NCBI GenBank assembly: GCA_002269645.1
Contig: NIVC01002404.1
Span: 1-64,000, forward strand
Direction: 5' to 3'
Source of the DNA: Macrostomum lignano
Taxonomy: Eukaryota
Length of the DNA stretch: 64,000 nucleotides
Position numbers and translations under genes: made by a program. Numbering within the stretch: the stretch's first letter is position 1; the number at the start of each line of letters is the position of its first letter. The notes under the pieces were generated by a model. That model was given only the letters and a program-made list of their open reading frames with translations. It did no database searches and had not been told where the DNA came from. This document shows positions 1 to 64,000 of this stretch, in pieces.

Positions 1-100
1 AGACTTTGCCCAATTACTAGGCGCGTGGTCGGAATCTCGCAGCTCAAATGTTACGCCAATGCTGCAAGAGCCACTCTTGCTTAGCTTAACAGATTTTAAC

Positions 101-2805
101 CTTCACGTTGCAGTACACTCTGATGTCCTCATTCCGGATCTCACTGCCCGACTTCACCTGCTCCATGCATCGTAGAATTTTCAAAGCAGTCTGCTCGCAC
201 AGCCTGAAAACAAGGTGCGAAAAGTGGAAGTGGTGTTTTAGTAATTTTAACAGTAGGAATACCAAGCTATTTTTCTTCCCGTCCAACTACCATGCTCCTT
301 GACAATATTTTTGCTGAGCCGGAACACACGAAAGGCACTCGAAATTCAAGAAAACTGGCTAAATATATGTTGCACACCTTCTCAAACTAGAATCAAGTCG
401 CCAGCTCTCTGCATCGTCGAGATATTCAACGATTCTGCCAAAATGTCGGATTTTTCGTGAACGTCGACCTTGTGTCTGCATCAGCTGACTTAGTTGGTCA
501 GTGGCCACAGTCATTCACCCAGACGGAGTTTCTGGACCATCAACAGTTGGCAGCAGGTGACTATGGACACCATATTTCAAATTTCTGTGATGTCTCTGAT
601 CAAGCCTCGACTGCTAGGTATCCTCAATTAGTCTCTCAGACATTCAGTCGTCATCCAGATGCCAATAACCAACGAAGTCAGAGCTGATGCAGACACATGC
701 TGTCGACGCGGTGTTGAATTAGGGGGTCCATGAGAATTGCCCACCGAGGTTTGCATTTCGCCACGCGGCAGATTCTGTCTGCATCCCCCCCCCAATGTTT
801 AGTAATTCTTAATAAAGAGATTTACCCGATGAAAACGTTTAGATAGCAACTGCATATCAAATTCATGTTTTTCTTGTAAGTACTCGTATTCAGTTCTATA
901 CATATACAGAACTGTACATCTGTGAGCTATTGGTTCATGCATATGCCATGTCACTTCCCCCCCCCAAATCTCTTTATTAAGACTTACGCGGTACTAAGAA
1001 TTGGGGGGGGGGGAGGCAATGCAGAAAAAATCTGCCGCATGGCAAAATGCACTGTAGAAAAAAAGCATTGCGAGCAAACCTCGGTGAGCAATTCACTCGC
1101 GGGCAAAGTGCACTTGCGGGCAAAGTGCACTTGCGGGAAAATTGCACTGCGGGCAATTCGGTCACGGGCAAAATGCACTTCGGCCAAATCTCAACGGTAG
1201 AAGCTCGGCAGGCAAATCTCGAAGGCCGCACCGAGGCGCCGTGCTAGAATACACTAGCGCTTATCGGAAAAATTCGACTTTCGGGCAGAATCGTTGAATA
1301 TCTCGACGGTGCAGATACTTGATTGTTGTTTGAGACGGTGCGCAACAATTATTTAGCCTGTGTCCTTGAATTTCGTAGTTCTACTGTTAATCAGTCAGAT
1401 CAAGGCTCCGACCTAATAGTGTGACACTACTTCGCAAATACTAATCTCAATACATTAAAAATCCCAGAACTCAACGTGGAATTCAAGCCTACAGATAGGT
1501 CCCGATTCCGAAATCGCAGAGTTTAAACAGCTGAACCAGGTGTCGCAGCGTTCACCGCTGAGCTGCTCTGGTCCAATTACAGAGCTTTTTAAAGACCTAC
1601 GTATCCAGCTTCTCAAGTCTCAGAAATTGGTCTTAAATAGCTCATAAAAGATTGTCAAGATCTCAAGAACCCTGATCCCACAATGTCTGAATCCACAAAA
1701 ACCTACCTGAACATAGTCTCGAAGTAGTCCTCCACGGACTGGTACGGTCCTTGGATCCTCGCAGGTTGCAGACCGGTCAGCATGGACTTCCTGCCCGCCG
1801 ACACCTCCTCGCTGGTGGGCGCGATGCTGATGGACCTCCGGCCACCAGGTCGGAGCTCTGCCACGCCGTCAACAAATCCAACAACAGGCTGTTGCTAGGC
1901 GCAGTGGCTCCTTTTAGTAACGGCAGCAGGCGAGCCAAACAGCCGGGGTCCTGGGCAAGGAGGCTTCGAGCAAATTCGACTACGATTCGGCGATGAGACA
2001 TCGGAGCGTCTGGAGACTGGGCTGCATCGGCTGCCACCAGCGGCAACAGCAGGCGAGACAATGCCTTCTGCAAAGTAGTACAAAGTAGTAGCTATTGTTT
2101 AGAGGGGCAGGAGAGGCCTGAGAGACCTATGATAGGGGGTAGCAGTCGGTCAGAACCGGAACATGAAACATGAGGGTCCATGAAAGGGCCGCGTGGACAG
2201 CCAAGATCCCAAAGGACGAGTCAGAGAAGTCACAGTGAAAAAGCTTTTCAGTTAGTCGGGTCGCTCACCTGTGAACTAGCCAGTTCAATAACAATTTGAA
2301 GGTTCTCGCGCTTCCGACTTGACAGCAGGCGAGTCAGCCGGGTCAGCAGGCGACAGACGGCGCCACTCAGCTGGCTGTCGTTGAAGTCACCTAGGAGCAG
2401 AGCGGGCCAGACCACGTTTGGCTCGCCCAGTTCGGCCAGCAGGTGGCCGCTGGCGCCGCGCGGCGAATTCTCGGCAATATTAAGTAGCCGCCGAGCAAAG
2501 CTAAGCCACTCCGCGGAGTCCCTGCTGGTCAGGCTAAGCAGCTTACAATTAGCCAAGTTAGTGGCAGTTGAATTGTAGAAACTGGCCGTTAAGCGGATCC
2601 TATCGGATGCTTTCGGCGTCAGGGCGCCGTAGGTGGCCGCAATGTCGTCTTGCTGCAATGTTAGCTGGTAGCCACGCCTGTGCTCCGGCATGGAGACCAT
2701 GAATGTTAAGCCGCACTCAGGCGTATACTGCTCAACAACGGCCTCGAGTTGCTCGTCCGGAAGAACGTCGTTAGCGGATAGATAGCGGCGCTCGCCTGTG
2801 GACAT
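101..2805 (-). CDS. ZNFX1: ZNFX1-like (NFX1-type zinc finger / UPF1-like SF1 helicase) 5' portion; exons 2805-2269, 2067-1707 and 203-~101; continues off the left end; apparent 1-nt frameshift near 1835-1895
   Basis: GT-AG junctions are phase-consistent (CAG|GTGAGC at 2269; TTTGCAG|AAG at 2067; TTCAG|GTAGGT at 1707; TTTTCAG|G at 203). The joined peptide RSISIAPTSEEV...LQPARIQGPYQSVEDYFETMFRLCEQ...EDIRVYCNV resembles the ZNFX1-family pattern FR.LSI.PT..E...LRPN.V.G.Y..V..YL...FRLLRED...DIRVY. Recognised from memory of the family. Confidence 0.6.
392..1324. mobile_element. Nested inverted-repeat (MITE/foldback-like) element in the ZNFX1-like intron
   Basis: Outer IR: ~407-458 (CGTCGAGATATTCAACGATTCTGCC) versus ~1264-1317 (GGCAGAATCGTTGAATATCTCGACG). 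Inner IR: ~752-823 versus ~966-1051. Confidence 0.65.
1085..1200. repeat. Degenerate ~17-bp tandem repeat (GCGGGCAAAGTGCACTT)
   Basis: Two exact and several diverged copies are visible. Confidence 0.7.
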
Positions 2806-3452
2806 CTTTGGTGGTGGAGGCGCTCGCGGGCCGCGCCCGCTCGGCCTCGGCGGACTACGGCGTCGTTTGCGGCTCTGAGGACGAAAAGAACCCCCAACGA
2901 GGTAAACAGCTTAGCAACACAGACTGCAACTAACGTCTCATCTGGTAGCGAAACAATTTTCTACGTTTGCGTGTACACATTTACGTGTATAGGAACTGAA
3001 CAGGTGCTAGATAGGTTAGAAGAACTCACAGATTTTCAAATCCTATTTATCTCACACGACACGAGTATCGTGCTTACCAGCGTATAATGCTACTGAATTA
3101 CATGTACTTAAGAATTTCTAGGAACTAGGAACTAGGAGCCAGCTGGCTTGGTATAGAAGTCTAAGACAAGCATAAAAAAGCTTCCCGGATATCCACGGGT
3201 GGTGTAAGCCCCCTATGCTTATGCACAGGATATTCTACTTCTCTTTTAGCCAAGACGAAAGTATTTCAATTTTGTAATTTTAAAACTGAAATTGTGTTAT
3301 GCTAAGAAAAGTAACAGTAAGTGCATTGTATTACATTTATAAAACTTACCATGATGGTAATAGTAAAAAAACGACGCCAGTCCAATCAAGTCAAGTTAAT
3401 CAGATTTCAATGATTTCGATCCTAATCAAACTGCCTATTTTTTGTGCCCCAG

Positions 3453-3624
3453 CTCTGCGTATAAAATCTTGTCGGCGAAACTGTCTGACCGCGAGGCGGC
3501 CGCTAAACTGGAGGCCAGCAGGTCTGCAGCGCCGATAATTGGGCTGTTAATTTGTTCCTTCGTCTGGCTGTGGTTGGGGTCCCTTGTCTTCATTTTATTA
3601 GCATTTAAAGTTAAGGAGGGGTAG
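3453..3624 (+). CDS. Possible terminal exon of a small membrane protein with a C-terminal hydrophobic helix
   Basis: Acceptor-like TTTTTTGTGCCCCAG at 3452. Reading SAYKILSAKLSDREAAAKLEASRSAAPIIGLLICSFVWLWLGSLVFILLAFKVKEG*. Possible upstream donor GTAAGC at 3204 in the matching phase. No homology recognised. Confidence 0.25.
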
Positions 3625-4195
3625 GGGTTGGGAGAGACGACGGGTCTAGGTTGCCAGTTACGTACAAGTAAAATCAAGCCACTATCAGTGTACATCGATA
3701 AAGCCAATGTACATCTGGAGCAGTGGAGCACTGGGGAGGGGTATGCTGTGCATACCCAGTCAATTTCAGGCTTTCAGCTCGTCAGCAATGCAATAGAAAC
3801 GTAGTACTTTTAAAATAACAATTGTTTCATCCACGAATCGATTTTCCCAGACAGGAATTTTCCGCAGATTTGTACAAGACAAAAGGGAGTGGGGAGTTGC
3901 CTTGAAAATGAATACTAAATAATACAATAAAAGAAGACAGAGGTCAATGACTTTTTCTATTAGGGTCCCTGAGCTTGAGCTGAGCCTCGATACCAATCAA
4001 TATACCCAGGCCATAACATGTATAAGATGCATGTTACGCTCGTACATATGTACTGTAGTAGACAGAACATGCCCTTTAGATACAAAACAACACCCGACAA
4101 TCCAGATTGATATAAATAGCCCTAACTCCCAACACGAATCACAGTTACTGTGTAGTAATAACTATAGTACTATACAAGTCACAATGGCTCGCTGA

Positions 4196-6211
4196 TGGGC
4201 CAACTCAGCACATTGCATGTAAGCTATTTTCAGTTAAAAGAATGTTAATGTATTTTTAAATATAAGGCTCATTTATTGGCTCTTAACACCCTTAGCTTAA
4301 GCCTTGAGTAAACCCTCAAACTGGGCCTTTCCACACAGAATCTCTACCCCTCGCCCGTCGCCAATTTTTATTTGCTTTCTTCACTGTTCCAGCCTAAAAG
4401 CTGCTATATGTACATTTTAGTGACGCTGGCTAATGTACATTATGACAGAACCAATTAGCAAGTTGTTTACGTCTGCAAGCTTGGCTTCTAACTTAGCCAG
4501 CCTATCACTCATTTTAACTGTTTTATTTTTATATAGCTTGTAAAGTGTATTCTCTTTGCTACTGATCTGGAAGTCCAGTAGAAATCTGCTTTACTACCCA
4601 AGTGGCTCATTTAGTTAGTGACTAACTATCTACTCCGGTTTTCCACTACTACCAGATTACCAACAGACACTGACTTAATTAAGCACACAATAAATGAGGA
4701 AAACAATGCTTTCGTGGGTCGATGACTGAATGCTTGTCTAAACTTTCTAGGGAGGAAGCACTGAAGCAGCAAACTTGCAGCAAGTTGCAAGATACTCTAT
4801 CCAGCTGATATTTTGATCTAGGAATATAATAAAGAAAACATTCAAATCCTGTTAACTTTGCTGATAATTTCTCTGGAGACGTGCCTATTCAACTACAATA
4901 AATGTACGCAAATAAGTTAAAATAATCAGTTTTAATAACCAAGTGAATTGTTTATTTGCTGATTATATTGTCGCTCGCTTTTGTTACTTTATCCACAAGT
5001 GTAATACAATAGTAAAACTTGTACGCAAAAAGGAGCAATTGTGTTTTTTTTCTTGAAAACTAAAACTCCGCGTTCGGGACAATGAGACGCAGCATGCCTA
5101 CAATTGGCAGACTGCATCCGAAACAAGCAGCAGGCAACAACAGCAAGCATTTAGCAACGAATCTAACAAAGAGAAAAAAAAACTGTTTTGCCGACAATAC
5201 CCCCCAAATAATCGATAAATTGGTGCATATTGTGTGCAATCAGCTAACAGAAATTATATTAATTAAAACTCATCACTTTAGAGCAGGGGCCGCACAGAGA
5301 ATAATTCTTTTTTTCTTGAATCCAATTCAGTCAGGCGGCAATAATATGCAGTACGAAATGTACTTTAAATATGCACGGTTTGTACTTCGATGCAAACTGT
5401 CGCACGATAAAATGACAACAGGGGGGACAATGACGCGCGAGCGTGGAATGTGGCGCGCTCGCGCGCGCGCTACAGACAACGATAGATGGAAATATGATCA
5501 ATTTAGAAAAATTGAATAGTAAAAAATAAAGTGAATCTTAACATAAATTCGCATCAGACCCCGAACTTTCATGAGCATATTTATACAATTTATTATTTAA
5601 TAAAGAAACGCAAGCCTGAGTTACATAGGCGTACAACAAACATTTATAAGTTTAATATGCTTCGTATGGGCACAATAGAAGCGAAGCGAACTATTTTGAT
5701 GAAATCGCGCCCAGCTATAAGCTACTTACAGTAGGCCCGATGAAAATGTTGCCTAGACAAGGAAGTGTCGCAGAGTCACTTAACGTCACCTCTAGCACAG
5801 ATGAAATTGAAAAGAAGTGATTCTAGACGACGCTAAAACGACGAGATGTCACGGTACAAGTCGTCTGCGGCCGTAGAGTCGTATCTCTTAACATATACTT
5901 AGCAAAACAGGTTTCTACTTTCAGTTCAGTAGCAAAGAAGGATATATAAGCTATTTTATAAAAATAAAGACAGCTAAAATGACTTTGATAAGCTTAGAAG
6001 CCCAAGCTTGTAAATTGGTAGATCTAGGTTGCAACAACAAGCAAGGAAGTTAATAAAAATTGGGTGACGTGGCAGGAGAGAGGTTCCGTGTAGAATTTGA
6101 GGGTTTAAGCTTCGGGGGAAGGGGGGTAAGAGCCAAAAATACATTAACATTCTTTAGTTTAACTTACTACTGAACTGAAAGTAGCTTGCACGCAAATGTG
6201 CTGAGTGGCCC
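4196..6211. mobile_element. ~2-kb element bounded by long diverged inverted repeats (non-autonomous DNA transposon-like)
   Basis: 4196-4385 (TGGGCCAACTCAGCACATTGCATGTAAGCTA...AAAGAATGTTAATGTATTTTT...TAAACCCTCAAA) is the reverse complement of ~6040-6211. A further IR pair lies at 4474-4497 and 5987-6010. Confidence 0.55.
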
Positions 6212-6814
6212 AACAAGTTATTCTAGTATCTGTAGTTACTAGGAGTTGTTTGCAATGACTCTTTTAGCGATTCTTGTCACGGTAACTTTTTCAACGGGAA
6301 GACAATGTGCTCGACCAAGCGCATGCAACAATGTTTTCCTAATAATAGAAATGAATTCACATCTAGACAGTTGAATACAAAACATGAGGCTATGGATTGG
6401 TGCGCGAGAGAAGTGACATTGTTGACAGACGAGAACAGCTAGTAAACAAGTAATAATTGCATTCAATAATTGTTTTCAATTAATTAGTTAAACAAACAAT
6501 AAATCAGTCAATTCAGATCAACTAGTACATTAAATAAAACACTTAAAAATAATAACACAATTTCAAATTTCGCTACTAGCTGGGGAATTAGTCAAAAAAA
6601 GTTTTGCTTTCGGTGGTACAAAATAGACAGAAATTAAGATAAGAACAGACAAGTCAGGCTGTGATGATACCGTGCCGGTTCCGCTATATTTGCACAGTAA
6701 TGTGTCGTTATCCGGCTCGTGCAGCTTAACCGGAAGTGACACCTACAAAATTCGATGCGAGGTGAAAACTTGCGGCTTGAGAATCTCAATGAGAATTATT
6801 TGTAAAATTATTTA

Positions 6815-9800
6815 TTAGCTCTTGTTTCTACCTGAGGCGCCGGCAACGCTCGGATTAGACTGCGGCAGGCCGCCTTGTGCTGACACCACCGGAACTGAAA
6901 TGCAGGGTTGGAAGCGGTTCTGATTTGCAGGAATAGCAGGGTTGGAAGCGGTTCTGAAATGCAGGGTTGGAAGCGGTTCTGATTTGCAGGGTTGGAAGCG
7001 GTTCTGATTTGCAGGGTTGGAAGCGGTTCTGATTTGCAGGGTTGGAAGCGGTTCTGATTTGCAGGGTTGGAAGCGGTTCTGATATGCAGGGTTGGAAGCG
7101 GTTCTGATTTGCAGGGTTGGAAGCGGTTCTGATTTGCAGGGTTGGAAGCGGTTCTGATTTGCAGGGTTGGAAGCGGTTCTGATTTGCACGGTTGGAAGCG
7201 GTTCTGATTTGCAGGGTTGGAAGCGGTTCTGATTTGCAGGGTTGGAAGCGGTTCTGATTTGCAGGGTTGGAAGCGGTTCTGATTTGCAGGGTTGGAAGCG
7301 GTTCTGATTTGCAGGGTTGGAAGCGGTTCTGATTTGCAGGGTTGGAAGCGGTTCTGATTTGCAGGGTTGGAAGCGGTTCTGATTTGCAGGGTTGGAAGCA
7401 GTCAGAGCAGTACTCAGCAACCCACCAAAGTAAGGGTGGTCCATGGCCTCCTTGGCTGTTAGTCGGTCATTGTGATCGTAGCGCAGCAGCCGGTCAAGGA
7501 AGTCCAGCGCCTCCGGACTGACCAGATACTGATTGCCGCTGTGCACAAATCTTTCCCAACGCTTGCGACTGTGCTTAGCCAGGATGTCGTTGAATCTCGG
7601 GTCCAGCACAATCTGGTACTTGTTAATGTAGGCGTACAGATCGTCAGTGCCCAGCACTTTGGCGATGCGGACAAGCTGATCGTAGTTGTCCTGACCGTGG
7701 AAGAACGGCTCTTTCTTGAAGATCATTGAGGCGAACATGCAGCCGAGGCTCCACATGTCCAGTGAGTAGTCGTACATCTGGAGGGGCGGCGCGAGGAGGC
7801 GGAACTTTACAATTAGGTGAGAAGCGACAATATGGCAATGGTTAAAACATGGAAGCGGTTCTATGAAGGGTGGAAGAAATTCTATGGGAGGGAGTAAGTA
7901 GAATCGGGTTTGGAACATGAAAGCGGTTTTTATGAAGGGTTGGAACATGGAAACGGTTCTTATGAAGGGTTGGAACATGGAAACGGTTTTTATGAAGGGT
8001 TGGAACATGGAAACGGTTTTTATGAAGGGTTGGAACATGGAAACGGTTTTTATGAAGGGTTGGAACATGGAAACGGTTTTTATGAAGGGTTGGAACATGG
8101 AAACGGTTCTTTGAAGGGTTGGAACATGGAAACGGATTTTATGAAGGGTTGGAACATGGAAACGGTTCTTTGAAGGGTTGGAACATGGAAGCGGTTCTTA
8201 TGAAGGGTTAGAACATGGAAGCGGTTTTTATGAAGGGTTGGAACATGGAAACGGTTCTTATGAAGGGTTGGAACATGGAAACGGTTTTTATGAAGGGTTG
8301 GAACATGGAAACGGTTCTTTGAAGGGTTGGAACATGGAAACGGTTCTTTGAAGGGTTGGAACATGGAAACGGTTCTTTGAAGGGTTGGAACATGGAAACG
8401 GTTTTTATGAAGGGTTGGAACATGGAAACGGTTCTTATGAAGGGTTGGAACATGGAAGCGGTTCTTATGAAGGGTTGGAACATGGAAACGGTTCTTTGAA
8501 GGGTTGGAACATGGAAACGGTTCTTTGAAGGGTTGGAACATGGAAACGGTTTTTATGAAGGGTTGGAACATGGAAACGGTTCTTATGAAGGGTTGGAACA
8601 TGGAAGCGGTTCTTATGAAGGGTTGGAACATGGAAATGGTTCTTTGCAGGGTTGGAACATGGAAACGGTTCTTATGAAGGGTTGGAACATGGAAACGGTT
8701 TTTATGAAGGCTTGGAAGCGATTGTATAAAGGGTGAAAGCGTTTTTATGGAAAGATCTTCCGATTTTATACACGTGACAGTTAACCTTCTTTAAGATGGC
8801 GAGCTTTGCAAGATAATAAAATTAGGATATCCTGGCACAAACGCAATACAAACTGCACATTAGTCTGGGCCTACCTGATAATCAAGCAGCAGTTCGGGAC
8901 CTTTAAAGTAGCGGGACGCCACCCGTACGTTGTACTCTTGGCCTGCGTGGTAGAACTCGGCCAAGCCCCAGTCGATCAGGCGGAGCTGCGATTTGAGTTC
9001 ACACATTTTGGATATTCAGACTTTGAGATTGCTATTGGGACTTTGAGATTGCTACTGAGGTTTTGAGATAAGCATTGAGATTTCGATGTTTTTATTTTGA
9101 GATTTTGAGCTTCATGGTATGATTTTGAGATTGATGGTGAGATTTTGTGATTGATGCTGAAATTTTGAAATTGATGATGAAATTTTAAGATTGATGCTGA
9201 AATTTTTAAATTGATGGTGAGATTTTGAGATTGATTATGAGATTTTGAGATTGATTATGAGATTTTGAGGCTGAAGCTGAGATGTTGAGATTGATGTTGA
9301 AATTTTAAGATTGATTTTGAGTGATGGTGAGATTTTGATATTGCTAGAGATTTTGAGATTGATGCTGAAATTTTTTAATTGATGGTGAGGTTTTGAGATT
9401 GATTATGAGATTTTGAGGTTGAAGCTGAGATTTTGAGATTGATGTTGAAGTTTTTAAATTGATGGTGAGATTTTGAGATTGATTATGAGATTTTGAGATT
9501 GAAACTGAGATTTTGAGATTGATGGTGCGATTTTGAGTGATGGTGAGATTTTGATATCGCTATTGAGATTTTGAGATTGATGCTGAAATTTTAAATTGAT
9601 GGTGAGATTTTGAGATTGATTATGGGATTTTGAGATTGATTATGAGATTTTGAGGTTGAAGCTGAGATTTTGAGATTGATGTTGAAGTTTTTAAATTGAT
9701 GGTGAGATTTTGAGATTGATTATGGGATTTTGAGATTGATTATGAGATTTTGAGGTTGAAGCTGAGATTTTGAGATTGATGTTGAAGTTTTTAAATTGAT

Positions 9801-10600
9801 GGTGAGATTTTGAGATTGATTATGAGATTTTGAGGCTGAAGCTGAGATTTTGAGATTGATGTTGAAATTTTAAGATTGATGGTGCGATTTTGAGTGATGG
9901 TGAGATTTTGATATTGCTATTGAGATTTTGAGATTGATGCTGAAATTTTAAAATTGATGATGAGATTTTGAGATTGATGCTGAGATTTTGAGATTGATAG
10001 TGACATTGAACCTGACGGTAAGATTTTGAACTTGGCTTCATGCTGTAAAGTAAAATTGCAGCTAAGCTAATTTAATGTCGCGCCCCTGTCAGGTACCTTT
10101 CTGTGCTCGTGATCGATCATAACATTGTGCGGCTTCACATCCCGATGCATGATGCCCATGCTGTGGCAATAATCTAATGCTTTCAACAGTTCGAACAGAT
10201 AGTACCGAATATCGTAGTCAACCAGAGTCTGGTAAAGCTGCTTGAAATCCGTGTTGTTAACGTGCTCAAATATCAGGGCTGGAGTGCGGGACACCGGGTC
10301 CTTCACGATGCCGTGCAAGCTGATGATATTTGTTCCGCCTTTCAAATTCTCCAATATTTTAATTTCCCGTTTAATCTTGCGCTTCTTAACCGGCTTCAGC
10401 ACTTTGATAACCACCTTCTCGTTGTTGGATATGTTAATACCCTCGAATACTTCCGAGTATTTGCCGCGGCCGAGTTTGCGCACAATCTGATAGTCGTCCT
10501 GGTTGCCCCACTCCACTACCAGGGCTTCGTAGTCCCAGTAGTCGCGCTCTCTAACGGCATTGGCGTCTGCGTAGACGCGAGCCTTGCTGGGCAGGGGCAT
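6815..10600 (-). CDS. CSNK2A1: Casein kinase II catalytic subunit alpha; exons 10600-10097, 8985-8875, 7777-7426, 6894-6815
   Basis: Hallmark motifs [69 protein letters not shown]. All junctions are GT-AG and phase-consistent. Confidence 0.97.
6900..7400. repeat. 25-bp minisatellite (GCAGGGTTGGAAGCGGTTCTGATTT) filling CK2a intron 3
   Basis: About 20 near-perfect tandem copies. Confidence 0.95.
7845..8720. repeat. 30-bp (and 29-bp variant) minisatellite (ATGAAGGGTTGGAACATGGAAACGGTTTTT) in CK2a intron 2
   Basis: Tandem copies; shares the AGGGTTGGAA...A(A/G)CGGTT core with the intron 3 repeat. Confidence 0.95.
9000..10010. repeat. Degenerate ~18-bp repeat (GAGATTTTGAGATTGAT..) in CK2a intron 1
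   Basis: Recurrent GATTTTGAGATTGA units across ~1 kb. Confidence 0.85.
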
Positions 10601-13483
10601 CTGGGCTTGTGGGGGGGGGGAGTCTCTTGGAGTTGGGCACTGGCTCTGTCTGCCTCAGATTGCTTCCGTTTAGCTTAGCCTGCGTCAGTTGCTAGGCATG
10701 CAGAGCTGCATCAATTGGTACAAATGAAAGCTAATCATATTTTTGCTATGACACATCAACCTGTATTTTTGGCACCCTGAGTACAAACCATTTTTCAAAG
10801 CTGGGATATTATTTCAATCAATTTCATTTCATTTCAATTAGGATTCATGGAAATTCAAGTCTTTTATTGGGTCAAAAATATGCTATTGATAAAAACTAGA
10901 CTATTATATATTGTCATGATGAACAATAGCACTTTTAAGACAACAAAAAGTATCAATCCAACTAAAAATAGATACTTTTGTAATTTTACTCATATGTTGA
11001 ATATTTGTATTTTTAAATGTTAATAACATAACCAACATTGATACTCTAAATAATACAATAAAATAATAGTTCATATACAATATAATCATGGATTAAATAT
11101 TTACAATAGAATGAATAATAATAAATGGAAGTAAAAACCAGCTACAAGCAGAATAAAACTTATTAGTATAATTGAGGCAGGCTTCTTTTCTTTAATAAGA
11201 TTACAAAGACAAAGCCAACAAAAAAACATTTCCTTTTTTGAGTATTTGTGGATACCAATGGCAAATAAAACAAGAACTTTATTTGTACCATGTTTCTCTG
11301 AACATAGAGCATTGTCAGGTAGAATAAAATATTTGTGAGACTAACAAGGTAAGAGAGATGCAATATATATATTATCAATTAGAGCATAGTGTACCAAAAA
11401 GCTAGAATTATACAATAGTAAAATTGCACAGTTGATAGAACTAAAAAATTCTAAGGTGCACACTGCTGCCTCTCCCTGCTAATTGAGCATTAAGAGAGGG
11501 TTTGCAATCTTTAATGTGCAATGCTTCCAATACAGAAAGTTTACTATAGTGCTCAATGCAATTGATAACACTTTAAAATTGTGAGCAAGGTTCACATTAA
11601 CATACTGGTTGCATATGAGTAGATGGTCTTGAATTGTGCTGGCCTTGGTACAGTGTTCCATTATCTAGTAAACAAGTGTTGTTCTGTCTTACCAATGTAA
11701 GGACAGCTTTGCATAAAGCTTTCTATACTTTGGTGCTACCAGCATTAAATTTCAAAAGAAATTAATTGAGATTTGTTGCAAGCATTTTGACTTCAATATC
11801 AGTTGTGTTTTTGGCACTTATAAGCTATGATCCTAGTATTCTCTAGACTAAAAGAGAAATCCTTAATAAAAACAAATATAAAGAATGGAATCAATGATAA
11901 ATACAACTTATTAGTAATTTTGTATTTTAAAAAGATAGGAAAAGAGCCTTATAGACTCAATATAGGGCAAATATGTTATAAAGTAGACTTATAACTTAAG
12001 TAGACTTAGGGCCTAGTAATATAGACTTAACTCAATTATTTAGGTATACTACCAAAACAATACAAGTAGTTAACAATATTTGCACCTATAACTATTATAT
12101 TAGTTGGACAACCTGCTCAAATAAAATGAGTTGTTCACTAGTTTTTATTAGTCAACAATTGTTTATAACTTAAACTAGTTAAACAGTATAAATTCTTAAT
12201 TTGAACTCTATATTTTTTAGATATGAATAAAAAATATTGAATTCTAGTATATTTTATATAAAAAATAAAAATCAATAAAACACTTTTAATTCTTTAAACA
12301 AAAGTTCAAAATATAGGGTGAAAATTAATATTAAGGCCTATAATTTTCAAATTTAATTATTAGCTAGGCTGACAATTTTAATCTTTAATAATTTATAATT
12401 AGAACTTTTATATCATAATTATAAAACATTCTTTAAGCCAAAAAATGCTAGAATTTTTTGCCTTTTTCACTTAGAATTTTGGCATAAACTTTCAACTTGG
12501 TATATAGAACTTTTGGCATAAGTTTAGTATATAGGACATTTATTGGTATACAAAAATAGCCATTTGGTATAGATAGGCCCTTAATCAATATATTAAATAG
12601 TATAGCTTGATTTTGAATATGGAAAACTCATAAAATAGATAAAAACAAGTGAACAACTTTATTAATGAAATAAAAGTAAGACAGTGTAAAGAAACAAGTT
12701 TTTAACTATAAAAAACCTTTGCTTTATTATAAAAACATTATAAAATAAGAGATATGAAAACACTATAAAAGGCTAACAAGTAAATAAGATAACTTGATCA
12801 CTAAATTGCTATTATATCAGAGGACAAAAAACAAATCCAGAAATTCATTCTAGACAAATCTAGAAACAAATCTAGTAATCTGTAATCTAGTAAATCTAGT
12901 AATCTGAAACAAATCTAGAAATTCAATCTAGAGCCTGTAATTTTTAATCAGCCAGAAAAAGTATCAAATTTAAAGTATAAAACTAATGTATGAATATGAA
13001 CTACAACTATAGTCTATAAGTTATAACTTAATTAGTATATGATGATTACATTACAACTACTGAACTGTGTTGGTTTATCAACTGACAAAAACAAGAACAA
13101 ATGGGAATACTCTATTGAATTTGGTAATTCGGTTAAAGATAACCTCTTAGTAGAACACAAACAAACAGGTCGCATAATAATTGGCAAAAATTATTGTGAC
13201 GAGGAAGTTAAATTTTCGTACTTTACTAAATAAATATTTTTGTGCTAAAATTTGGATAATCAGAAATGTTTTTTTGACCTATTATGCTACCTAAATATTG
13301 TTTTCGTGTGAATATATTGTGACGGTAAAAAAGACTTTCGTTTTTCTCGTTGTCACCAAGGCAACTTATTTTAAGATGTGTAAAATCGAGAAATATCGAA
13401 CATTATTACCAAAGGCAAGGCCTGCAAATCTATAGATGTGAGAAACATTCTGATTTTCACAAATTCTTTTTCGAAATTTATTA

Positions 13484-15511
13484 ATGGCAGACTCCGAGTC
13501 AACTAGCGAGTTCGAGAGCGAGACTGTGGACGATCCTATCCAGAATTTAAGTAACGAAAAGCTGTATGAGCTTCTGCAAAATATTCTGTAAGTACATGTA
13601 CGTCTTACATGTACATGAATTGTTTTCTTATATTCTTTTGATTGAAAAGTTATGTTTTATTATATTTTTTCAATTTAAATATCTAGCTGTATTGTAAAAT
13701 TGTTTCGGGTCATGTTCATAAATATAAGCTTGTCAATATCATTTATACTAGAAACAGAATGATCGTCAATTTGTCAAAACCATGAAAGCAAATATTTTTT
13801 TAATAATTCAAACGTGCTCAGCACAGAGAACGAGAAGCTTACGATGGAGAACGAGATGTTTGAGAAATTTCTTCGACGAGTGGAGCCGAACGCGCTTGGC
13901 GGAGGTGCAGGCTTGCTCGGATCCTCCACGGCGTCTCAGGCCTCGCAGCAGGAGGCGGCGCCAACCCGCGGCGTGCGCAAACGCAGCCGAAGCAAGGGCT
14001 CCGCCTCGGAGCGGACTCTGCGACTGACCGCTGAGCAGAAATGCGACATTGCGCAGCGCGAGATTGAGGAACTCCGAGAGGAGCTCAAGCGAATGGAAGG
14101 CGATTGCGAGAAGGTGAGCCATAGTGTAGCAAATTTGTTGTATCTTTACTTGTAAGATACGTACTAGCTTATCTGCTAGATGCATAGTCTATAGTTTATA
14201 TAGTACGTAACTGCCAGATACAGTTAATACCGGTTTATCCACTAAGCTGGGTTGTTTGGTGTATATTGATGTCAACGGCATCTGATCGACAATTGGTTTT
14301 GGCAACCTGACTAGGGACCAAAGGGCCAAAACGTCATTAAAGATTTTTAGTCGGATACTCAGTTGCCGTGTCTAATACGCTCGTACTATAGATTAATTTC
14401 AAATACTCCTTTTGTTTTCAGTATTATAGATCACGCTGACATTGTGATAGTCATAATAGTGACTTTGTGTATTTGAGTTTAGTTTTGTAACTCGTTTCGC
14501 TTGATCGATTAGTCCATACGTTCATTTCATACGTTCACTCGGTATATTTGAAGTATACTGCAGTACAAGCAGTCATTCCGTCTTGCCCACAACGCAGATC
14601 ATCGACAAGAAGTTGGCCATGATCGAGGAGACGCAGGTGCGGGCTATCGAGATTAAAAAGTTCGAGCACGAATTCCATCGCGACGTCATCGTTGGCGGAG
14701 TCAGCAAGCGAACTGGCAAGGTTGAATGCGAGAAATTCGAGCGCCATCATCGCGACCTGATCGGCAAGCGGCACGCGCTGATCAACAAGCTGGTGCTGAA
14801 GAACCAGGCCTTGAAGGTGTCCCTGAGGAAACTCAAATCACAACTCCGCCAGAAAGAGGAAATGGGCGACGTCCTGTCCAAGGTGGACTTCGATCAGCTG
14901 AAGATCGAGAACTCACAGTACATGGACAAAATAGACGAGAAGAATCAAGAGCTGCTCAAACTGAAGCTCATGGCTGGTCGTACGCTTCAAGTGCTGAATC
15001 AGCACAAGAAGAAGCTGGCCTTTCTTAACAAAGAACTGGACCGCATCAAAGCGGACATTCAGCAGCGCAACGACCTGCTTAGAAGGGTGGACGCTGAGGC
15101 GACCATCGCCGAGGAGGTGAGAAGCAGTTGGAAATGGCGCGCTTTCACCAAAACTAGCTTTGGCAGACTGGTAGCTTAACCTCTGGATCTGGGAGGGGTT
15201 AGCGGCAAAGTCTGAGGAGTTGAGGATCTAAGAGAGTGGAAACACCGCATCCCAGTCTAGGCGTAAGCAAACCAAAAAATACTGAAAACCCACAGGAGCG
15301 ACTCAAAGCCGAGGTGATCAACAGACGACTCCGCGAGCAGCTCTCGGACTACAAGGTGCCGGAGGTGCTGGAATACGTCAACTGCATGGCCGATCTGTAC
15401 GAGCTGCAGAAGAAGGAGCGCATCTGGGACCGGAAAGTAGACATCGCCAAGATGGCTGTGGACAGGCACCAGCGAATCTGGAAGCAGATCGCCAAGGACA
15501 GTCAGAAGTAG
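13484..15511 (+). CDS. CCDC113: Coiled-coil domain-containing protein 113 (CFAP263, ciliary); exons 13484-13587, 13822-14113, 14598-15116, 15296-15511
   Basis: Motifs ENEMFEKFL, LRLTAEQKCDIAQRE, KEEMGDVLSKVDFDQLKIEN, YKVPEVLEYV, WDRKVDIA match the CCDC113 family as I recall it. Junctions are GT-AG and phase-consistent. Confidence 0.88.
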
Positions 15512-15859
15512 TAGTCTGAACTGATGAAGACAAAGCTTCAGGACAAGACGCGAAGCCTAAAATTACCAAAACTATTGTCCTATAATCATGCAGATTTTAG
15601 CTCGTAAACTAAGACTTATGCACAAATGGTATGCCACTGTTTTTAGTTACGTGTAGAGAATACTCTATTATGTAAACTACCAAACAGAAATTGCACAGCC
15701 TTTTAAAATATTTACAACTAAATCATTGCTTTCGTCTTCCTTGTATTCATTATTAATAGATCAAACTCAGGGACTTGAAAGTGTACAAGTTTACAAGTAA
15801 CATTTATAACTGTTTACAGCATAGCTCGTATTAGCTAACAACCGACACCACTTCCGCAA

Positions 15860-16185
15860 ACGTCACAAATTCCGCAACCGTCGCAACTTCCACAACCTGA
15901 ACAACTTTGCAACAGTCACAACTTTTGCAACAGTCACAACTTCCACAACAGTCACAACTTCCGCAACCGTCACAACTTTTGCAACAGTCACAACTTTTGC
16001 AACAGTCACAACTTCCACAACAGTCACAACTTCCGCAACTGTCACAACTTCCGCAACTGTCACAACTTTTGCAACAGTCACAACTTCTGCAACAGTCACA
16101 ACTTCCGCAACCGTCACAACTTTTGCAACAGTCACAACTTCCGCAACAGTCACAACTTCCGCAACAGTCACAACTTCCGACACCT
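15860..16185. repeat. 18-bp minisatellite (ACAGTCACAACTTCCGCA) between the convergent 3' ends of CCDC113 and EXOSC3
   Basis: About 17 tandem copies. Confidence 0.95.
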
Positions 16186-16697
16186 CAGCTCCACTACAAT
16201 GAAATCTTGGGAACCAAACAGAAAATTCGAAATAAACAGCTGAAATGAAACAAAAACGCTACAGTCTTAGTTAGACACTGTGATCTTATCAAGTCAATGA
16301 ATTAAGCAAGCTGCAGTCTCACACTTGTGTTTTGGGCTAGCGTACGAAATGCATTTTAATAAGTTTGATAATGGGATACAAGCGTAAAACAGACTTGAAC
16401 TGCTGAGATGAAACGCTGAACGCAGCGATGGTCTAGATGACAATTATTGATACAGATAAACAGTCGCCAAAGAAACCGAATGCCGTTGCTATGGGAACAG
16501 TAAATATAAATGTGTTGCCAAAAGAAACAGCATCCCGGCAGCAGTTACCATGGAGACGGACGATAGCGCACGGAATCGAATCAGGAGTCGCGGAGCCAGA
16601 CAGTCGCTGCTCTGTCCCCCCAGGTTGGCTAACTGGCTGTCCCTACAAAACATATCGAAGAAATACGGGCGTTACCATGGAAACCATTCACAGGCGA

Positions 16698-18193
16698 TCA
16701 GCTCCGAACGCCGTTGCCAAGGCCCAAAGTCCGCTGCATTTCGGCCACCAATTTTTGGCACTCCTCGTCCGGGCGCTGGTGAAACGAGGCCACTGCACCG
16801 GTCATGGCAACTGTGTGCGGCCAGGACGAGCCGCAGAGCCACAGGCGGCCGTTCAGGCCAACGGTGGCTTCGCACTTGCCCAGCTGATCCAGCAGGCCCA
16901 GCAGTCGCCGCTTATCGGCCAGCAGGCGTCTGGCAAGCGACGGCGGCACAACAACCAGCGTCCCGGAGTCGCGGCCGACAACGCCCAGGGTGTCCGACCG
17001 GCCGTTCGAGTCCACGCAGACGAGCTCGGGCTCGAGGCCGGGGTCGCAGCGGGCCAGGCGGGCGTAGACCAAGTCGCCAAGTCGGACATCCGCCCGGTTG
17101 CGCTTGGTGGCGTTCTCGAAGCTGAGCAAGCTGAGGCTGGCCGGCTCAGAGCTGCCGATGTCCACCTGCGATGGGGTTGCGTGCAGCTTGTAGTATGACT
17201 CACTCACTGCTTGTCTGACTGTCTGATGTGACTCAGTCACTTTGTGTGCGTCTGTCCGCCTTATGTGCGGCCTGCCTAAGGTGACTGTCTCAGTGTCTGT
17301 CTCAGTGTCTGTCTCAGTGTCTGTCTCAGTGTCTGTCTCAGTGTCTGTCTCAGTGTCTGTCTCAGTGTCTGTCTCAGTGTCTGTCTCAGTGTCTGTCTCA
17401 GTGTCTGTCTCAATGTCTGTCTCAGTGTCTGTCTCAGTGTCTGTCTCAGTGTCTGTCTCAATGTCTGTCTCAGTGTCTGTCTCAGTGTCTGTCTCAATGT
17501 TTGTCTCAGTGTCTGTCTCAGTGTCTGTCTTAGTATCTGTCTCAGTGCCTGTCTCAGTGTCTGTCTCAATGTCTGTCTCAGTGCCTGTCTCAGTGTCTGT
17601 CTCAATGTTTGTCTCAGTGTCTGTCTTAGTATCTGTCTCAGTGCCTGTCTCAGTGTTTGCCTCAGTGCCTGTTTTAGTGACTGTCTCAGTGTCTGTCTCA
17701 GTCTCTGTCTCAGTGCCTGTCTCAGTGTTTGCCTCAGTGTCTGCTTTAATGAATTTCTTTAGTGCCTATCTGTCTGCCTAGCTGTCTTCAGGCCAGCAGC
17801 AGCAGCACCACCATCACTCACCAGCACTGCGTCGCCCATAGACCGGCGGGCCACCACACCGATGACGCAGTCGCCGCGCGCCGGCTGATATCGACCACCC
17901 GGGCAGTCCAGCCAGAAGCTGCGGCCGCGCTGTCGCAGGTAGCCTGACCGAGTGGCTCGAACTTCGAACTCAATAGAATCGTCGTTGCTTAATAGCGCCC
18001 GGAGACCCACGCCCAGCACGCACTTGGCATCGGAGCCGGCTGGCTCGCTGAAGGCCAAGTCGCCGGGCAGCAGCAGCCGTTCGACGTCGCCGTCGGCGGC
18101 ATCGTCGGCTTCTTCGCCCTCCTCCATGGACTCCTCGCCGAAGTCTTCATCGGGGTCGCGATTGATGAGCTTTTTAGCGTCGGCAACTTCCAT
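16698..18193 (-). CDS. EXOSC3: Exosome complex component RRP40; exons 18193-17822 and 17165-16698
   Basis: The spliced peptide RYQPARGDCVIGVV...GDAVL|VDIGSSEPASLSLLSFENATKRNRADVRLGDLVYARL...EPELVC...VGLNGRLW is the RRP40 S1/KH signature. Donor CTG|GTGAGT, acceptor CGCAG|GTG. Confidence 0.95.
17283..17745. repeat. 12-bp minisatellite (GTGTCTGTCTCA) in the EXOSC3 intron
   Basis: More than 35 tandem copies, degenerating towards 17745. Confidence 0.95.
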
Positions 18194-18216
18194 TGTGGAT
18201 TGCAGCGGGTGTGCAT

Positions 18217-18310
18217 TGATAGCCTGCACTGCTGTACATTGATAGCCTGCACTGCTGTACATTGATAGCCTGCACTGCTGTACATTGATAGCCTGCACTG
18301 CTGTACGTTG
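18217..18310. repeat. 23-bp tandem repeat x4 (GATAGCCTGCACTGCTGTACATT) just upstream of the EXOSC3 ATG
   Basis: Direct tandem copies. Confidence 0.9.
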
Positions 18311-18699
18311 ATACCACAAAGGATTTTAACGACTAGCCGAAACGCAATTTTATAATTAAGAGGACCATTTATTGCGATTAGGGCCAAGTGATTAATTGGC
18401 ATGAGTACGAGTACATCGTAGAGCTTGAAGTAAAAATGTGAAAGATAGGCACTTGAGGGAACTAAATATAGTGAAAGAAATCTGTAGCAAATCAGCTTAG
18501 GAAAAATCAATAAGTACAATATCAATATAAGTACTGCTCCTCGAAATTTAATTGGAAGGAATGATCAGATACAGTAAGTGTACAGTTAAAGGCGTTTATC
18601 TGTAAGCTGACTTAATGAATGAAAGTAACATTTATTAATACGAACTGGAAAGTTACAGGCCGAATATATTACCTTTACAAGAGCTCGTAAGCTATTTGC

Positions 18700-18795
18700 T
18701 CATACATACTGCTCATCTACATCTACTGCTCATGCATACTGATCATCTACATCTACTGCTCATGCATACTGATCATCTACATCTACTGCTCATGC
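18700..18795. repeat. 30-bp tandem repeat x~3 (ACTGCTCATGCATACTGATCATCTACATCT)
   Basis: Direct tandem copies. Confidence 0.85.
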
Positions 18796-18849
18796 ACACA
18801 GAATGACTGCTCATACACAGAGCGATTGCTAGTGCATCATTACGCCATC

Positions 18850-20835
18850 TGATCAGTGCGGATCAGAGCACACCAGCCCTCCCTGATCAGTGTAGATCAG
18901 AGCACACCAGCCCTCCCTGATCAGTGCGGATCAGAGCACACCAGCCCTCCCTGATCAGTGTAGATCAGAGCACACCAGCCCTCCCTGATCAGTGTAGATC
19001 AGAGCACACCAGCCCTCCCTGATCAGTGCGGATCAGAGCACACCAGCCCTCCCTGATCAGTGTGGATCAGAGCACACCAGCCCTCCCTGATCAGTGTGGA
19101 TCAGAGCACACCAGCCCTCCCTGATCAGTGCGGATCAGAGCACACCAGCCCTCCCTGATCAGTGTAGATCAGAGCACACCAGCCCTCCCTGATCAGTGCG
19201 GATCAGAGCACACCAGCCCTCCCTGATCAGTGTAGATCAGAGCACACCAGCCCTCCCTGATCAGTGTAGATCAGAGCACACCAGCCCTCCCTGATCAGTG
19301 CGGATCAGAGCACACCAGCCCTCCCTGATCAGTGTAGATCAGAGCACACCAGCCCTCCCTGATCAGTGTAGATCAGAGCACACCAGCCCTCCCTGATCAG
19401 TGTAGATCAGAGCACACCAGCCCTCCCTGATCAGTGTGGATCAGAGCACACCAGCCCTCCCTGATCAGTGTGGATCAGAGCACACCAGCCCTCCCTGATC
19501 AGTGCGGATCAGAGCACACCAGCCCTCCCTGATCAGTGCGGATCAGAGCACACCAGCCCTCCCTGATCAGTGTAGATCAGAGCACACCAGCCCTCCCTGA
19601 TCAGTGTGGATCAGAGCACACCAGCCCTCCCTGATCAGTGCGGATCAGAGCACACCAGCCCTCCCTGATCAGTGCGGATCAGAGCACACCAGCCCTCCCT
19701 GATCAGTGTAGATCAGAGCACACCAGCCCTCCCTGATCAGTGTAGATCAGAGCACACCAGCCCTCCCTGATCAGTGTGGATCAGAGCACACCAGCCCTCC
19801 CTGATCAGTGTGGATCAGAGCACACCAGCCCTCCCTGATCAGTGTAGATCAGAGCACACCAGCCCTCCCTGATCAGTGTAGATCAGAGCACACCAGCCCT
19901 CCCTGATCAGTGTGGATCAGAGCACACCAGCCCTCCCTGATCAGTGCGGATCAGAGCACACCAGCCCTCCCTGATCAGTGTGGATCAGAGCACACCAGCC
20001 CTCCCTGATCAGTGCAGATCAGAGCACACCAGCCCTCCCTGATCAGTGTGGATCAGAGCACACCAGCCCTCCCTGATCAGTGTGGATCAGAGCACACCAG
20101 CCCTCCCTGATCAGGGGGGGTTTCACAAACTCGAAATTTCACAACGTCGAAAGCACCTTCTTTCACAAGGTCGAAATTTCACAAGGTCGAAATTTCATAA
20201 CATCGAAAACTCAAATAGCAGCCACTTTCACAAGGTCGAAACTTCACAAGGTCGAAATTTCACAACATCGAAAACTTTAGCAAAGGACTTCATAAGGTCG
20301 AAAATTCACAAGGTCGAAATTTCACAACATCGAAAACTTTAGCAAGAGACTTCATAAGGTCGAAATTTCATAAGGTCGAAATTTCACAACGTAGAAAACT
20401 ACTGTATGGTTCTTGATAGATAAAATTTTCGACTTTGTGAAATTTCGAGCTTATGAAGTTTCGACCTTGTGAAAGTGGCTGCACTTGAGTTTTCGATGTT
20501 ATGAAATTTCGACCTTATGAAATCTCTTGCTAGATTTTTCGATGTTGTGAAATTTCGACCTTGTGAAGTTTCTACCTTGTGAAAGTGGCTGCTATTTGAG
20601 TTTTCGATGTTGTGAAATTTCGACCTTATGAAATTTCGACCTTATGAAGTCTCTTGCTAAAGTTTTCGATGTTGTGAAATTTCGACCTTGTGAAGTTTCG
20701 ACCTTGTGAAATAATTTACTTTTCGACGTTGTGAAATTTCGACCTTGTGAAAGCACCCCCCTGATCAGTGTGGATCAGAGCACACCAGCCCTCCCTGATC
20801 AGTGTGGATCAGAGCACACCAGCCCTCCCTGATCA
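18850..20835. repeat. 34-bp minisatellite (GATCAGAGCACACCAGCCCTCCCTGATCAGTG(C/T)(A/G)), interrupted by an insertion at 20114-20761
   Basis: About 37 copies left of the insertion and ~2 right of it. Units vary almost only at two positions; there are no spacers. Confidence 0.95.
20114..20761. mobile_element. 648-bp foldback/MITE element whose long inverted arms are built of AGGTCGAAATTTCACA subrepeats
   Basis: Left end GGGGGGGTTTCACAAACTCGAAATTTCACAACGTCGAAAG; right end TTTCGACGTTGTGAAATTTCGACCTTGTGAAAGCACCCCCC. TGATCA flanks both sides (20108-20113, 20762-20767). Confidence 0.88.
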
Positions 20836-23325
20836 GTCAGCTGGAAGACGCGCAGCTCGTCGGCCGCGAACACCGGCAGACGGCCGGCCGCGGCTGCCCG
20901 ACCTTCGGCAAGCAGACGGGCGACGCCGGCATTGTCCAGCAGCGGACTGAAGTGATTGAGCACCAGAGCCTTGGCGCCCACTCGGCAGGCGAACTCAGCA
21001 GCCATAGCCGGAGTTGAATGGCCACTGGACACGCAGGAATCTCGGCGCGACTCGCCCACCGTGGCCTCGTGTACAAGACAGTCGACACCGCGGCAGAGCG
21101 ACTCGGCCAGCTGGGAGTCGCAGGTGTCGCCCAGAACAGCCAGGACTGGCCCGCCAATGTCGATGCGGTAGCCAACGCAGGGGATTCGATGGCGCAGCGG
21201 GGCGGCGCTGAGGCGGTCGCAAACTCGCCAGATGCCGCCGCCGTCGGGTGCAGCGCATTGGATCTGCGAGTTGGAGAGAAACAGATGCATTTTTTGAATG
21301 TGTAAGTTAACTGTATGCTACTTAAATAGCCACATGCTACTAGCGGGCAGTAATATATAAAGAGGAATAAGTAGACGCGAATAAACAGATCGTAAATAAA
21401 TAGAACGTGAATAAACAGACTGTGAATAGACAGACTGTAAAAAAACAGACCTTGAATAAACAGATCGTAAAAACAGACCGTGAATAAACAGACCGTAAAT
21501 AGACAGACCGTGAATAAACAGACCGTGAATGAACAGACCGTGAATGAATAGGTCACGAAAAGACAGACCGTGAACAGACAAAACGTGAATAAACAGACCG
21601 TGAATAGTCAGATCGTGAATAAACAGACCGTGAATAAACAGACCGTGAATAGACAGACCGTGAATAGACAGACCGTGAATAGACAGACCGTGAATAGTCA
21701 GATCGTGAATAAACAGACCGTGAATAAACAGACCGTGAATAAACAGATCGTGAATAAACAGACCGTGAATAAACAGACCGTGAATAGACAGACCGTGAAT
21801 AGTCAGATCGTGAATAAACAGACCGTGAATAAACAGACCGTGAATAGACAGACCGTGAATAGACAGACCGTGAATAGACAGACCGTGAATAAACAGAGCG
21901 TGAATAAACAGACCGTGAAAAGACAGATCGTGAATAAACAGACCGTGAATAAACAGACGGCGAATAAACAGACTGTGAGTAGACAGACTGAATAAACAGA
22001 TCGTAAAAACAGTCATGAATAAACAGACCGTGAATTAATAGGTCACGAAAAGACAGACCGTGAATAAACAGACCGTGAAAAAACAGACCGTGAATAGACA
22101 GACCGTGAAAAGACAGATCGTGAATAAACAGACCGTGAATAAACAGACCGTGAAAAGACAGATCGTGAATAAACAGACCGTGAATAAACAGACGGCGAAT
22201 AAACAGACTGTGAGTAGACAGACTGAATAAACAGATCGTAAAAACAGTCATGAATAAACAGACCGTGAATTAATAGGTCACGAAAAGACAGACCGTGAAC
22301 AGACAGACCGTGAATAAACAGACCGTGAATAAACAGACCGTGAAAAGACAGACCGTGAATAGACAGACCGTGAATAGACAGACCGTGAATAAACAGACCG
22401 TGAATAGACAGACCGTGAACAGACAGACCGTGAATAAACAGACCGTGAATAAACAGACCGTGAATAAACAGACCGTGAATAAACAGACCGTGAATAAACA
22501 GACCGTGAATAGACAGACCGTGAATAAACAGACCGTGAATAAACAGACCGTGAATAGACAGACCGTGGACAGACAGACCGTGAATAAACAGACCGTGAAT
22601 AAACAGACCGTGAATAGACAGACCGTGAATAGACAGACCGTGAAAAGACAGATCGTGAATAAACAGACCGTGAATAAACAGACCGTGAATAAACAGACCG
22701 TGAATAAACAGACCGTGAAAAACAGATCGTGAATAAACAGACCGTGAATAAACAGAAGATAAATAAACATACTAGTGTTCAGAATGAACAGCCAATGATG
22801 AGCCAATGGAAATGAACAAGACTGAAATGCACCAGGCCGCAGACTCACAGGCTCCGTCACATCCTCATAGGGCAGAGGCGGGAACTCGGGAGCCCGCAGG
22901 ATCAGATCTTCCAGCTCGGCCGAGCCCGGGCTACTAGGCGGCATCAGCGACGGCACGCCGGCCAGCTCCCGCAGGCGCAGCCGGACGCCGTTCCGGGCGT
23001 CAGTTCGCGTCAGAGCCAGACTGGTGCGCAGCAGCTGACGAATGCCGGACGGTCCAACCACCTCCAGCGTGCTGTCGGGAGCTGCCCGCCCCGCCACGGT
23101 GCTGAGCAGGCCGGGCAGGCCGTAGGTGTGATCGCCGTGCAGGTGAGTGACGGCAATGCGGCTGACCCGCCGCCTGTCCAGGCCAGATCTGACCAGCTGA
23201 ACCTGGGCGGACTCGCCGCAGTCAACCAGCCAGCAGTCGCCGTCGGCGTGGAACCTGACAGCGAGACAGGCCGTGTGCCGGTGAGGCGCCGGAAATGACG
23301 AACCGGTGCCGAGGAATACGAGATC
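20799..23325 (-). CDS. ELAC1: tRNase Z short form (ELAC1-type metallo-beta-lactamase); exons 23325-22849 and 21263-20799; start unresolved
   Basis: Motifs DLVFLGTGSSFP, WLVDCGE, THLHGDH, HRIPCVGY, VLGDT, VHEAT, GHST, NHFS. Donor CCT|GTGAGT and acceptor TCGCAG|ATC are in phase 0. Confidence 0.9.
21370..22760. repeat. 15-bp minisatellite (GAATAAACAGACCGT) filling the ELAC1 intron
   Basis: Many tandem copies over ~1.4 kb, with a duplicated block of variant units. Confidence 0.95.
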
Positions 23326-23939
23326 CTTGAATCATTTTTGCGTTGTTTTTTTTGTTTCTCGTATTTACGGAAAAATGAACTAGATTGCCTTACAATCCTA
23401 CTAGTCAGAGGCCAGTCAGTAGTGTAGTTAGGAAATCCACCTAGAATTAAAGTTTTCATTAATCTACAAAATAATAGATTTTAACGTTAAAATTCACACG
23501 ATCCTACTATAAATAGATAGATAGTGCCTACTACATACTACTAAAAACTGGATTTTCAGTAGTGCAAATAGCTTGTTTATCCAACGAAGAATAATAATCT
23601 ACCAAAAATATAAAAATGTGTTGAAAAGAGTTTTAGAAACAAATGACAGAACCAAAAGATATTAATAGCAAATTTTCTCTCAGTAATTTGAGTCGGTTGA
23701 ATTGAAGTGCTCTAGCAGTTCAGACAGGATCGCAAGCCAAACTGTCTGATACTCGTGAATAGAATATATTTTTACAACCAATTTGTCATCTCGATCATTA
23801 TTAGCCAATGCAATAAAAAACGCACCGCATTAGAAATTAATGACAACAATGGCTAGGGAAACGTGCTTTAGCAAATGCAGATTCGCACAATATTACGAAC
23901 AGATGACGTCTATAAGCAGTATTGAACTTAGTCCTTCAA

Positions 23940-25700
23940 CTCAGTACTGAGTGCTGAGTGGGCGGCCATTTCCCAGAGACTCAGTGCAGACTGTGGAGAT
24001 TTCTAAGTGATTCAGTGCTGAGTGGGGAGATTTCCTAGAGACTCAGTGCTGAGTGGAAATATTTCCCAGTGACTCAGTGCTAAGTAAAATTTCCCAGTGA
24101 CTCAGCGCTGAATAGCAGATTTCCCAGTGCCTCAGTGCTGAATAGGATATTTCTCAGAGACTCAGTGCTGAGTGGAGAGATTTCCCAGTGACTCAGTGCT
24201 AAGTAAAATTTCCCAGTGACTCAGCGCTGAATAGCAGATTTCCCAGTGCCTCAGTGCTGAATAGGATATTTCTCAGAGACTCAGTGCTGAGTGGAGAGAT
24301 TTCCCAGTGACTCAGTGCTGAATAGCAGATTTCCCAGTGACTCAGTGCTAAATAGGATATTTCTCAGAGACTCAGTGCTGAGTGGAGAGATTTCCCAGTG
24401 ACTCATGGAGAGATTTCCCAGTGACTCAGTGCTGAATAGCAGATTTCCAGTGCCTCAGTGCTGAGAGGGGAGATTTCCCAGTGACTCATGGAGAGATTTC
24501 CCAGTGACTCAGTGCTGAGAGGGGAGATTTCCCAGTGACTCAGTGCTGAGAGGGGAGATTTCCCAGTGACTCAGTGCTGAGAGGGGAGATTTCCCAGTGA
24601 CTCATGGAGAGATTTCACAGTGACTCAGTGCTGAGAAGGGAGATTTCCCAGTGACTCAGTGCTGAATAGGAGATTTCCCAGTGACTCAGTGCTGAGTGGA
24701 GAGATTTCCCAGAGACTCATGGAGAGATTTCCCAGTGACTCAGTGCTGAATAGCAGATTTCCAGTGCCTCAGTGCTGAGAGGGGAGATTTCCCAGTGACT
24801 CATGGAGAGATTTCCCAGTGACCCAGTGCTGAGAGGGGAGATTTCCCAGTGACTCAGTGCTGAATAGCAGATTTCCAGTGCCTCAGTGCTGAGAGGGGAG
24901 ATTTCCCAGTGACTCATGGAGAGATTTCCCAGTGACTCAGTGCTGAGAGGGGAGATTTCCCAGTGACTTAGTGCTGAGAGGGGAGATTTCCCAGTGACTC
25001 AGTGCTGAGAGGGGAGATTTCCCAGTGACTCAGTGCTGAGAGGGGAGATTTCCCAGTGACTCAGTGCTGAGAGGGGAGATTTCCCAGTGACTCAGTGCTG
25101 AGAGGGGAGATTTCCCAGTGACTCATGGAGAGATTTCACAGTGACTCAGTGCTGAGAAGGGAGATTTCCCAGTGACTCAGCGCTGAATAGCAGATTTCCC
25201 AGTGCCTCAGTGCTGAATAGGATATTTCTCAGAGACTCAGTGCTGAGTGGAGAGATATCCCAGTGACTCAGTGCTGAGAAGGGAGATTTCCCAGTGACTC
25301 AGTGCTGAATAGCAGATTTCCAGTGCCTCAGTGCTGAGAGGGGAGATTTCCCAGTGACTCATGGAGAGATTTCCCAGTGACTCAGTGCTGAGAGGGGAGA
25401 TTTCCCAGTGACTCATGGAGAGATTTCTTAGTGACTCAGTGCTGAGAGGGGAGATTTCCCAGTGACTCAGTGCTGAGAGGGGAGATTTCCCAGTGACTCA
25501 TGGAGAGATTTCCCAGTGACTCAATGCTGAGAGGGGAGATTTCCCAGTGACTCATGGAGAGATTTCCCAGTGACTCAGTGCTGAGTGGAGAGATTTCCCA
25601 GAGACTCATGGAGAGATTTCACAGGGACTCAGTGCTGAGAGGGGAGATTTCCCAGTGACTCATGGAGAGATTTCCCAGTGACTCAGTGCTGAGTGGAAGG
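23940..25700. repeat. Composite ~20/31-bp satellite (GAGATTTCCCAGTGACTCAGTGCTGAGAGGG and GAGATTTCCCAGTGACTCATGGA variants) between DCAF13 and ELAC1
   Basis: Tandem variant units over ~1.75 kb. Confidence 0.92.
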
Positions 25701-25771
25701 TTTTCCAGAGACCTAATTTGAAAAAATGCCACTAATCCCTTAGAATCTGTCATTGAGTTTGCATCATTGAT

Positions 25772-27908
25772 TTACTCGTCGACCCCTCGAACGTGTCGAT
25801 CTCTCTCAGGCACGAATGGCTCCTTGTCCTCGCCGCGGTGCTCGCGCCTGTTCACCTCCTTCCGGCGCTGCTTGCCGCGTATCGCTTTCATTTCTAACTG
25901 GGCCTGGTACAGCCGCTTGGGCAGGTGCCTGTGCTGTACAATCCGCCTCACCTGCGGATGGTGCGCGTATTTCTGTTTCAAAGCCTCGGCTGTATTGACT
26001 GCCGCCCGTTCGCGCGGCGTCGACGCGCCTAACTTCTCGGAGGCGCGCGCTTTCCATAGGCGCAAATTGAAATCTGCGCTAGCCGTGACAATGAACCGAG
26101 CGTCTAGGCTGTAGCGAGCGGCGAACACTCGGTACATTCGCTTGGTGTGATAGACGTCGCGGGACTGGCTCCGGCCGGACTCCCACAGGCGCACGGTGCA
26201 ATCGTAGCTAGCCGAGACCAGCTCTCGGCCAGTTGGCGCAAAATCGACGTCCATGGCTGCGTTGGTGTGGCCGCGGTAAACGCATGCCGGCGAAGCCAGC
26301 CGGCGAGCGTCCCAAGAGTACAGATTGTAGTCGTCTGAAGCTGTTGCCAGCACGAACGGCTCCTGGGTATTGGAATCGGCTTTGAGAGTTGCAGAATGTC
26401 ACTGTGGAGTGTGACTATCTGATGTGACCGTGGAATGTGACTGTCTATCTGATGTGACCGTGGAATGTGACTGTCTATCTGATGTGACCGTGGAATGTGA
26501 CTGTCTGTTTGATGTGACCTTAAAATACAATTACCTGTTAAATGTGACCCTGAGTGTGACCATATAATGTGAGCGTGGTGTGTGACTGTCTGTCTGTTGT
26601 GACCATGGAATGTGACAGCGGTGTAACTGGTTCCCAAGCACTACGCAGCAACCTTAGCAACCAACCCAACCCACCTGGGGGTTCCAGCACAGCGCATTCT
26701 GCCGGAACTCGCAACGGATTCGCCTCAACGGCTCCCTCTGCCGGGTGTCAATCAGCAACAGCGCGTTGTCCTTAGTAATGGCCGCCAGCAGGTGCCACTC
26801 GGTAGGATTGAATCGAGCCTGCAGCACGGAGTCCGAGCCCCATTTCCATTGGCCAACGGGATCAGAGCGCCTGCTATCGTATAAGTACACAGCGTCACCG
26901 GACAGTGCGAACAGGTCCTTGCTGACGTGGTGGTCCAGATTCAGGGGAGCGAAGTCCAGATGCCGCTGGCTGACTGGCCGGCTGAATTCGGTGAGGTCGT
27001 CGCCGACGCGCCAAGCCTTCAAGGTGCGGTCGGTGTCGCAGCAGGAATAGAACAGGTCCTGCTCGGGGTGCCAGCACAGGCCCTGCGAGTTGGTTGGTGG
27101 TTTAAGGAAGTAAGTGTTTGTTATGGACAGCTTAATAGCCTTTAGACACGGTTAAAACAGATAGCTGTTAGATACGGATAGCTGTTAGATACGGATAGCT
27201 GCTAGACACACGGAGAGCAGTTAGACAAATGGATAGCTGTTACACATGGATAGCTGTTAGACACGGATGGTTGTTAGACACACGGATAGCTGTTAGACAC
27301 ACGGATAGCTGTTAGACACACGGATAGCTGTTAGATACACGGATAGCTGTTAGACACACGGACAGCTGTTAGATACACGGATAGCTGTTAGAGAAAGATA
27401 GCTGTTAGACACAGATAGCTGTTAGAGAAAGATGGCTGTTAGAGAAAGATAGCTTTTAGACACGGATAGCTGTTAGACACGGATAGCTGTTAGACACGGA
27501 TAGCTGTTAGACACAGTAGTCGGTTAGGTGCTACAAAGAGGTAACTGTAGACTATAGCAGAGCACCCACCTGCACGCATCCGGAGTGCGCATCCAGCTGC
27601 AGCACGCGGCTCCGCCTGGGAATATTCCAGAAGGCCACCCGCCCGTCAACGCAGCCGCTGAGGCACAGACTGAGCGCTCGCGGATGCATGCACACGCGGC
27701 TAAGCTGGTCGCCCTGATCGCCGAAACAGCCGAGAAACGGTTTGGCAAACACCCTCTCCAGCTTGGCCGCGTTCAGTGCCCGAACATACTCAGTCTCGGC
27801 TGACATCGGGTGCAGCTCTGGCGCCGGGTTACGCGCCAATTTGTGAATATCGTCGGCTGTTTCGCGCAGATAATCCTGCGGATTGCGCAATAGCAGCTTC
27901 ACCTTCAT
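25772..27908 (-). CDS. DCAF13: DDB1- and CUL4-associated factor 13 (Sof1/WDSOF1, SSU processome); exons 27908-27570, 27082-26675, 26362-25772
   Basis: MKVKLLLRNPQDYLRET, EYVRALNAAKLERVFAKPF, WNPQ|EPFVLATASDDYNLY, MDVDFAPTGRELVS, YHTKRMYRVF, LRLWKARASEKLG, RHLPK. Junctions are GT-AG, phase 0. Confidence 0.96.
26405..26530. repeat. 30-bp tandem repeat (CTATCTGATGTGACCGTGGAATGTGACTGT) in DCAF13 intron 2
   Basis: Three to four copies. Confidence 0.85.
27150..27505. repeat. 16-18-bp minisatellite (ACACGGATAGCTGTTAG) in DCAF13 intron 1
   Basis: About 20 variant copies. Confidence 0.9.
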
Positions 27909-30061
27909 TGGCCAGTGTGTGTCGAGCTGATCAATTAAGACAGGAAAAAGGCAAGGCACTTGACTGCTGCAAGAGAGAAACAAAGATTGTGAAAATTGGT
28001 TAGTTTTACTTTTCTAACATTGTGATTACTACTGTAAGCAGTACACAGGGCTTGAACCTGAGATGTTTAGTGGTACATATAAATGTCATGGCGTCCTGAT
28101 ATCATATTGAAAATAAGTATTTTTAGACGGATGCTAAAATACCGGTGTAAGTTGCCTCTCTTCCTCTCTAATTAAATTTTTTCCCTAAAAGATCTTGCCC
28201 ATGGAGCTAAAATATCACTAAAATATTATCAACAATGGACCAGCAATATCTTAGTACCTTATTAGTAGAATTAACTACTTTAGTAGATTGAAAAAATACA
28301 GATAGACAGACAGACCTTACAAGGGTTTTATATAGAAATTTGTCAGGACTGGCTCATTGTATTTCTACAAATTCATTTGTTAGGTAGCTACGCTCGTAGA
28401 AACTAGCAATTAAATTTCATGTTTAGTGAAGTTAATTGTCATAATTTCATATTAATATAACAATGAATATAGTCAAAATATAATGGATATAGTTAGTCTC
28501 ACTGATTGCAATAATATAAGAGCAAAAGAATGGGTATTTGTCACAGGATTTATAGTCATTGAATTGGATACAATAATTATAAGGCTACATAGCAACTAGC
28601 ATTTTTAACTAATTGAAAAAGTTGTTTACTAACAAGTATTCTATATTTCACTTTTGTATTATCTTTGGCTATTTAGCAAGGTTAGGTCCAAATAAACTAC
28701 AACTTAATTTTAGATCTAGTTAATAAAACATAAATTATATTACAAAGGGCTAAAGCTTAGTGAAAATATGAAACTATTTTAAGGTATTGAGACACCTAGT
28801 CCAATTAATAATAAATTAATTCACTAATGTCAAGTGTGACATTAGCTTAAGACACACAAAAGCTGTCACAATAAAACCTTCCCACTCACTATACTCACTA
28901 TCTCTTACAATAGAGTAAAAGTAAAATATTTTTTTTATATTGCTTTTGTTTTATAAGCTGCCAGTATAAGAAAAAATTCTTATTTTTTTATAAAAATATA
29001 CTTTATTATAAGACTCTTAAATGGCTTCTTTTTAAGAAACATATTTAAAATGGTGGTTTATAGAATCCATTTGTGTCTATATTAAAATGCCAAGTCTTAC
29101 CAACCTGTGTAGAGTGCATACCATTGCAAAAAATGGCACACCACATAAAAAGCTTAGTATAAATCAAGGTCAGAGGATAACAGTTAAGAGATTTGTTTGC
29201 GATTTGCAAGATTGAAATGTGCTCATATACAAATAATGCACAAAATGGCTTTATCAAAGTTACTCAAGGAAATGTAATCGCAAAGCCCATGTATTTTAGC
29301 TACAAAACATTTCAAAAGAAGTTTATAGTCAAAATTTGCTTGACTGGGTCCATCCTTATATGGTATAGCAAAACAGGTCATTAGAAAAAATTGCTACATT
29401 CACTACTGTTTTAAATAGTAGCCAAGAAGGTGTGACTAGAAAAACTATAGCTTCTACTTGTCTGGCTATAAGAATGATGGTGAATAGTTTTCAAGATTCA
29501 AGTTAAATAAGAGTAGGACAAGGAAATTCTGCACAATAGACAGCAATTGACTATAGCCATTGCTATAGTGGCTATATCTTGGTGCTCTACAGTTTGAAAC
29601 AGATAAAATGGTAGATCTGGCATTCAGAATGCGAGCAGCCTATATAAAAGCAGCCTATATAAAAAGACTAAAGGCTTATTCACACTGCAATCAAATTAGA
29701 GACCAAATTACACAACTCACTTGATCATACAGAATTGCTGAATTTTGAAATTAACAATTAAAATTTGAGCCAACTTACAAAATTTCTGATTTGATGACAA
29801 AAAGATAATCAAACAAAGGCCAGTTGATCAACAAAAGCATTGCACATTGACTGCCTTTTCTCTTACATAACACAGAGTGATGCAATGCACAAAACTCAAC
29901 TCAAACCTTTCTATTTGAGTAACCCTCCCCCTAGTCTGACTGCTGCATAGAAATTGATTGGTCAGCACATGAGTCAAGTTATTAACTTTTTTATTATTCT
30001 TGATCACCTGAGATTGAGTAGTGCAAGTAGCTAGTGCGAACACAAGGAACAAGCTTGTTAG

Positions 30062-30289
30062 TTGCCACTGGAGCCATTGGTATTGAAGGTTCAGGAGAAT
30101 CCTGTTTTGTACAACCTTGGCCACCCAAATTATCAAAATTCGAAGAAGAAGGACGAAATGTGGGAAAGCATTTTGCTTGCCTTGAAGGGTGAAGATAGAG
30201 CTAGAAGAGATGAACTGGAGCTCAAGAAGCTGTGGCAAGGAAGAAGCAGCATTTGTGATTGCTACAATTGTGAAAAGGCCAAATGTTGA
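30062..30289 (+). pseudogene. MADF/Myb-SANT-like DNA-binding ORF remnant (Harbinger accessory protein)
   Basis: LVLKVQENPVLYNLGHPNYQNSKKKDEMWESILLAL...ELKKLW fits the MADF pattern L...V...P.LW......Y.N...K...W..I...L...KK.W. Confidence 0.65.
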
Positions 30290-30900
30290 CAAACAGTCAA
30301 AAGCAGCGCAGGGAGCCAAGAAGTATATGACTCCAAGTGGCCAATGTTCAACTGTTGCAACTGCTGCAAGTCTGACATTATCCAGGTGTCCCAAGACATC
30401 TTAATGAAGCAAAAGGAATCATCTCCATGGAAAAAACATCAACTTGCAAGAAGCAGTTCTGATAGAAATTAATGCAAGTTGACAGATAAACAGCTGACCA
30501 AACTTCTAGTCAAGGCAAGTGAAGAGGCCAATGATGAAAATGCCTTGTTTGGTTGCATGTTTGCAGCAAAACTGGGGTGCCTGAGTTGTCCACAAAGCTC
30601 TTGAATGCAACTTAAAATCTTGGGACTGTTTGCATCTATTGACAAACTCGAAGAATGCCAAAATCAATAGCATTCAATCAATGGCCAGGATCCAATTGAA
30701 GTGGCAAGCCCTTGCTGCTAGCTATGACTACATTTGACTCCACAACTAAAGTAGTCTATTTAACAAAATACAATTGAAAAGACTTGTCAGTTAAATTTCA
30801 AGAGACTGGCAATAGTTGGAATAGTATTTTTCTTTGTTTTAAGTTCTTAAATATAGTATATTTTTAATTAGTAGAACATTTTTAATTAGTAGTTTCTTCA

Positions 30901-31033
30901 TTTTCTCAGAATTTGAATTTGCTATATCATTAACCCTGTTAACCCTAGTATGCAGTACATCTGCATATGCCCAGAATTTTGGGCAATATGCTAAATAGGG
31001 TTAATGATATAGCAAATTTGAATTCTGAGAAAA
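30901..31033. repeat. 133-bp hairpin: near-perfect 37-bp inverted repeat (small MITE-like)
   Basis: TTTTCTCAGAATTTGAATTTGCTATATCATTAACCCT (30901-30937) versus AGGGTTAATGATATAGCAAATTTGAATTCTGAGAAAA (30997-31033). Confidence 0.8.
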
Positions 31034-31449
31034 TTGTTCATTTTTGACCATTAGTCAAAAACACAAAAAAGAATAATACACTGCAATTAAATAGATACAT
31101 GCACAACAGTCAGCCGAGTTGGCCAATCTGGCTGACTGATTTGGTGACCAACCAAGGTAAGTTGCAAAAATGCCCACCCAAATAAATACCCAAGTAGTAC
31201 TAAGTAGATGACGAGGCATTTTCCTTTATTAAGACAGTTATAGTTACTCCTGCTGTTTACCCAAAATTGCGATAATTTTGCTTTAGGGTTTCTTTTACAT
31301 GTAAGTCAAATTTTTGGCCAAAAAACTACGTCGCATTATTGTTAAAACTAAGTTGCACGGCCGACCGAATTTTGGAGGTTGCACATGTATGTTAAATATC
31401 CAACCAACTTCAAAGTTCACAATTAAAAAAATATCAAAATTTATTCGTC

Positions 31450-32260
31450 ATTATCAAACATTGCTGCCTGCAACAATTGTTACGCAGCAATAGTGATTCT
31501 CATGGTCCCTAAGAGAAATATTTGAATTGTCACTCTCAATGAATACTTTGCATTTGCCATTGCCATGGCACAAAGTCCTCATCTGACATGAAAAATTCCA
31601 CAAACCAGGCTTGTGTGTCCTTTGCTGATCATAAGACATTGCCACACCAGCCATCAATATTGTTTGCAGCAAATGTACTTTGGACTACTTGCTGCGGCAG
31701 CTCTTGAGCAATTGGGGACTCCTGTCTGGAAGCCTCGTAGATCCGCACAAAATTATATAGCATGCAAGCCACCTTTACAACCCTTGCAGCTATTGTTGGG
31801 CTGAGCTGGATAGGTCTCTGGAAAATCTGCCACTTCTATGCCAGAATTCTAAAAGTGTTCTCAACAACTCTTCAGGCTTGACTCAGTTGGTAATTGAAGA
31901 TAGTCTTTTCATAACTCAGGTTTCAGCCTGGGAATGGTCTTATCAGGTAGTCCTATAGAGAAAAGCCTTATCTCCAATGAGCACATGTGGTATATCTCCA
32001 CCACTGACAGCTAACAACTTTGGTTCAGATCATGGAAATGTTCTAGATTCTAGTTGAATTCAAAACTTTGAATTATGGAATGACATGGTGTCATTTGACA
32101 AACTGCAATTTTTGATATCAACCATGAGAAAACAGTAGTCATGGTCTATAACAACTAGTAAAATTAGACTGAAGTAGCCCTTGTAGTCATGTTACTTATG
32201 TTTGGGTGCAACCTAGGGATTCACTTGGCCATTTCTATTGGCAACACATACATGTAAGTC
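31450..32260 (-). pseudogene. Degenerate PIF/Harbinger DDE transposase
   Basis: Reverse-strand translation gives DYKGYFSLILLVVID, LIGDKAF, FNYQLSQA*RVVENTFRILA*KWQIF, VVKVACMLYNF. These are the HARBI1/DDE_Tnp_4 motifs, with stops and frameshifts. Confidence 0.8.
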
Positions 32261-32344
32261 ACTATTGGACGGAATAGTAGTCACATGACTACCACTTCTA
32301 AGCATATCATTTTTACATAAAATCTTGTGTCTTATAGAAGTTAG

Positions 32345-33215
32345 AAGCCTGTCCTTATATTCACTTTTGTTATATGATCATTTAAATGGTAAATTTATAT
32401 GCAGATGATCCCAAGACGAAACCAAAAGAGCTTGTAGGTTTTGAATTATAATCACACTAGTAGTAGATTTGTATTAGAGAGATTGTATAACAAAATTGAC
32501 TGGATTACTGTGTCCTAAATTGAAATTGTCACTATAGAGCACTGAAATATAGGCGTACATAGTATATTTATGAAGGGCATAGCTTATATTCACTTTTGTC
32601 ATACGATCATTTAAATGGTAAAATTATATGTAAATGATTGCAAGATGAAACCGAAAGAGCTTATAGATTTTGACTTACGATCACACCAATAGTAAAATTG
32701 TATTGGAGAGATTATATGATGAAATGGTAGGAAATTGTCACTATAATAAACGTTTTAACCAAACAATCAATTGTAGCCTCTAATATGTCCACAGACATAT
32801 TAAATTATAAGATTCATTATAAGATTCGCAAGCATTTCCCCCCCCTCACTTTTGTCATACGATCACCCGTATGTATAACACATAGGTCCAATGAACTGGG
32901 GGGGATTGTATGACAAAAGTAAGGGGGTGGCACTTGCAAACCTTATAATCAATACAATTTAATTCTTGAACTGCTCAAAGGACTGGCTGTTTGACATGGA
33001 CTAGGACTCCTTGTCTATATAGTGACAATGATTACTTAATACAGCAATTTAGGACGTAGTAATCTATTTACTTTCGTCATACAATCCCTCTAATACAATT
33101 CTACTAATGCAGTAATAGTAATTCAAAACCTACAAGCTCTTTTGGGTTTGTCTTGCGATCATCTACATATAATTTCACCATTTAAATGATCATATAACAA
33201 AAATGAATATAAGCT
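32345..33215. mobile_element. Foldback-like element: two direct ~140-bp copies (~32350, ~32580), one inverted copy (~33075-33215) and an inner IR (~32810-32950)
   Basis: The shared unit TTATATTCACTTTTGTTATATGATCATTTAAATGGT...AAAAGAGCTTGTAGGTTTTGAATTA is seen in both orientations. Confidence 0.7.
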
Positions 33216-33465
33216 ACATGCTTTCATAACTGCTATACCCACGATCCTCAAGTTGACTAAAAAGCAAGTTGTAGTGATGAATTAGGTTGACTGGAAAGTG
33301 AGTTGCAATGATTTTTCTTAAAAAATATATGTGAAACATACTTTTTTGATAAAGTAGTGTCTTTTGACTCTTTTTTAATGGGGATTGTAAGATGAAACTT
33401 GACTTGCTTAGGGATTGTAAAATGAAAGAATGCCAGAAAAACTTGGCAAGCAATTTGCTTATAAG

Positions 33466-34197
33466 TGTACTAGTGCTATAGTATACTCGAATGTTCTTTC
33501 AATGTAATAACTGTATATTCGAATCTTTCTTAGAAACTGAATCTACGCGAACGCCAAATAATAGTTTGTTTTAATGCGCGAAATAAATTGGAGAATTATT
33601 TTTTGTTTTAATCGTATGTGGGGAAAATCACTATATATAGGAGCGGTTTTGCGACAAATATACGCCAACTGTCTTTTACTCGTGAGCAAATAATTGCGAA
33701 CAGAATAAGCAGTTCAATCTAAACCATTTCAAAGTCTTTGAGCTAAATAGCGACTTATTTATTTGCAAAACCTGTGAAACGATTCTAAGAAATTTGCTAA
33801 GAGAAGGGAATTGGGACTAATTCTTGGAGATATACCAAGAGAGGCGCCGTGACCCTCTAGTCTTGGTGAACGCCCGATTAGGACTATACACTAATACATA
33901 TACCAGTACTAGACCGCTCAGGCCATAAGCTACTAGAACGCTACCAGAAAGCAAGCCATAAGCTACCAGAAACGCTACTAAGAACGCTACCCAGAAATAT
34001 TTAAATGAAATTCTAAGAAATAGTTAGGGAGTAAAAGCAAGTATAATCAGGATAACTGTAGTTGGCAAATCGGTGGGATTAAAATTGATAAAGTAAGAGG
34101 TGAAAGGCCTGTAACAACTTTGGTGGCAGCTCGTAGGATATTTAATAAACACTAATAGTTAGAAGTTTAGAAAGACAGAGCCAAAAGGCCTGTCACA
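33466..34197 (+). repeat. LTR1 (732 bp)
   Basis: Begins TGTACTAG, ends TGTCACA; near-identical to LTR2 and LTR3; AATAAA near 34144. Confidence 0.95.
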
Positions 34198-34199
34198 GC

Positions 34200-34219
34200 T
34201 GGTGGCAGCGATAAGGATT
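34200..34219 (+). promoter_or_regulatory. Primer binding site, tRNA-Leu-like (also at 42097-42116)
   Basis: TGGTGGCAGCGATAAGGATT lies 2 nt after the LTR and resembles the complement of tRNA-Leu 3' ends (TGGTGGCAGCGGTGGGATT). Confidence 0.75.
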
Positions 34220-34298
34220 AGAGAAACGGCGCGAACTCTTAAAACTAGATTCAGAAGAATTCCGAAGAATAATTTGAAAAGTTTTTCATAGAGAGAAG

Positions 34299-35303
34299 AT
34301 GAATCAGAATCAGGCTAATGATGCCATCGCCATGCTGGCAGAAGAATTGCGAAACCGACTAGAGATAGGGCCGATGAGACACGTTAAGATTCAGAAATTC
34401 ACACCTACGCAAGACATTCGGATCTGGCTAACAGCCTTCGATCAGCGCTGTGAAGTAGAAGGGATAGATGAGGAACATAGGAAGCAGGAATTGCTAGCTA
34501 ATCTGGACCTGTCCACTGCATTCGCAGCGGTACAGCGCCTAAATCTGCCCGAGGATCTTGAATACGAAGAGTTCAAAGAGCGACTGATTGAGCGATTCGG
34601 AAGAATCGGTAGTTCCGCAGAATTCAGAGAGGAGTTTCGTGGAAGAATGCAAGGCAGAAATGAGCCTGTAGAGACTTTCGCAGACTGTTTGATCGAGCTG
34701 GCATCGCGTGCATTTCCGAATATGACGGTTGAGCAAAGGGAAGAAGAAATTGTTGAGCAATTCATCAAGGGAATCAGAATTCCGTCAGAGACCCGTGAGA
34801 AGCTAATCTTTGCGCAGCCAGGCAATTTACAAGAGGCTAGAAGAATGCTAAGAAGGATGGAGGCTGCGTGGAACATGTCTCACAAGAATGTCAACATGAG
34901 AATGGCCAAAGGCGAAGGCGAGAGTGAGCAGAAGGCAGATCAGGAAAAGCTTGAGGACATCATCAAGAAGCAGAGAGCAGAGTTAGAGCAACAGAAGAAG
35001 GCGATTGAGGAGCTGATGGAAGAGAAGAGAGCTAGCCGTCAGCAGTATCATCCGCAGAATCAATATCAAACGTACGCTCAGGTCGCTGGACCGCCGCAGC
35101 AGCCGAGATATCGGCCGCAGCAGCAGCAGCAGCAGCAGCCAGTATGGCGCGGTCAGCCTCAGTTCAACAGGCAGCCACAGCAACAGCAGCAGCCTCGAGC
35201 CTGCTACAATTGCGGGAAGCTTGGCCACATGGCGAGGAATTGCCAGAGCGCTAGGCCAAACGGTCAGCGAGTGATGGACTACCAGAAGCAGCAGGGAAAC
35301 TGA
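34299..35303 (+). CDS. gag: Gag (copy 1) with CCHC zinc knuckle
   Basis: 334 aa; retrotransposon capsid-like region, Q-rich linker, CYNCGKLGHMARNC. Confidence 0.93.
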   Translation: MNQNQANDAIAMLAEELRNRLEIGPMRHVKIQKFTPTQDIRIWLTAFDQRCEVEGIDEEHRKQELLANLDLSTAFAAVQRLNLPEDLEYEEFKERLIERFGRIGSSAEFREEFRGRMQGRNEPVETFADCLIELASRAFPNMTVEQREEEIVEQFIKGIRIPSETREKLIFAQPGNLQEARRMLRRMEAAWNMSHKNVNMRMAKGEGESEQKADQEKLEDIIKKQRAELEQQKKAIEELMEEKRASRQQYHPQNQYQTYAQVAGPPQQPRYRPQQQQQQQPVWRGQPQFNRQPQQQQQPRACYNCGKLGHMARNCQSARPNGQRVMDYQKQQGN

Positions 35304-35340
35304 GTAGCGAGGGCCGCTTTGCGAGGCCACGTCCCTCTAG
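35294..35340 (+). promoter_or_regulatory. Predicted -1 ribosomal frameshift signal (G GGA AAC plus downstream stem-loop); also at 43191-43237
   Basis: The heptamer immediately precedes the gag TGA. The pol frame is -1 and open with no stop from here to the ATG at 35486. A GAGGG...CCCTC hairpin follows. Confidence 0.8.
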
Positions 35341-35485
35341 CAACAATTATCGCGAATTTCAGGCCTCTGAATTTGTAAATAATGCGTATCGAAGTAATGC
35401 CAGACAGTATAGTAACAGCAGAACGCATGCCGAATTCAATAAATTTCACAGAAAACCAAATAAAAATTTTGCACCTCGTGTACAT

Positions 35486-38400
35486 ATGCCGCTTGCACCT
35501 AGTCATGCGTCTGCTAGCCACAGTAGGCCGAATAATAAAGTACAAAGTACAGTAATTCCGAATGAGCATTCGAAGAGAGAATTCGAAGAAGATACGGAGA
35601 GAAAAGGACGAGAAGCAGTCGTCAATGGAATGCTAAGAAACCGAAAGGTCTACTTCTTGCTAGACACAGGAGCTGGACATAATTTCCTAAGCAAGAGTAC
35701 TTGGAAAAAGATGTTCAGAAGTGATGAAATTGAGTTGACTACTCGAAGAGTGACTACGTTTGACGGATCAAGTGTGCGAATTGAAGGAGAAGTCAGAACG
35801 AAAATACGATTCGGAGAGATAGAGATTGAGACAGAGTTCCTGCTGTGCAATCACGAGTGTGACGACATACTCGGGATGGAGTTCTTCATGAACTTCTGCG
35901 ACAGCATCAGCCTTTCCAGAGGAATGCTTGTATTAAAAGAAGGAACCTGCATCCCAATTCAGTTTACAAAATTACCCGTACGGGTTTGCCGAATCTACAG
36001 CCATAACAGCGTGACTATACCAGCGAATAGCGCTCTTCGAATTCCAATTAGAATGACTAAAGGATCAGAAGCCAACTATGGAACGCCAATGGTCATTGAC
36101 ACCATTGGAGGCCAAGTGACTACGAAGAGAAATTCCTTAGAGATGATTCCTACTCTAGTGACCATGAACGATGGAACAGGAGTAGTGGAAATAATCAATC
36201 GACAGAATGACGATATCAGACTGACAAGATCTACGCTGATTGGAGTGGCCAAACCCTTGAAGCCAGGAGGCCTGGCCTACTCTATTAACAGCAAAGGTCA
36301 AGCCAGTTCAGATGATACAATTAGGACAGTGAAGAGTGAAGAGAGTGAGTACAGCTGGATAAACGAGATCGATTTAGGAGAAGAGCTAACATCAGAACAG
36401 AAAGGACTAGTGATCGATTTGCTAAAGAAGAACAAGGAAGCATTTTCGCAGACCAACCAAGACATGGGTCTCACCCATCTTGTGACTCATGAAATATCTC
36501 TAAAAGATACCACACCGGTCAGGATTCCAACACGCAGAATTCCACCACATCTGCAAAAGCAAGTAGATGAGCAACTTGACGACATGCTTGCTAAGAACCT
36601 GATCCGACCGTGCTATAGTACTTATTCGACGCCGCTAGTGATAGTTCCTAAGAAGGATGGATCCATAAGAATCGTCAGTGACTTCAGGGTCCTGAATTCG
36701 AGAGTGAACTATTACCCATATCCATTACCGAACATACAAGAGACTTTCGCTCAGTTATCTGGAAGCAAGTACTTCAGTAGTCTAGATTTAAACTCTGGAT
36801 ACTGGCAGGTACCTATCAAAGAGGAGCACAAATTTATGACAGCCTTTTCCACCCTTACCAGAGGCCAGTTCGAATATCAGGTCATGGCACAGGGCTTGTC
36901 TAACGCTCCTGGTACATTCCAGAGACTCATGAATTTGGTGCTGATGGGAATACAGCACAAATTCGCAATGTCGTACATAGATGATATTGTGACATACTCA
37001 GAGAAATTCGAAGATCATCTCGGTCATCTGCAAGAAGTATTTCAAAGACTAATCTCAGCAGGACTAAAATTAAGACCAAAAAAGTGCAACTTGTTTCAGA
37101 AAGAGCTAAAGTACTTAGGGCATATCGTAGGAAGAGAAGGGATTAGAACAGACCCAGCTAAGATCGAAGCGATACAGTCATGGCCTACGCCGAAAGAGGT
37201 CAAAGAACTGCGAAGCTTCTTGGGGTTGTGTAACTACTACTGCAGATTTGTAAAGAATTACGCAGAGGCAGCGCATCCGCTATTTCAATTAACTAAGAAA
37301 GGTATTCAAAACTTTAGGGAAAAGTGGACCAAGAAACATGACGAGGCTTTCCAGCAGTTGAAGCAGAGAATGACATCGACCGAAGTACTCGCGTACCCAG
37401 AATTCTCAGAGAACGAGAATGTTCGAATGGTATTAGACACCGACGCAAGCGAAGACCGAATTGGTGCTTGCCTGGGTCAAATACAATCGGACGGGGTTGA
37501 AAGACCCATTGCTTACTTCAGCAGAGCAATGAAAGAGTCTGAGAAAAGATATCCGATTACCAGAAAAGAGCTATTAGCGCTAGTAGATGGCATGAAACAC
37601 TTCCGATTTTACCTAATTGGCAAAAGGTTTCTGGCCCGCACAGACCACAAGGCAATTCTATGGTTACTGCGCCAGACCGAAGCCCAAGGAATTCTCGGAA
37701 GATGGATTGAAAGACTGAGTGAGTTTCAATACGATATTGAGCACCGCAGTGGAGCCAAACATTCCAACGCAGATGGATTGTCACGGCGACCCTCGGAACC
37801 ACCAGTTGAACAGAAAGATGCTAAGATCAAAGAGAATGAGGCCGAAATTCCTAAGATGACAATAGAAACCAGCGCTGTGAAACAAGTCGTGACTAACAGC
37901 GTGAAAGATCAGAGTTGCCAGACCGACTTCACAGAAGAGTATGAATCAGATTCCGAAGACGAATTCGCAGATGATGAATACGAAGATGCCAGTGATCAGT
38001 TCGAAGATAATGATGACATCTATGAAGATGCAAGAGACTATTTCGAAGAGGAAGAGACAGTGTGCAGAAAGCTTCTGACAGATTACCTCTCGGTTCCATT
38101 GAAGAAAGAGCAGCTGACTTCAGCGCAGCATGCTGATCCTTCTATAAGAACCTTGATGGACTGGAAGCAGAAGAAAGTGCGTGAGCCGAAGTTGCCAGAA
38201 AATGCATCCGGAGAGTTGAAGAAGATGGTTAAGTTCTACGAGCAGATGAAAATCGAAGATGAAATGCTGACAGTCAGTGAAGACGGTAAACGGAAAGTAG
38301 TATTGCCAGAAAGGATTGAGAAAGATGTATTCAAAGAGCTGCATGACAGTCCGCTAGCAGGCCACCTAGGTCGGGACAAGACGCTACAGCGAGTCCGAGA

Positions 38401-39805
38401 CCGATTCTGGAGGCCGGGGTTAGTGACTGCAGTTGAAAAGTACATCGCAGAATGCATCCCGTGTCTGGAAAGTAAAAGCGGAAATAAAGTACGAGCACCG
38501 GTGCAGACCTTTCCGATATGCGAGCCATTTCATCGGCTGCACATAGATTTGATCGGTCCAATATCAAAGGAAAGCAGAAGAGGACACCGATATGTACTTA
38601 CTGTCGTAGATAGTACAACAAAGTTCCCATTCGCTTTTCCGGTTCGGAATCAGAAATCCGCGACTGTTATCAAAACGATACAAGAGAGAATTTTCAGCGA
38701 GTATGGCCAGTGTCAATGGATACACACTGATAATGGCAAGACTTTTGTAAGTCACCAATTTCAGGCATTCTGTACCCTATACGGCATTAAGCATACTTGC
38801 ACTACGCCTTACCATGCTCAGAGTAACGGGCTTGTCGAAAGATTTAACAAGCAAATTAAATCGATTGTAACCTGTTTGATTGAAAAGGATCATTCAGATT
38901 GGGATCTGCTCATACCCGCCGCTCTTGTAGCTGTGCGAACCAGTGTTAATCAAACTACTGGGTTCACACCACACTACTTACTATTCGGGAGAGAAGCAGA
39001 TTTGCCAATAGATAGCATTGTGAAAAGGCCAAGACTATACCGAGACTATCCTAGCTATGTGCTGGATCATGCGAAGAGAATCGAGGAGACAAAAGCAATT
39101 GTGCGAAGACAACTCGAAAAGGTGCGAGAGAAAAGGCAAGAGGACGAAGTTGAGAATCGTCAGCCTAAAAATGTGCCAGTTGGCTGTCTCGCTCTCATCA
39201 ACAATCCTCAACTTCACCAAGAGGAGAGCCACAAATTTCATCGAAAGAAAAGAGCAGCCTATCGAGTTCTTGCGAAGATATCTGATACAGTTTTCCGTGT
39301 GCAAAGAGAAATCAATGGCGAAAGGAGCGGAGAAAAACTATTAGTACATAGAAATAATCTGACTCCAGTGCCGAAATCCGAAATTGATTTACCAGAGGAA
39401 ATTAATAATAATTTAAAACCAGCACCAGTGCCAACTAAGAAGAAAGAACAGCCGAAGCCGAAGAAAAGAATTTGCCATAGACAAAAAGAAGTTAGAATTC
39501 CAGAAGTTCAAATTTTAGAGGAGGAAAGCTCAGACGAAGAAAACAGAATTCAATGGAGAGTATTCGCAGATCCGAATTCGCAGAGTGAAAACGAAGGAAA
39601 TGAAGAATTGAACAGTGAGAATACAGAGAGAGCGACTGACTCAGATGAGCCATCAGAAGAAGAAGAAGGAGCATTAGAGTTAGAGGAGGAACGAGTTCAG
39701 CCAGAGAATAGGTATAACTTTAGGATGACTCAGCGAAGGAGAGAAAGAGAAGGCGCGACAGGATTTGTGCCCCGAAGGCGCTACGCGAAATATTTAGCAC
39801 CTTAA
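35486..39805 (+). CDS. pol: Pol (copy 1): protease, reverse transcriptase, RNase H, integrase; probably expressed as Gag-Pol from 35294
   Basis: LLDTGA (PR), SLDLNSGYWQ / MAQGL / YIDD (RT), LDTDAS / KELLAL (RH), HHCC and IDLIGP / TDNG / NGLVERFN (IN). Intact ORF. Confidence 0.97.
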   Translation: MPLAPSHASASHSRPNNKVQSTVIPNEHSKREFEEDTERKGREAVVNGMLRNRKVYFLLDTGAGHNFLSKSTWKKMFRSDEIELTTRRVTTFDGSSVRIEGEVRTKIRFGEIEIETEFLLCNHECDDILGMEFFMNFCDSISLSRGMLVLKEGTCIPIQFTKLPVRVCRIYSHNSVTIPANSALRIPIRMTKGSEANYGTPMVIDTIGGQVTTKRNSLEMIPTLVTMNDGTGVVEIINRQNDDIRLTRSTLIGVAKPLKPGGLAYSINSKGQASSDDTIRTVKSEESEYSWINEIDLGEELTSEQKGLVIDLLKKNKEAFSQTNQDMGLTHLVTHEISLKDTTPVRIPTRRIPPHLQKQVDEQLDDMLAKNLIRPCYSTYSTPLVIVPKKDGSIRIVSDFRVLNSRVNYYPYPLPNIQETFAQLSGSKYFSSLDLNSGYWQVPIKEEHKFMTAFSTLTRGQFEYQVMAQGLSNAPGTFQRLMNLVLMGIQHKFAMSYIDDIVTYSEKFEDHLGHLQEVFQRLISAGLKLRPKKCNLFQKELKYLGHIVGREGIRTDPAKIEAIQSWPTPKEVKELRSFLGLCNYYCRFVKNYAEAAHPLFQLTKKGIQNFREKWTKKHDEAFQQLKQRMTSTEVLAYPEFSENENVRMVLDTDASEDRIGACLGQIQSDGVERPIAYFSRAMKESEKRYPITRKELLALVDGMKHFRFYLIGKRFLARTDHKAILWLLRQTEAQGILGRWIERLSEFQYDIEHRSGAKHSNADGLSRRPSEPPVEQKDAKIKENEAEIPKMTIETSAVKQVVTNSVKDQSCQTDFTEEYESDSEDEFADDEYEDASDQFEDNDDIYEDARDYFEEEETVCRKLLTDYLSVPLKKEQLTSAQHADPSIRTLMDWKQKKVREPKLPENASGELKKMVKFYEQMKIEDEMLTVSEDGKRKVVLPERIEKDVFKELHDSPLAGHLGRDKTLQRVRDRFWRPGLVTAVEKYIAECIPCLESKSGNKVRAPVQTFPICEPFHRLHIDLIGPISKESRRGHRYVLTVVDSTTKFPFAFPVRNQKSATVIKTIQERIFSEYGQCQWIHTDNGKTFVSHQFQAFCTLYGIKHTCTTPYHAQSNGLVERFNKQIKSIVTCLIEKDHSDWDLLIPAALVAVRTSVNQTTGFTPHYLLFGREADLPIDSIVKRPRLYRDYPSYVLDHAKRIEETKAIVRRQLEKVREKRQEDEVENRQPKNVPVGCLALINNPQLHQEESHKFHRKKRAAYRVLAKISDTVFRVQREINGERSGEKLLVHRNNLTPVPKSEIDLPEEINNNLKPAPVPTKKKEQPKPKKRICHRQKEVRIPEVQILEEESSDEENRIQWRVFADPNSQSENEGNEELNSENTERATDSDEPSEEEEGALELEEERVQPENRYNFRMTQRRREREGATGFVPRRRYAKYLAP

Positions 39806-40054
39806 ATCATGACGTAAGCAATTTCCCATAAGAAACAGTGTTAAATAGTTAAAATTCCGTATTAGAATTACTTATCTGCTTATAAAATTTAACATATGTA
39901 CATAGAGCGAATCTGTAAATACCATATTAATCTACAAAATGCGATCTTTAATTTGATACTTTACTCAAGAAAATCTATCAAAAAAAAAAAAAGTTATAAA
40001 AAGAAATAGAAAATCCATAAAAATTTAGTTGTCAAATCTGTCAAATCTGGCATG

Positions 40055-40120
40055 CCCCGCCCCACGCGCGAGGGAGTGCTTCGAAGAGGTCCAGTTTTTC
40101 GGCCCGCCAGCCTATAAATA
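40055..40120 (+). promoter_or_regulatory. Internal Pol II promoter for ORF3: GC box plus TATA (second copy 47953-48019)
   Basis: CCCCGCCCC at 40055-40063 and TATAAATA at 40113-40120, ~85 nt upstream of the ORF3 ATG. Confidence 0.6.
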
Positions 40121-40202
40121 CGAGCACCCGCAGGCCCCACAGATCCCATAGCTCACTGCTAGCTTCCTTTCTATTCTAAGAGCCATTCGCAGAGAAATCA
40201 AA

Positions 40203-41077
40203 ATGAACAACTCTATTGATATCTTGGACGAGTTAATTGGCAATCTGTCAGACGATATGGAGCCCCAGCCAGCGCCCAACACCGATGAAAATGAGGCACC
40301 GCTTCGATGTGCAACACGTCCAAAGGCGCCTGGTGTATCCAGCAAACGGCCAAGAACATCATCGCCAGCTTCATCGCTTGCCGCCAAATGAGGGTCGAAG
40401 GCCCCGAGCAGAAGCGCGCCGCCCTGGTGGCAGCACAGGCAGCTGCGCCCGTGCGCTCCTATGTTGTCAAGGCCACGCCAGGATCGTCGACATCAAGCCG
40501 AACGCAGCAGTTGGTGTCACCGCCAGCTGCCCCATCATCGAGAAAGACCCCGGCACCACGGCAGAAGAAATCGACAGCTGCGACACCGCCAGCTCAGCAG
40601 CCAGCGTCGCAGCCGAGCCTGCAATCAGCGCAGCAGTCAGCGCTGCAGCCGAGCCTGCAATCAGCGCAGCAGTCTAGCCAGCCATCAGCACTACAGCCGA
40701 GCCAGCAGCAATCGAATTCGCAGAGAGATTTTCATCGCATCGTCCGAGAACTTGTGGAGACTCGCGGAGCAGAGGTGGAAAAGCTACGCTTCCACATTGA
40801 GCAATACGCACTGAAAGTAGCGTACCACCGATCCGACAGCCGACAGCGCTACCCCCAATGCTCGCAAATTTGGACACACCTGAAGTTTCTGAGGGATCAA
40901 TTCAGTTACCAGGAAGCTGTCGCTGTTCTCCAGGACGTCGCCTATCGCCTCCAGCGAGCTATAAGAGCCAACCCGCCGCCAGCGCTGACGGTCCTCGACG
41001 AAGAGTACCGATGGTTTTTCGCTCAAGTCGGCTGGCCCTACTATCGCGACCTCCCGGAGCCCTGCATGTTTATCTGA
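40203..41077 (+). pseudogene. ORF3 copy 1, split by a 1-bp deletion near 40377 (40203-40391 and 40307-41077)
   Basis: TCATCGCTTGCC here versus TCATCGTCTTGCC in copy 2; otherwise identical. Confidence 0.8.
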
Positions 41078-41350
41078 ACTATTGAGGTGAACTAACTTTT
41101 GCGTTGCCTTTAATAACAATTTTGCCTTTTATAATACTTTTATAATAGTTCGTTTTGCTTCCATAATAGTTCTCACTTTAATGGTTTACCTACATAATAG
41201 TTCTATCACAACCATTTTATGCACCAATTGTTTTAGCACTGAATTGTGTTTTCTGCACCTTGCTTTGCACCTTTTCACCTGCATTTTCCTACGATATCAA
41301 TTTTTCACTGTATACATATAATATAGTATTTCGTTCAAAATTTGATATAT

Positions 41351-41362
41351 AGAGGAGGAAAG
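41351..41362 (+). promoter_or_regulatory. Polypurine tract (also 49251-49262)
   Basis: AGAGGAGGAAAG immediately 5' of LTR2 and LTR3. Confidence 0.9.
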
Positions 41363-41363
41363 T

Positions 41364-42094
41364 TGTACTAGTGCTATAGTATACTCGAATGTTCTTTCAA
41401 TGTAATAACTGTATATTCGAATCTTTCTTAGAAACTGAATCTACGCGAACGCCAAATAATAGTTTGTTTTAATGCGCGAAATAAATTGGAGAATTATTTT
41501 TTGTTTTAATCGTATGTGGGGAAAATCACTATATATAGGAGCGGTTTTGCGACAAATATACTCCAACTGTCTTTTACTCGTGAGCAAATAATTGCGAACA
41601 GAATAAGCAGTTCAATCTAAACCATTTCAAAGTCTTTGAGCTAAATAGCGACTTATTTATTTGCAAAACCTGTGAAACGATTCTAAGAAATTTGCTAAGA
41701 GAAGGGAATTGGGACTAATTCTTGGAGATATACCAAGAGAGGCGCCGTGACCCTCTAGTCTGGTGAACGCCCGATTAGGACTATACACTAATACATATAC
41801 CAGTACTAGACCGCTCAGGCCATAAGCTACTAGAACGCTACCAGAAAGCAAGCCATAAGCTACCAGAAACGCTACTAAGAACGCTACCCAGAAATATTTA
41901 AATGAAATTCTAAGAAATAGTTAGGGAGTAAAAGCAAGTATAATCAGGATAACTGTAGTTGGCAAATCGGTGGGATTAAAATTGATAAAGTAAGAGGTGA
42001 AAGGCCTGTAACAACTTTGGTGGCAGCTCGTAGGATATTTAATAAACACTAATAGTTAGAAGTTTAGAAAGACAGAGCCAAAAGGCCTGTCACA
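41364..42094 (+). repeat. LTR2 (731 bp, shared central LTR)
   Basis: Preceded by the PPT and followed by the PBS. Carries a 1-bp deletion and one substitution relative to LTR1. Confidence 0.95.
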
Positions 42095-42195
42095 GCTGGT
42101 GGCAGCGATAAGGATTAGAGAAACGGCGCGAACTCTTAAAACTAGATTCAGAAGAATTCCGAAGAATAATTTGAAAAGTTTTTCATAGAGAGAAG

Positions 42196-43200
42196 ATGAA
42201 TCAGAATCAGGCTAATGATGCCATCGCCATGCTGGCAGAAGAATTGCGAAACCGACTAGAGATAGGGCCGATGAGACACGTTAAGATTCAGAAATTCACA
42301 CCTACGCAAGACATTCGGATCTGGCTAACAGCCTTCGATCAGCGCTGTGAAGTAGAAGGGATAGATGAGGAACATAGGAAGCAGGAATTGCTAGCTAATC
42401 TGGACCTGTCCACTGCATTCGCAGCGGTACAGCGCCTAAATCTGCCCGAGGATCTTGAATACGAAGAGTTCAAAGAGCGACTGATTGAGCGATTCGGAAG
42501 AATCGGTAGTTCCGCAGAATTCAGAGAGGAGTTTCGTGGAAGAATGCAAGGCAGAAATGAGCCTGTAGAGACTTTCGCAGACTGTTTGATCGAGCTGGCA
42601 TCGCGTGCATTTCCGAATATGACGGTTGAGCAAAGGGAAGAAGAAATTGTTGAGCAATTCATCAAGGGAATCAGAATTCCGTCAGAGACCCGTGAGAAGC
42701 TAATCTTTGCGCAGCCAGGCAATTTACAAGAGGCTAGAAGAATGCTAAGAAGGATGGAGGCTGCGTGGAACATGTCTCACAAGAATGTCAACATGAGAAT
42801 GGCCAAAGGCGAAGGCGAGAGTGAGCAGAAGGCAGATCAGGAAAAGCTTGAGGACATCATCAAGAAGCAGAGAGCAGAGTTAGAGCAACAGAAGAAGGCG
42901 ATTGAGGAGCTGATGGAAGAGAAGAGAGCTAGCCGTCAGCAGTATCATCCGCAGAATCAATATCAAACGTACGCTCAGGTCGCTGGACCGCCGCAGCAGC
43001 CGAGATATCGGCCGCAGCAGCAGCAGCAGCAGCAGCCAGTATGGCGCGGTCAGCCTCAGTTCAACAGGCAGCCACAGCAACAGCAGCAGCCTCGAGCCTG
43101 CTACAATTGCGGGAAGCTTGGCCACATGGCGAGGAATTGCCAGAGCGCTAGGCCAAACGGTCAGCGAGTGATGGACTACCAGAAGCAGCAGGGAAACTGA
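42196..43200 (+). CDS. gag: Gag (copy 2)
   Basis: Protein identical to copy 1. Confidence 0.93.
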   Translation: MNQNQANDAIAMLAEELRNRLEIGPMRHVKIQKFTPTQDIRIWLTAFDQRCEVEGIDEEHRKQELLANLDLSTAFAAVQRLNLPEDLEYEEFKERLIERFGRIGSSAEFREEFRGRMQGRNEPVETFADCLIELASRAFPNMTVEQREEEIVEQFIKGIRIPSETREKLIFAQPGNLQEARRMLRRMEAAWNMSHKNVNMRMAKGEGESEQKADQEKLEDIIKKQRAELEQQKKAIEELMEEKRASRQQYHPQNQYQTYAQVAGPPQQPRYRPQQQQQQQPVWRGQPQFNRQPQQQQQPRACYNCGKLGHMARNCQSARPNGQRVMDYQKQQGN

Positions 43201-43382
43201 GTAGCGAGGGCCGCTTTGCGAGGCCACGTCCCTCTAGCAACAATTATCGCGAATTTCAGGCCTCTGAATTTGTAAATAATGCGTATCGAAGTAATGCCAG
43301 ACAGTATAGTAACAGCAGAACGCATGCCGAATTCAATAAATTTCACAGAAAACCAAATAAAAATTTTGCACCTCGTGTACAT

Positions 43383-46300
43383 ATGCCGCTTGCACCTAGT
43401 CATGCGTCTGCTAGCCACAGTAGGCCGAATAATAAAGTACAAAGTACAGTAATTCCGAATGAGCATTCGAAGAGAGAATTCGAAGAAGATACGGAGAGAA
43501 AAGGACGAGAAGCAGTCGTCAATGGAATGCTAAGAAACCGAAAGGTCTACTTCTTGCTAGACACAGGAGCTGGACATAATTTCCTAAGCAAGAGTACTTG
43601 GAAAAAGATGTTCAGAAGTGATGAAATTGAGTTGACTACTCGAAGAGTGACTACGTTTGACGGATCAAGTGTGCGAATTGAAGGAGAAGTCAGAACGAAA
43701 ATACGATTCGGAGAGATAGAGATTGAGACAGAGTTCCTGCTGTGCAATCACGAGTGTGACGACATACTCGGGATGGAGTTCTTCATGAACTTCTGCGACA
43801 GCATCAGCCTTTCCAGAGGAATGCTTGTATTAAAAGAAGGAACCTGCATCCCAATTCAGTTTACAAAATTACCCGTACGGGTTTGCCGAATCTACAGCCA
43901 TAACAGCGTGACTATACCAGCGAATAGCGCTCTTCGAATTCCAATTAGAATGACTAAAGGATCAGAAGCCAACTATGGAACGCCAATGGTCGTTGACACC
44001 ATTGGAGGCCAAGTGACTACGAAGAGAAATTCCTTAGAGATGATTCCTACTCTAGTGACCATGAACGATGGAACAGGAGTAGTGGAAATAATCAATCGAC
44101 AGAATGACGATATCAGACTGACAAGATCTACGCTGATTGGAGTGGCCAAACCCTTGAAGCCAGGAGGCCTGGCCTACTCTATTAACAGCAAAGGTCAAGC
44201 CAGTTCAGATGATACAATTAGGACAGTGAAGAGTGAAGAGAGTGAGTACAGCTGGATAAACGAGATCGATTTAGGAGAAGAGCTAACATCAGAACAGAAA
44301 GGACTAGTGATCGATTTGCTAAAGAAGAACAAGGAAGCATTTTCGCAGACCAACCAAGACATGGGTCTCACCCATCTTGTGACTCATGAAATATCTCTAA
44401 AAGATACCACACCGGTCAGGATTCCAACACGCAGAATTCCACCACATCTGCAAAAGCAAGTAGATGAGCAACTTGACGACATGCTTGCTAAGAACCTGAT
44501 CCGACCGTGCTATAGTACTTATTCGACGCCGCTAGTGATAGTTCCTAAGAAGGATGGATCCATAAGAATCGTCAGTGACTTCAGGGTCCTGAATTCGAGA
44601 GTGAACTATTACCCATATCCATTACCGAACATACAAGAGACTTTCGCTCAGTTATCTGGAAGCAAGTACTTCAGTAGTCTAGATTTAAACTCTGGATACT
44701 GGCAGGTACCTATCAAAGAGGAGCACAAATTTATGACAGCCTTTTCCACCCTTACCAGAGGCCAGTTCGAATATCAGGTCATGGCACAGGGCTTGTCTAA
44801 CGCTCCTGGTACATTCCAGAGACTCATGAATTTGGTGCTGATGGGAATACAGCACAAATTCGCAATGTCGTACATAGATGATATTGTGACATACTCAGAG
44901 AAATTCGAAGATCATCTCGGTCATCTGCAAGAAGTATTTCAAAGACTAATCTCAGCAGGACTAAAATTAAGACCAAAAAAGTGCAACTTGTTTCAGAAAG
45001 AGCTAAAGTACTTAGGGCATATCGTAGGAAGAGAAGGGATTAGAACAGACCCAGCTAAGATCGAAGCGATACAGTCATGGCCTACGCCGAAAGAGGTCAA
45101 AGAACTGCGAAGCTTCTTGGGGTTGTGTAACTACTACTGCAGATTTGTAAAGAATTACGCAGAGGCAGCGCATCCGCTATTTCAATTAACTAAGAAAGGT
45201 ATTCAAAACTTTAGGGAAAAGTGGACCAAGAAACATGACGAGGCTTTCCAGCAGTTGAAGCAGAGAATGACATCGACCGAAGTACTCGCGTACCCAGAAT
45301 TCTCAGAGAACGAGAATGTTCGAATGGTATTAGACACCGACGCAAGCGAAGACCGAATTGGTGCTTGCCTGGGTCAAATACAATCGGACGGGGTTGAAAG
45401 ACCCATTGCTTACTTCAGCAGAGCAATGAAAGAGTCTGAGAAAAGATATCCGATTACCAGAAAAGAGCTATTAGCGCTAGTAGATGGCATGAAACACTTC
45501 CGATTTTACCTAATTGGCAAAAGGTTTCTGGCCCGCACAGACCACAAGGCAATTCTATGGTTACTGCGCCAGACCGAAGCCCAAGGAATTCTCGGAAGAT
45601 GGATTGAAAGACTGAGTGAGTTTCAATACGATATTGAGCACCGCAGTGGAGCCAAACATTCCAACGCAGATGGATTGTCACGGCGACCCTCGGAACCACC
45701 AGTTGAACAGAAAGATGCTAAGATCAAAGAGAATGAGGCCGAAATTCCTAAGATGACAATAGAAACCAGCGCTGTGAAACAAGTCGTGACTAACAGCGTG
45801 AAAGATCAGAGTTGCCAGACCGACTTCACAGAAGAGTATGAATCAGATTCCGAAGACGAATTCGCAGATGATGAATACGAAGATGCCAGTGATCAGTTCG
45901 AAGATAATGATGACATCTATGAAGATGCAAGAGACTATTTCGAAGAGGAAGAGACAGTGTGCAGAAAGCTTCTGACAGATTACCTCTCGGTTCCATTGAA
46001 GAAAGAGCAGCTGACTTCAGCGCAGCATGCTGATCCTTCTATAAGAACCTTGATGGACTGGAAGCAGAAGAAAGTGCGTGAGCCGAAGTTGCCAGAAAAT
46101 GCATCCGGAGAGTTGAAGAAGATGGTTAAGTTCTACGAGCAGATGAAAATCGAAGATGAAATGCTGACAGTCAGTGAAGACGGTAAACGGAAAGTAGTAT
46201 TGCCAGAAAGGATTGAGAAAGATGTATTCAAAGAGCTGCATGACAGTCCGCTAGCAGGCCACCTAGGTCGGGACAAGACGCTACAGCGAGTCCGAGACCG

Positions 46301-47702
46301 ATTCTGGAGGCCGGGGTTAGTGACTGCAGTTGAAAAGTACATCGCAGAATGCATCCCGTGTCTGGAAAGTAAAAGCGGAAATAAAGTACGAGCACCGGTG
46401 CAGACCTTTCCGATATGCGAGCCATTTCATCGGCTGCACATAGATTTGATCGGTCCAATATCAAAGGAAAGCAGAAGAGGACACCGATATGTACTTACTG
46501 TCGTAGATAGTACAACAAAGTTCCCATTCGCTTTTCCGGTTCGGAATCAGAAATCCGCGACTGTTATCAAAACGATACAAGAGAGAATTTTCAGCGAGTA
46601 TGGCCAGTGTCAATGGATACACACTGATAATGGCAAGACTTTTGTAAGTCACCAATTTCAGGCATTCTGTACCCTATACGGCATTAAGCATACTTGCACT
46701 ACGCCTTACCATGCTCAGAGTAACGGGCTTGTCGAAAGATTTAACAAGCAAATTAAATCGATTGTAACCTGTTTGATTGAAAAGGATCATTCAGATTGGG
46801 ATCTGCTCATACCCGCCGCTCTTGTAGCTGTGCGAACCAGTGTTAATCAAACTACTGGGTTCACACCACACTACTTACTATTCGGGAGAGAAGCAGATTT
46901 GCCAATAGATAGCATTGTGAAAAGGCCAAGACTATACCGAGACTATCCTAGCTATGTGCTGGATCATGCGAAGAGAATCGAGGAGACAAAAGCAATTGTG
47001 CGAAGACAACTCGAAAAGGTGCGAGAGAAAAGGCAAGAGGACGAAGTTGAGAATCGTCAGCCTAAAAATGTGCCAGTTGGCTGTCTCGCTCTCATCAACA
47101 ATCCTCAACTTCACCAAGAGGAGAGCCACAAATTTCATCGAAAGAAAAGAGCAGCCTATCGAGTTCTTGCGAAGATATCTGATACAGTTTTCCGTGTGCA
47201 AAGAGAAATCAATGGCGAAAGGAGCGGAGAAAAACTATTAGTACATAGAAATAATCTGACTCCAGTGCCGAAATCCGAAATTGATTTACCAGAGGAAATT
47301 AATAATAATTTAAAACCAGCACCAGTGCCAACTAAGAAGAAAGAACAGCCGAAGCCGAAGAAAAGAATTTGCCATAGACAAAAAGAAGTTAGAATTCCAG
47401 AAGTTCAAATTTTAGAGGAGGAAAGCTCAGACGAAGAAAACAGAATTCAATGGAGAGTATTCGCAGATCCGAATTCGCAGAGTGAAAACGAAGGAAATGA
47501 AGAATTGAACAGTGAGAATACAGAGAGAGCGACTGACTCAGATGAGCCATCAGAAGAAGAAGAAGGAGCATTAGAGTTAGAGGAGGAACGAGTTCAGCCA
47601 GAGAATAGGTATAACTTTAGGATGACTCAGCGAAGGAGAGAAAGAGAAGGCGCGACAGGATTTGTGCCCCGAAGGCGCTACGCGAAATATTTAGCACCTT
47701 AA
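43383..47702 (+). CDS. pol: Pol (copy 2)
   Basis: Identical to copy 1 except I>V (MVIDT versus MVVDT). Confidence 0.97.
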   Translation: MPLAPSHASASHSRPNNKVQSTVIPNEHSKREFEEDTERKGREAVVNGMLRNRKVYFLLDTGAGHNFLSKSTWKKMFRSDEIELTTRRVTTFDGSSVRIEGEVRTKIRFGEIEIETEFLLCNHECDDILGMEFFMNFCDSISLSRGMLVLKEGTCIPIQFTKLPVRVCRIYSHNSVTIPANSALRIPIRMTKGSEANYGTPMVVDTIGGQVTTKRNSLEMIPTLVTMNDGTGVVEIINRQNDDIRLTRSTLIGVAKPLKPGGLAYSINSKGQASSDDTIRTVKSEESEYSWINEIDLGEELTSEQKGLVIDLLKKNKEAFSQTNQDMGLTHLVTHEISLKDTTPVRIPTRRIPPHLQKQVDEQLDDMLAKNLIRPCYSTYSTPLVIVPKKDGSIRIVSDFRVLNSRVNYYPYPLPNIQETFAQLSGSKYFSSLDLNSGYWQVPIKEEHKFMTAFSTLTRGQFEYQVMAQGLSNAPGTFQRLMNLVLMGIQHKFAMSYIDDIVTYSEKFEDHLGHLQEVFQRLISAGLKLRPKKCNLFQKELKYLGHIVGREGIRTDPAKIEAIQSWPTPKEVKELRSFLGLCNYYCRFVKNYAEAAHPLFQLTKKGIQNFREKWTKKHDEAFQQLKQRMTSTEVLAYPEFSENENVRMVLDTDASEDRIGACLGQIQSDGVERPIAYFSRAMKESEKRYPITRKELLALVDGMKHFRFYLIGKRFLARTDHKAILWLLRQTEAQGILGRWIERLSEFQYDIEHRSGAKHSNADGLSRRPSEPPVEQKDAKIKENEAEIPKMTIETSAVKQVVTNSVKDQSCQTDFTEEYESDSEDEFADDEYEDASDQFEDNDDIYEDARDYFEEEETVCRKLLTDYLSVPLKKEQLTSAQHADPSIRTLMDWKQKKVREPKLPENASGELKKMVKFYEQMKIEDEMLTVSEDGKRKVVLPERIEKDVFKELHDSPLAGHLGRDKTLQRVRDRFWRPGLVTAVEKYIAECIPCLESKSGNKVRAPVQTFPICEPFHRLHIDLIGPISKESRRGHRYVLTVVDSTTKFPFAFPVRNQKSATVIKTIQERIFSEYGQCQWIHTDNGKTFVSHQFQAFCTLYGIKHTCTTPYHAQSNGLVERFNKQIKSIVTCLIEKDHSDWDLLIPAALVAVRTSVNQTTGFTPHYLLFGREADLPIDSIVKRPRLYRDYPSYVLDHAKRIEETKAIVRRQLEKVREKRQEDEVENRQPKNVPVGCLALINNPQLHQEESHKFHRKKRAAYRVLAKISDTVFRVQREINGERSGEKLLVHRNNLTPVPKSEIDLPEEINNNLKPAPVPTKKKEQPKPKKRICHRQKEVRIPEVQILEEESSDEENRIQWRVFADPNSQSENEGNEELNSENTERATDSDEPSEEEEGALELEEERVQPENRYNFRMTQRRREREGATGFVPRRRYAKYLAP

Positions 47703-48101
47703 ATCATGACGTAAGCAATTTCCCATAAGAAACAGTGTTAAATAGTTAAAATTCCGTATTAGAATTACTTATCTGCTTATAAAATTTAACATATTGTACA
47801 TAGAGCGAATCTGTAAATACCATATTAATCTACAAAATGCGATCTTTAATTTGATACTTTACTCAAGAAAATCTATCAAAAAATAAAAAAGTTATAAAAA
47901 GAAATAGAAAATCCATAAAAATTTAGTTGTCAAATCTGTCAAATCTGGCATGCCCCGCCCCACGCGCGAGGGGAGTGCTTCGAAGAGGTCCAGTTTTTCG
48001 GCCCGCCAGCCTATAAATACGAGCACCCGCAGGCCCCACAGATCCCATAGCTCACTGCTAGCTTCCTTTCTATTCTAAGAGCCATTCGCAGAGAAATCAA
48101 A

Positions 48102-48977
48102 ATGAACAACTCTATTGATATCTTGGACGAGTTAATTGGCAATCTGTCAGACGATATGGAGCCCCAGCCAGCGCCCAACACCGATGAAAATGAGGCACCG
48201 CTTCGATGTGCAACACGTCCAAAGGCGCCTGGTGTATCCAGCAAACGGCCAAGAACATCATCGCCAGCTTCATCGTCTTGCCGCCAAATGAGGGTCGAAG
48301 GCCCCGAGCAGAAGCGCGCCGCCCTGGTGGCAGCACAGGCAGCTGCGCCCGTGCGCTCCTATGTTGTCAAGGCCACGCCAGGATCGTCGACATCAAGCCG
48401 AACGCAGCAGTTGGTGTCACCGCCAGCTGCCCCATCATCGAGAAAGACCCCGGCACCACGGCAGAAGAAATCGACAGCTGCGACACCGCCAGCTCAGCAG
48501 CCAGCGTCGCAGCCGAGCCTGCAATCAGCGCAGCAGTCAGCGCTGCAGCCGAGCCTGCAATCAGCGCAGCAGTCTAGCCAGCCATCAGCACTACAGCCGA
48601 GCCAGCAGCAATCGAATTCGCAGAGAGATTTTCATCGCATCGTCCGAGAACTTGTGGAGACTCGCGGAGCAGAGGTGGAAAAGCTACGCTTCCACATTGA
48701 GCAATACGCACTGAAAGTAGCGTACCACCGATCCGACAGCCGACAGCGCTACCCCCAATGCTCGCAAATTTGGACACACCTGAAGTTTCTGAGGGATCAA
48801 TTCAGTTACCAGGAAGCTGTCGCTGTTCTCCAGGACGTCGCCTATCGCCTCCAGCGAGCTATAAGAGCCAACCCGCCGCCAGCGCTGACGGTCCTCGACG
48901 AAGAGTACCGATGGTTTTTCGCTCAAGTCGGCTGGCCCTACTATCGCGACCTCCCGGAGCCCTGCATGTTTATCTGA
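48102..48977 (+). CDS. ORF3 copy 2: intact 291-aa protein of unknown function, not env-like
   Basis: Acidic N-terminus, KRPR basic motif, S/P/Q/A low-complexity middle and a ~115-aa globular-looking C-terminus. No signal peptide or transmembrane helix visible. Confidence 0.75.
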   Translation: MNNSIDILDELIGNLSDDMEPQPAPNTDENEAPLRCATRPKAPGVSSKRPRTSSPASSSCRQMRVEGPEQKRAALVAAQAAAPVRSYVVKATPGSSTSSRTQQLVSPPAAPSSRKTPAPRQKKSTAATPPAQQPASQPSLQSAQQSALQPSLQSAQQSSQPSALQPSQQQSNSQRDFHRIVRELVETRGAEVEKLRFHIEQYALKVAYHRSDSRQRYPQCSQIWTHLKFLRDQFSYQEAVAVLQDVAYRLQRAIRANPPPALTVLDEEYRWFFAQVGWPYYRDLPEPCMFI

Positions 48978-49263
48978 ACTATTGAGGTGAACTAACTTTT
49001 GCGTTGCCTTTAATAATAATTTTGCCTTTTATAATACTTTTATAATAGTTCGTTTTGCTTCCATAATAGTTCTCACTTTAATGGTTTACCTACATAATAG
49101 TTCTATCACAACCATTTTATGCACCAATTGTTTTAGCACTGAATTGTGTTTTCTGCACCTTGCTTTGCACCTTTTCACCTGCATTTTCCTACGATATCAA
49201 TTTTTCACTGTATACATATAATATAGTATTTCGTTCAAAATTTGATATATAGAGGAGGAAAGT

Positions 49264-49995
49264 TGTACTAGTGCTATAGTATACTCGAATGTTCTTTCAA
49301 TGTAATAACTGTATATTCGAATCTTTCTTAGAAACTGAATCTACGCGAACGCCAAATAATAGTTTGTTTTAATGCGCGAAATAAATTGGAGAATTATTTT
49401 TTGTTTTAATCGTATGTGGGGAAAATCACTATATATAGGAGCGGTTTTGCGACAAATATACGCCAACTGTCTTTTACTCGTGAGCAAATAATTGCGAACA
49501 GAATAAGCAGTTCAATCTAAACCATTTCAAAGTCTTTGAGCTAAATAGCGACTTATTTATTTGCAAAACCTGTGAAACGATTCTAAGAAATTTGCTAAGA
49601 GAAGGGAATTGGGACTAATTCTTGGAGATATACCAAGAGAGGCGCCGTGACCCTCTAGTCTTGGTGAACGCCCGATTAGGACTATACACTAATACATATA
49701 CCAGTACTAGACCGCTCAGGCCATAAGCTACTAGAACGCTACCAGAAAGCAAGCCATAAGCTACTAAGAACGCTACTAAGAACGCTACCCAGAAATATTT
49801 AAATGAAATTCTAAGAAATAGTTAGGGAGTAAAAGCAAGTATAATCAGGATAACTGTAGTTGGCAAATCGGTGGGATTAAAATTGATAAAGTAAGAGGTG
49901 AAAGGCCTGTAACAACTTTGGTGGCAGCTCGTAGGATATTTAATAAACACTAATAGTTAGAAGTTTAGAAAGACAGAGCCAAAAGGCCTGTCACA
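49264..49995 (+). repeat. LTR3 (732 bp)
   Basis: Preceded by the PPT, followed by the TAAG TSD rather than a PBS. Confidence 0.95.
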
Positions 49996-52299
49996 TAAGT
50001 TATAGGCAATTCACTTGCTTACAAAATGAACTGTAGGTAAATTTTAATAGGCAATTCTTGGCAGGCAATGGACAATTTAGGCCTAGGCCCTACTCACAGG
50101 CAAAATCAAATGCACTGTGGGAAAATCTTGGTAGAAAAGTTCTATGTGCAAATCTTAATATACAAATCTTAGGAATCCTCTAGTTTTGCACATTTAATTA
50201 TTTAACAAAAAATAATGACGTCTTTGACTTGAGTTATTGCAAATAAATATTTAAACTCGCGCAAGTTAAAGACATGGCCCAATGAATATATTTTATGGGC
50301 ATTCTTTCGTTAGACTATCCGCGAGTTGTGCAATTTTCATACAGAAAGAGCAAAGTGCGACGATGTAGCGGCTTCTCAAAAAACGATTATATAACAGTAT
50401 TCGGTATATTGGGAAACGTCGGAACAACCGTTGCTAGGGAATATCTCGGCTTGTGTTGTGAGGCGTCTTTGTTGGTGTCTGAGGTGTCTTTTTAAAATAG
50501 ACTATAGAGACGTGCGTAAAAATGTCTAAAAATTCATTTTATCTTGAGTACTACTAACTAGACAATTTTTTTAAACATTTACTGAAGGGTTTCTGAATGT
50601 CTGTCTGAATGTCTGTCGCGAAACCAATACATCCGCATCCGCGAGAGCCCTACTACTAACGTGTTGACCTGGCGTTAGCATGCGTATGTTTAAATTAAAT
50701 TAATTAAATATAATATTTCTTTCAAATGTTGCGACAAACAAAATTACGCATACAAAAAGACATCTCACTATAACTCTTTGCATGACTCACAATATCTCAT
50801 TATAAAAATAGTTTTACAAGTTATGCAGCTATATTTTAATTTTTCTTTTAATCGTTTTGTCTGCCGGCAGACGAAAAGGCTGCAGACAAAATGACCGCGC
50901 ACCGTGTGGACGGCCATTGTGTTACGCTTGCTCTTGGTTCCCGACGTCTGAGCGGTATATAGGCCGCGCGACCAGTATATATACATGTAGTTTGTAAAGA
51001 ATTACTTAATTCTTAAAAAGAGTGCAAAAGCAGAAGCTCAAAATTGTTTCCTGATGGATTTTACTTATCATACCTCCTTGACAGAGAGATTACACGGTCG
51101 TAAATTTATTGAAAGGTTTAGAAATTTTCCAAATGTCGTATTGAGCAAATTAAATTACAAATTAAGGCGATCGCATGCTTTAAAGATACGCAAGTGCTCA
51201 AACTAGTGAATATCTGAACGTAGAAATTCGAGACCTTTATTTTATTTATTATTTTTTTTATTTATGAATGTAGGGATTCGCTCAGAGCAATACGCATTGT
51301 ACACAAGGATCACAACTGTATAGTAGTATGCAAATAGTAGTATACCAGTGTCCTTGAGTGTACACCCGAGAAGAGCTCGATCTACAAGACGTACTCATTT
51401 TTAATAGATTGTAGCAGTCAGTCTTGCACCACTTCGCATGCATGTGTTCCAGCTGACTCTGCTTTGAATGAGCCATAAAAAATAAGACCGACATATCATG
51501 ACAGACAGAAGTAAAAAAGTTAAGATTTAGTATATTGTGTGATGATAATTGATTCAGCTTGAGACACTACACATAAAACACGTAAAATGCGTAGACCACT
51601 TTGCCCGCGTCTATCCACGCAAATATATCGTAGTACTTATTCGATTACAAGCGTACGTACTACCCCAATCAACGAAAAAAATTCATCACAACTAAAGAAG
51701 CCTTGAGCAGTGCATGGAACCCTCGAAGCCTCCAAACTTATATACAGTCTTGTTTATCTTAAAACACAATCGCGCACACTAAATATATAATACATGTACA
51801 TGTCGCGCATGTAAATGTACATATGACCTCAATTGATGCTTCTACGGTATCTTACGTAAAATTCTAAAGTAAAGTAGAAAGCATTGCAGGACCAGACGTC
51901 TATAGCCACTCCGATTCTTCTCTCACCCCCTTATTTCTATACAATCAGCCAATTTGGGTTGCCATTAGTTACGAGATGGAGAAGAGCGCTTGACAGACAA
52001 TAAAATAATGGCTTCTGACTGCAGCGGAAAGGGGAGACAAGGAGAATACTTGAAAACTCTTGTGGGCTTGCTACATTAAGCACTCTCCATCGATCGGTTA
52101 CACGACAGAACAAATAAAGTAATTTCTCTGCAACCATTAGCGCGGATACAAGTAGAATACAACCGAAAGTGAATGAGCATGAGTCACTCATACTCAGCCA
52201 GGTCAGTAACTTTCTCTGTTGTGAATTTTCTCCCAACCATATACGGGCTTAGCTAGGCGCTCCAAGGAAATATCGCTCACTCTGACGTCCTTTTGCGTT

Positions 52300-52950
52300 T
52301 CACTGTGACGGGTCCTTTAGTGTCTCACCCTGGCGTCCTTTGGTGTCTCACCATGGCGTTCTTTGGTGTCTCACCCTGGCGTCCTTTGGTGTCACACTCT
52401 AGCGTCCTTTGTGTTTCACCCTGGCGTCCTTTGGTGTCTCATCCTGGCGTCCTTTGGTATCTCACCCTGGCGTTCTTTGGTGTTTCACCCTGGCGTCCTT
52501 TGGTGTCACACTCTAGCGTCCTTTGTGTTTCACCCTGGCGTCCTTTGGCGTCTCACCATGGCGTTCTTTGGTGTCTCACCCTGGCGTCCTTTGGTGTCAC
52601 ACTCTAGCGTCCTTTGTGTTTCACCCTGGCGTCCTTTGGTGTCTCACCATGGCGTTCTTTGGTGTCTCACCCTGGCGTCCTTTGGTGTCACACTCTAGCG
52701 TCCTTTGTGTTTCACCCTGGCGTCCTTTGGTGTCTCATCCTGGCGTCCTTTGGTATCTCACCCTGGCGTTCTTTGGTGTTTCACCCTGGCGTCCTTTGGT
52801 GTCACACTCTAGCGTCCTTTGTGTTTCACCCTGGCGTCCTTTGGTGTCTCATCCTGGCGTCCTTTGGTATCTCACCCTGGCGTTCTTTGGTGTTTCACCC
52901 TGGCGTCCTTTGGTGTCACACTCTAGCGTCCTTTCTGTTTCACCCTGGCG
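52300..52950. repeat. 22-23-bp minisatellite (CCCTGGCGTCCTTTGGTGTCTCA) with a ~114-bp higher-order unit
   Basis: Five-monomer periodicity, visible as a 38-aa period in the overlapping ORFs. Confidence 0.9.
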
Positions 52951-53032
52951 TCCTTTTGTTTTTCACCTGTTTCACTCCTTTGGCTTTGGTATCTGCCTTT
53001 TTCTTCTGAACGTGTTGTCAGTCTGCTCAGAA

Positions 53033-53500
53033 ATGAAACTGAGCAATCATGCAAACAAGAGTCAATCTAGCAAAACCAACGAATTTGAGCCGGCTGAACT
53101 GAACAAAGCAGCATTCTGCACTTTCATATTCCACGGCCGCAGGTTCGGCCACCTCAGTGTTACGTCAGCCACCGCCGGATGCGAGAATCCGAGCTACAGT
53201 CGGCAGAGCTGGCCAGCCAGGAGCCCACAGGAGGCGGCCGGTCCGCGTCTGAGAGCCGAGCAAACTGAGCACTCCAGTAGATATCAACGTCCAATTGTTA
53301 GCAACTCAATCAGCGAGTTTACCATCAATCCGAATCCGGACTTTAGCCGACTTGGACGGGTCAGCGGCGCGGACAGACTGTCCGAAAACGAGCTGACTGA
53401 GTACGGGACGCGCTATCAGTGGCCGGACAGTCGAAAGGCTGCCGCCGACTCCGTGGACCACGGCCGGCCGGGACGCCGTCTGACGTTTTTTAGAAGTTGA
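53033..53500 (+). CDS. Hypothetical 155-aa protein (MKLSNHANK...ELTEYGTRYQWPD...FFRS)
   Basis: GC-rich open frame after an acceptor-like TGCTCAG at 53030; possible upstream donor CAG|GTCAGT at 52201 across the repeat. No firm homology. Confidence 0.4.
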   Translation: MKLSNHANKSQSSKTNEFEPAELNKAAFCTFIFHGRRFGHLSVTSATAGCENPSYSRQSWPARSPQEAAGPRLRAEQTEHSSRYQRPIVSNSISEFTINPNPDFSRLGRVSGADRLSENELTEYGTRYQWPDSRKAAADSVDHGRPGRRLTFFRS

Positions 53501-54614
53501 AAACCCCTAGAAAAACTGGATGAGTGAAGAGACTTCATCATTTTTAGAACTGAGAACTTAAACTCTATACAGAATTTCCTTACCAAACAAAATCTCATCT
53601 TTTTTAGGTTCTTTGATAAGCCCAGATCTGCCTACATCGCTTTAAGAGCATTAAGTGAGCAAACAAAAGTCATTGGAATCCTTTCCGAATACCTAAAAGA
53701 CTACTTGGGCTGCTCAATGTATAAACCTTGAGTAACTACACGTACACACTTTGTGACACAAAATCTTTGTTTTACTGTTCTACAGACTGTTACATTTTAA
53801 TTTCAGTTTTTTTATTGCTTTTATAGCATAGCAGAAACACTATATATTGACGCTGTCTAGGAATTTCGGAGAGACACATAATTGTCTTTACAACGGACTT
53901 GCAGATGCTGAAAAGCGATGGGTGTGTGTCTGCGGAGTTTGACAGAGATGGGAGGAAGGCGAGAGATAGCTAGGGTAGTTGTGGATGGCTTTACAAGCTG
54001 AGCTATGCTGTCTACAGCACGAGCTTCGGCCCATTTAGTGATAGTTGCAATATACTGCATGAGCGCCCGCATAAGCGCAGGCTGGCGCAGAGAATAGACA
54101 GGGAGAGTTAAAGAGACATATTTGCAGATACGATGTCACCACTGGCTCTTTCAGCATTAAAAACAAATATCTTGAGTGCCCGCGAGAGGGAGAGAGGGAG
54201 AGAGTAGGCCAGAGCGCGGTCGGTTGCGACGGTGGCTCAGCCTCTGCCCCCACCCTGCCTCGCTTCAGTCCCAGTCCAGCCTGTCTCCATTGCAAGAATC
54301 GGGAGCTTATTCAAACTGTCTCTCCTCCCCACTCCGCCGGCCTGGTTGCTGGGGACAAAGAAAGTGCAGACTAGTCAACTGTGTACAATGACAGAGAAAT
54401 GCGAGAGGCAGGGGGACGCTGGTAGAGATGAGGCCAGCCCCTCCCCAGCGGCTCTGGGCAGAGGTTGGACGATGGAGTCGGGCCTAGCGACGGCATCTTT
54501 TTAAACAGAGCAGAACGCGCGTCAGGTGCAAGACGCTAAAAGCAGAAGCAAGGTCTTTTTAATCAGACAGTAGCCGCTGCAACCGTTCATTCGAGACCAT
54601 AAGCAGCCGCAGCG

Positions 54615-57198
54615 ATGCCTGGCAGCCATCGGAGCCGCTCTAAGTCCCCTGGCGGTCACAGCCACCGCAGCAAGAAGTCGCATTCCAAGTCGAAGTCAAA
54701 GTCAAGCAGCAGCAGCAGAAGCAGAAGCCACAGCCCGAAGAGTCACAAGAGCAGCCGGAGCAGCTCCCGGTCGGGCTTCGGCAGCAAGCGGCAGCCGATT
54801 GTGCTGGCCTATGCTCGGCCCGAAAAGCCGGTCGGCGGCGTCGGCAGGGGCCGCGGACGAGGCCGCGGTCGCGGTGGTGGCGGTGGCGGCTTCGCCGATA
54901 AGAAAACACCCGGGCCGCCGGGCCAGTTGAAGAAGTCGAAGAGCCACGGCAGTCGGAGCAGCAGCCACAGCAGCAGCCGAGACGGCAAGAAGAAGAAGAA
55001 GGGAGACGGCGATTCGGACAAGAAGTCAGAAAAGGACCAAAAGAAGAAGAAAGGCGAGAAAAAGGGTCGAAGTGGAGCCGCCGGCGGACAGAAGAAGGAC
55101 AAAAAGGACGATGAGAAGGATGAGAAGAAGAAGAAGGGCGGCTCGCGATCCCGATCCGGGTCCAAATCAAGCCGCAGCAGCAGCAGCAGCAGCTCCAGCT
55201 CCAGCTCTTCGTCCAGCGATGAAGAGAGTGAGTATATGCTAGCGCTCTAGCGTAAAGACCAAGCTTGGATCAGATTTCAAAATCTTTTCATTTTTCTTAG
55301 TCTGTAATAAAAACCGTTACATTTATTACCCACAGACACAATCTACAAGGCCGAGCTTAAAGAGCTTAAAGTTGACCTGAAGGAGCTGCACGAAAAGGCG
55401 AAACAGCAGCAGAGCAATAGACGCGGCGACAAGCATCAAAAGGACAAAGGAAAACAAGGCAAAGACGACAAGCATCGAAAAGATGACAAGCACCGGCAAG
55501 ATGGCAAGCATCGCAAAGGTGGCGGCGAACGCTCCGAAAGGAGTTCGCACCGCCCTAATGTATCTAACGACCTAGGACCGTATGCCAACACGCAGACAGT
55601 AGAGTTCCTGATGAAAAAGGTAATATTAAACTTCTTAAAACCTCTAAACGTCAACAACTAAAGTCACCCCTGCATTGGTTCTAAGAAGAAAAGCATCTGA
55701 CCCTTAAAAAATTTTCTAAGCTGCGACCCAGAGAAGCCCTTAAACCTAAACGCACTAGCCTTTGTCTCCCGCAGGACAAGAGCCGCAAGTACTACCCGGC
55801 AACAAAGTTCACAGCCACGTCGCTCATCGATCCGTGGGACGAAATGGCGGACAAAAAGCCAAGCAAGCGTGTTAAGAAGCCCAAGCAGTACGCTGTTGAT
55901 GATACTTGGCTGTGTGCTTTGTTTTTTTTCACGAAATTTTGTGCTTCATCAACTCTAAATCATTTTGTTCTTCATTTCTCGTCTGAAAATTTCAGCAAAC
56001 GCGACGGAAAATCGAAGGACAAGAAATCCTCCTCTTCTTCATCATCATCCTCTGACGAAGAGGACAAGAAGGAAGACAAGAAAGAAGAAAAGAAAGAAGA
56101 AAAAGAGGAACAGAAAGAGGAAAAGAAAGAAGACAAAGACGACAAGAAGGACAAGGACGAAAAGAAGGATGGCGGCGACGGCTCTCGAAGGACGCCCAGA
56201 CATATGCCAATCTTGGAGTTCGACACCACGACGGAGTACTGGCGCGGGCCCGTGCCCTTCACGGAGTTGCCAAAGATCAGGTGAGAGAGGCCCTGGCAAA
56301 AAATCGTTGCCCCGGGTAGAGAGGAGAATGGGATCGGCACAAAGGAATCAGCAGGAAGTCAGGGATGAGGGCGGGCCAGGCGGTACGCGACTGGGCATTG
56401 TTGCTGAGTCCGGAAGAGTCAAGCTATTCAAGGCGCCTTCAATGCTTACCTTTTACGAGTAACGCGTGAGCTTATTTTCGTAGGCCGAGAGCTAAGCAAA
56501 GGATGCGCTAGGGTCGCAGATTCATTCTCCGGCAATGGATTCTCTGTGTTTAGGACTAGTAATGTAGCTCATAATGTATCTATTTCAGTATTGAAGAAAT
56601 ATGAAACACTAAAAATCCTCCAACCGAACACTGAGAAGCTAGCTATTTTGCTTAAACAACTTCGTTTACTTCAACATTTAGAGCCCAGATCCGCGAAGAG
56701 TACATGGCCAACGGCTCGAAGAAGACCGAAGCCGACTACACCAGAACCAAGGAGGACTTCCACAACCTCGAGCTGGACCGCATGGAGGAGGTGAAAAAGT
56801 CGTCCAGACGCAATCTGACAAAGACCTACAACGCCTACTTGACCAACACGCCAGGCTCCAAGAAGGCCTTAGACGAGTGCCTGAAGGAGGTCAAGACCCG
56901 ATTGGGCGACGATTGGGAATCTTCCAGCGACGAGGAGGGCCGCAGAACCGTCCGCGAGCAGGCCAAGAAGAACATGGAGTCGGAGAAGCGCAAGCAGCGC
57001 AGCGGCCGTCGCTCCCGGTCCAATAGTCCGCACGGAGGCGGCAGGGGCCGGGGACGCGGCCACCAACGCGACGGTAGCGCGGACAGTCACGGCAGTCGCG
57101 GCGGCAGCGGCAGAGGTCGTGGTCGCGGTCGCCGATCGAGGTCTAACACGCCGCCAGGACACGGCGGCTCCAGGAAGGGCAGCCCAGCCCGAGCCTGA
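54615..57198 (+). CDS. Uncharacterised Ser/Arg/Lys/Gly-rich protein; exons 54615-55227, 55336-55619, 55775-55887, 55995-56280, 56682-57198
   Basis: Phase-consistent GT-AG junctions join one reading frame. RS/RG-rich and K/E/D-rich tracts flank a non-repetitive segment (EFDTTTEYWRGPVPFTELPKIRRAQIREEY...AYLTNTPGSKKALDECL). Confidence 0.75.
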
Positions 57199-57985
57199 GG
57201 GACTTCGGAGATGTATAACGAATGCCCAACCAAACGTGTTTCACTGAACGAATTGCACGCTTTGACTTGTCTTCAACGGTTGAAAGGTTTTGAATCCATT
57301 GAAAAATAGGAAAAATATTATGTTAGTTAGCCGGTCCGTCGACAATTTAGACGTTGGGCACATATTTTTGATTACTTCTTTCAAAACTGTTTTCAATGCC
57401 TTTGCTGTGAACTGAGACTCACCTCTTTTCCGCGAAACGCTACTCGATTTCTCTGCTCAAAAAGAGGCTTTAGCTAAAGTGATCCATAGTTTAGTCTCTG
57501 CCGCTTTGAATGCCAACATTTCAGTTTTTCGCTTCAATTACTTCTTCAAACTATTAGAAATTCGTTTTGAGTAGATGTATCTAGCCAGAAAATAGCTTTG
57601 GGGATCTGTAGAGGCAGAAATTATTTCTTAAACGTGTTACAACGTACAGTGATAAGTATATATTTGTAAACGTAAGAATATATATTTATATTTTTTTTCA
57701 ATAATCTTTTGTGGCCGTTTTCACTGGTTATAACACGATATTTTTCACAGCACGTTTTTGAATTGAATACAGACCAAAAGCGTATACAGCTACTAACAGG
57801 GGCACATAACGAAGTAGTATATATAAACGACAAACATTGGCCACGATAGGGAAAACATGGACGAGACGGGGCATTTCACAGACAACTCTAATGCTGACAA
57901 AAGCACAGTAGGGTTATATAGTTATGAACTTTTGAAACTCAGATTTACACTTGAGCTACCCAATCTTGCACCCTAGCAACCAGGG

Positions 57986-60900
57986 TCAAAGTAACACGCA
58001 GAAACGCGACTTCCCCGTGGTGGCTCCGGAGGTTCGGTCGGAGCCTCGGTCGTTCGGTTCCGTGTTGTCGTTCTGCCAAACAGAGAAATTGTTGTTGCCG
58101 TTGCTGCTGCTGTCTTGGACGTAACTGCTTTTGCGAGTAATCAATGCTGTTGTGGCGGCCGCTGCAGTCTTGTTGCCCTTCGTCGTACCACCGTTCGACT
58201 TGCCTGTCGCAACACGCGACGCTGGCTGCTGCTGCTGCTTCTGACTTCGCCTGCCGGCCCCGACGGCGCTTCCGCCAGTCGACGTGGCGGCCGAAGCCGC
58301 CAAACTTCTGTGCTGTTCCTTCTGTCTGTCCTCCTGCAGCTGGAACATCCGGGTGACAGTCAGGGGTGCCCCGAAGCCGCCGCGTCGATGCACCGGAGTT
58401 ACGGCTTCCGCACTGCAGCTGATCACGTCTGGTGGGACGATCGAGCCTGGACGGGTCAGGGTTGCAGGCAGGCGGGGTGATTGAGCCTGGACAGGGTCAG
58501 GGTTGCAGGCAGGCGGGGTGATTGAGCCTGGACAGGGTCAGGGTTGCAGGCAGGCGGGGTGATTGAGCCTGGACAGGGTCAGGGTTGCAGGCAGGCGGGG
58601 TGATTGAGCCTGGACAGGGTCAGGGTTGCAGACAGGCGGGGTGATTGAGCCTGGACAGGGTCAGGGTTGCAGGCAGGCGGGGTGATTGAGCCTGGACAGG
58701 GTCAGGGTTGCAGTCAGGTTTCAAAGAGCTCAAACCTGCTGTAGTGGTCCGCGATCCTTTAGCACCGCCGCCTCCACTGCCTCCGCTGTCTCCGCTGTCT
58801 CCACCGCCTCCGCCGCCGCCGCCCCCGACGTGAGAGAAGGCGACCGGGAGATCCGCGAACCGTTGATCGATGCCGCTGCCGAGGCCATAGTTGAAGCCGC
58901 CTCCGTGGCCGATGCCGCTTTCAACGGCTCGACGCTGCTGCAGGCAGGCGCCCCTGGGATGATGAGGCCGGTAGGATCTGGAGAATGCGGCTTTCCAGCC
59001 TCACAGTCCAGTGTCTCACAGTCCAGTGTCTCACAGTCCAGTGTCTCACAGTCCAGTGCCTCACAATCCAGTGTCTCACAGTCCAGTGTCTCACAGTCCA
59101 GTATCTCACAGTCCAGCGTCTCACAGTCCAGTGTCTCACAGTCCAGCGTCTCTCAGTCCAGTGTCTCACAGTCCAGCGTCTCACAGTCCAGTGTCTCACA
59201 GTCCAGTGTCTCACAGTCCAGCGTCTCACAGTCCAGTGTCTCACAGTCCAGCGTCTCTCAGTCCAGTGTCTCACAGTCCAGCGTCTCACAGTCCAGTGTC
59301 TCACAGTCCAGTGTTTTACAGTCCAGTGTCTCACAGTCCAGTGTCTCACAGTCCAGTGTCTCACAGTCCAGTGTCTCACAGTCCAGTGTCTCACGCTCAC
59401 CTGTGCAGGCTGAGCAGGGTGATTCGCTCTCCCAGCTCCAGTCTAGCCGCAATCCTTCTACCATCCCGCGTCATGAAGAATTCGCTGACAGGCGCATGGG
59501 TGCTCAACGAAGTCACCTTGGTGAAGTCGATGAGACTCCACACGAAGAAGGTGCCGTCCATGCCGCCGCTTACAGCGTATTGATCGTCGGTGGTGAGCCG
59601 CAGTCCGGTGACCAGTGCGTCGTGGGCCTGGCAGGATGCCAGCTGCAATCCGCTAATGTAGTTCCACAGGACCAGACGACCGTCCTGACCGCCAGACACC
59701 ACACGAAGAAGGTTGCAAGTCATGCGAGCCTGACTGACCATTTCGGAGTGACCGTCGACCAGGACCTGCAGAGTTGGTGTTTATTGGTGACCATTGCTGA
59801 TATACTGGTGTGTTTATTGGTGACCATTGCTGATATGCTGGTGTGTTTATTGGTGACCATTGCTGGTATGCTGGTGTGTTTATTGGTGACAATTGCTGAT
59901 ATGCTGGTGTGTTTATTGGTGACCATTGCTGATATGCTGGTGTGTTTATTGGTGACCGTTGCTGGTATGCTGGTGTGTTTATTGGTGATAATTGCTGATA
60001 TGCTGGTGTGTTTATTGGTGACCATTGCTGGTATGCTGGTGTGTTTATTGGTGACCATTGCTGGTATGCTGGTGTGTCTATTGGTGACCATTGCTGATAT
60101 GCTGGTGTGTTTATTGGTGACCATTGCTGATATGCTGGTGTGTTTATTGGTGACCATTGCTGATATGCTGGTGTGTTTATTGGTGACCATTGCTGGTATG
60201 CTGGTGTGTTTATTGGTGACCATTGCTGATATGCTGGTGTGTTTATTGGTGACCATTGCTGATATGCTGGTGTGTTTATTGGTGACCATTGCTGATATGC
60301 TGGTGTGTTTATTGGTGACCATTGCTGATATGCTGGTGTGTTTATTGGTGACCATTGCTGGTATGCTGGTGTGTTTATTGGTGACCATTGCTGATATGCT
60401 GGTGTGTTTATTGGTGACCATTGCTGATATGCTGGTGTGTTTAGTTGTTTTTAATGAAAAAAAATTTTAACAAAAAGAAATAAGCCCTTAGTTCCGTGTT
60501 ACAAAATCCTAAGTCTTCAGCACTAAGCAACTGCTGCTGGAAAAAGTACAGCATGCAACATTTCCCTCTCGCTGCTATTAATTATTCTTCTTTCATTTTG
60601 AAGTCTGTCAAAGACTAACGAAGCAAATTTAAAATCCAATCAATTAGCCTGAATCACCTGAAATCACATGCTTTTATCGACGGATCCTGTTAATTTTTTA
60701 TTGGCTTTTTCGCTTTCCAAATTTAAGGATTGCAAGCCTTTTACATACCGGTAATTAATGGATTGATGTATTGAATCACGAGTGAAACTAGATTAATCTA
60801 TCAAATCACAGGTGTGAATAGGTGAGACTAGATCAACCTATCGGATCACAGGTGAGACTAGATCAACCTATCGGATCACAGGTGAGACTAGATCAACCTA

Positions 60901-63900
60901 TCGGATCACAGGTGAGACTAGATCAACCTATCGGATCACAGGTGAGACTAGATCAACCTATCGGATCACAGGTGAGACTAGATCAACCTATCGGATCACA
61001 GGTGAGACTAGATCAATCTACTGAATCACAGGTGAGACTAGATCAATCTACCGAATCACAGGTGAGACTAGATCAATCTACCGAATCACAGGTGAGACTA
61101 GATCAATCTACCGAATCACAGGTGAGAATAGATAAATATAGGCCGAATCACAGGTGAGAACTGACACACCTGGGTCAGTGAACCGTCTGCAGCGCGCCAG
61201 ACCTTCAGGGACGAGTCCTGCCCACCCGTGATGACGTAGGTGCCGTCGGGACTGAATGCCAGACAGCCGATGCCCCTCTGTCCGTGGCTCAACGTATTCA
61301 AAAGTTGGCCATCTGTGGCGTCCCACAGGTAAGCGAGGCGGTCGTCTCCGCTGAGCACGAGCTGGCTAGACGGGTAGCACTTGAGCAGGCTGGTGTTGCA
61401 TCTGGCCAAACAGGCAGAAATTGTTGAATAAATTTGCCTAATAAATTCAGCTCTGACAGCAGATCAACTTTGTCCTAGTTGCTTAATTCCTCAGGGAGAT
61501 TGTCTCTTTGAAATTTCCTCTTTTGAAATTTCCCGCTGAGATTTCGTCACGAAAACTTCCTAGCGAGATTTACCAAGTGAGTTTTTTATTAGAATCTTAG
61601 GCTTATTTAGCGTGATGCTGCATTACTTTCCCTGAGTGAGACTTTTTAACTTCTTTAATTCTTTTAAATCCCTCATTAGCGCCCTAAAGGACTGTACCTT
61701 TTTTCCCTAAAAATCCGAATTAAGCCTAAAATTTCAGACTTGCACACTGGGATCTGGGATCGAGGATCTGGGATCGAGGATCTGGGATCGAGGATCTGGG
61801 ATCGAGGATCTGGGATCGAGGATCTGGGATCGAGGATCTGGGATCGAGGATCTGGGATCGAGGATCTGGGATCGAGGATCTGGGATCGAGGATCTGGGAT
61901 CGAGGATCTGGGATCGAGGATCTGGGATCGAGGATCTGGGATCGAGGATCTGGGATCGAGGATCTGGGATCGAGGATCTGGGATCGAGGATCTGGGATCG
62001 AGGATCTGGGATCGAGGATCTGGGATCGAGGATCTGGGATCGAGGATCTGGGATCGAGGATCTGGGATCGAGGATCTGGGATCGAGGATCTGGGATCGAG
62101 GATCTGGGATCGAGGATCTGGGATCGAGGATCTGGGATCGAGGATCTGGGATCGAGGATCTGGGATCGAGGATCTGGGATCGAGGATCTGGGATCGAGGA
62201 TCTGGGATCGAGGATCTGGGATCGAGGATCTGGGATCGAGGATCTAGACAGCTAGCCACTTACTTGATAACCAGACGAACTTCAGCGCTGGCCAGCTCCT
62301 GCTGACGTCCTTCAGTTGACGCAGCCGCTGGCCTGGCCGCCGCGGCAGCAGCAGCAGCATCGAGACACCAGATTCGAACCTCGTCGCCAGAGTCGGCGGT
62401 GAGGAGAGCAGCTCCGCCGCTGCCACTGCCGCTGCTGCCGCGCAGGAAGTAGGCCGCCCGGACCGGCCGGCGGTGCCCCGGCAGCTGCAGCGCCGGCCAC
62501 AGCGAGTCGCCGAGTCGCCAGAGTCGGCAGGCGGTGTCAGTGCTGGCGGACAGCAGCCAGTGCGCGTCCCCGCTCAGCCGGACGCAGGAGACGCTGGCCG
62601 GATGGCCGCGCACGGAGTCGACGAGGGCGGCGCTCTCCAGCTGCCACAGCTGCAGGACGCCGTCCACGGAGCCGGTGACAGCCAGCTGGCCGTTGTGGCT
62701 CAGGTGGCAGCAGGTGATCAGCGAGTCTTGGCGCTCTTCAACAGCTGCTGGCGCGTCCGGCTCGGACTGCTGGTCGATCTCCAGGTTCCAGTAGCGGACC
62801 GAGTGCTGAAGGATGTTTGGTCAGATGCACTCAGCGATAGGTCGAAGGGCAAATCCAAGGCGACAGCCAACCCGTAGCTACGAGCGGACCCCCTGAACAC
62901 GCGCACTTACTTTCAATCACAATGACTGTCTCGACACTAGTGTAAAGAGGCAGACTCAGGCATTGCAGTGAATCGCAAAACAAGCCTCATGAATCCGATC
63001 TACTCAGCACCTACTCAGCACTCCGTTCTCCTATTTAGGACTGAACCAACTTTTTATACAGAAATCGATAAACTTGTCCATTGCACGCAATCATAGATAT
63101 ATACATACAATGAGGCAGGATTCAAAGGTGTTGTAGCCTAGTCGTTAGAGCGTCGGACCCACTCGGAACAATTTGTGTCCTTGAGCAAGGCACTTAACTC
63201 TGCATTGCTTCAGTTCACCCAGCTGTAAAATTGGTGCCAGCATTAGCTGAGGTGATTGAGGCTGGTGGCGACCCCCCCTTAAGTCCTTGGGACTAAACAG
63301 CCGTACGCAGCCTAAAAAAAGCAACACATAGCTTTGCTCACCTTCTGCCCAATGATAATGTAGTTGCCATCCGGGGTCGCTTTCACGGCTAGCACCGGGC
63401 CGCCGTGCTCCCCGGGGAAGTGGCACCGGGTCTCTCTGGTGAAGATGTTCACCACCAGAGTCTGCCCGTCTGAGCAGCCCAGCACGGCGTGTTTGGCATC
63501 GGCTGTCACCGTCATGGCTGTGACCTTGTCGCTGACGCTGTCCATCTCGTGGATGTGAGCCCCGGTGGCGATGGACTTCACCAGGACGCGACCATCGGCG
63601 CAGGCCACCAGCAGGAAGGTGGACTCGGCGCTGAGGCAGACGCAGCTGACGGGACTCATCAGATCGTCGAACGTCATCATCGGACTCAGGTCGCTGAAGT
63701 ACCAGACTTTCACTTTGAAATCGTCGCCGCCGCTGATCAACAGCGAGCAGCTGGCGTTAATAGCGACGGCGCGGACTTGGCTTGCGTGGCAGGCCAAGTT
63801 CAGCTCAACGATGAGTCCCGATACGCGGACCTTCGCGATGGAACCGTCGGCTGAACCAGATACCAGGTAGCGACCGCACCGGCTCAGGTGCAGGGTCAGC

Positions 63901-63918
63901 ACCGGCTTGGGGTGTAGA
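57986..63918 (-). CDS. 3' part of a large WD40-repeat protein (possibly NACHT/WD NWD-like); exons 63918-63342, 62805-62264, 61401-61170, 59765-59401, 58977-58736, 58428-57986; continues off the right end
   Basis: Many GH...WD-type repeats (LVSGSADGS, ISGGDDFKVKVW, LLSASTDTACRLW, ITGGQDSSLKVW, VSGGQDGRLVLW). All junctions are phase-consistent. The protein ends SRFCVLL*. Confidence 0.88.
58440..58712. repeat. 41-bp minisatellite (GATTGAGCCTGGACAGGGTCAGGGTTGCAGGCAGGCGGGGT) in a WD gene intron
   Basis: Six to seven copies. Confidence 0.95.
59000..59392. repeat. 15-bp minisatellite (CAGTCCAGTGTCTCA) in a WD gene intron
   Basis: About 26 copies. Confidence 0.95.
59785..60440. repeat. 33-bp minisatellite (GGTGACCATTGCTGATATGCTGGTGTGTTTATT) in a WD gene intron
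   Basis: About 20 copies. Confidence 0.95.
60810..61155. repeat. 30-bp minisatellite (CAGGTGAGACTAGATCAACCTATCGGATCA) in a WD gene intron
   Basis: About 11 copies, in two variant blocks. Confidence 0.95.
61748..62245. repeat. Perfect 14-bp minisatellite (TCTGGGATCGAGGA) in a WD gene intron
   Basis: About 35 identical copies. Confidence 0.97.
63127..63320 (+). mobile_element. tRNA-derived SINE-like element with a CORE-like central domain, antisense in a WD gene intron
   Basis: tRNA-like head GGTGTTGTAGCCTAGTCGTTAGAGCG. Central GTGTCCTTGAGCAAGGCACTTAACTC...TTCAGTTCACCCAGCTGTAAAATTGG resembles the MIR/CORE domain. Short A tail at 63314-63320; B box not evident. Confidence 0.6.
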
Positions 63919-64000
63919 CTGTGGAGATCAGGAAGGTGTACGTTAGGCATGCACTTTTACTCGAGGCTAAGGTTAGTGTGCGATGAAGCATGAATGAGAT

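Follow-up and report, generated by a model that had tools for sequence, protein, structure and literature searches.

An armless duplicate of ELAC1 in the flatworm Macrostomum lignano, a candidate zinc phosphodiesterase that may no longer dock on the tRNA elbow

The analysed stretch of DNA (the window) covers 64 kb of a Macrostomum lignano contig (NIVC01002404.1, assembly GCA_002269645.1). It carries, on the minus strand, a two-exon gene of the ELAC1/RNase Z-type metallo-beta-lactamase family, which encodes a 313-aa protein with 100% identity to M. lignano PAA58170.1 and without the flexible arm of its relatives. Exon 1 (23325-22849) encodes residues 1-159, namely the N-terminal half of the metallo-beta-lactamase core and an ELAC1-type insert between motifs II and III, and its product aligns with residues 2-111 of human ELAC1. 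A canonical donor (GAGCCT/GTGAGT, 22849/22848) opens the only intron (22848-21264, GTGAGT...CAG), which consists almost entirely of about 92 copies of a 15-bp minisatellite, GAATAAACAGACCGT, and ends at a canonical acceptor (ctcgcag/ATC); its length is 1585, 1165, and 1405 bp in the three copies of the armless gene. Exon 2 (21263-20802) is a continuous open reading frame for residues 160-313 and the stop codon, and contains motifs III, IV, HEAT, HST, and V together with the arm-deletion junction. The C-terminal tail TDQGGLVCSDPH and the stop codon (20840-20802) coincide with the first unit of a 34-bp satellite; this tail is identical in all three armless copies and equal in length to the tail of an arm-bearing paralogue, THEGVKFVADHG. 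On the same strand the gene is flanked by two genes for RNA processing, with Sof1/DCAF13 lying upstream and RRP40 downstream, and the spacers around the three genes are filled with repeats.

The first codon of exon 1, GAT (Asp1), stands directly behind an AG acceptor (23327-23326, minus strand) that we propose as a spliced-leader trans-splice site. An in-frame TGA (23334-23332) closes the frame upstream, and the sole nearby ATG (23335-23333) is out of frame. The upstream boundary reads ...attcaag/GATCTC in all three armless copies and ...ctgcag/GACCTG in the paralogue. The deposited gene models, which constitute the transcript support, all start at the Asp codon, exactly at the AG/ junction, and are flagged 'partial'. 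M. lignano has a spliced leader, ...TTGCATG, whose last three letters are ATG (PMC8629364), and its trans-splicing onto the AG at 23327-23326 would make this AUG the start codon of M-DLVFLGTG, with GATCTCGTA (exon 1 from 23325, minus strand) expected just after the leader. The acceptor of the armless gene, AAG, counts against trans-splicing, being unlike the preferred [T/C]TNCAG. All the same, the AUG that the leader brings with it is the probable start codon, and it would explain why a genomic ATG is also missing from the clearly normal paralogue; the locus would then be a clear example of a spliced leader supplying the start codon.

A preliminary description of this DNA, which rightly assumed a source among the Platyhelminthes, had called the product an ELAC1-type enzyme, and both sequence and fold bear this out. 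Human ELAC1 (3zwf) is the best PDB match by sequence (9e-40) and also the best fold match in Foldseek (E 1e-23, TM 0.82-0.84 normalised by target length), based on an AlphaFold2 model with pLDDT 94 and pTM 0.93. The protein matches PF00753 Lactamase_B and PF12706 Lactamase_B_2 in Pfam, and the NCBIfam RNase_Z equivalog TIGR02651 at 8e-50 and 169.6 bits, below the curated cut-off of 292.95, in two stretches that flank the missing arm. The catalytic motifs, earlier described as intact, are indeed complete, with D35, H61, H63, D65, H66, H184, D205, H224, E225, H241, and H263 all kept. On the minus strand these include motif II HLHGDH (23145-23128, residues 61-66), which provides zinc ligands and the general base and forms invariant columns in both alignments made; motif III HRIPCVGY (21191-21168) with the zinc ligand His184; motif IV LGDT (21134-21123) with the bridging ligand Asp205; the HEAT motif (21071-21060, H224-E225-A-T); and the HST motif (21020-21012, H241-S-T).

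The flexible arm (exosite) is absent from within a single exon, as had been claimed: the peptide HRIPCVGYRI-DIGGP-VLAVLGDT lies in the uninterrupted exon 2 (21263-20802, minus strand), and at the junction RIDIGGPV (21167-21144, minus strand) an IGGP turn takes the place of the approximately 50-residue arm. The motif IV Asp follows the motif III His at a distance of 21 residues, whereas of some 270 homologues nearly all have a spacing of 71 (range about 68-90). When aligned by phmmer with RNase Z of E. coli (2cbn), the exon 2 product covers residues 134-152 and 202-290, skipping 153-201. According to PMC12663964, which cites Schilling 2005, the experimentally defined E. coli exosite comprises residues 153-203; the natural flatworm deletion thus equals, to within two residues, the block removed in the E. 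coli exosite construct. AlphaFold2 predicts a tight hairpin here, in which the four-residue turn connects strands 188-194 and 199-203, with a local pLDDT of 95-97. The earlier argument that a missed exon cannot account for the gap holds as well. A missed or optional arm exon was rejected, since the junction lies inside an exon and tblastn with six arm peptides detected no arm-like coding sequence across the 64 kb of the window, the best match (E 0.34) falling on the wrong strand, whereas the same peptides gave 4e-31 on the paralogue locus used as a positive control.

The arm between motifs III and IV is described as the module that separates tRNase Z from the rest of the metallo-beta-lactamase proteins (PMC3161902, PMC3433465). 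Among the homologues matched, P0193 from Rhodosorus marinus and the metagenomic P0272 are genuinely armless or near-armless. Three further candidates for armless forms, all matched by the query in a single stretch, were rejected: P0172 and P0191 have the 71-residue spacing, and in P0192 the usual arm-end PG motif precedes motif IV.

Further residues that contact tRNA in relatives are lost besides the arm. Motif V (20954-20937, minus strand) keeps His263 and Ser265 but reads HFSPLL where homologues have HFSxRY, as already recorded in the preliminary description; the Arg and Tyr of this motif are conserved in 95% and 87%, respectively, of 114 homologues, and the armless protein carries R267L and Y268L. 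By alignment these two positions correspond to R728 and Y729 of ELAC2, while Ser239, two residues ahead of the HST His, occupies the position of ELAC2 K700. In ELAC2, K700 stabilises the discriminator base and the acceptor end (PMC11996679, PMC11602120), R728 is part of the surface that binds the acceptor stem as well as the 3' trailer, and a K700A/R728A mutant cleaves less (PMC11602120). That acceptor-end contacts have gone as well is a mild argument against a role of any kind directed at tRNA. Measured against short-form tRNase Z, the protein has the metallo-beta-lactamase fold with HxHxDH, the metal ligands of motifs I, III, IV, and V, the HEAT and HST motifs, and descent from animal ELAC1; it lacks the flexible arm and the HxSxRY Arg-Tyr pair, and does not reach the curated NCBIfam score.

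The second, arm-bearing ELAC1 that the preliminary description had suggested looking for does exist in M. lignano. This paralogue (P0003) has 388 aa with a confidently predicted fold of the arm, keeps HFSQRY and undecayed catalytic motifs, and is a normal ELAC1 orthologue that matches vertebrate ELAC1 at about 1e-65. The armless copy is its sister in the tree with 100% bootstrap, and the two diverge by 47% at the protein level; isoelectric point and charge are uninformative between them. The armless lineage has accumulated 1.5-2.4 times more unique changes, with p values of 0.003-0.03 for most animal outgroups and no significance for some. The introns of the paralogue lie after about residue 113 and at VIRPEQ/ATAAPP (the end of the arm), and the intron of the armless gene shares its position with neither; since the paralogue's introns are not shared, a retrocopy origin of the armless gene was considered as an idea. 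No close relative from other flatworms or Macrostomum species was present among the matches listed from a 5.8-billion-protein collection and, by HMMER, from a 1.84-billion-protein representative library.

The armless gene has three copies in syntenic loci, with intact open reading frames of equal length. Comparison of these very similar copies reveals 14 synonymous versus 3 non-synonymous changes (dN/dS 0.04-0.14, binomial P=4.7e-6), and every replacement falls within the variable insert (residues 122-140), leaving the core untouched. Judged from these 17 substitutions, the gene is under strong purifying selection.

Several known systems resemble the flatworm protein in part. Human ELAC1 (3zwf) and bacterial RNase Z (2cbn, 1y44, 4gcw) share with it the fold, motifs I-V, HEAT, HST, and the PxxxR loop; unlike them, it has no exosite, carries Leu-Leu for the HFSxRY Arg-Tyr, and scores below the RNase_Z cut-off. 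The preliminary description overstated the armless feature, which has precedents: in Basidiomycota, tRNase ZS paralogues without the arm occur next to an arm-bearing copy (PMC2942849), and green plants and algae have tRNase Z-like proteins (TLPs) that are armless (PMC3161902). By their descriptions, these proteins likewise keep the motifs and lack the arm, and the fungal ones also stand beside an armed short form. The flatworm protein corresponds in full to an armless tRNase ZS-like paralogue, being a short form with the motifs and without the arm that has an armed copy in the same genome; however, this grouping is descriptive and not a clade, as the tree points to an independent origin inside animal ELAC1. 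The flatworm case also differs from the fungal and plant ones in that purifying selection is directly evidenced and further acceptor-end contacts are lost. No published report of an armless ELAC1 in animals was found, and a survey of 81 metazoans mentions none; nor did we find a paper naming the gene identifiers, or ELAC1 together with Macrostomum. The armless copy therefore looks like the first animal example of a kind already known from fungi and plants rather than a new enzyme type.

The catalytic half of ELAC2 (tRNase ZL) is another counterpart, naturally armless and catalytically complete, with a III-IV spacing of 22 residues versus 21 and a gap-free alignment across the junction. However, it forms one chain with an N-terminal half that bears the arm and is catalytically dead, and it keeps K700 and R728/Y729, whereas the flatworm protein is a separate polypeptide, a single 313-aa domain with Ser at the K700 and Leu at the R728 position. 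Archaeal NZ proteins (PMC3296008) and phage Apyc1 phosphodiesterases (7t28, 7u2r) have RNase Z-like metallo-beta-lactamase folds that are also without the exosite, and NZ proteins show no activity on tRNA precursors (PMC3296008). The relationship to these proteins is far more distant: Apyc1 ranks far below RNase Z, its sequence match having an E of 3.6e-5 and its fold match a query-length-normalised TM of 0.50, and the match to its NCBIfam family NF041851 (cyc_nuc_deg_phdiest) reaches 48.7 bits versus a cut-off of 400. The flatworm protein is a recent ELAC1 derivative and not a member of the NZ or Apyc1 families.

On balance we consider it probable, if only just, that the armless duplicate is a neofunctionalised zinc phosphodiesterase on which the tRNA elbow no longer docks, its activity and change of substrate, both proposed already in the preliminary description, being what we infer from the features above. 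In this proposal, a duplication of ELAC1 in the Macrostomum lineage would have produced the armless copy and its armed sister. A clean in-frame excision would have taken out the entire arm, by which the tRNA elbow is gripped, and left a four-residue Gly-Gly-Pro turn in the gap. The HFSxRY Arg/Tyr and the Lys before HST, whose ELAC2 equivalents keep the tRNA acceptor end as well as the 3' trailer close to the active site, are lost in addition. The armed sister retains everything, and the armless copy would have sped up somewhat after the duplication before coming under its present strong constraint. Its product would be a working di-zinc phosphodiesterase incapable of tRNA-elbow docking, and therefore presumably acting on a substrate other than canonical pre-tRNA, for example small or unstructured phosphodiesters. 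An analogy is provided by the E. coli RNase Z (ZiPD) variant from which the exosite was deleted by engineering and which keeps residual non-tRNA activity. It reportedly loses tRNA processing and retains bpNPP hydrolysis. That variant (Schilling 2005; reused in PMC12663964) is a laboratory construct, unlike the natural flatworm deletion. It also supplies a counterargument, as deAMPylation, the single non-tRNA activity assayed in PMC12663964, was lowered, not spared, by the exosite deletion.

Two alternatives would deprive the missing arm of biological meaning. The tandem repeats throughout the locus, and the difficulty of assembling the hidden polyploid M. lignano (PMC10468722), could suggest a collapsed region or a missed exon; we regard such an artefact as extremely improbable, since the coding sequence around the junction is unique and non-repetitive and belongs to a single exon, and the rest of the window contains no arm-like sequence. 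Moreover, three syntenic loci of GCA_002269645.1, assembled separately and differing from one another at 11-13 other positions, have the identical junction, as do two models of an older independent assembly, so that the assembly collapse named as a possible refutation is ruled out. A duplicate in decay, either a transcribed pseudogene or a dominant-negative remnant, would be consistent with the absence of an in-frame genomic ATG, the stop codon inside a satellite repeat, the loss of a highly conserved Arg and Tyr, and the faster evolution of the lineage. We nonetheless consider it quite unlikely. The missing ATG is common to the normal paralogue and explicable by the leader-borne AUG, and the tail is as long as the paralogue's. 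The catalytic residues are complete, and the equal intact frames at three loci, the excess of synonymous changes, and a core without replacements indicate that the gene is not decaying, which also answers the earlier concern that it might be a pseudogene.

The remaining alternatives would keep the protein in tRNA metabolism. It might pair with the armed ELAC1 paralogue in a one-armed dimer imitating tRNase ZL/ELAC2, a possibility to which we give limited credence. Both paralogues coexist in M. lignano, they show good conservation of the helices around motif II, which we take to form the dimer interface of RNase Z, and the III-IV spacing of 21 is close to the 22 (H644 to D666) of the ELAC2 catalytic half. 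ELAC2 divides the work between its halves, the arm-bearing one holding the tRNA and the armless one cutting it (PMC12663964), and such a heterodimer has been proposed for Basidiomycota with one armed and one armless tRNase ZS (PMC2942849). However, the cutter would be the armless subunit, which is devoid of the Arg/Tyr pair and the K700 equivalent that the ELAC2 catalytic half retains and needs. The armed paralogue shows no complementary catalytic decay, and therefore its homodimer should already be the better tRNase Z. Somewhat less likely again, the armless protein alone may still act on tRNA ends, for instance on CCA-less tRNAs whose 2',3'-cyclic phosphate it would remove, much as the preliminary description had suggested; for this, only a short 3' end need reach the active site. 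ELAC1/tRNase ZS reportedly removes this group from ANKZF1-cleaved tRNAs (PMC11602120; bioRxiv 10.1101/2021.08.05.455008), and the RNA-processing genes on either side would suit such a role; however, the equivalents of R728/Y729 and K700 are gone along with the arm, the armed paralogue is available for such work, and no sequence feature is specific to cyclic-phosphate substrates.

Returning to the duplicate as a zinc phosphodiesterase released from the tRNA elbow, we can also place it, tentatively and at rather low confidence, in a broader scenario. It may represent an independent replay, in an animal, of the step thought to have yielded tRNase ZL, in which a duplicate lost the arm, reached an ELAC2-like hairpin of 21-22 residues, and then became either the cutter of a heterodimer or a non-tRNA phosphodiesterase acting on cyclic or linear oligonucleotides or AMPylated proteins. 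If this is true, either outcome would offer a natural, selectable system for the RNase Z core without its exosite. With this copy, the idea of a heterodimer in fungi would also become testable in an animal for which RNAi and transgenesis are available. For annotation, homology alone should not earn the armless gene the name 'ribonuclease Z'. Standing beside a normal ELAC1, the armless copy would amount to a natural separation-of-function allele that could reveal the activity of the RNase Z core uncoupled from tRNA-elbow recognition, and thus bears on the non-tRNA activities reported for the family, namely phosphodiesterase activity, cyclic-phosphate removal, and deAMPylation.

The armless gene occupies two exons on the minus strand, as read from the reverse complement of 23600-20700. 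Exon 1 (23325-22849) ends in ...GAGCCT|GTGAGT and exon 2 (21263-20802) is preceded by ...ctcgcag|ATC; the single intron between them (22848-21264, 1585 bp) is spliced in phase 0 and consists almost entirely of a 15-bp minisatellite, with approximately 92 copies of the unit at 21379-22756. The product comprises 313 residues, with the N-terminus DLVFLGTGSS and the C-terminus RVFQLTDQGGLVCSDPH. The last 11 codons and the stop codon come from the first unit of a 34-bp satellite, CTGATCAGTGTGGATCAGAGCACACCAGCCCTCC, which is found at 18849-20114 and 20759-20837 (37 and 2.3 copies, respectively). Because the tail of the arm-bearing M. lignano paralogue has an equal length and a similar T..G....D pattern, this satellite may have been seeded by the 3' end of the armless gene itself. 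In the window copy only, the satellite is split by a foldback element of ~640 bp (20115-20758), in which 16-bp TTTCACAAGGTCGAAA units form two arrays of opposite orientation, with G-run/C-run termini and CTGATCAG on either side; at the other two loci carrying the gene the satellite is unbroken.

Analysis of the protein identified Pfam domains Lactamase_B and Lactamase_B_2, and RNase_Z as the top NCBIfam model (8e-50), which is matched in two pieces with 169.6 bits versus a cut-off of 292.95. Among solved structures, the closest by sequence is human ELAC1 (3zwf, 9e-40). The AlphaFold2 model, based on a 103-sequence alignment, is of very high confidence (pLDDT 94, pTM 0.93), and its top Foldseek matches are likewise ELAC1 (E 1e-23, TM 0.82-0.84, normalised by target length) and RNase Z. 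The spacing between the motif III histidine and the motif IV aspartate is 21 residues versus nearly always 71 in the 120 homologues listed, from bacteria to vertebrates; an exhaustive HMMER scan yielded 150 representatives in which the latter spacing is likewise the rule. In the phmmer alignment with E. coli RNase Z, the query up to residue 196 pairs with E. coli 134-152 and restarts at E. coli 202-203. The exosite removed in deletion experiments on the E. coli enzyme comprises residues 153-203 (PMC12663964, citing Schilling 2005), thus the natural loss almost exactly equals the laboratory deletion. The AlphaFold2 model predicts a hairpin with strands 188-194 and 199-203 linked by an I-G-G-P turn. 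No arm-coding remnant was found in the 64-kb window by tblastn with six arm peptides (best E 0.34, on the wrong strand); as a positive control, the arm query matches the paralogue locus (4e-31). The preliminary description, which proposed an ELAC1-type enzyme with the arm deleted inside one exon and the catalytic motifs intact, is therefore upheld: ELAC1 is the best structural match, the peptide HRIPCVGYRI-DIGGP-VLAVLGDT corresponds to residues 184-206, placing the junction wholly within exon 2, and every invariant or near-invariant catalytic position is present.

The retained catalytic residues are D35, H61/H63/D65/H66, H184, D205, H224-E-A-T, H241-S-T, and H263. Outside the arm, the protein departs from the at least 80% consensus at eight positions (F34V, T40A, F58A, L110A, V177L, R267L, Y268L, and D295E), at all of which the arm-bearing paralogue has the consensus residue. 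Positions 267 and 268 are the Arg-Tyr of HFSxRY, equivalent to R728/Y729 of ELAC2, and a serine lies two residues ahead of the HST histidine, where ELAC2 has K700, described in ELAC2 structures as a stabiliser of the discriminator base (PMC11996679, PMC11602120). Besides the elbow-binding arm, the protein is thus missing acceptor-end contacts, with the catalytic residues, and presumably the chemistry, kept.

The second, arm-bearing ELAC1 sought in the same species does exist: the 388-aa protein P0003 (Mlig001820g2) has a spacing of about 75, complete motifs including HFSQRY, a lysine at the K700 position, and an arm that is confidently folded in prediction (pLDDT 91-96, residues 207-264) and has no GP motif usual in tRNase Z arms. 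In sequence it looks like a typical ELAC1 orthologue, matching vertebrate ELAC1 at ~1e-65 with 40% identity. In the neighbour-joining tree it forms a sister pair with the armless protein (100% bootstrap), hence the duplication is lineage-specific. In Tajima tests, the armless branch has 1.5-2.4 times more unique changes, significantly so with most, not all, animal outgroups. The paralogue has one intron after approximately residue 113 and a second where its arm ends C-terminally (VIRPEQ|ATAAPP); both are missing from the armless gene, whose own intron lies elsewhere, at TEP|IQC. Alternative deposited models (P0125 and P0129) of the paralogue, which lies at 6001-8401 of L001, shift frame right after VIRPEQ at the intron 2 junction and end early.

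The ELAC frame is shut by a TGA (23334-23332) three codons ahead of Asp1, the adjacent ATG (23335-23333) is out of this frame, and all deposited models begin at Asp and are flagged as partial. The terminal AUG of the flatworm spliced leader was reportedly established as an initiator by Cheng et al. in 2006. A leader joined at 23325 would yield M-DLVFLGTG, which agrees with how other ELAC1s begin (MDxxFLGTG). In M. lignano, the spliced leader, CGGTCTCTTACTGCGAAGACTCAATTTATTGCATG, has ATG at its 3' end, ~30% of genes are trans-spliced, and the preferred acceptor is [T/C]TNCAG (PMC8629364). The sequence before Asp1 is ...ttcaag|GAT in all three armless copies, with the acceptor AAG rather than CAG, and ...ctgcag|GAC in the paralogue. 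We infer that translation probably begins at the leader-borne AUG via trans-splicing at 23325. Were the outron kept, the upstream ATG would start a reading frame of 37 codons that overlaps with exon 1; its presence fits the idea of trans-splicing clearing upstream AUGs.

The armless gene is flanked on its own strand by RNA-processing genes, with Sof1/DCAF13 upstream (exons at 25775-27151, minus strand) and RRP40 downstream (~17762-18325), in the same order at all three loci. The ORF at 17762-18325 has no Pfam match and was assigned to RRP40 by synteny with the other two loci. The spacer towards Sof1/DCAF13 contains a 31-bp minisatellite (23968-25712); with tandem repeats subtracted, the spacers around the armless gene are below ~1 kb. 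These three genes would qualify as an operon by the published M. lignano criterion if all were trans-spliced. The window also encodes a protein-kinase exon like casein kinase 2 alpha (10070-10654, minus), a CCDC113/CCDC96 coiled-coil exon (14505-15176, plus), several WD40 exons (62263-63956, minus), and a Ty3/gypsy-type LTR retrotransposon present as two identical copies in tandem (34278-39802 and 42175-47699), each with two apparently intact ORFs, one gag-like and containing a zinc knuckle (341 aa), the other for protease/reverse transcriptase/RNase H/integrase (1516 aa).

We lean slightly towards a putative functional zinc phosphodiesterase acting on another substrate; loss of the arm would release the enzyme from docking on the tRNA elbow and thus allow it to act on a non-canonical substrate. 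An artefact is the least likely alternative. The protein is 100% identical to M. lignano PAA58170.1 (Mlig031651g3), and apart from 1-2 replacements it is also encoded, with an identical junction, at two more loci of this assembly (Mlig017331g1 and Mlig031295g2) and by two older-assembly models. Gene order (WD40/Sof1, armless gene, RRP40, and CCDC113) is common to all three loci, yet their introns are of unequal length (1585, 1165, and 1405 bp) and their coding sequences diverge at 11-13 positions, thus assembly collapse is excluded. A pseudogene, somewhat less improbable, is at odds with the selection data: single-base changes across the three coding sequences comprise 14 synonymous and 3 non-synonymous (P = 4.7e-6 for at most 3 replacements in 17 changes under neutrality), pairwise dN/dS is 0.04-0.14 at dS of 0.03-0.04, and all three replacements fall within a variable insert (residues 122-140). 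The armless gene is under constraint at the protein level.

Stand-alone tRNA end repair by the armless protein ranks above a pseudogene and below the main rival, in which this protein would pair with the sister paralogue to form a one-armed heterodimer resembling tRNase ZL; such an arrangement has been proposed for Basidiomycota (PMC2942849). The 21-residue hairpin of the armless protein matches the 22-residue hairpin of the ELAC2 catalytic half, as a heterodimer would have it; however, the armless subunit would then do the cutting without the acceptor-end contacts that ELAC2 retains, and the armed partner has not in turn given up any of its own catalytic motifs.

Armless short forms are already documented. 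Of the two tRNase ZS present in each of four Basidiomycota species, one is armless (PMC2942849); in basal plants and green algae there are many armless tRNase Z-like proteins with the other motifs kept (PMC3161902); and archaeal NZ proteins, which have no exosite, are inactive in tRNA processing (PMC3296008). The HMMER scan revealed two further independent armless or near-armless cases: the red alga Rhodosorus marinus has a transcribed protein with a spacing of 21, and in a metagenomic protein the spacing is 30. In the predicted Latimeria chalumnae ELAC1 isoform X3 (P0029) the arm is partly deleted (spacing 43 versus 71), which suggests that vertebrates can produce shorter arms by alternative splicing. 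A survey of 81 metazoans reported no armless short form (PMC3433465), and our literature search found no paper linking ELAC1 and Macrostomum. Thus, the M. lignano gene adds a new animal member, of independent origin, to a kind already known. Since the arm is treated as the defining module of tRNase Z, ELAC1-derived tRNase Z-like protein is a better name than ribonuclease Z for this product, which provides unusually clear evidence of constraint together with a coordinated loss of tRNA contacts.

Follow-up and report, generated by a model that had tools for sequence, protein, structure and literature searches.

A conserved third open reading frame downstream of pol in a Ty3/Gypsy retrotransposon of Macrostomum lignano

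Intracellular LTR retrotransposons are regarded as needing no genes other than gag and pol, and to our knowledge few additional genes have had a role tested in animals: mostly env, plus CERV. A 64,000-nucleotide stretch of the Macrostomum lignano genome (contig NIVC01002404.1; hereafter the window) contains a Ty3/Gypsy element with a third open reading frame, ORF3, between pol and the 3′ LTR, which raises the question of what this frame encodes and how it is expressed. The original prediction, made from the sequence alone, was that ORF3 is a separately transcribed accessory gene, distinct from env, with its own GC-box/TATA promoter. We find that ORF3 is almost certainly a real, conserved, non-env gene. 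The best explanation overall, to which we assign a probability of about one in three, is that it encodes a nuclear activator or anti-silencer made from its own promoter. A conserved, probably nuclear, non-env gene of an undescribed family would provide a handle on how animal retrotransposons control their own activity or resist silencing by the host.

Organization of the element and of the ORF3 cassette

The element is a young Ty3/Gypsy LTR retrotransposon at window positions 33466–49995 (Table 1). Two tandem units are arranged as LTR-unit-LTR-unit-LTR, with LTRs of 731–732 bp and the middle LTR common to both units. Its assignment to Ty3/Gypsy follows from TG...CA LTRs, a primer-binding site (PBS), a polypurine tract (PPT), a target duplication, and gag followed by pol with Pfam domains in the order PR-RT-RH-IN. 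The target duplication, TAAG, lies on both flanks of the dimer (33462–33465 and 49996–49999), and the PBS is, we presume, of the tRNA-Leu type. The units differ by 4 substitutions and 4 single-base indels over 7.9 kb, and LTR1 differs from LTR3 at 3 of its 732 positions; with the two units 99.9% identical, dN/dS between them is meaningless. A dimer with one shared LTR and a single target duplication could have arisen by genuine insertion in tandem or by unequal recombination, or be duplicated only in the assembly.

Table 1 Features of the Ty3/Gypsy dimer (window positions)
Feature	Position	Strand	Details
LTR1	33466–34197	+	732 bp, TG...CA
Unit 1 gag and pol, open	34299–39805	+	
Unit 1 ORF3 copy	40203–41077	+	Frameshifted past codon 58
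LTR2, common to both units	41364–42094	+	TATA-like 41530; GTAAGA donor-like 41990; AATAAA 41480, 42041
Primer-binding site	42097–42107	+	
gag	42196–43200	+	334 aa, one CCHC knuckle
pol	43383–47702	+	1439 aa from first ATG, PR-RT-RH-IN order, stop 47702
AT-rich spacer	47703–47949	+	AATAAA 47882; TGTCAAATC twice at 47928–47947
Candidate internal promoter	47953–48019	+	GC box 47953–47961; TATAAATA 48012–48019; 62–64% GC island
5′ UTR or rival splice acceptor	48051–48091	+	CTCAC 48051–48055; pyrimidine tract 48062–48076; AG 48078, 48080, 48090
ORF3	48102–48977	+	291 aa; ATG 48102, TGA 48977
T-rich 3′ UTR	48978–49250	+	Without AATAAA
Polypurine tract	49251–49262	+	
LTR3	49264–49995	+	AATAAA 49380, 49942

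At the gag–pol junction (43191–43250), a G GGA AAC slippery heptamer lies at 43191 in the gag frame, just 5′ of the gag stop, and is followed by a hairpin (−13.5 kcal/mol); pol is in the −1 frame. The nearest named relative of the RT-RH region is an M. lignano protein with 64% identity (50% for pol over 1168 aa), and the 118 other RT-RH relatives among the matches listed share 34–51%. Gypsy clades named for M. lignano are Gmr1/Osvaldo, Mag, CsRN1 and Mdg3/Micropia.

The LTR has several features of its own. Near its 3′ end, the LTR end and PBS at 42082–42130 have an older copy some 85 nt further 5′, at 41997–42045, and it looks as if the LTR grew through priming at a duplicated PBS. About six 11–12-bp repeats at 41826–41893, downstream of the TATA, form a candidate binding array; the copy sequence differs in LTR3. 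A search for heat-shock elements found none in the spacer and two one-mismatch sites in the LTR; the one-mismatch site at the LTR start (41382–41394) is not canonical under the definition in PMC12801592.

Downstream of pol, every component of the predicted cassette was found: the spacer, which is AT-rich as claimed (16–28% GC per 50-nt bin), the GC box CCCCGCCCC, the TATA box TATAAATA, the 291-aa sense ORF, the PPT and the LTR. ORF3 is intact in unit 2, and an in-frame stop 18 codons 5′ of its ATG rules out a longer frame in that direction. Of 2,000 dinucleotide shuffles, 1 contained an ORF of at least 291 aa, and no antisense ORF of at least 100 aa occurs in 47703–49263. Unit 1 has the same cassette, as predicted for each unit, but its reading frame is broken. 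Each of the four indels that distinguish the units shortens a run of 2–4 nt; this pattern, together with equal numbers of indels and substitutions, would fit long-read errors, so the unit 1 frameshift is possibly an assembly error.

A protein family without envelope features

A phmmer search of 1.84 billion representative sequences returned four homologues of ORF3 (E = 1e-28, 2e-16, 2e-12 and 1e-4). A naming search that scored the top 8000 candidates gave two of the four, the stand-alone M. lignano gene models BOX15_Mlig016073g1 and BOX15_Mlig026206g2, both annotated as hypothetical proteins. The annotation that holds these models was built from RNA-seq (PMC5730564), which indicates that relatives of ORF3 are transcribed and says nothing direct about the copy here. 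Both models appear in the supplement of PMC7336406 with the positional class Non-Specific and no neoblast tag.

Conservation is uneven along the protein. Identity to ORF3 in the C-terminal domain (C-domain) is 45/115, 45/116, 39/88 and 30/102 (39, 39, 44 and 29%), and is higher still in a basic block at aa 28–90 (36/61 and 26/53; 59 and 49%), which contains the motifs EAPLR..TRP, KRP and K[RK]AA. The two homologues that span this block both keep KRP and K[RK]AA. In the linker between them (aa 91–172), 16 and 13 of 82 positions are kept, and ORF3 has 12/36-bp repeats of its own there; S, P, Q, A and T make up 83% of this stretch, in agreement with the disordered S/P/Q/A middle that had been proposed. 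That the basic block and the C-domain are conserved and the linker is not points to selection on the protein. An acidic amphipathic helix at aa 6–13 is matched in one homologue (P0121) and absent from another (P0122), which is possibly incomplete. The C terminus ends in a conserved aromatic/proline tail. A C-terminal CaaX motif was considered and rejected as a family feature, since the Cys is at −4 in two of the four tail-bearing members and at −3 in the others.

The KRPR motif and the C-terminal peptides quoted in the original prediction are present. We take the conserved basic clusters to be a nuclear import pattern, and on this basis the ORF3 protein is probably nuclear. The helix at aa 6–13 we read as resembling an activation domain or an export motif.

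We modelled the protein to characterize the C-domain. Alone, it was predicted from a single sequence with a pLDDT of about 80; a model from the five-sequence alignment placed five helices at aa 167–275 (pLDDT about 90, range 85–95), followed by an ordered tail. The rest of the modelled protein is disordered apart from the short acidic helix, and the model contains no strand. Searching 48,161 chains for similar structures gave the Gle1 CTD as the best match (Z 8.2, rmsd 3.4, 121 aligned), followed by MetH-cap-like domains (Z 8.0), cullin repeats (7.7 and lower), the Rev1 CTD (7.3) and MIF4G/MA3 domains, including NOT1 MIF4G (6.9). The best scores (8.2, 8.0, 8.0 and 7.7) come from unrelated proteins with 5–11% identity, and we regard them, as far as models allow, as ties among unrelated helical bundles in the range that the tool calls a common arrangement. 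The single-sequence model had no Foldseek match in the PDB at E = 0.001, and neither it nor the alignment model had one in BFVD at the same threshold. The structural searches matched no known DNA-binding fold, and no chromodomain-like or capsid-like fold occurred among the top 50 rows. A catalytic alpha/beta domain of the DEDDy or GDSL type is likewise not indicated, as the model lacks strands and Pfam gave no match. With 17 K+R against 15 D+E, the C-domain has no more than a slight basic excess. The modelled five-helix bundle suggests a binding module.

Sequence searches also left the family without a name. Pfam gave no match to ORF3 at E = 1 (best 0.042 in any member, to an unrelated family); across Pfam, PHROGs and NCBIfam the best value was 0.0044, from a single member to an unnamed PHROG that the other members did not match. 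The PDB gave no match by sequence or profile (best E 0.66), a word-index search with the C-domain confirmed 0 of 123 candidates, the ESM Atlas had none by features and a best TM of 0.27 by structure, and 0 of 160 pattern matches in prokaryotic genomes were confirmed. A duplication of gag or pol was considered and rejected: against gag, pol and 120 pol relatives, the family profile reached no more than 7.5 bits. The ORF3 family thus appears undescribed, and the compact, unrecognized C-domain of the original prediction is borne out as five predicted helices that belong to no Pfam family and resemble no fold distinctively. We also consider the family probably element-borne.

We examined all five members for features of an envelope protein. 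The maximum 19-residue hydropathy was 0.22–1.02 (1.02 in ORF3), so that, by a hydropathy scan only, none has a signal peptide or transmembrane segment, as had been claimed for ORF3. There were no RxK/RR furin sites and only 0–4 cysteines, unlike the cysteine-rich ectodomain of env, and the structural searches listed no fusion-protein fold, the model being a small helical bundle. Taken with the four homologues and the confident C-domain fold, the lack of membrane, signal and cleavage features in all five upholds a genuine third gene that is not env, and neither of the alternatives that would undo it, decayed sequence or an env fragment, is supported.

Expression of ORF3

The candidate promoter lies in a GC island that is non-coding in frame, inside the otherwise AT-rich spacer. 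Its consensus TATA is 90 nt 5′ of the ORF3 ATG, with no ATG between. A GC box 20–120 nt 5′ of TATAWAWR occurred in 1 of 5,000 shuffles of 47940–48101 and in 37 of 5,000 shuffles of the whole spacer, rates that flatter because the motifs were picked after being seen; TATAWAWR by itself appeared in 30% of the shuffles of the whole spacer, which has a further copy at 47893. Judging from these motifs, we consider it likely, with some reserve, that the internal promoter is used. We looked for sequence common to this promoter and the LTR and found no local alignment above chance (68 to 259 of 300 shuffles scored as high), a comparison that short degenerate sites would escape. Directly 5′ of the GC box is the TGTCAAATC pair, which in our reading resembles a TALE homeodomain site.

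At the other end of the cassette, the predicted T-rich 3′ UTR, for which use of the LTR poly(A) signal was proposed, has 18–42% GC and no AATAAA inside it, the next copies being in LTR3. In LTR2, an AATAAA lies upstream of the TATA-like sequence with a T-rich run after it, and the ORF3 mRNA could accordingly end in U3 and not at 49942.

Splicing is a real rival to the internal promoter on sequence grounds. Between the TATA and the ATG is an acceptor-like stretch with a branch-point-like pentamer (CTCAC), a pyrimidine tract and several AGs. When the 729 AGs of the element are ordered by the pyrimidine content 5′ of each, those at 48080 and 48078 come first and third. The GTAAGA in LTR2 fits the M. 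lignano donor motif GT[G/A]AG (PMC8629364). The two routes could coexist.

Candidate functions and their precedents

Drosophila sORF2 and, separately, the VANC proteins, which act in anti-silencing, are among the systems to compare with this one. The premise of the original prediction, that extra ORFs in Ty3/Gypsy elements are usually env genes expressed by splicing, proved too narrow: non-env ORF3s, post-pol internal promoters and nuclear accessory proteins have each been published for this group. Oikopleura Tor3b and Tor4b express a third gene from an internal promoter, and for Tor4b 5′RACE proved a start in the intergenic space after pol (PMC4402516). They are thus animal LTR retroelements with a third gene, but the promoter proven there is only predicted for ORF3, and their gene encodes a membrane glycoprotein, Env, whereas the ORF3 protein is soluble and probably nuclear. 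Maize Grande gene23 encodes a nuclear protein of unknown function from its own promoter (reviewed in PMC7264820); like it and the Retand TRP28 ORFs (PMC11963269), ORF3 is an accessory ORF between pol and the 3′ LTR of a Gypsy element. Those are antisense ORFs of plants in a multi-kb region, however, and ORF3 is sense and has neither TRP28 (PF04195) nor another Pfam domain. CERV of C. elegans Cer1 is a nuclear, lineage-restricted accessory protein that has a basic signal for import and a candidate one for export (PMC10309623). ORF3 is similarly novel, has few known relatives, belongs to an animal Gypsy element and carries a basic import-like block. CERV is made by splicing, has exons in common with gag and comprises 517 aa with a G-protein-like domain, a fold not seen in the ORF3 model.

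Foamy virus Tas is made from an internal promoter, activates the LTR and binds elements at both promoters (PMC3185757). It is the functional model for our best explanation, being an accessory gene 5′ of the 3′ LTR with an internal promoter, as is proposed for ORF3. Foamy virus, by contrast, is a retrovirus with env, and ORF3 has no BFVD structural match or detected element shared between promoter and LTR. Bdelloid Juno and Vesta have sense, non-env ORF3s after pol in Gypsy-like elements of an invertebrate, but these encode DEDDy exonucleases, GDSL esterases or membrane proteins (PMC5408684), and our ORF3 matches none of the three. Planarian Burro is a flatworm Gypsy element with accessory content (PMC6431247); it differs in being a 30-kb giant with BIR, BCL2, MATH and Env in a polyprotein, against an unrelated layout of 8.6 kb here.

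Each ingredient therefore has precedent, and the architecture recombines known features. Our literature searches (subscription papers and Repbase lay outside their scope) found neither the ORF3 protein family nor this combination of features in an animal Gypsy element, nor any account of a third ORF in LTR elements of Macrostomum. The main text of a 2025 M. lignano survey with domain-based LTR annotation does not contain the words 'ORF' or 'envelope' or discuss such ORFs, and Macrostomum is not mentioned in the metazoan env survey PMC13524379.

In the explanation that we favour, ORF3 would be the accessory gene of a Macrostomum Ty3/Gypsy lineage. The short GC-box/TATA promoter after pol would give a subgenomic mRNA that starts near 48040 and ends in the 3′ LTR, independent of the 5′ LTR. 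The basic block (KRP...KRAA) would carry the protein into the nucleus, where it may serve as an adaptor, its five-helix domain binding the DNA or RNA of the element, or else a host factor for chromatin or RNA, and its acidic N-terminal helix recruiting the transcription machinery. The outcome would be LTR expression that is raised or de-silenced in the manner of Tas. An independent promoter best suits a factor that is needed before or despite LTR silencing, which favours an activator or anti-silencer, and the Tor4b env, Grande gene23 and Tas precedents for internal promoters, nuclear location and LTR activation support it. It is weakened by the lack of a match to a known DNA-binding fold, by the near-neutral C-domain and, in contrast to a Tas-type response element, by the finding of no sequence shared above chance by promoter and LTR; the homologues, moreover, could be host genes. 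Between an activator or anti-silencer and another nuclear role we see the odds as even. A more ambitious form of this explanation is unlikely: an env-less 'complex' Macrostomum Gypsy lineage whose new family of nuclear transactivators or anti-silencing proteins, made from their own promoter, boots a silenced LTR and converges on the Tas circuit. If it were true, several diverged families of the same genome would each have their own version. M. lignano offers transgenesis, working LTR reporters and existing 5′-end and poly(A) data, which make the promoter, localization and trans-activation testable.

ORF3 might instead act on RNA, as a Rev- or CERV-like export or processing factor that licenses export of unspliced genomic RNA, with the N-terminal helix as export signal; it would be made from a spliced LTR transcript (donor about 41990, acceptor about 48079–48091) or by both routes. 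We consider this doubtful, although export depends on CERV, itself a nuclear accessory protein that a Gypsy element makes by splicing (PMC10309623), the donor fits, and two of the best-ranked AGs in the element, with a branch-point-like pentamer, stand where an acceptor would be. These AGs are preceded by A or G and not by the C of the CAG that M. lignano prefers, and the CAG at 48089 ranks 88 of 729; on a sense strand rich in purines, moreover, a high rank would fall to any pyrimidine-rich 5′ UTR. An ATG lies in the upstream exon at 41902, and splicing needs no non-coding GC-box/TATA island. The RNA-metabolism helical domains among the top fold rows (Gle1 CTD, NOT1 MIF4G) tie with unrelated bundles, and CERV has domains that ORF3 does not, a G-protein-like domain and a Cys loop.

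Capture of a host gene is unlikely. Under this alternative, a member of a Macrostomum-specific host family was taken with its promoter and persists as a passenger, or as a selfish host-directed effector, with no direct role in replication. Codon use bears on it in both directions: synonymous GC3 of ORF3 (0.59) falls between that of pol (0.42) and of five host exons in the window (0.73), and codon use is closer to that of the host than to that of pol (log ratio +8, compared with −38 for gag), but GC3 is near that of gag (0.55) and well below the host exons, which suggests long residence. Such intermediate values would fit an old capture or long residence. The cassette is a complete promoter-gene-UTR unit with sharp GC steps, and the annotation of the named homologues is that of ordinary hypothetical proteins; against this, homologues are limited to a handful of proteins and ORF3 is intronless. 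ORF3 and its relatives share about 40% identity, a divergence comparable in size to that between pol and its closest named relative in M. lignano, which is consistent with joint divergence and is not a test of it. Whether or not the homologues are located in LTR elements decides between an accessory lineage and capture.

An improbable alternative is a cofactor linked to the particle or to integration, packaged with Gag or bound to integrase and aiding nuclear import of cDNA or target choice. Such a role was raised in the review of plant additional ORFs (PMC7264820), and a conserved import-like block with a helical bundle of protein-interaction type would suit it, but the family profile shows no likeness to gag or pol and no chromodomain-like or capsid-like fold is among the top 50. 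More improbable still is operon-style expression by spliced-leader trans-splicing of the LTR transcript, in which the AATAAA at 47882 would terminate the cistron before it. Trans-splicing affects about 30% of M. lignano genes, and operons are frequent (PMC8629364); yet the spacer contains no [T/C]TNCAG motif, its A-richness makes an AATAAA expected by chance, and the TATA island is left unexplained. An env remnant, small fusogen or non-functional open frame, for which the location between pol and the 3′ LTR and the frameshift in one of two copies might speak, is largely refuted by five members without a hydrophobic segment, furin site or many cysteines, an all-helical soluble model without a BFVD match, four conserved homologues, and indels between the units that resemble long-read errors.

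The host exons of the window, from 14 ORFs scanned, encode a protein kinase (10067–10600, −), CCDC96/113 (14619–15179, +), a metallo-beta-lactamase fold (20799–21290, −), a Sof1/DCAF13-like protein (25772–26254, −) and WD40 (63312–63950, −), and they sit among many minisatellites.
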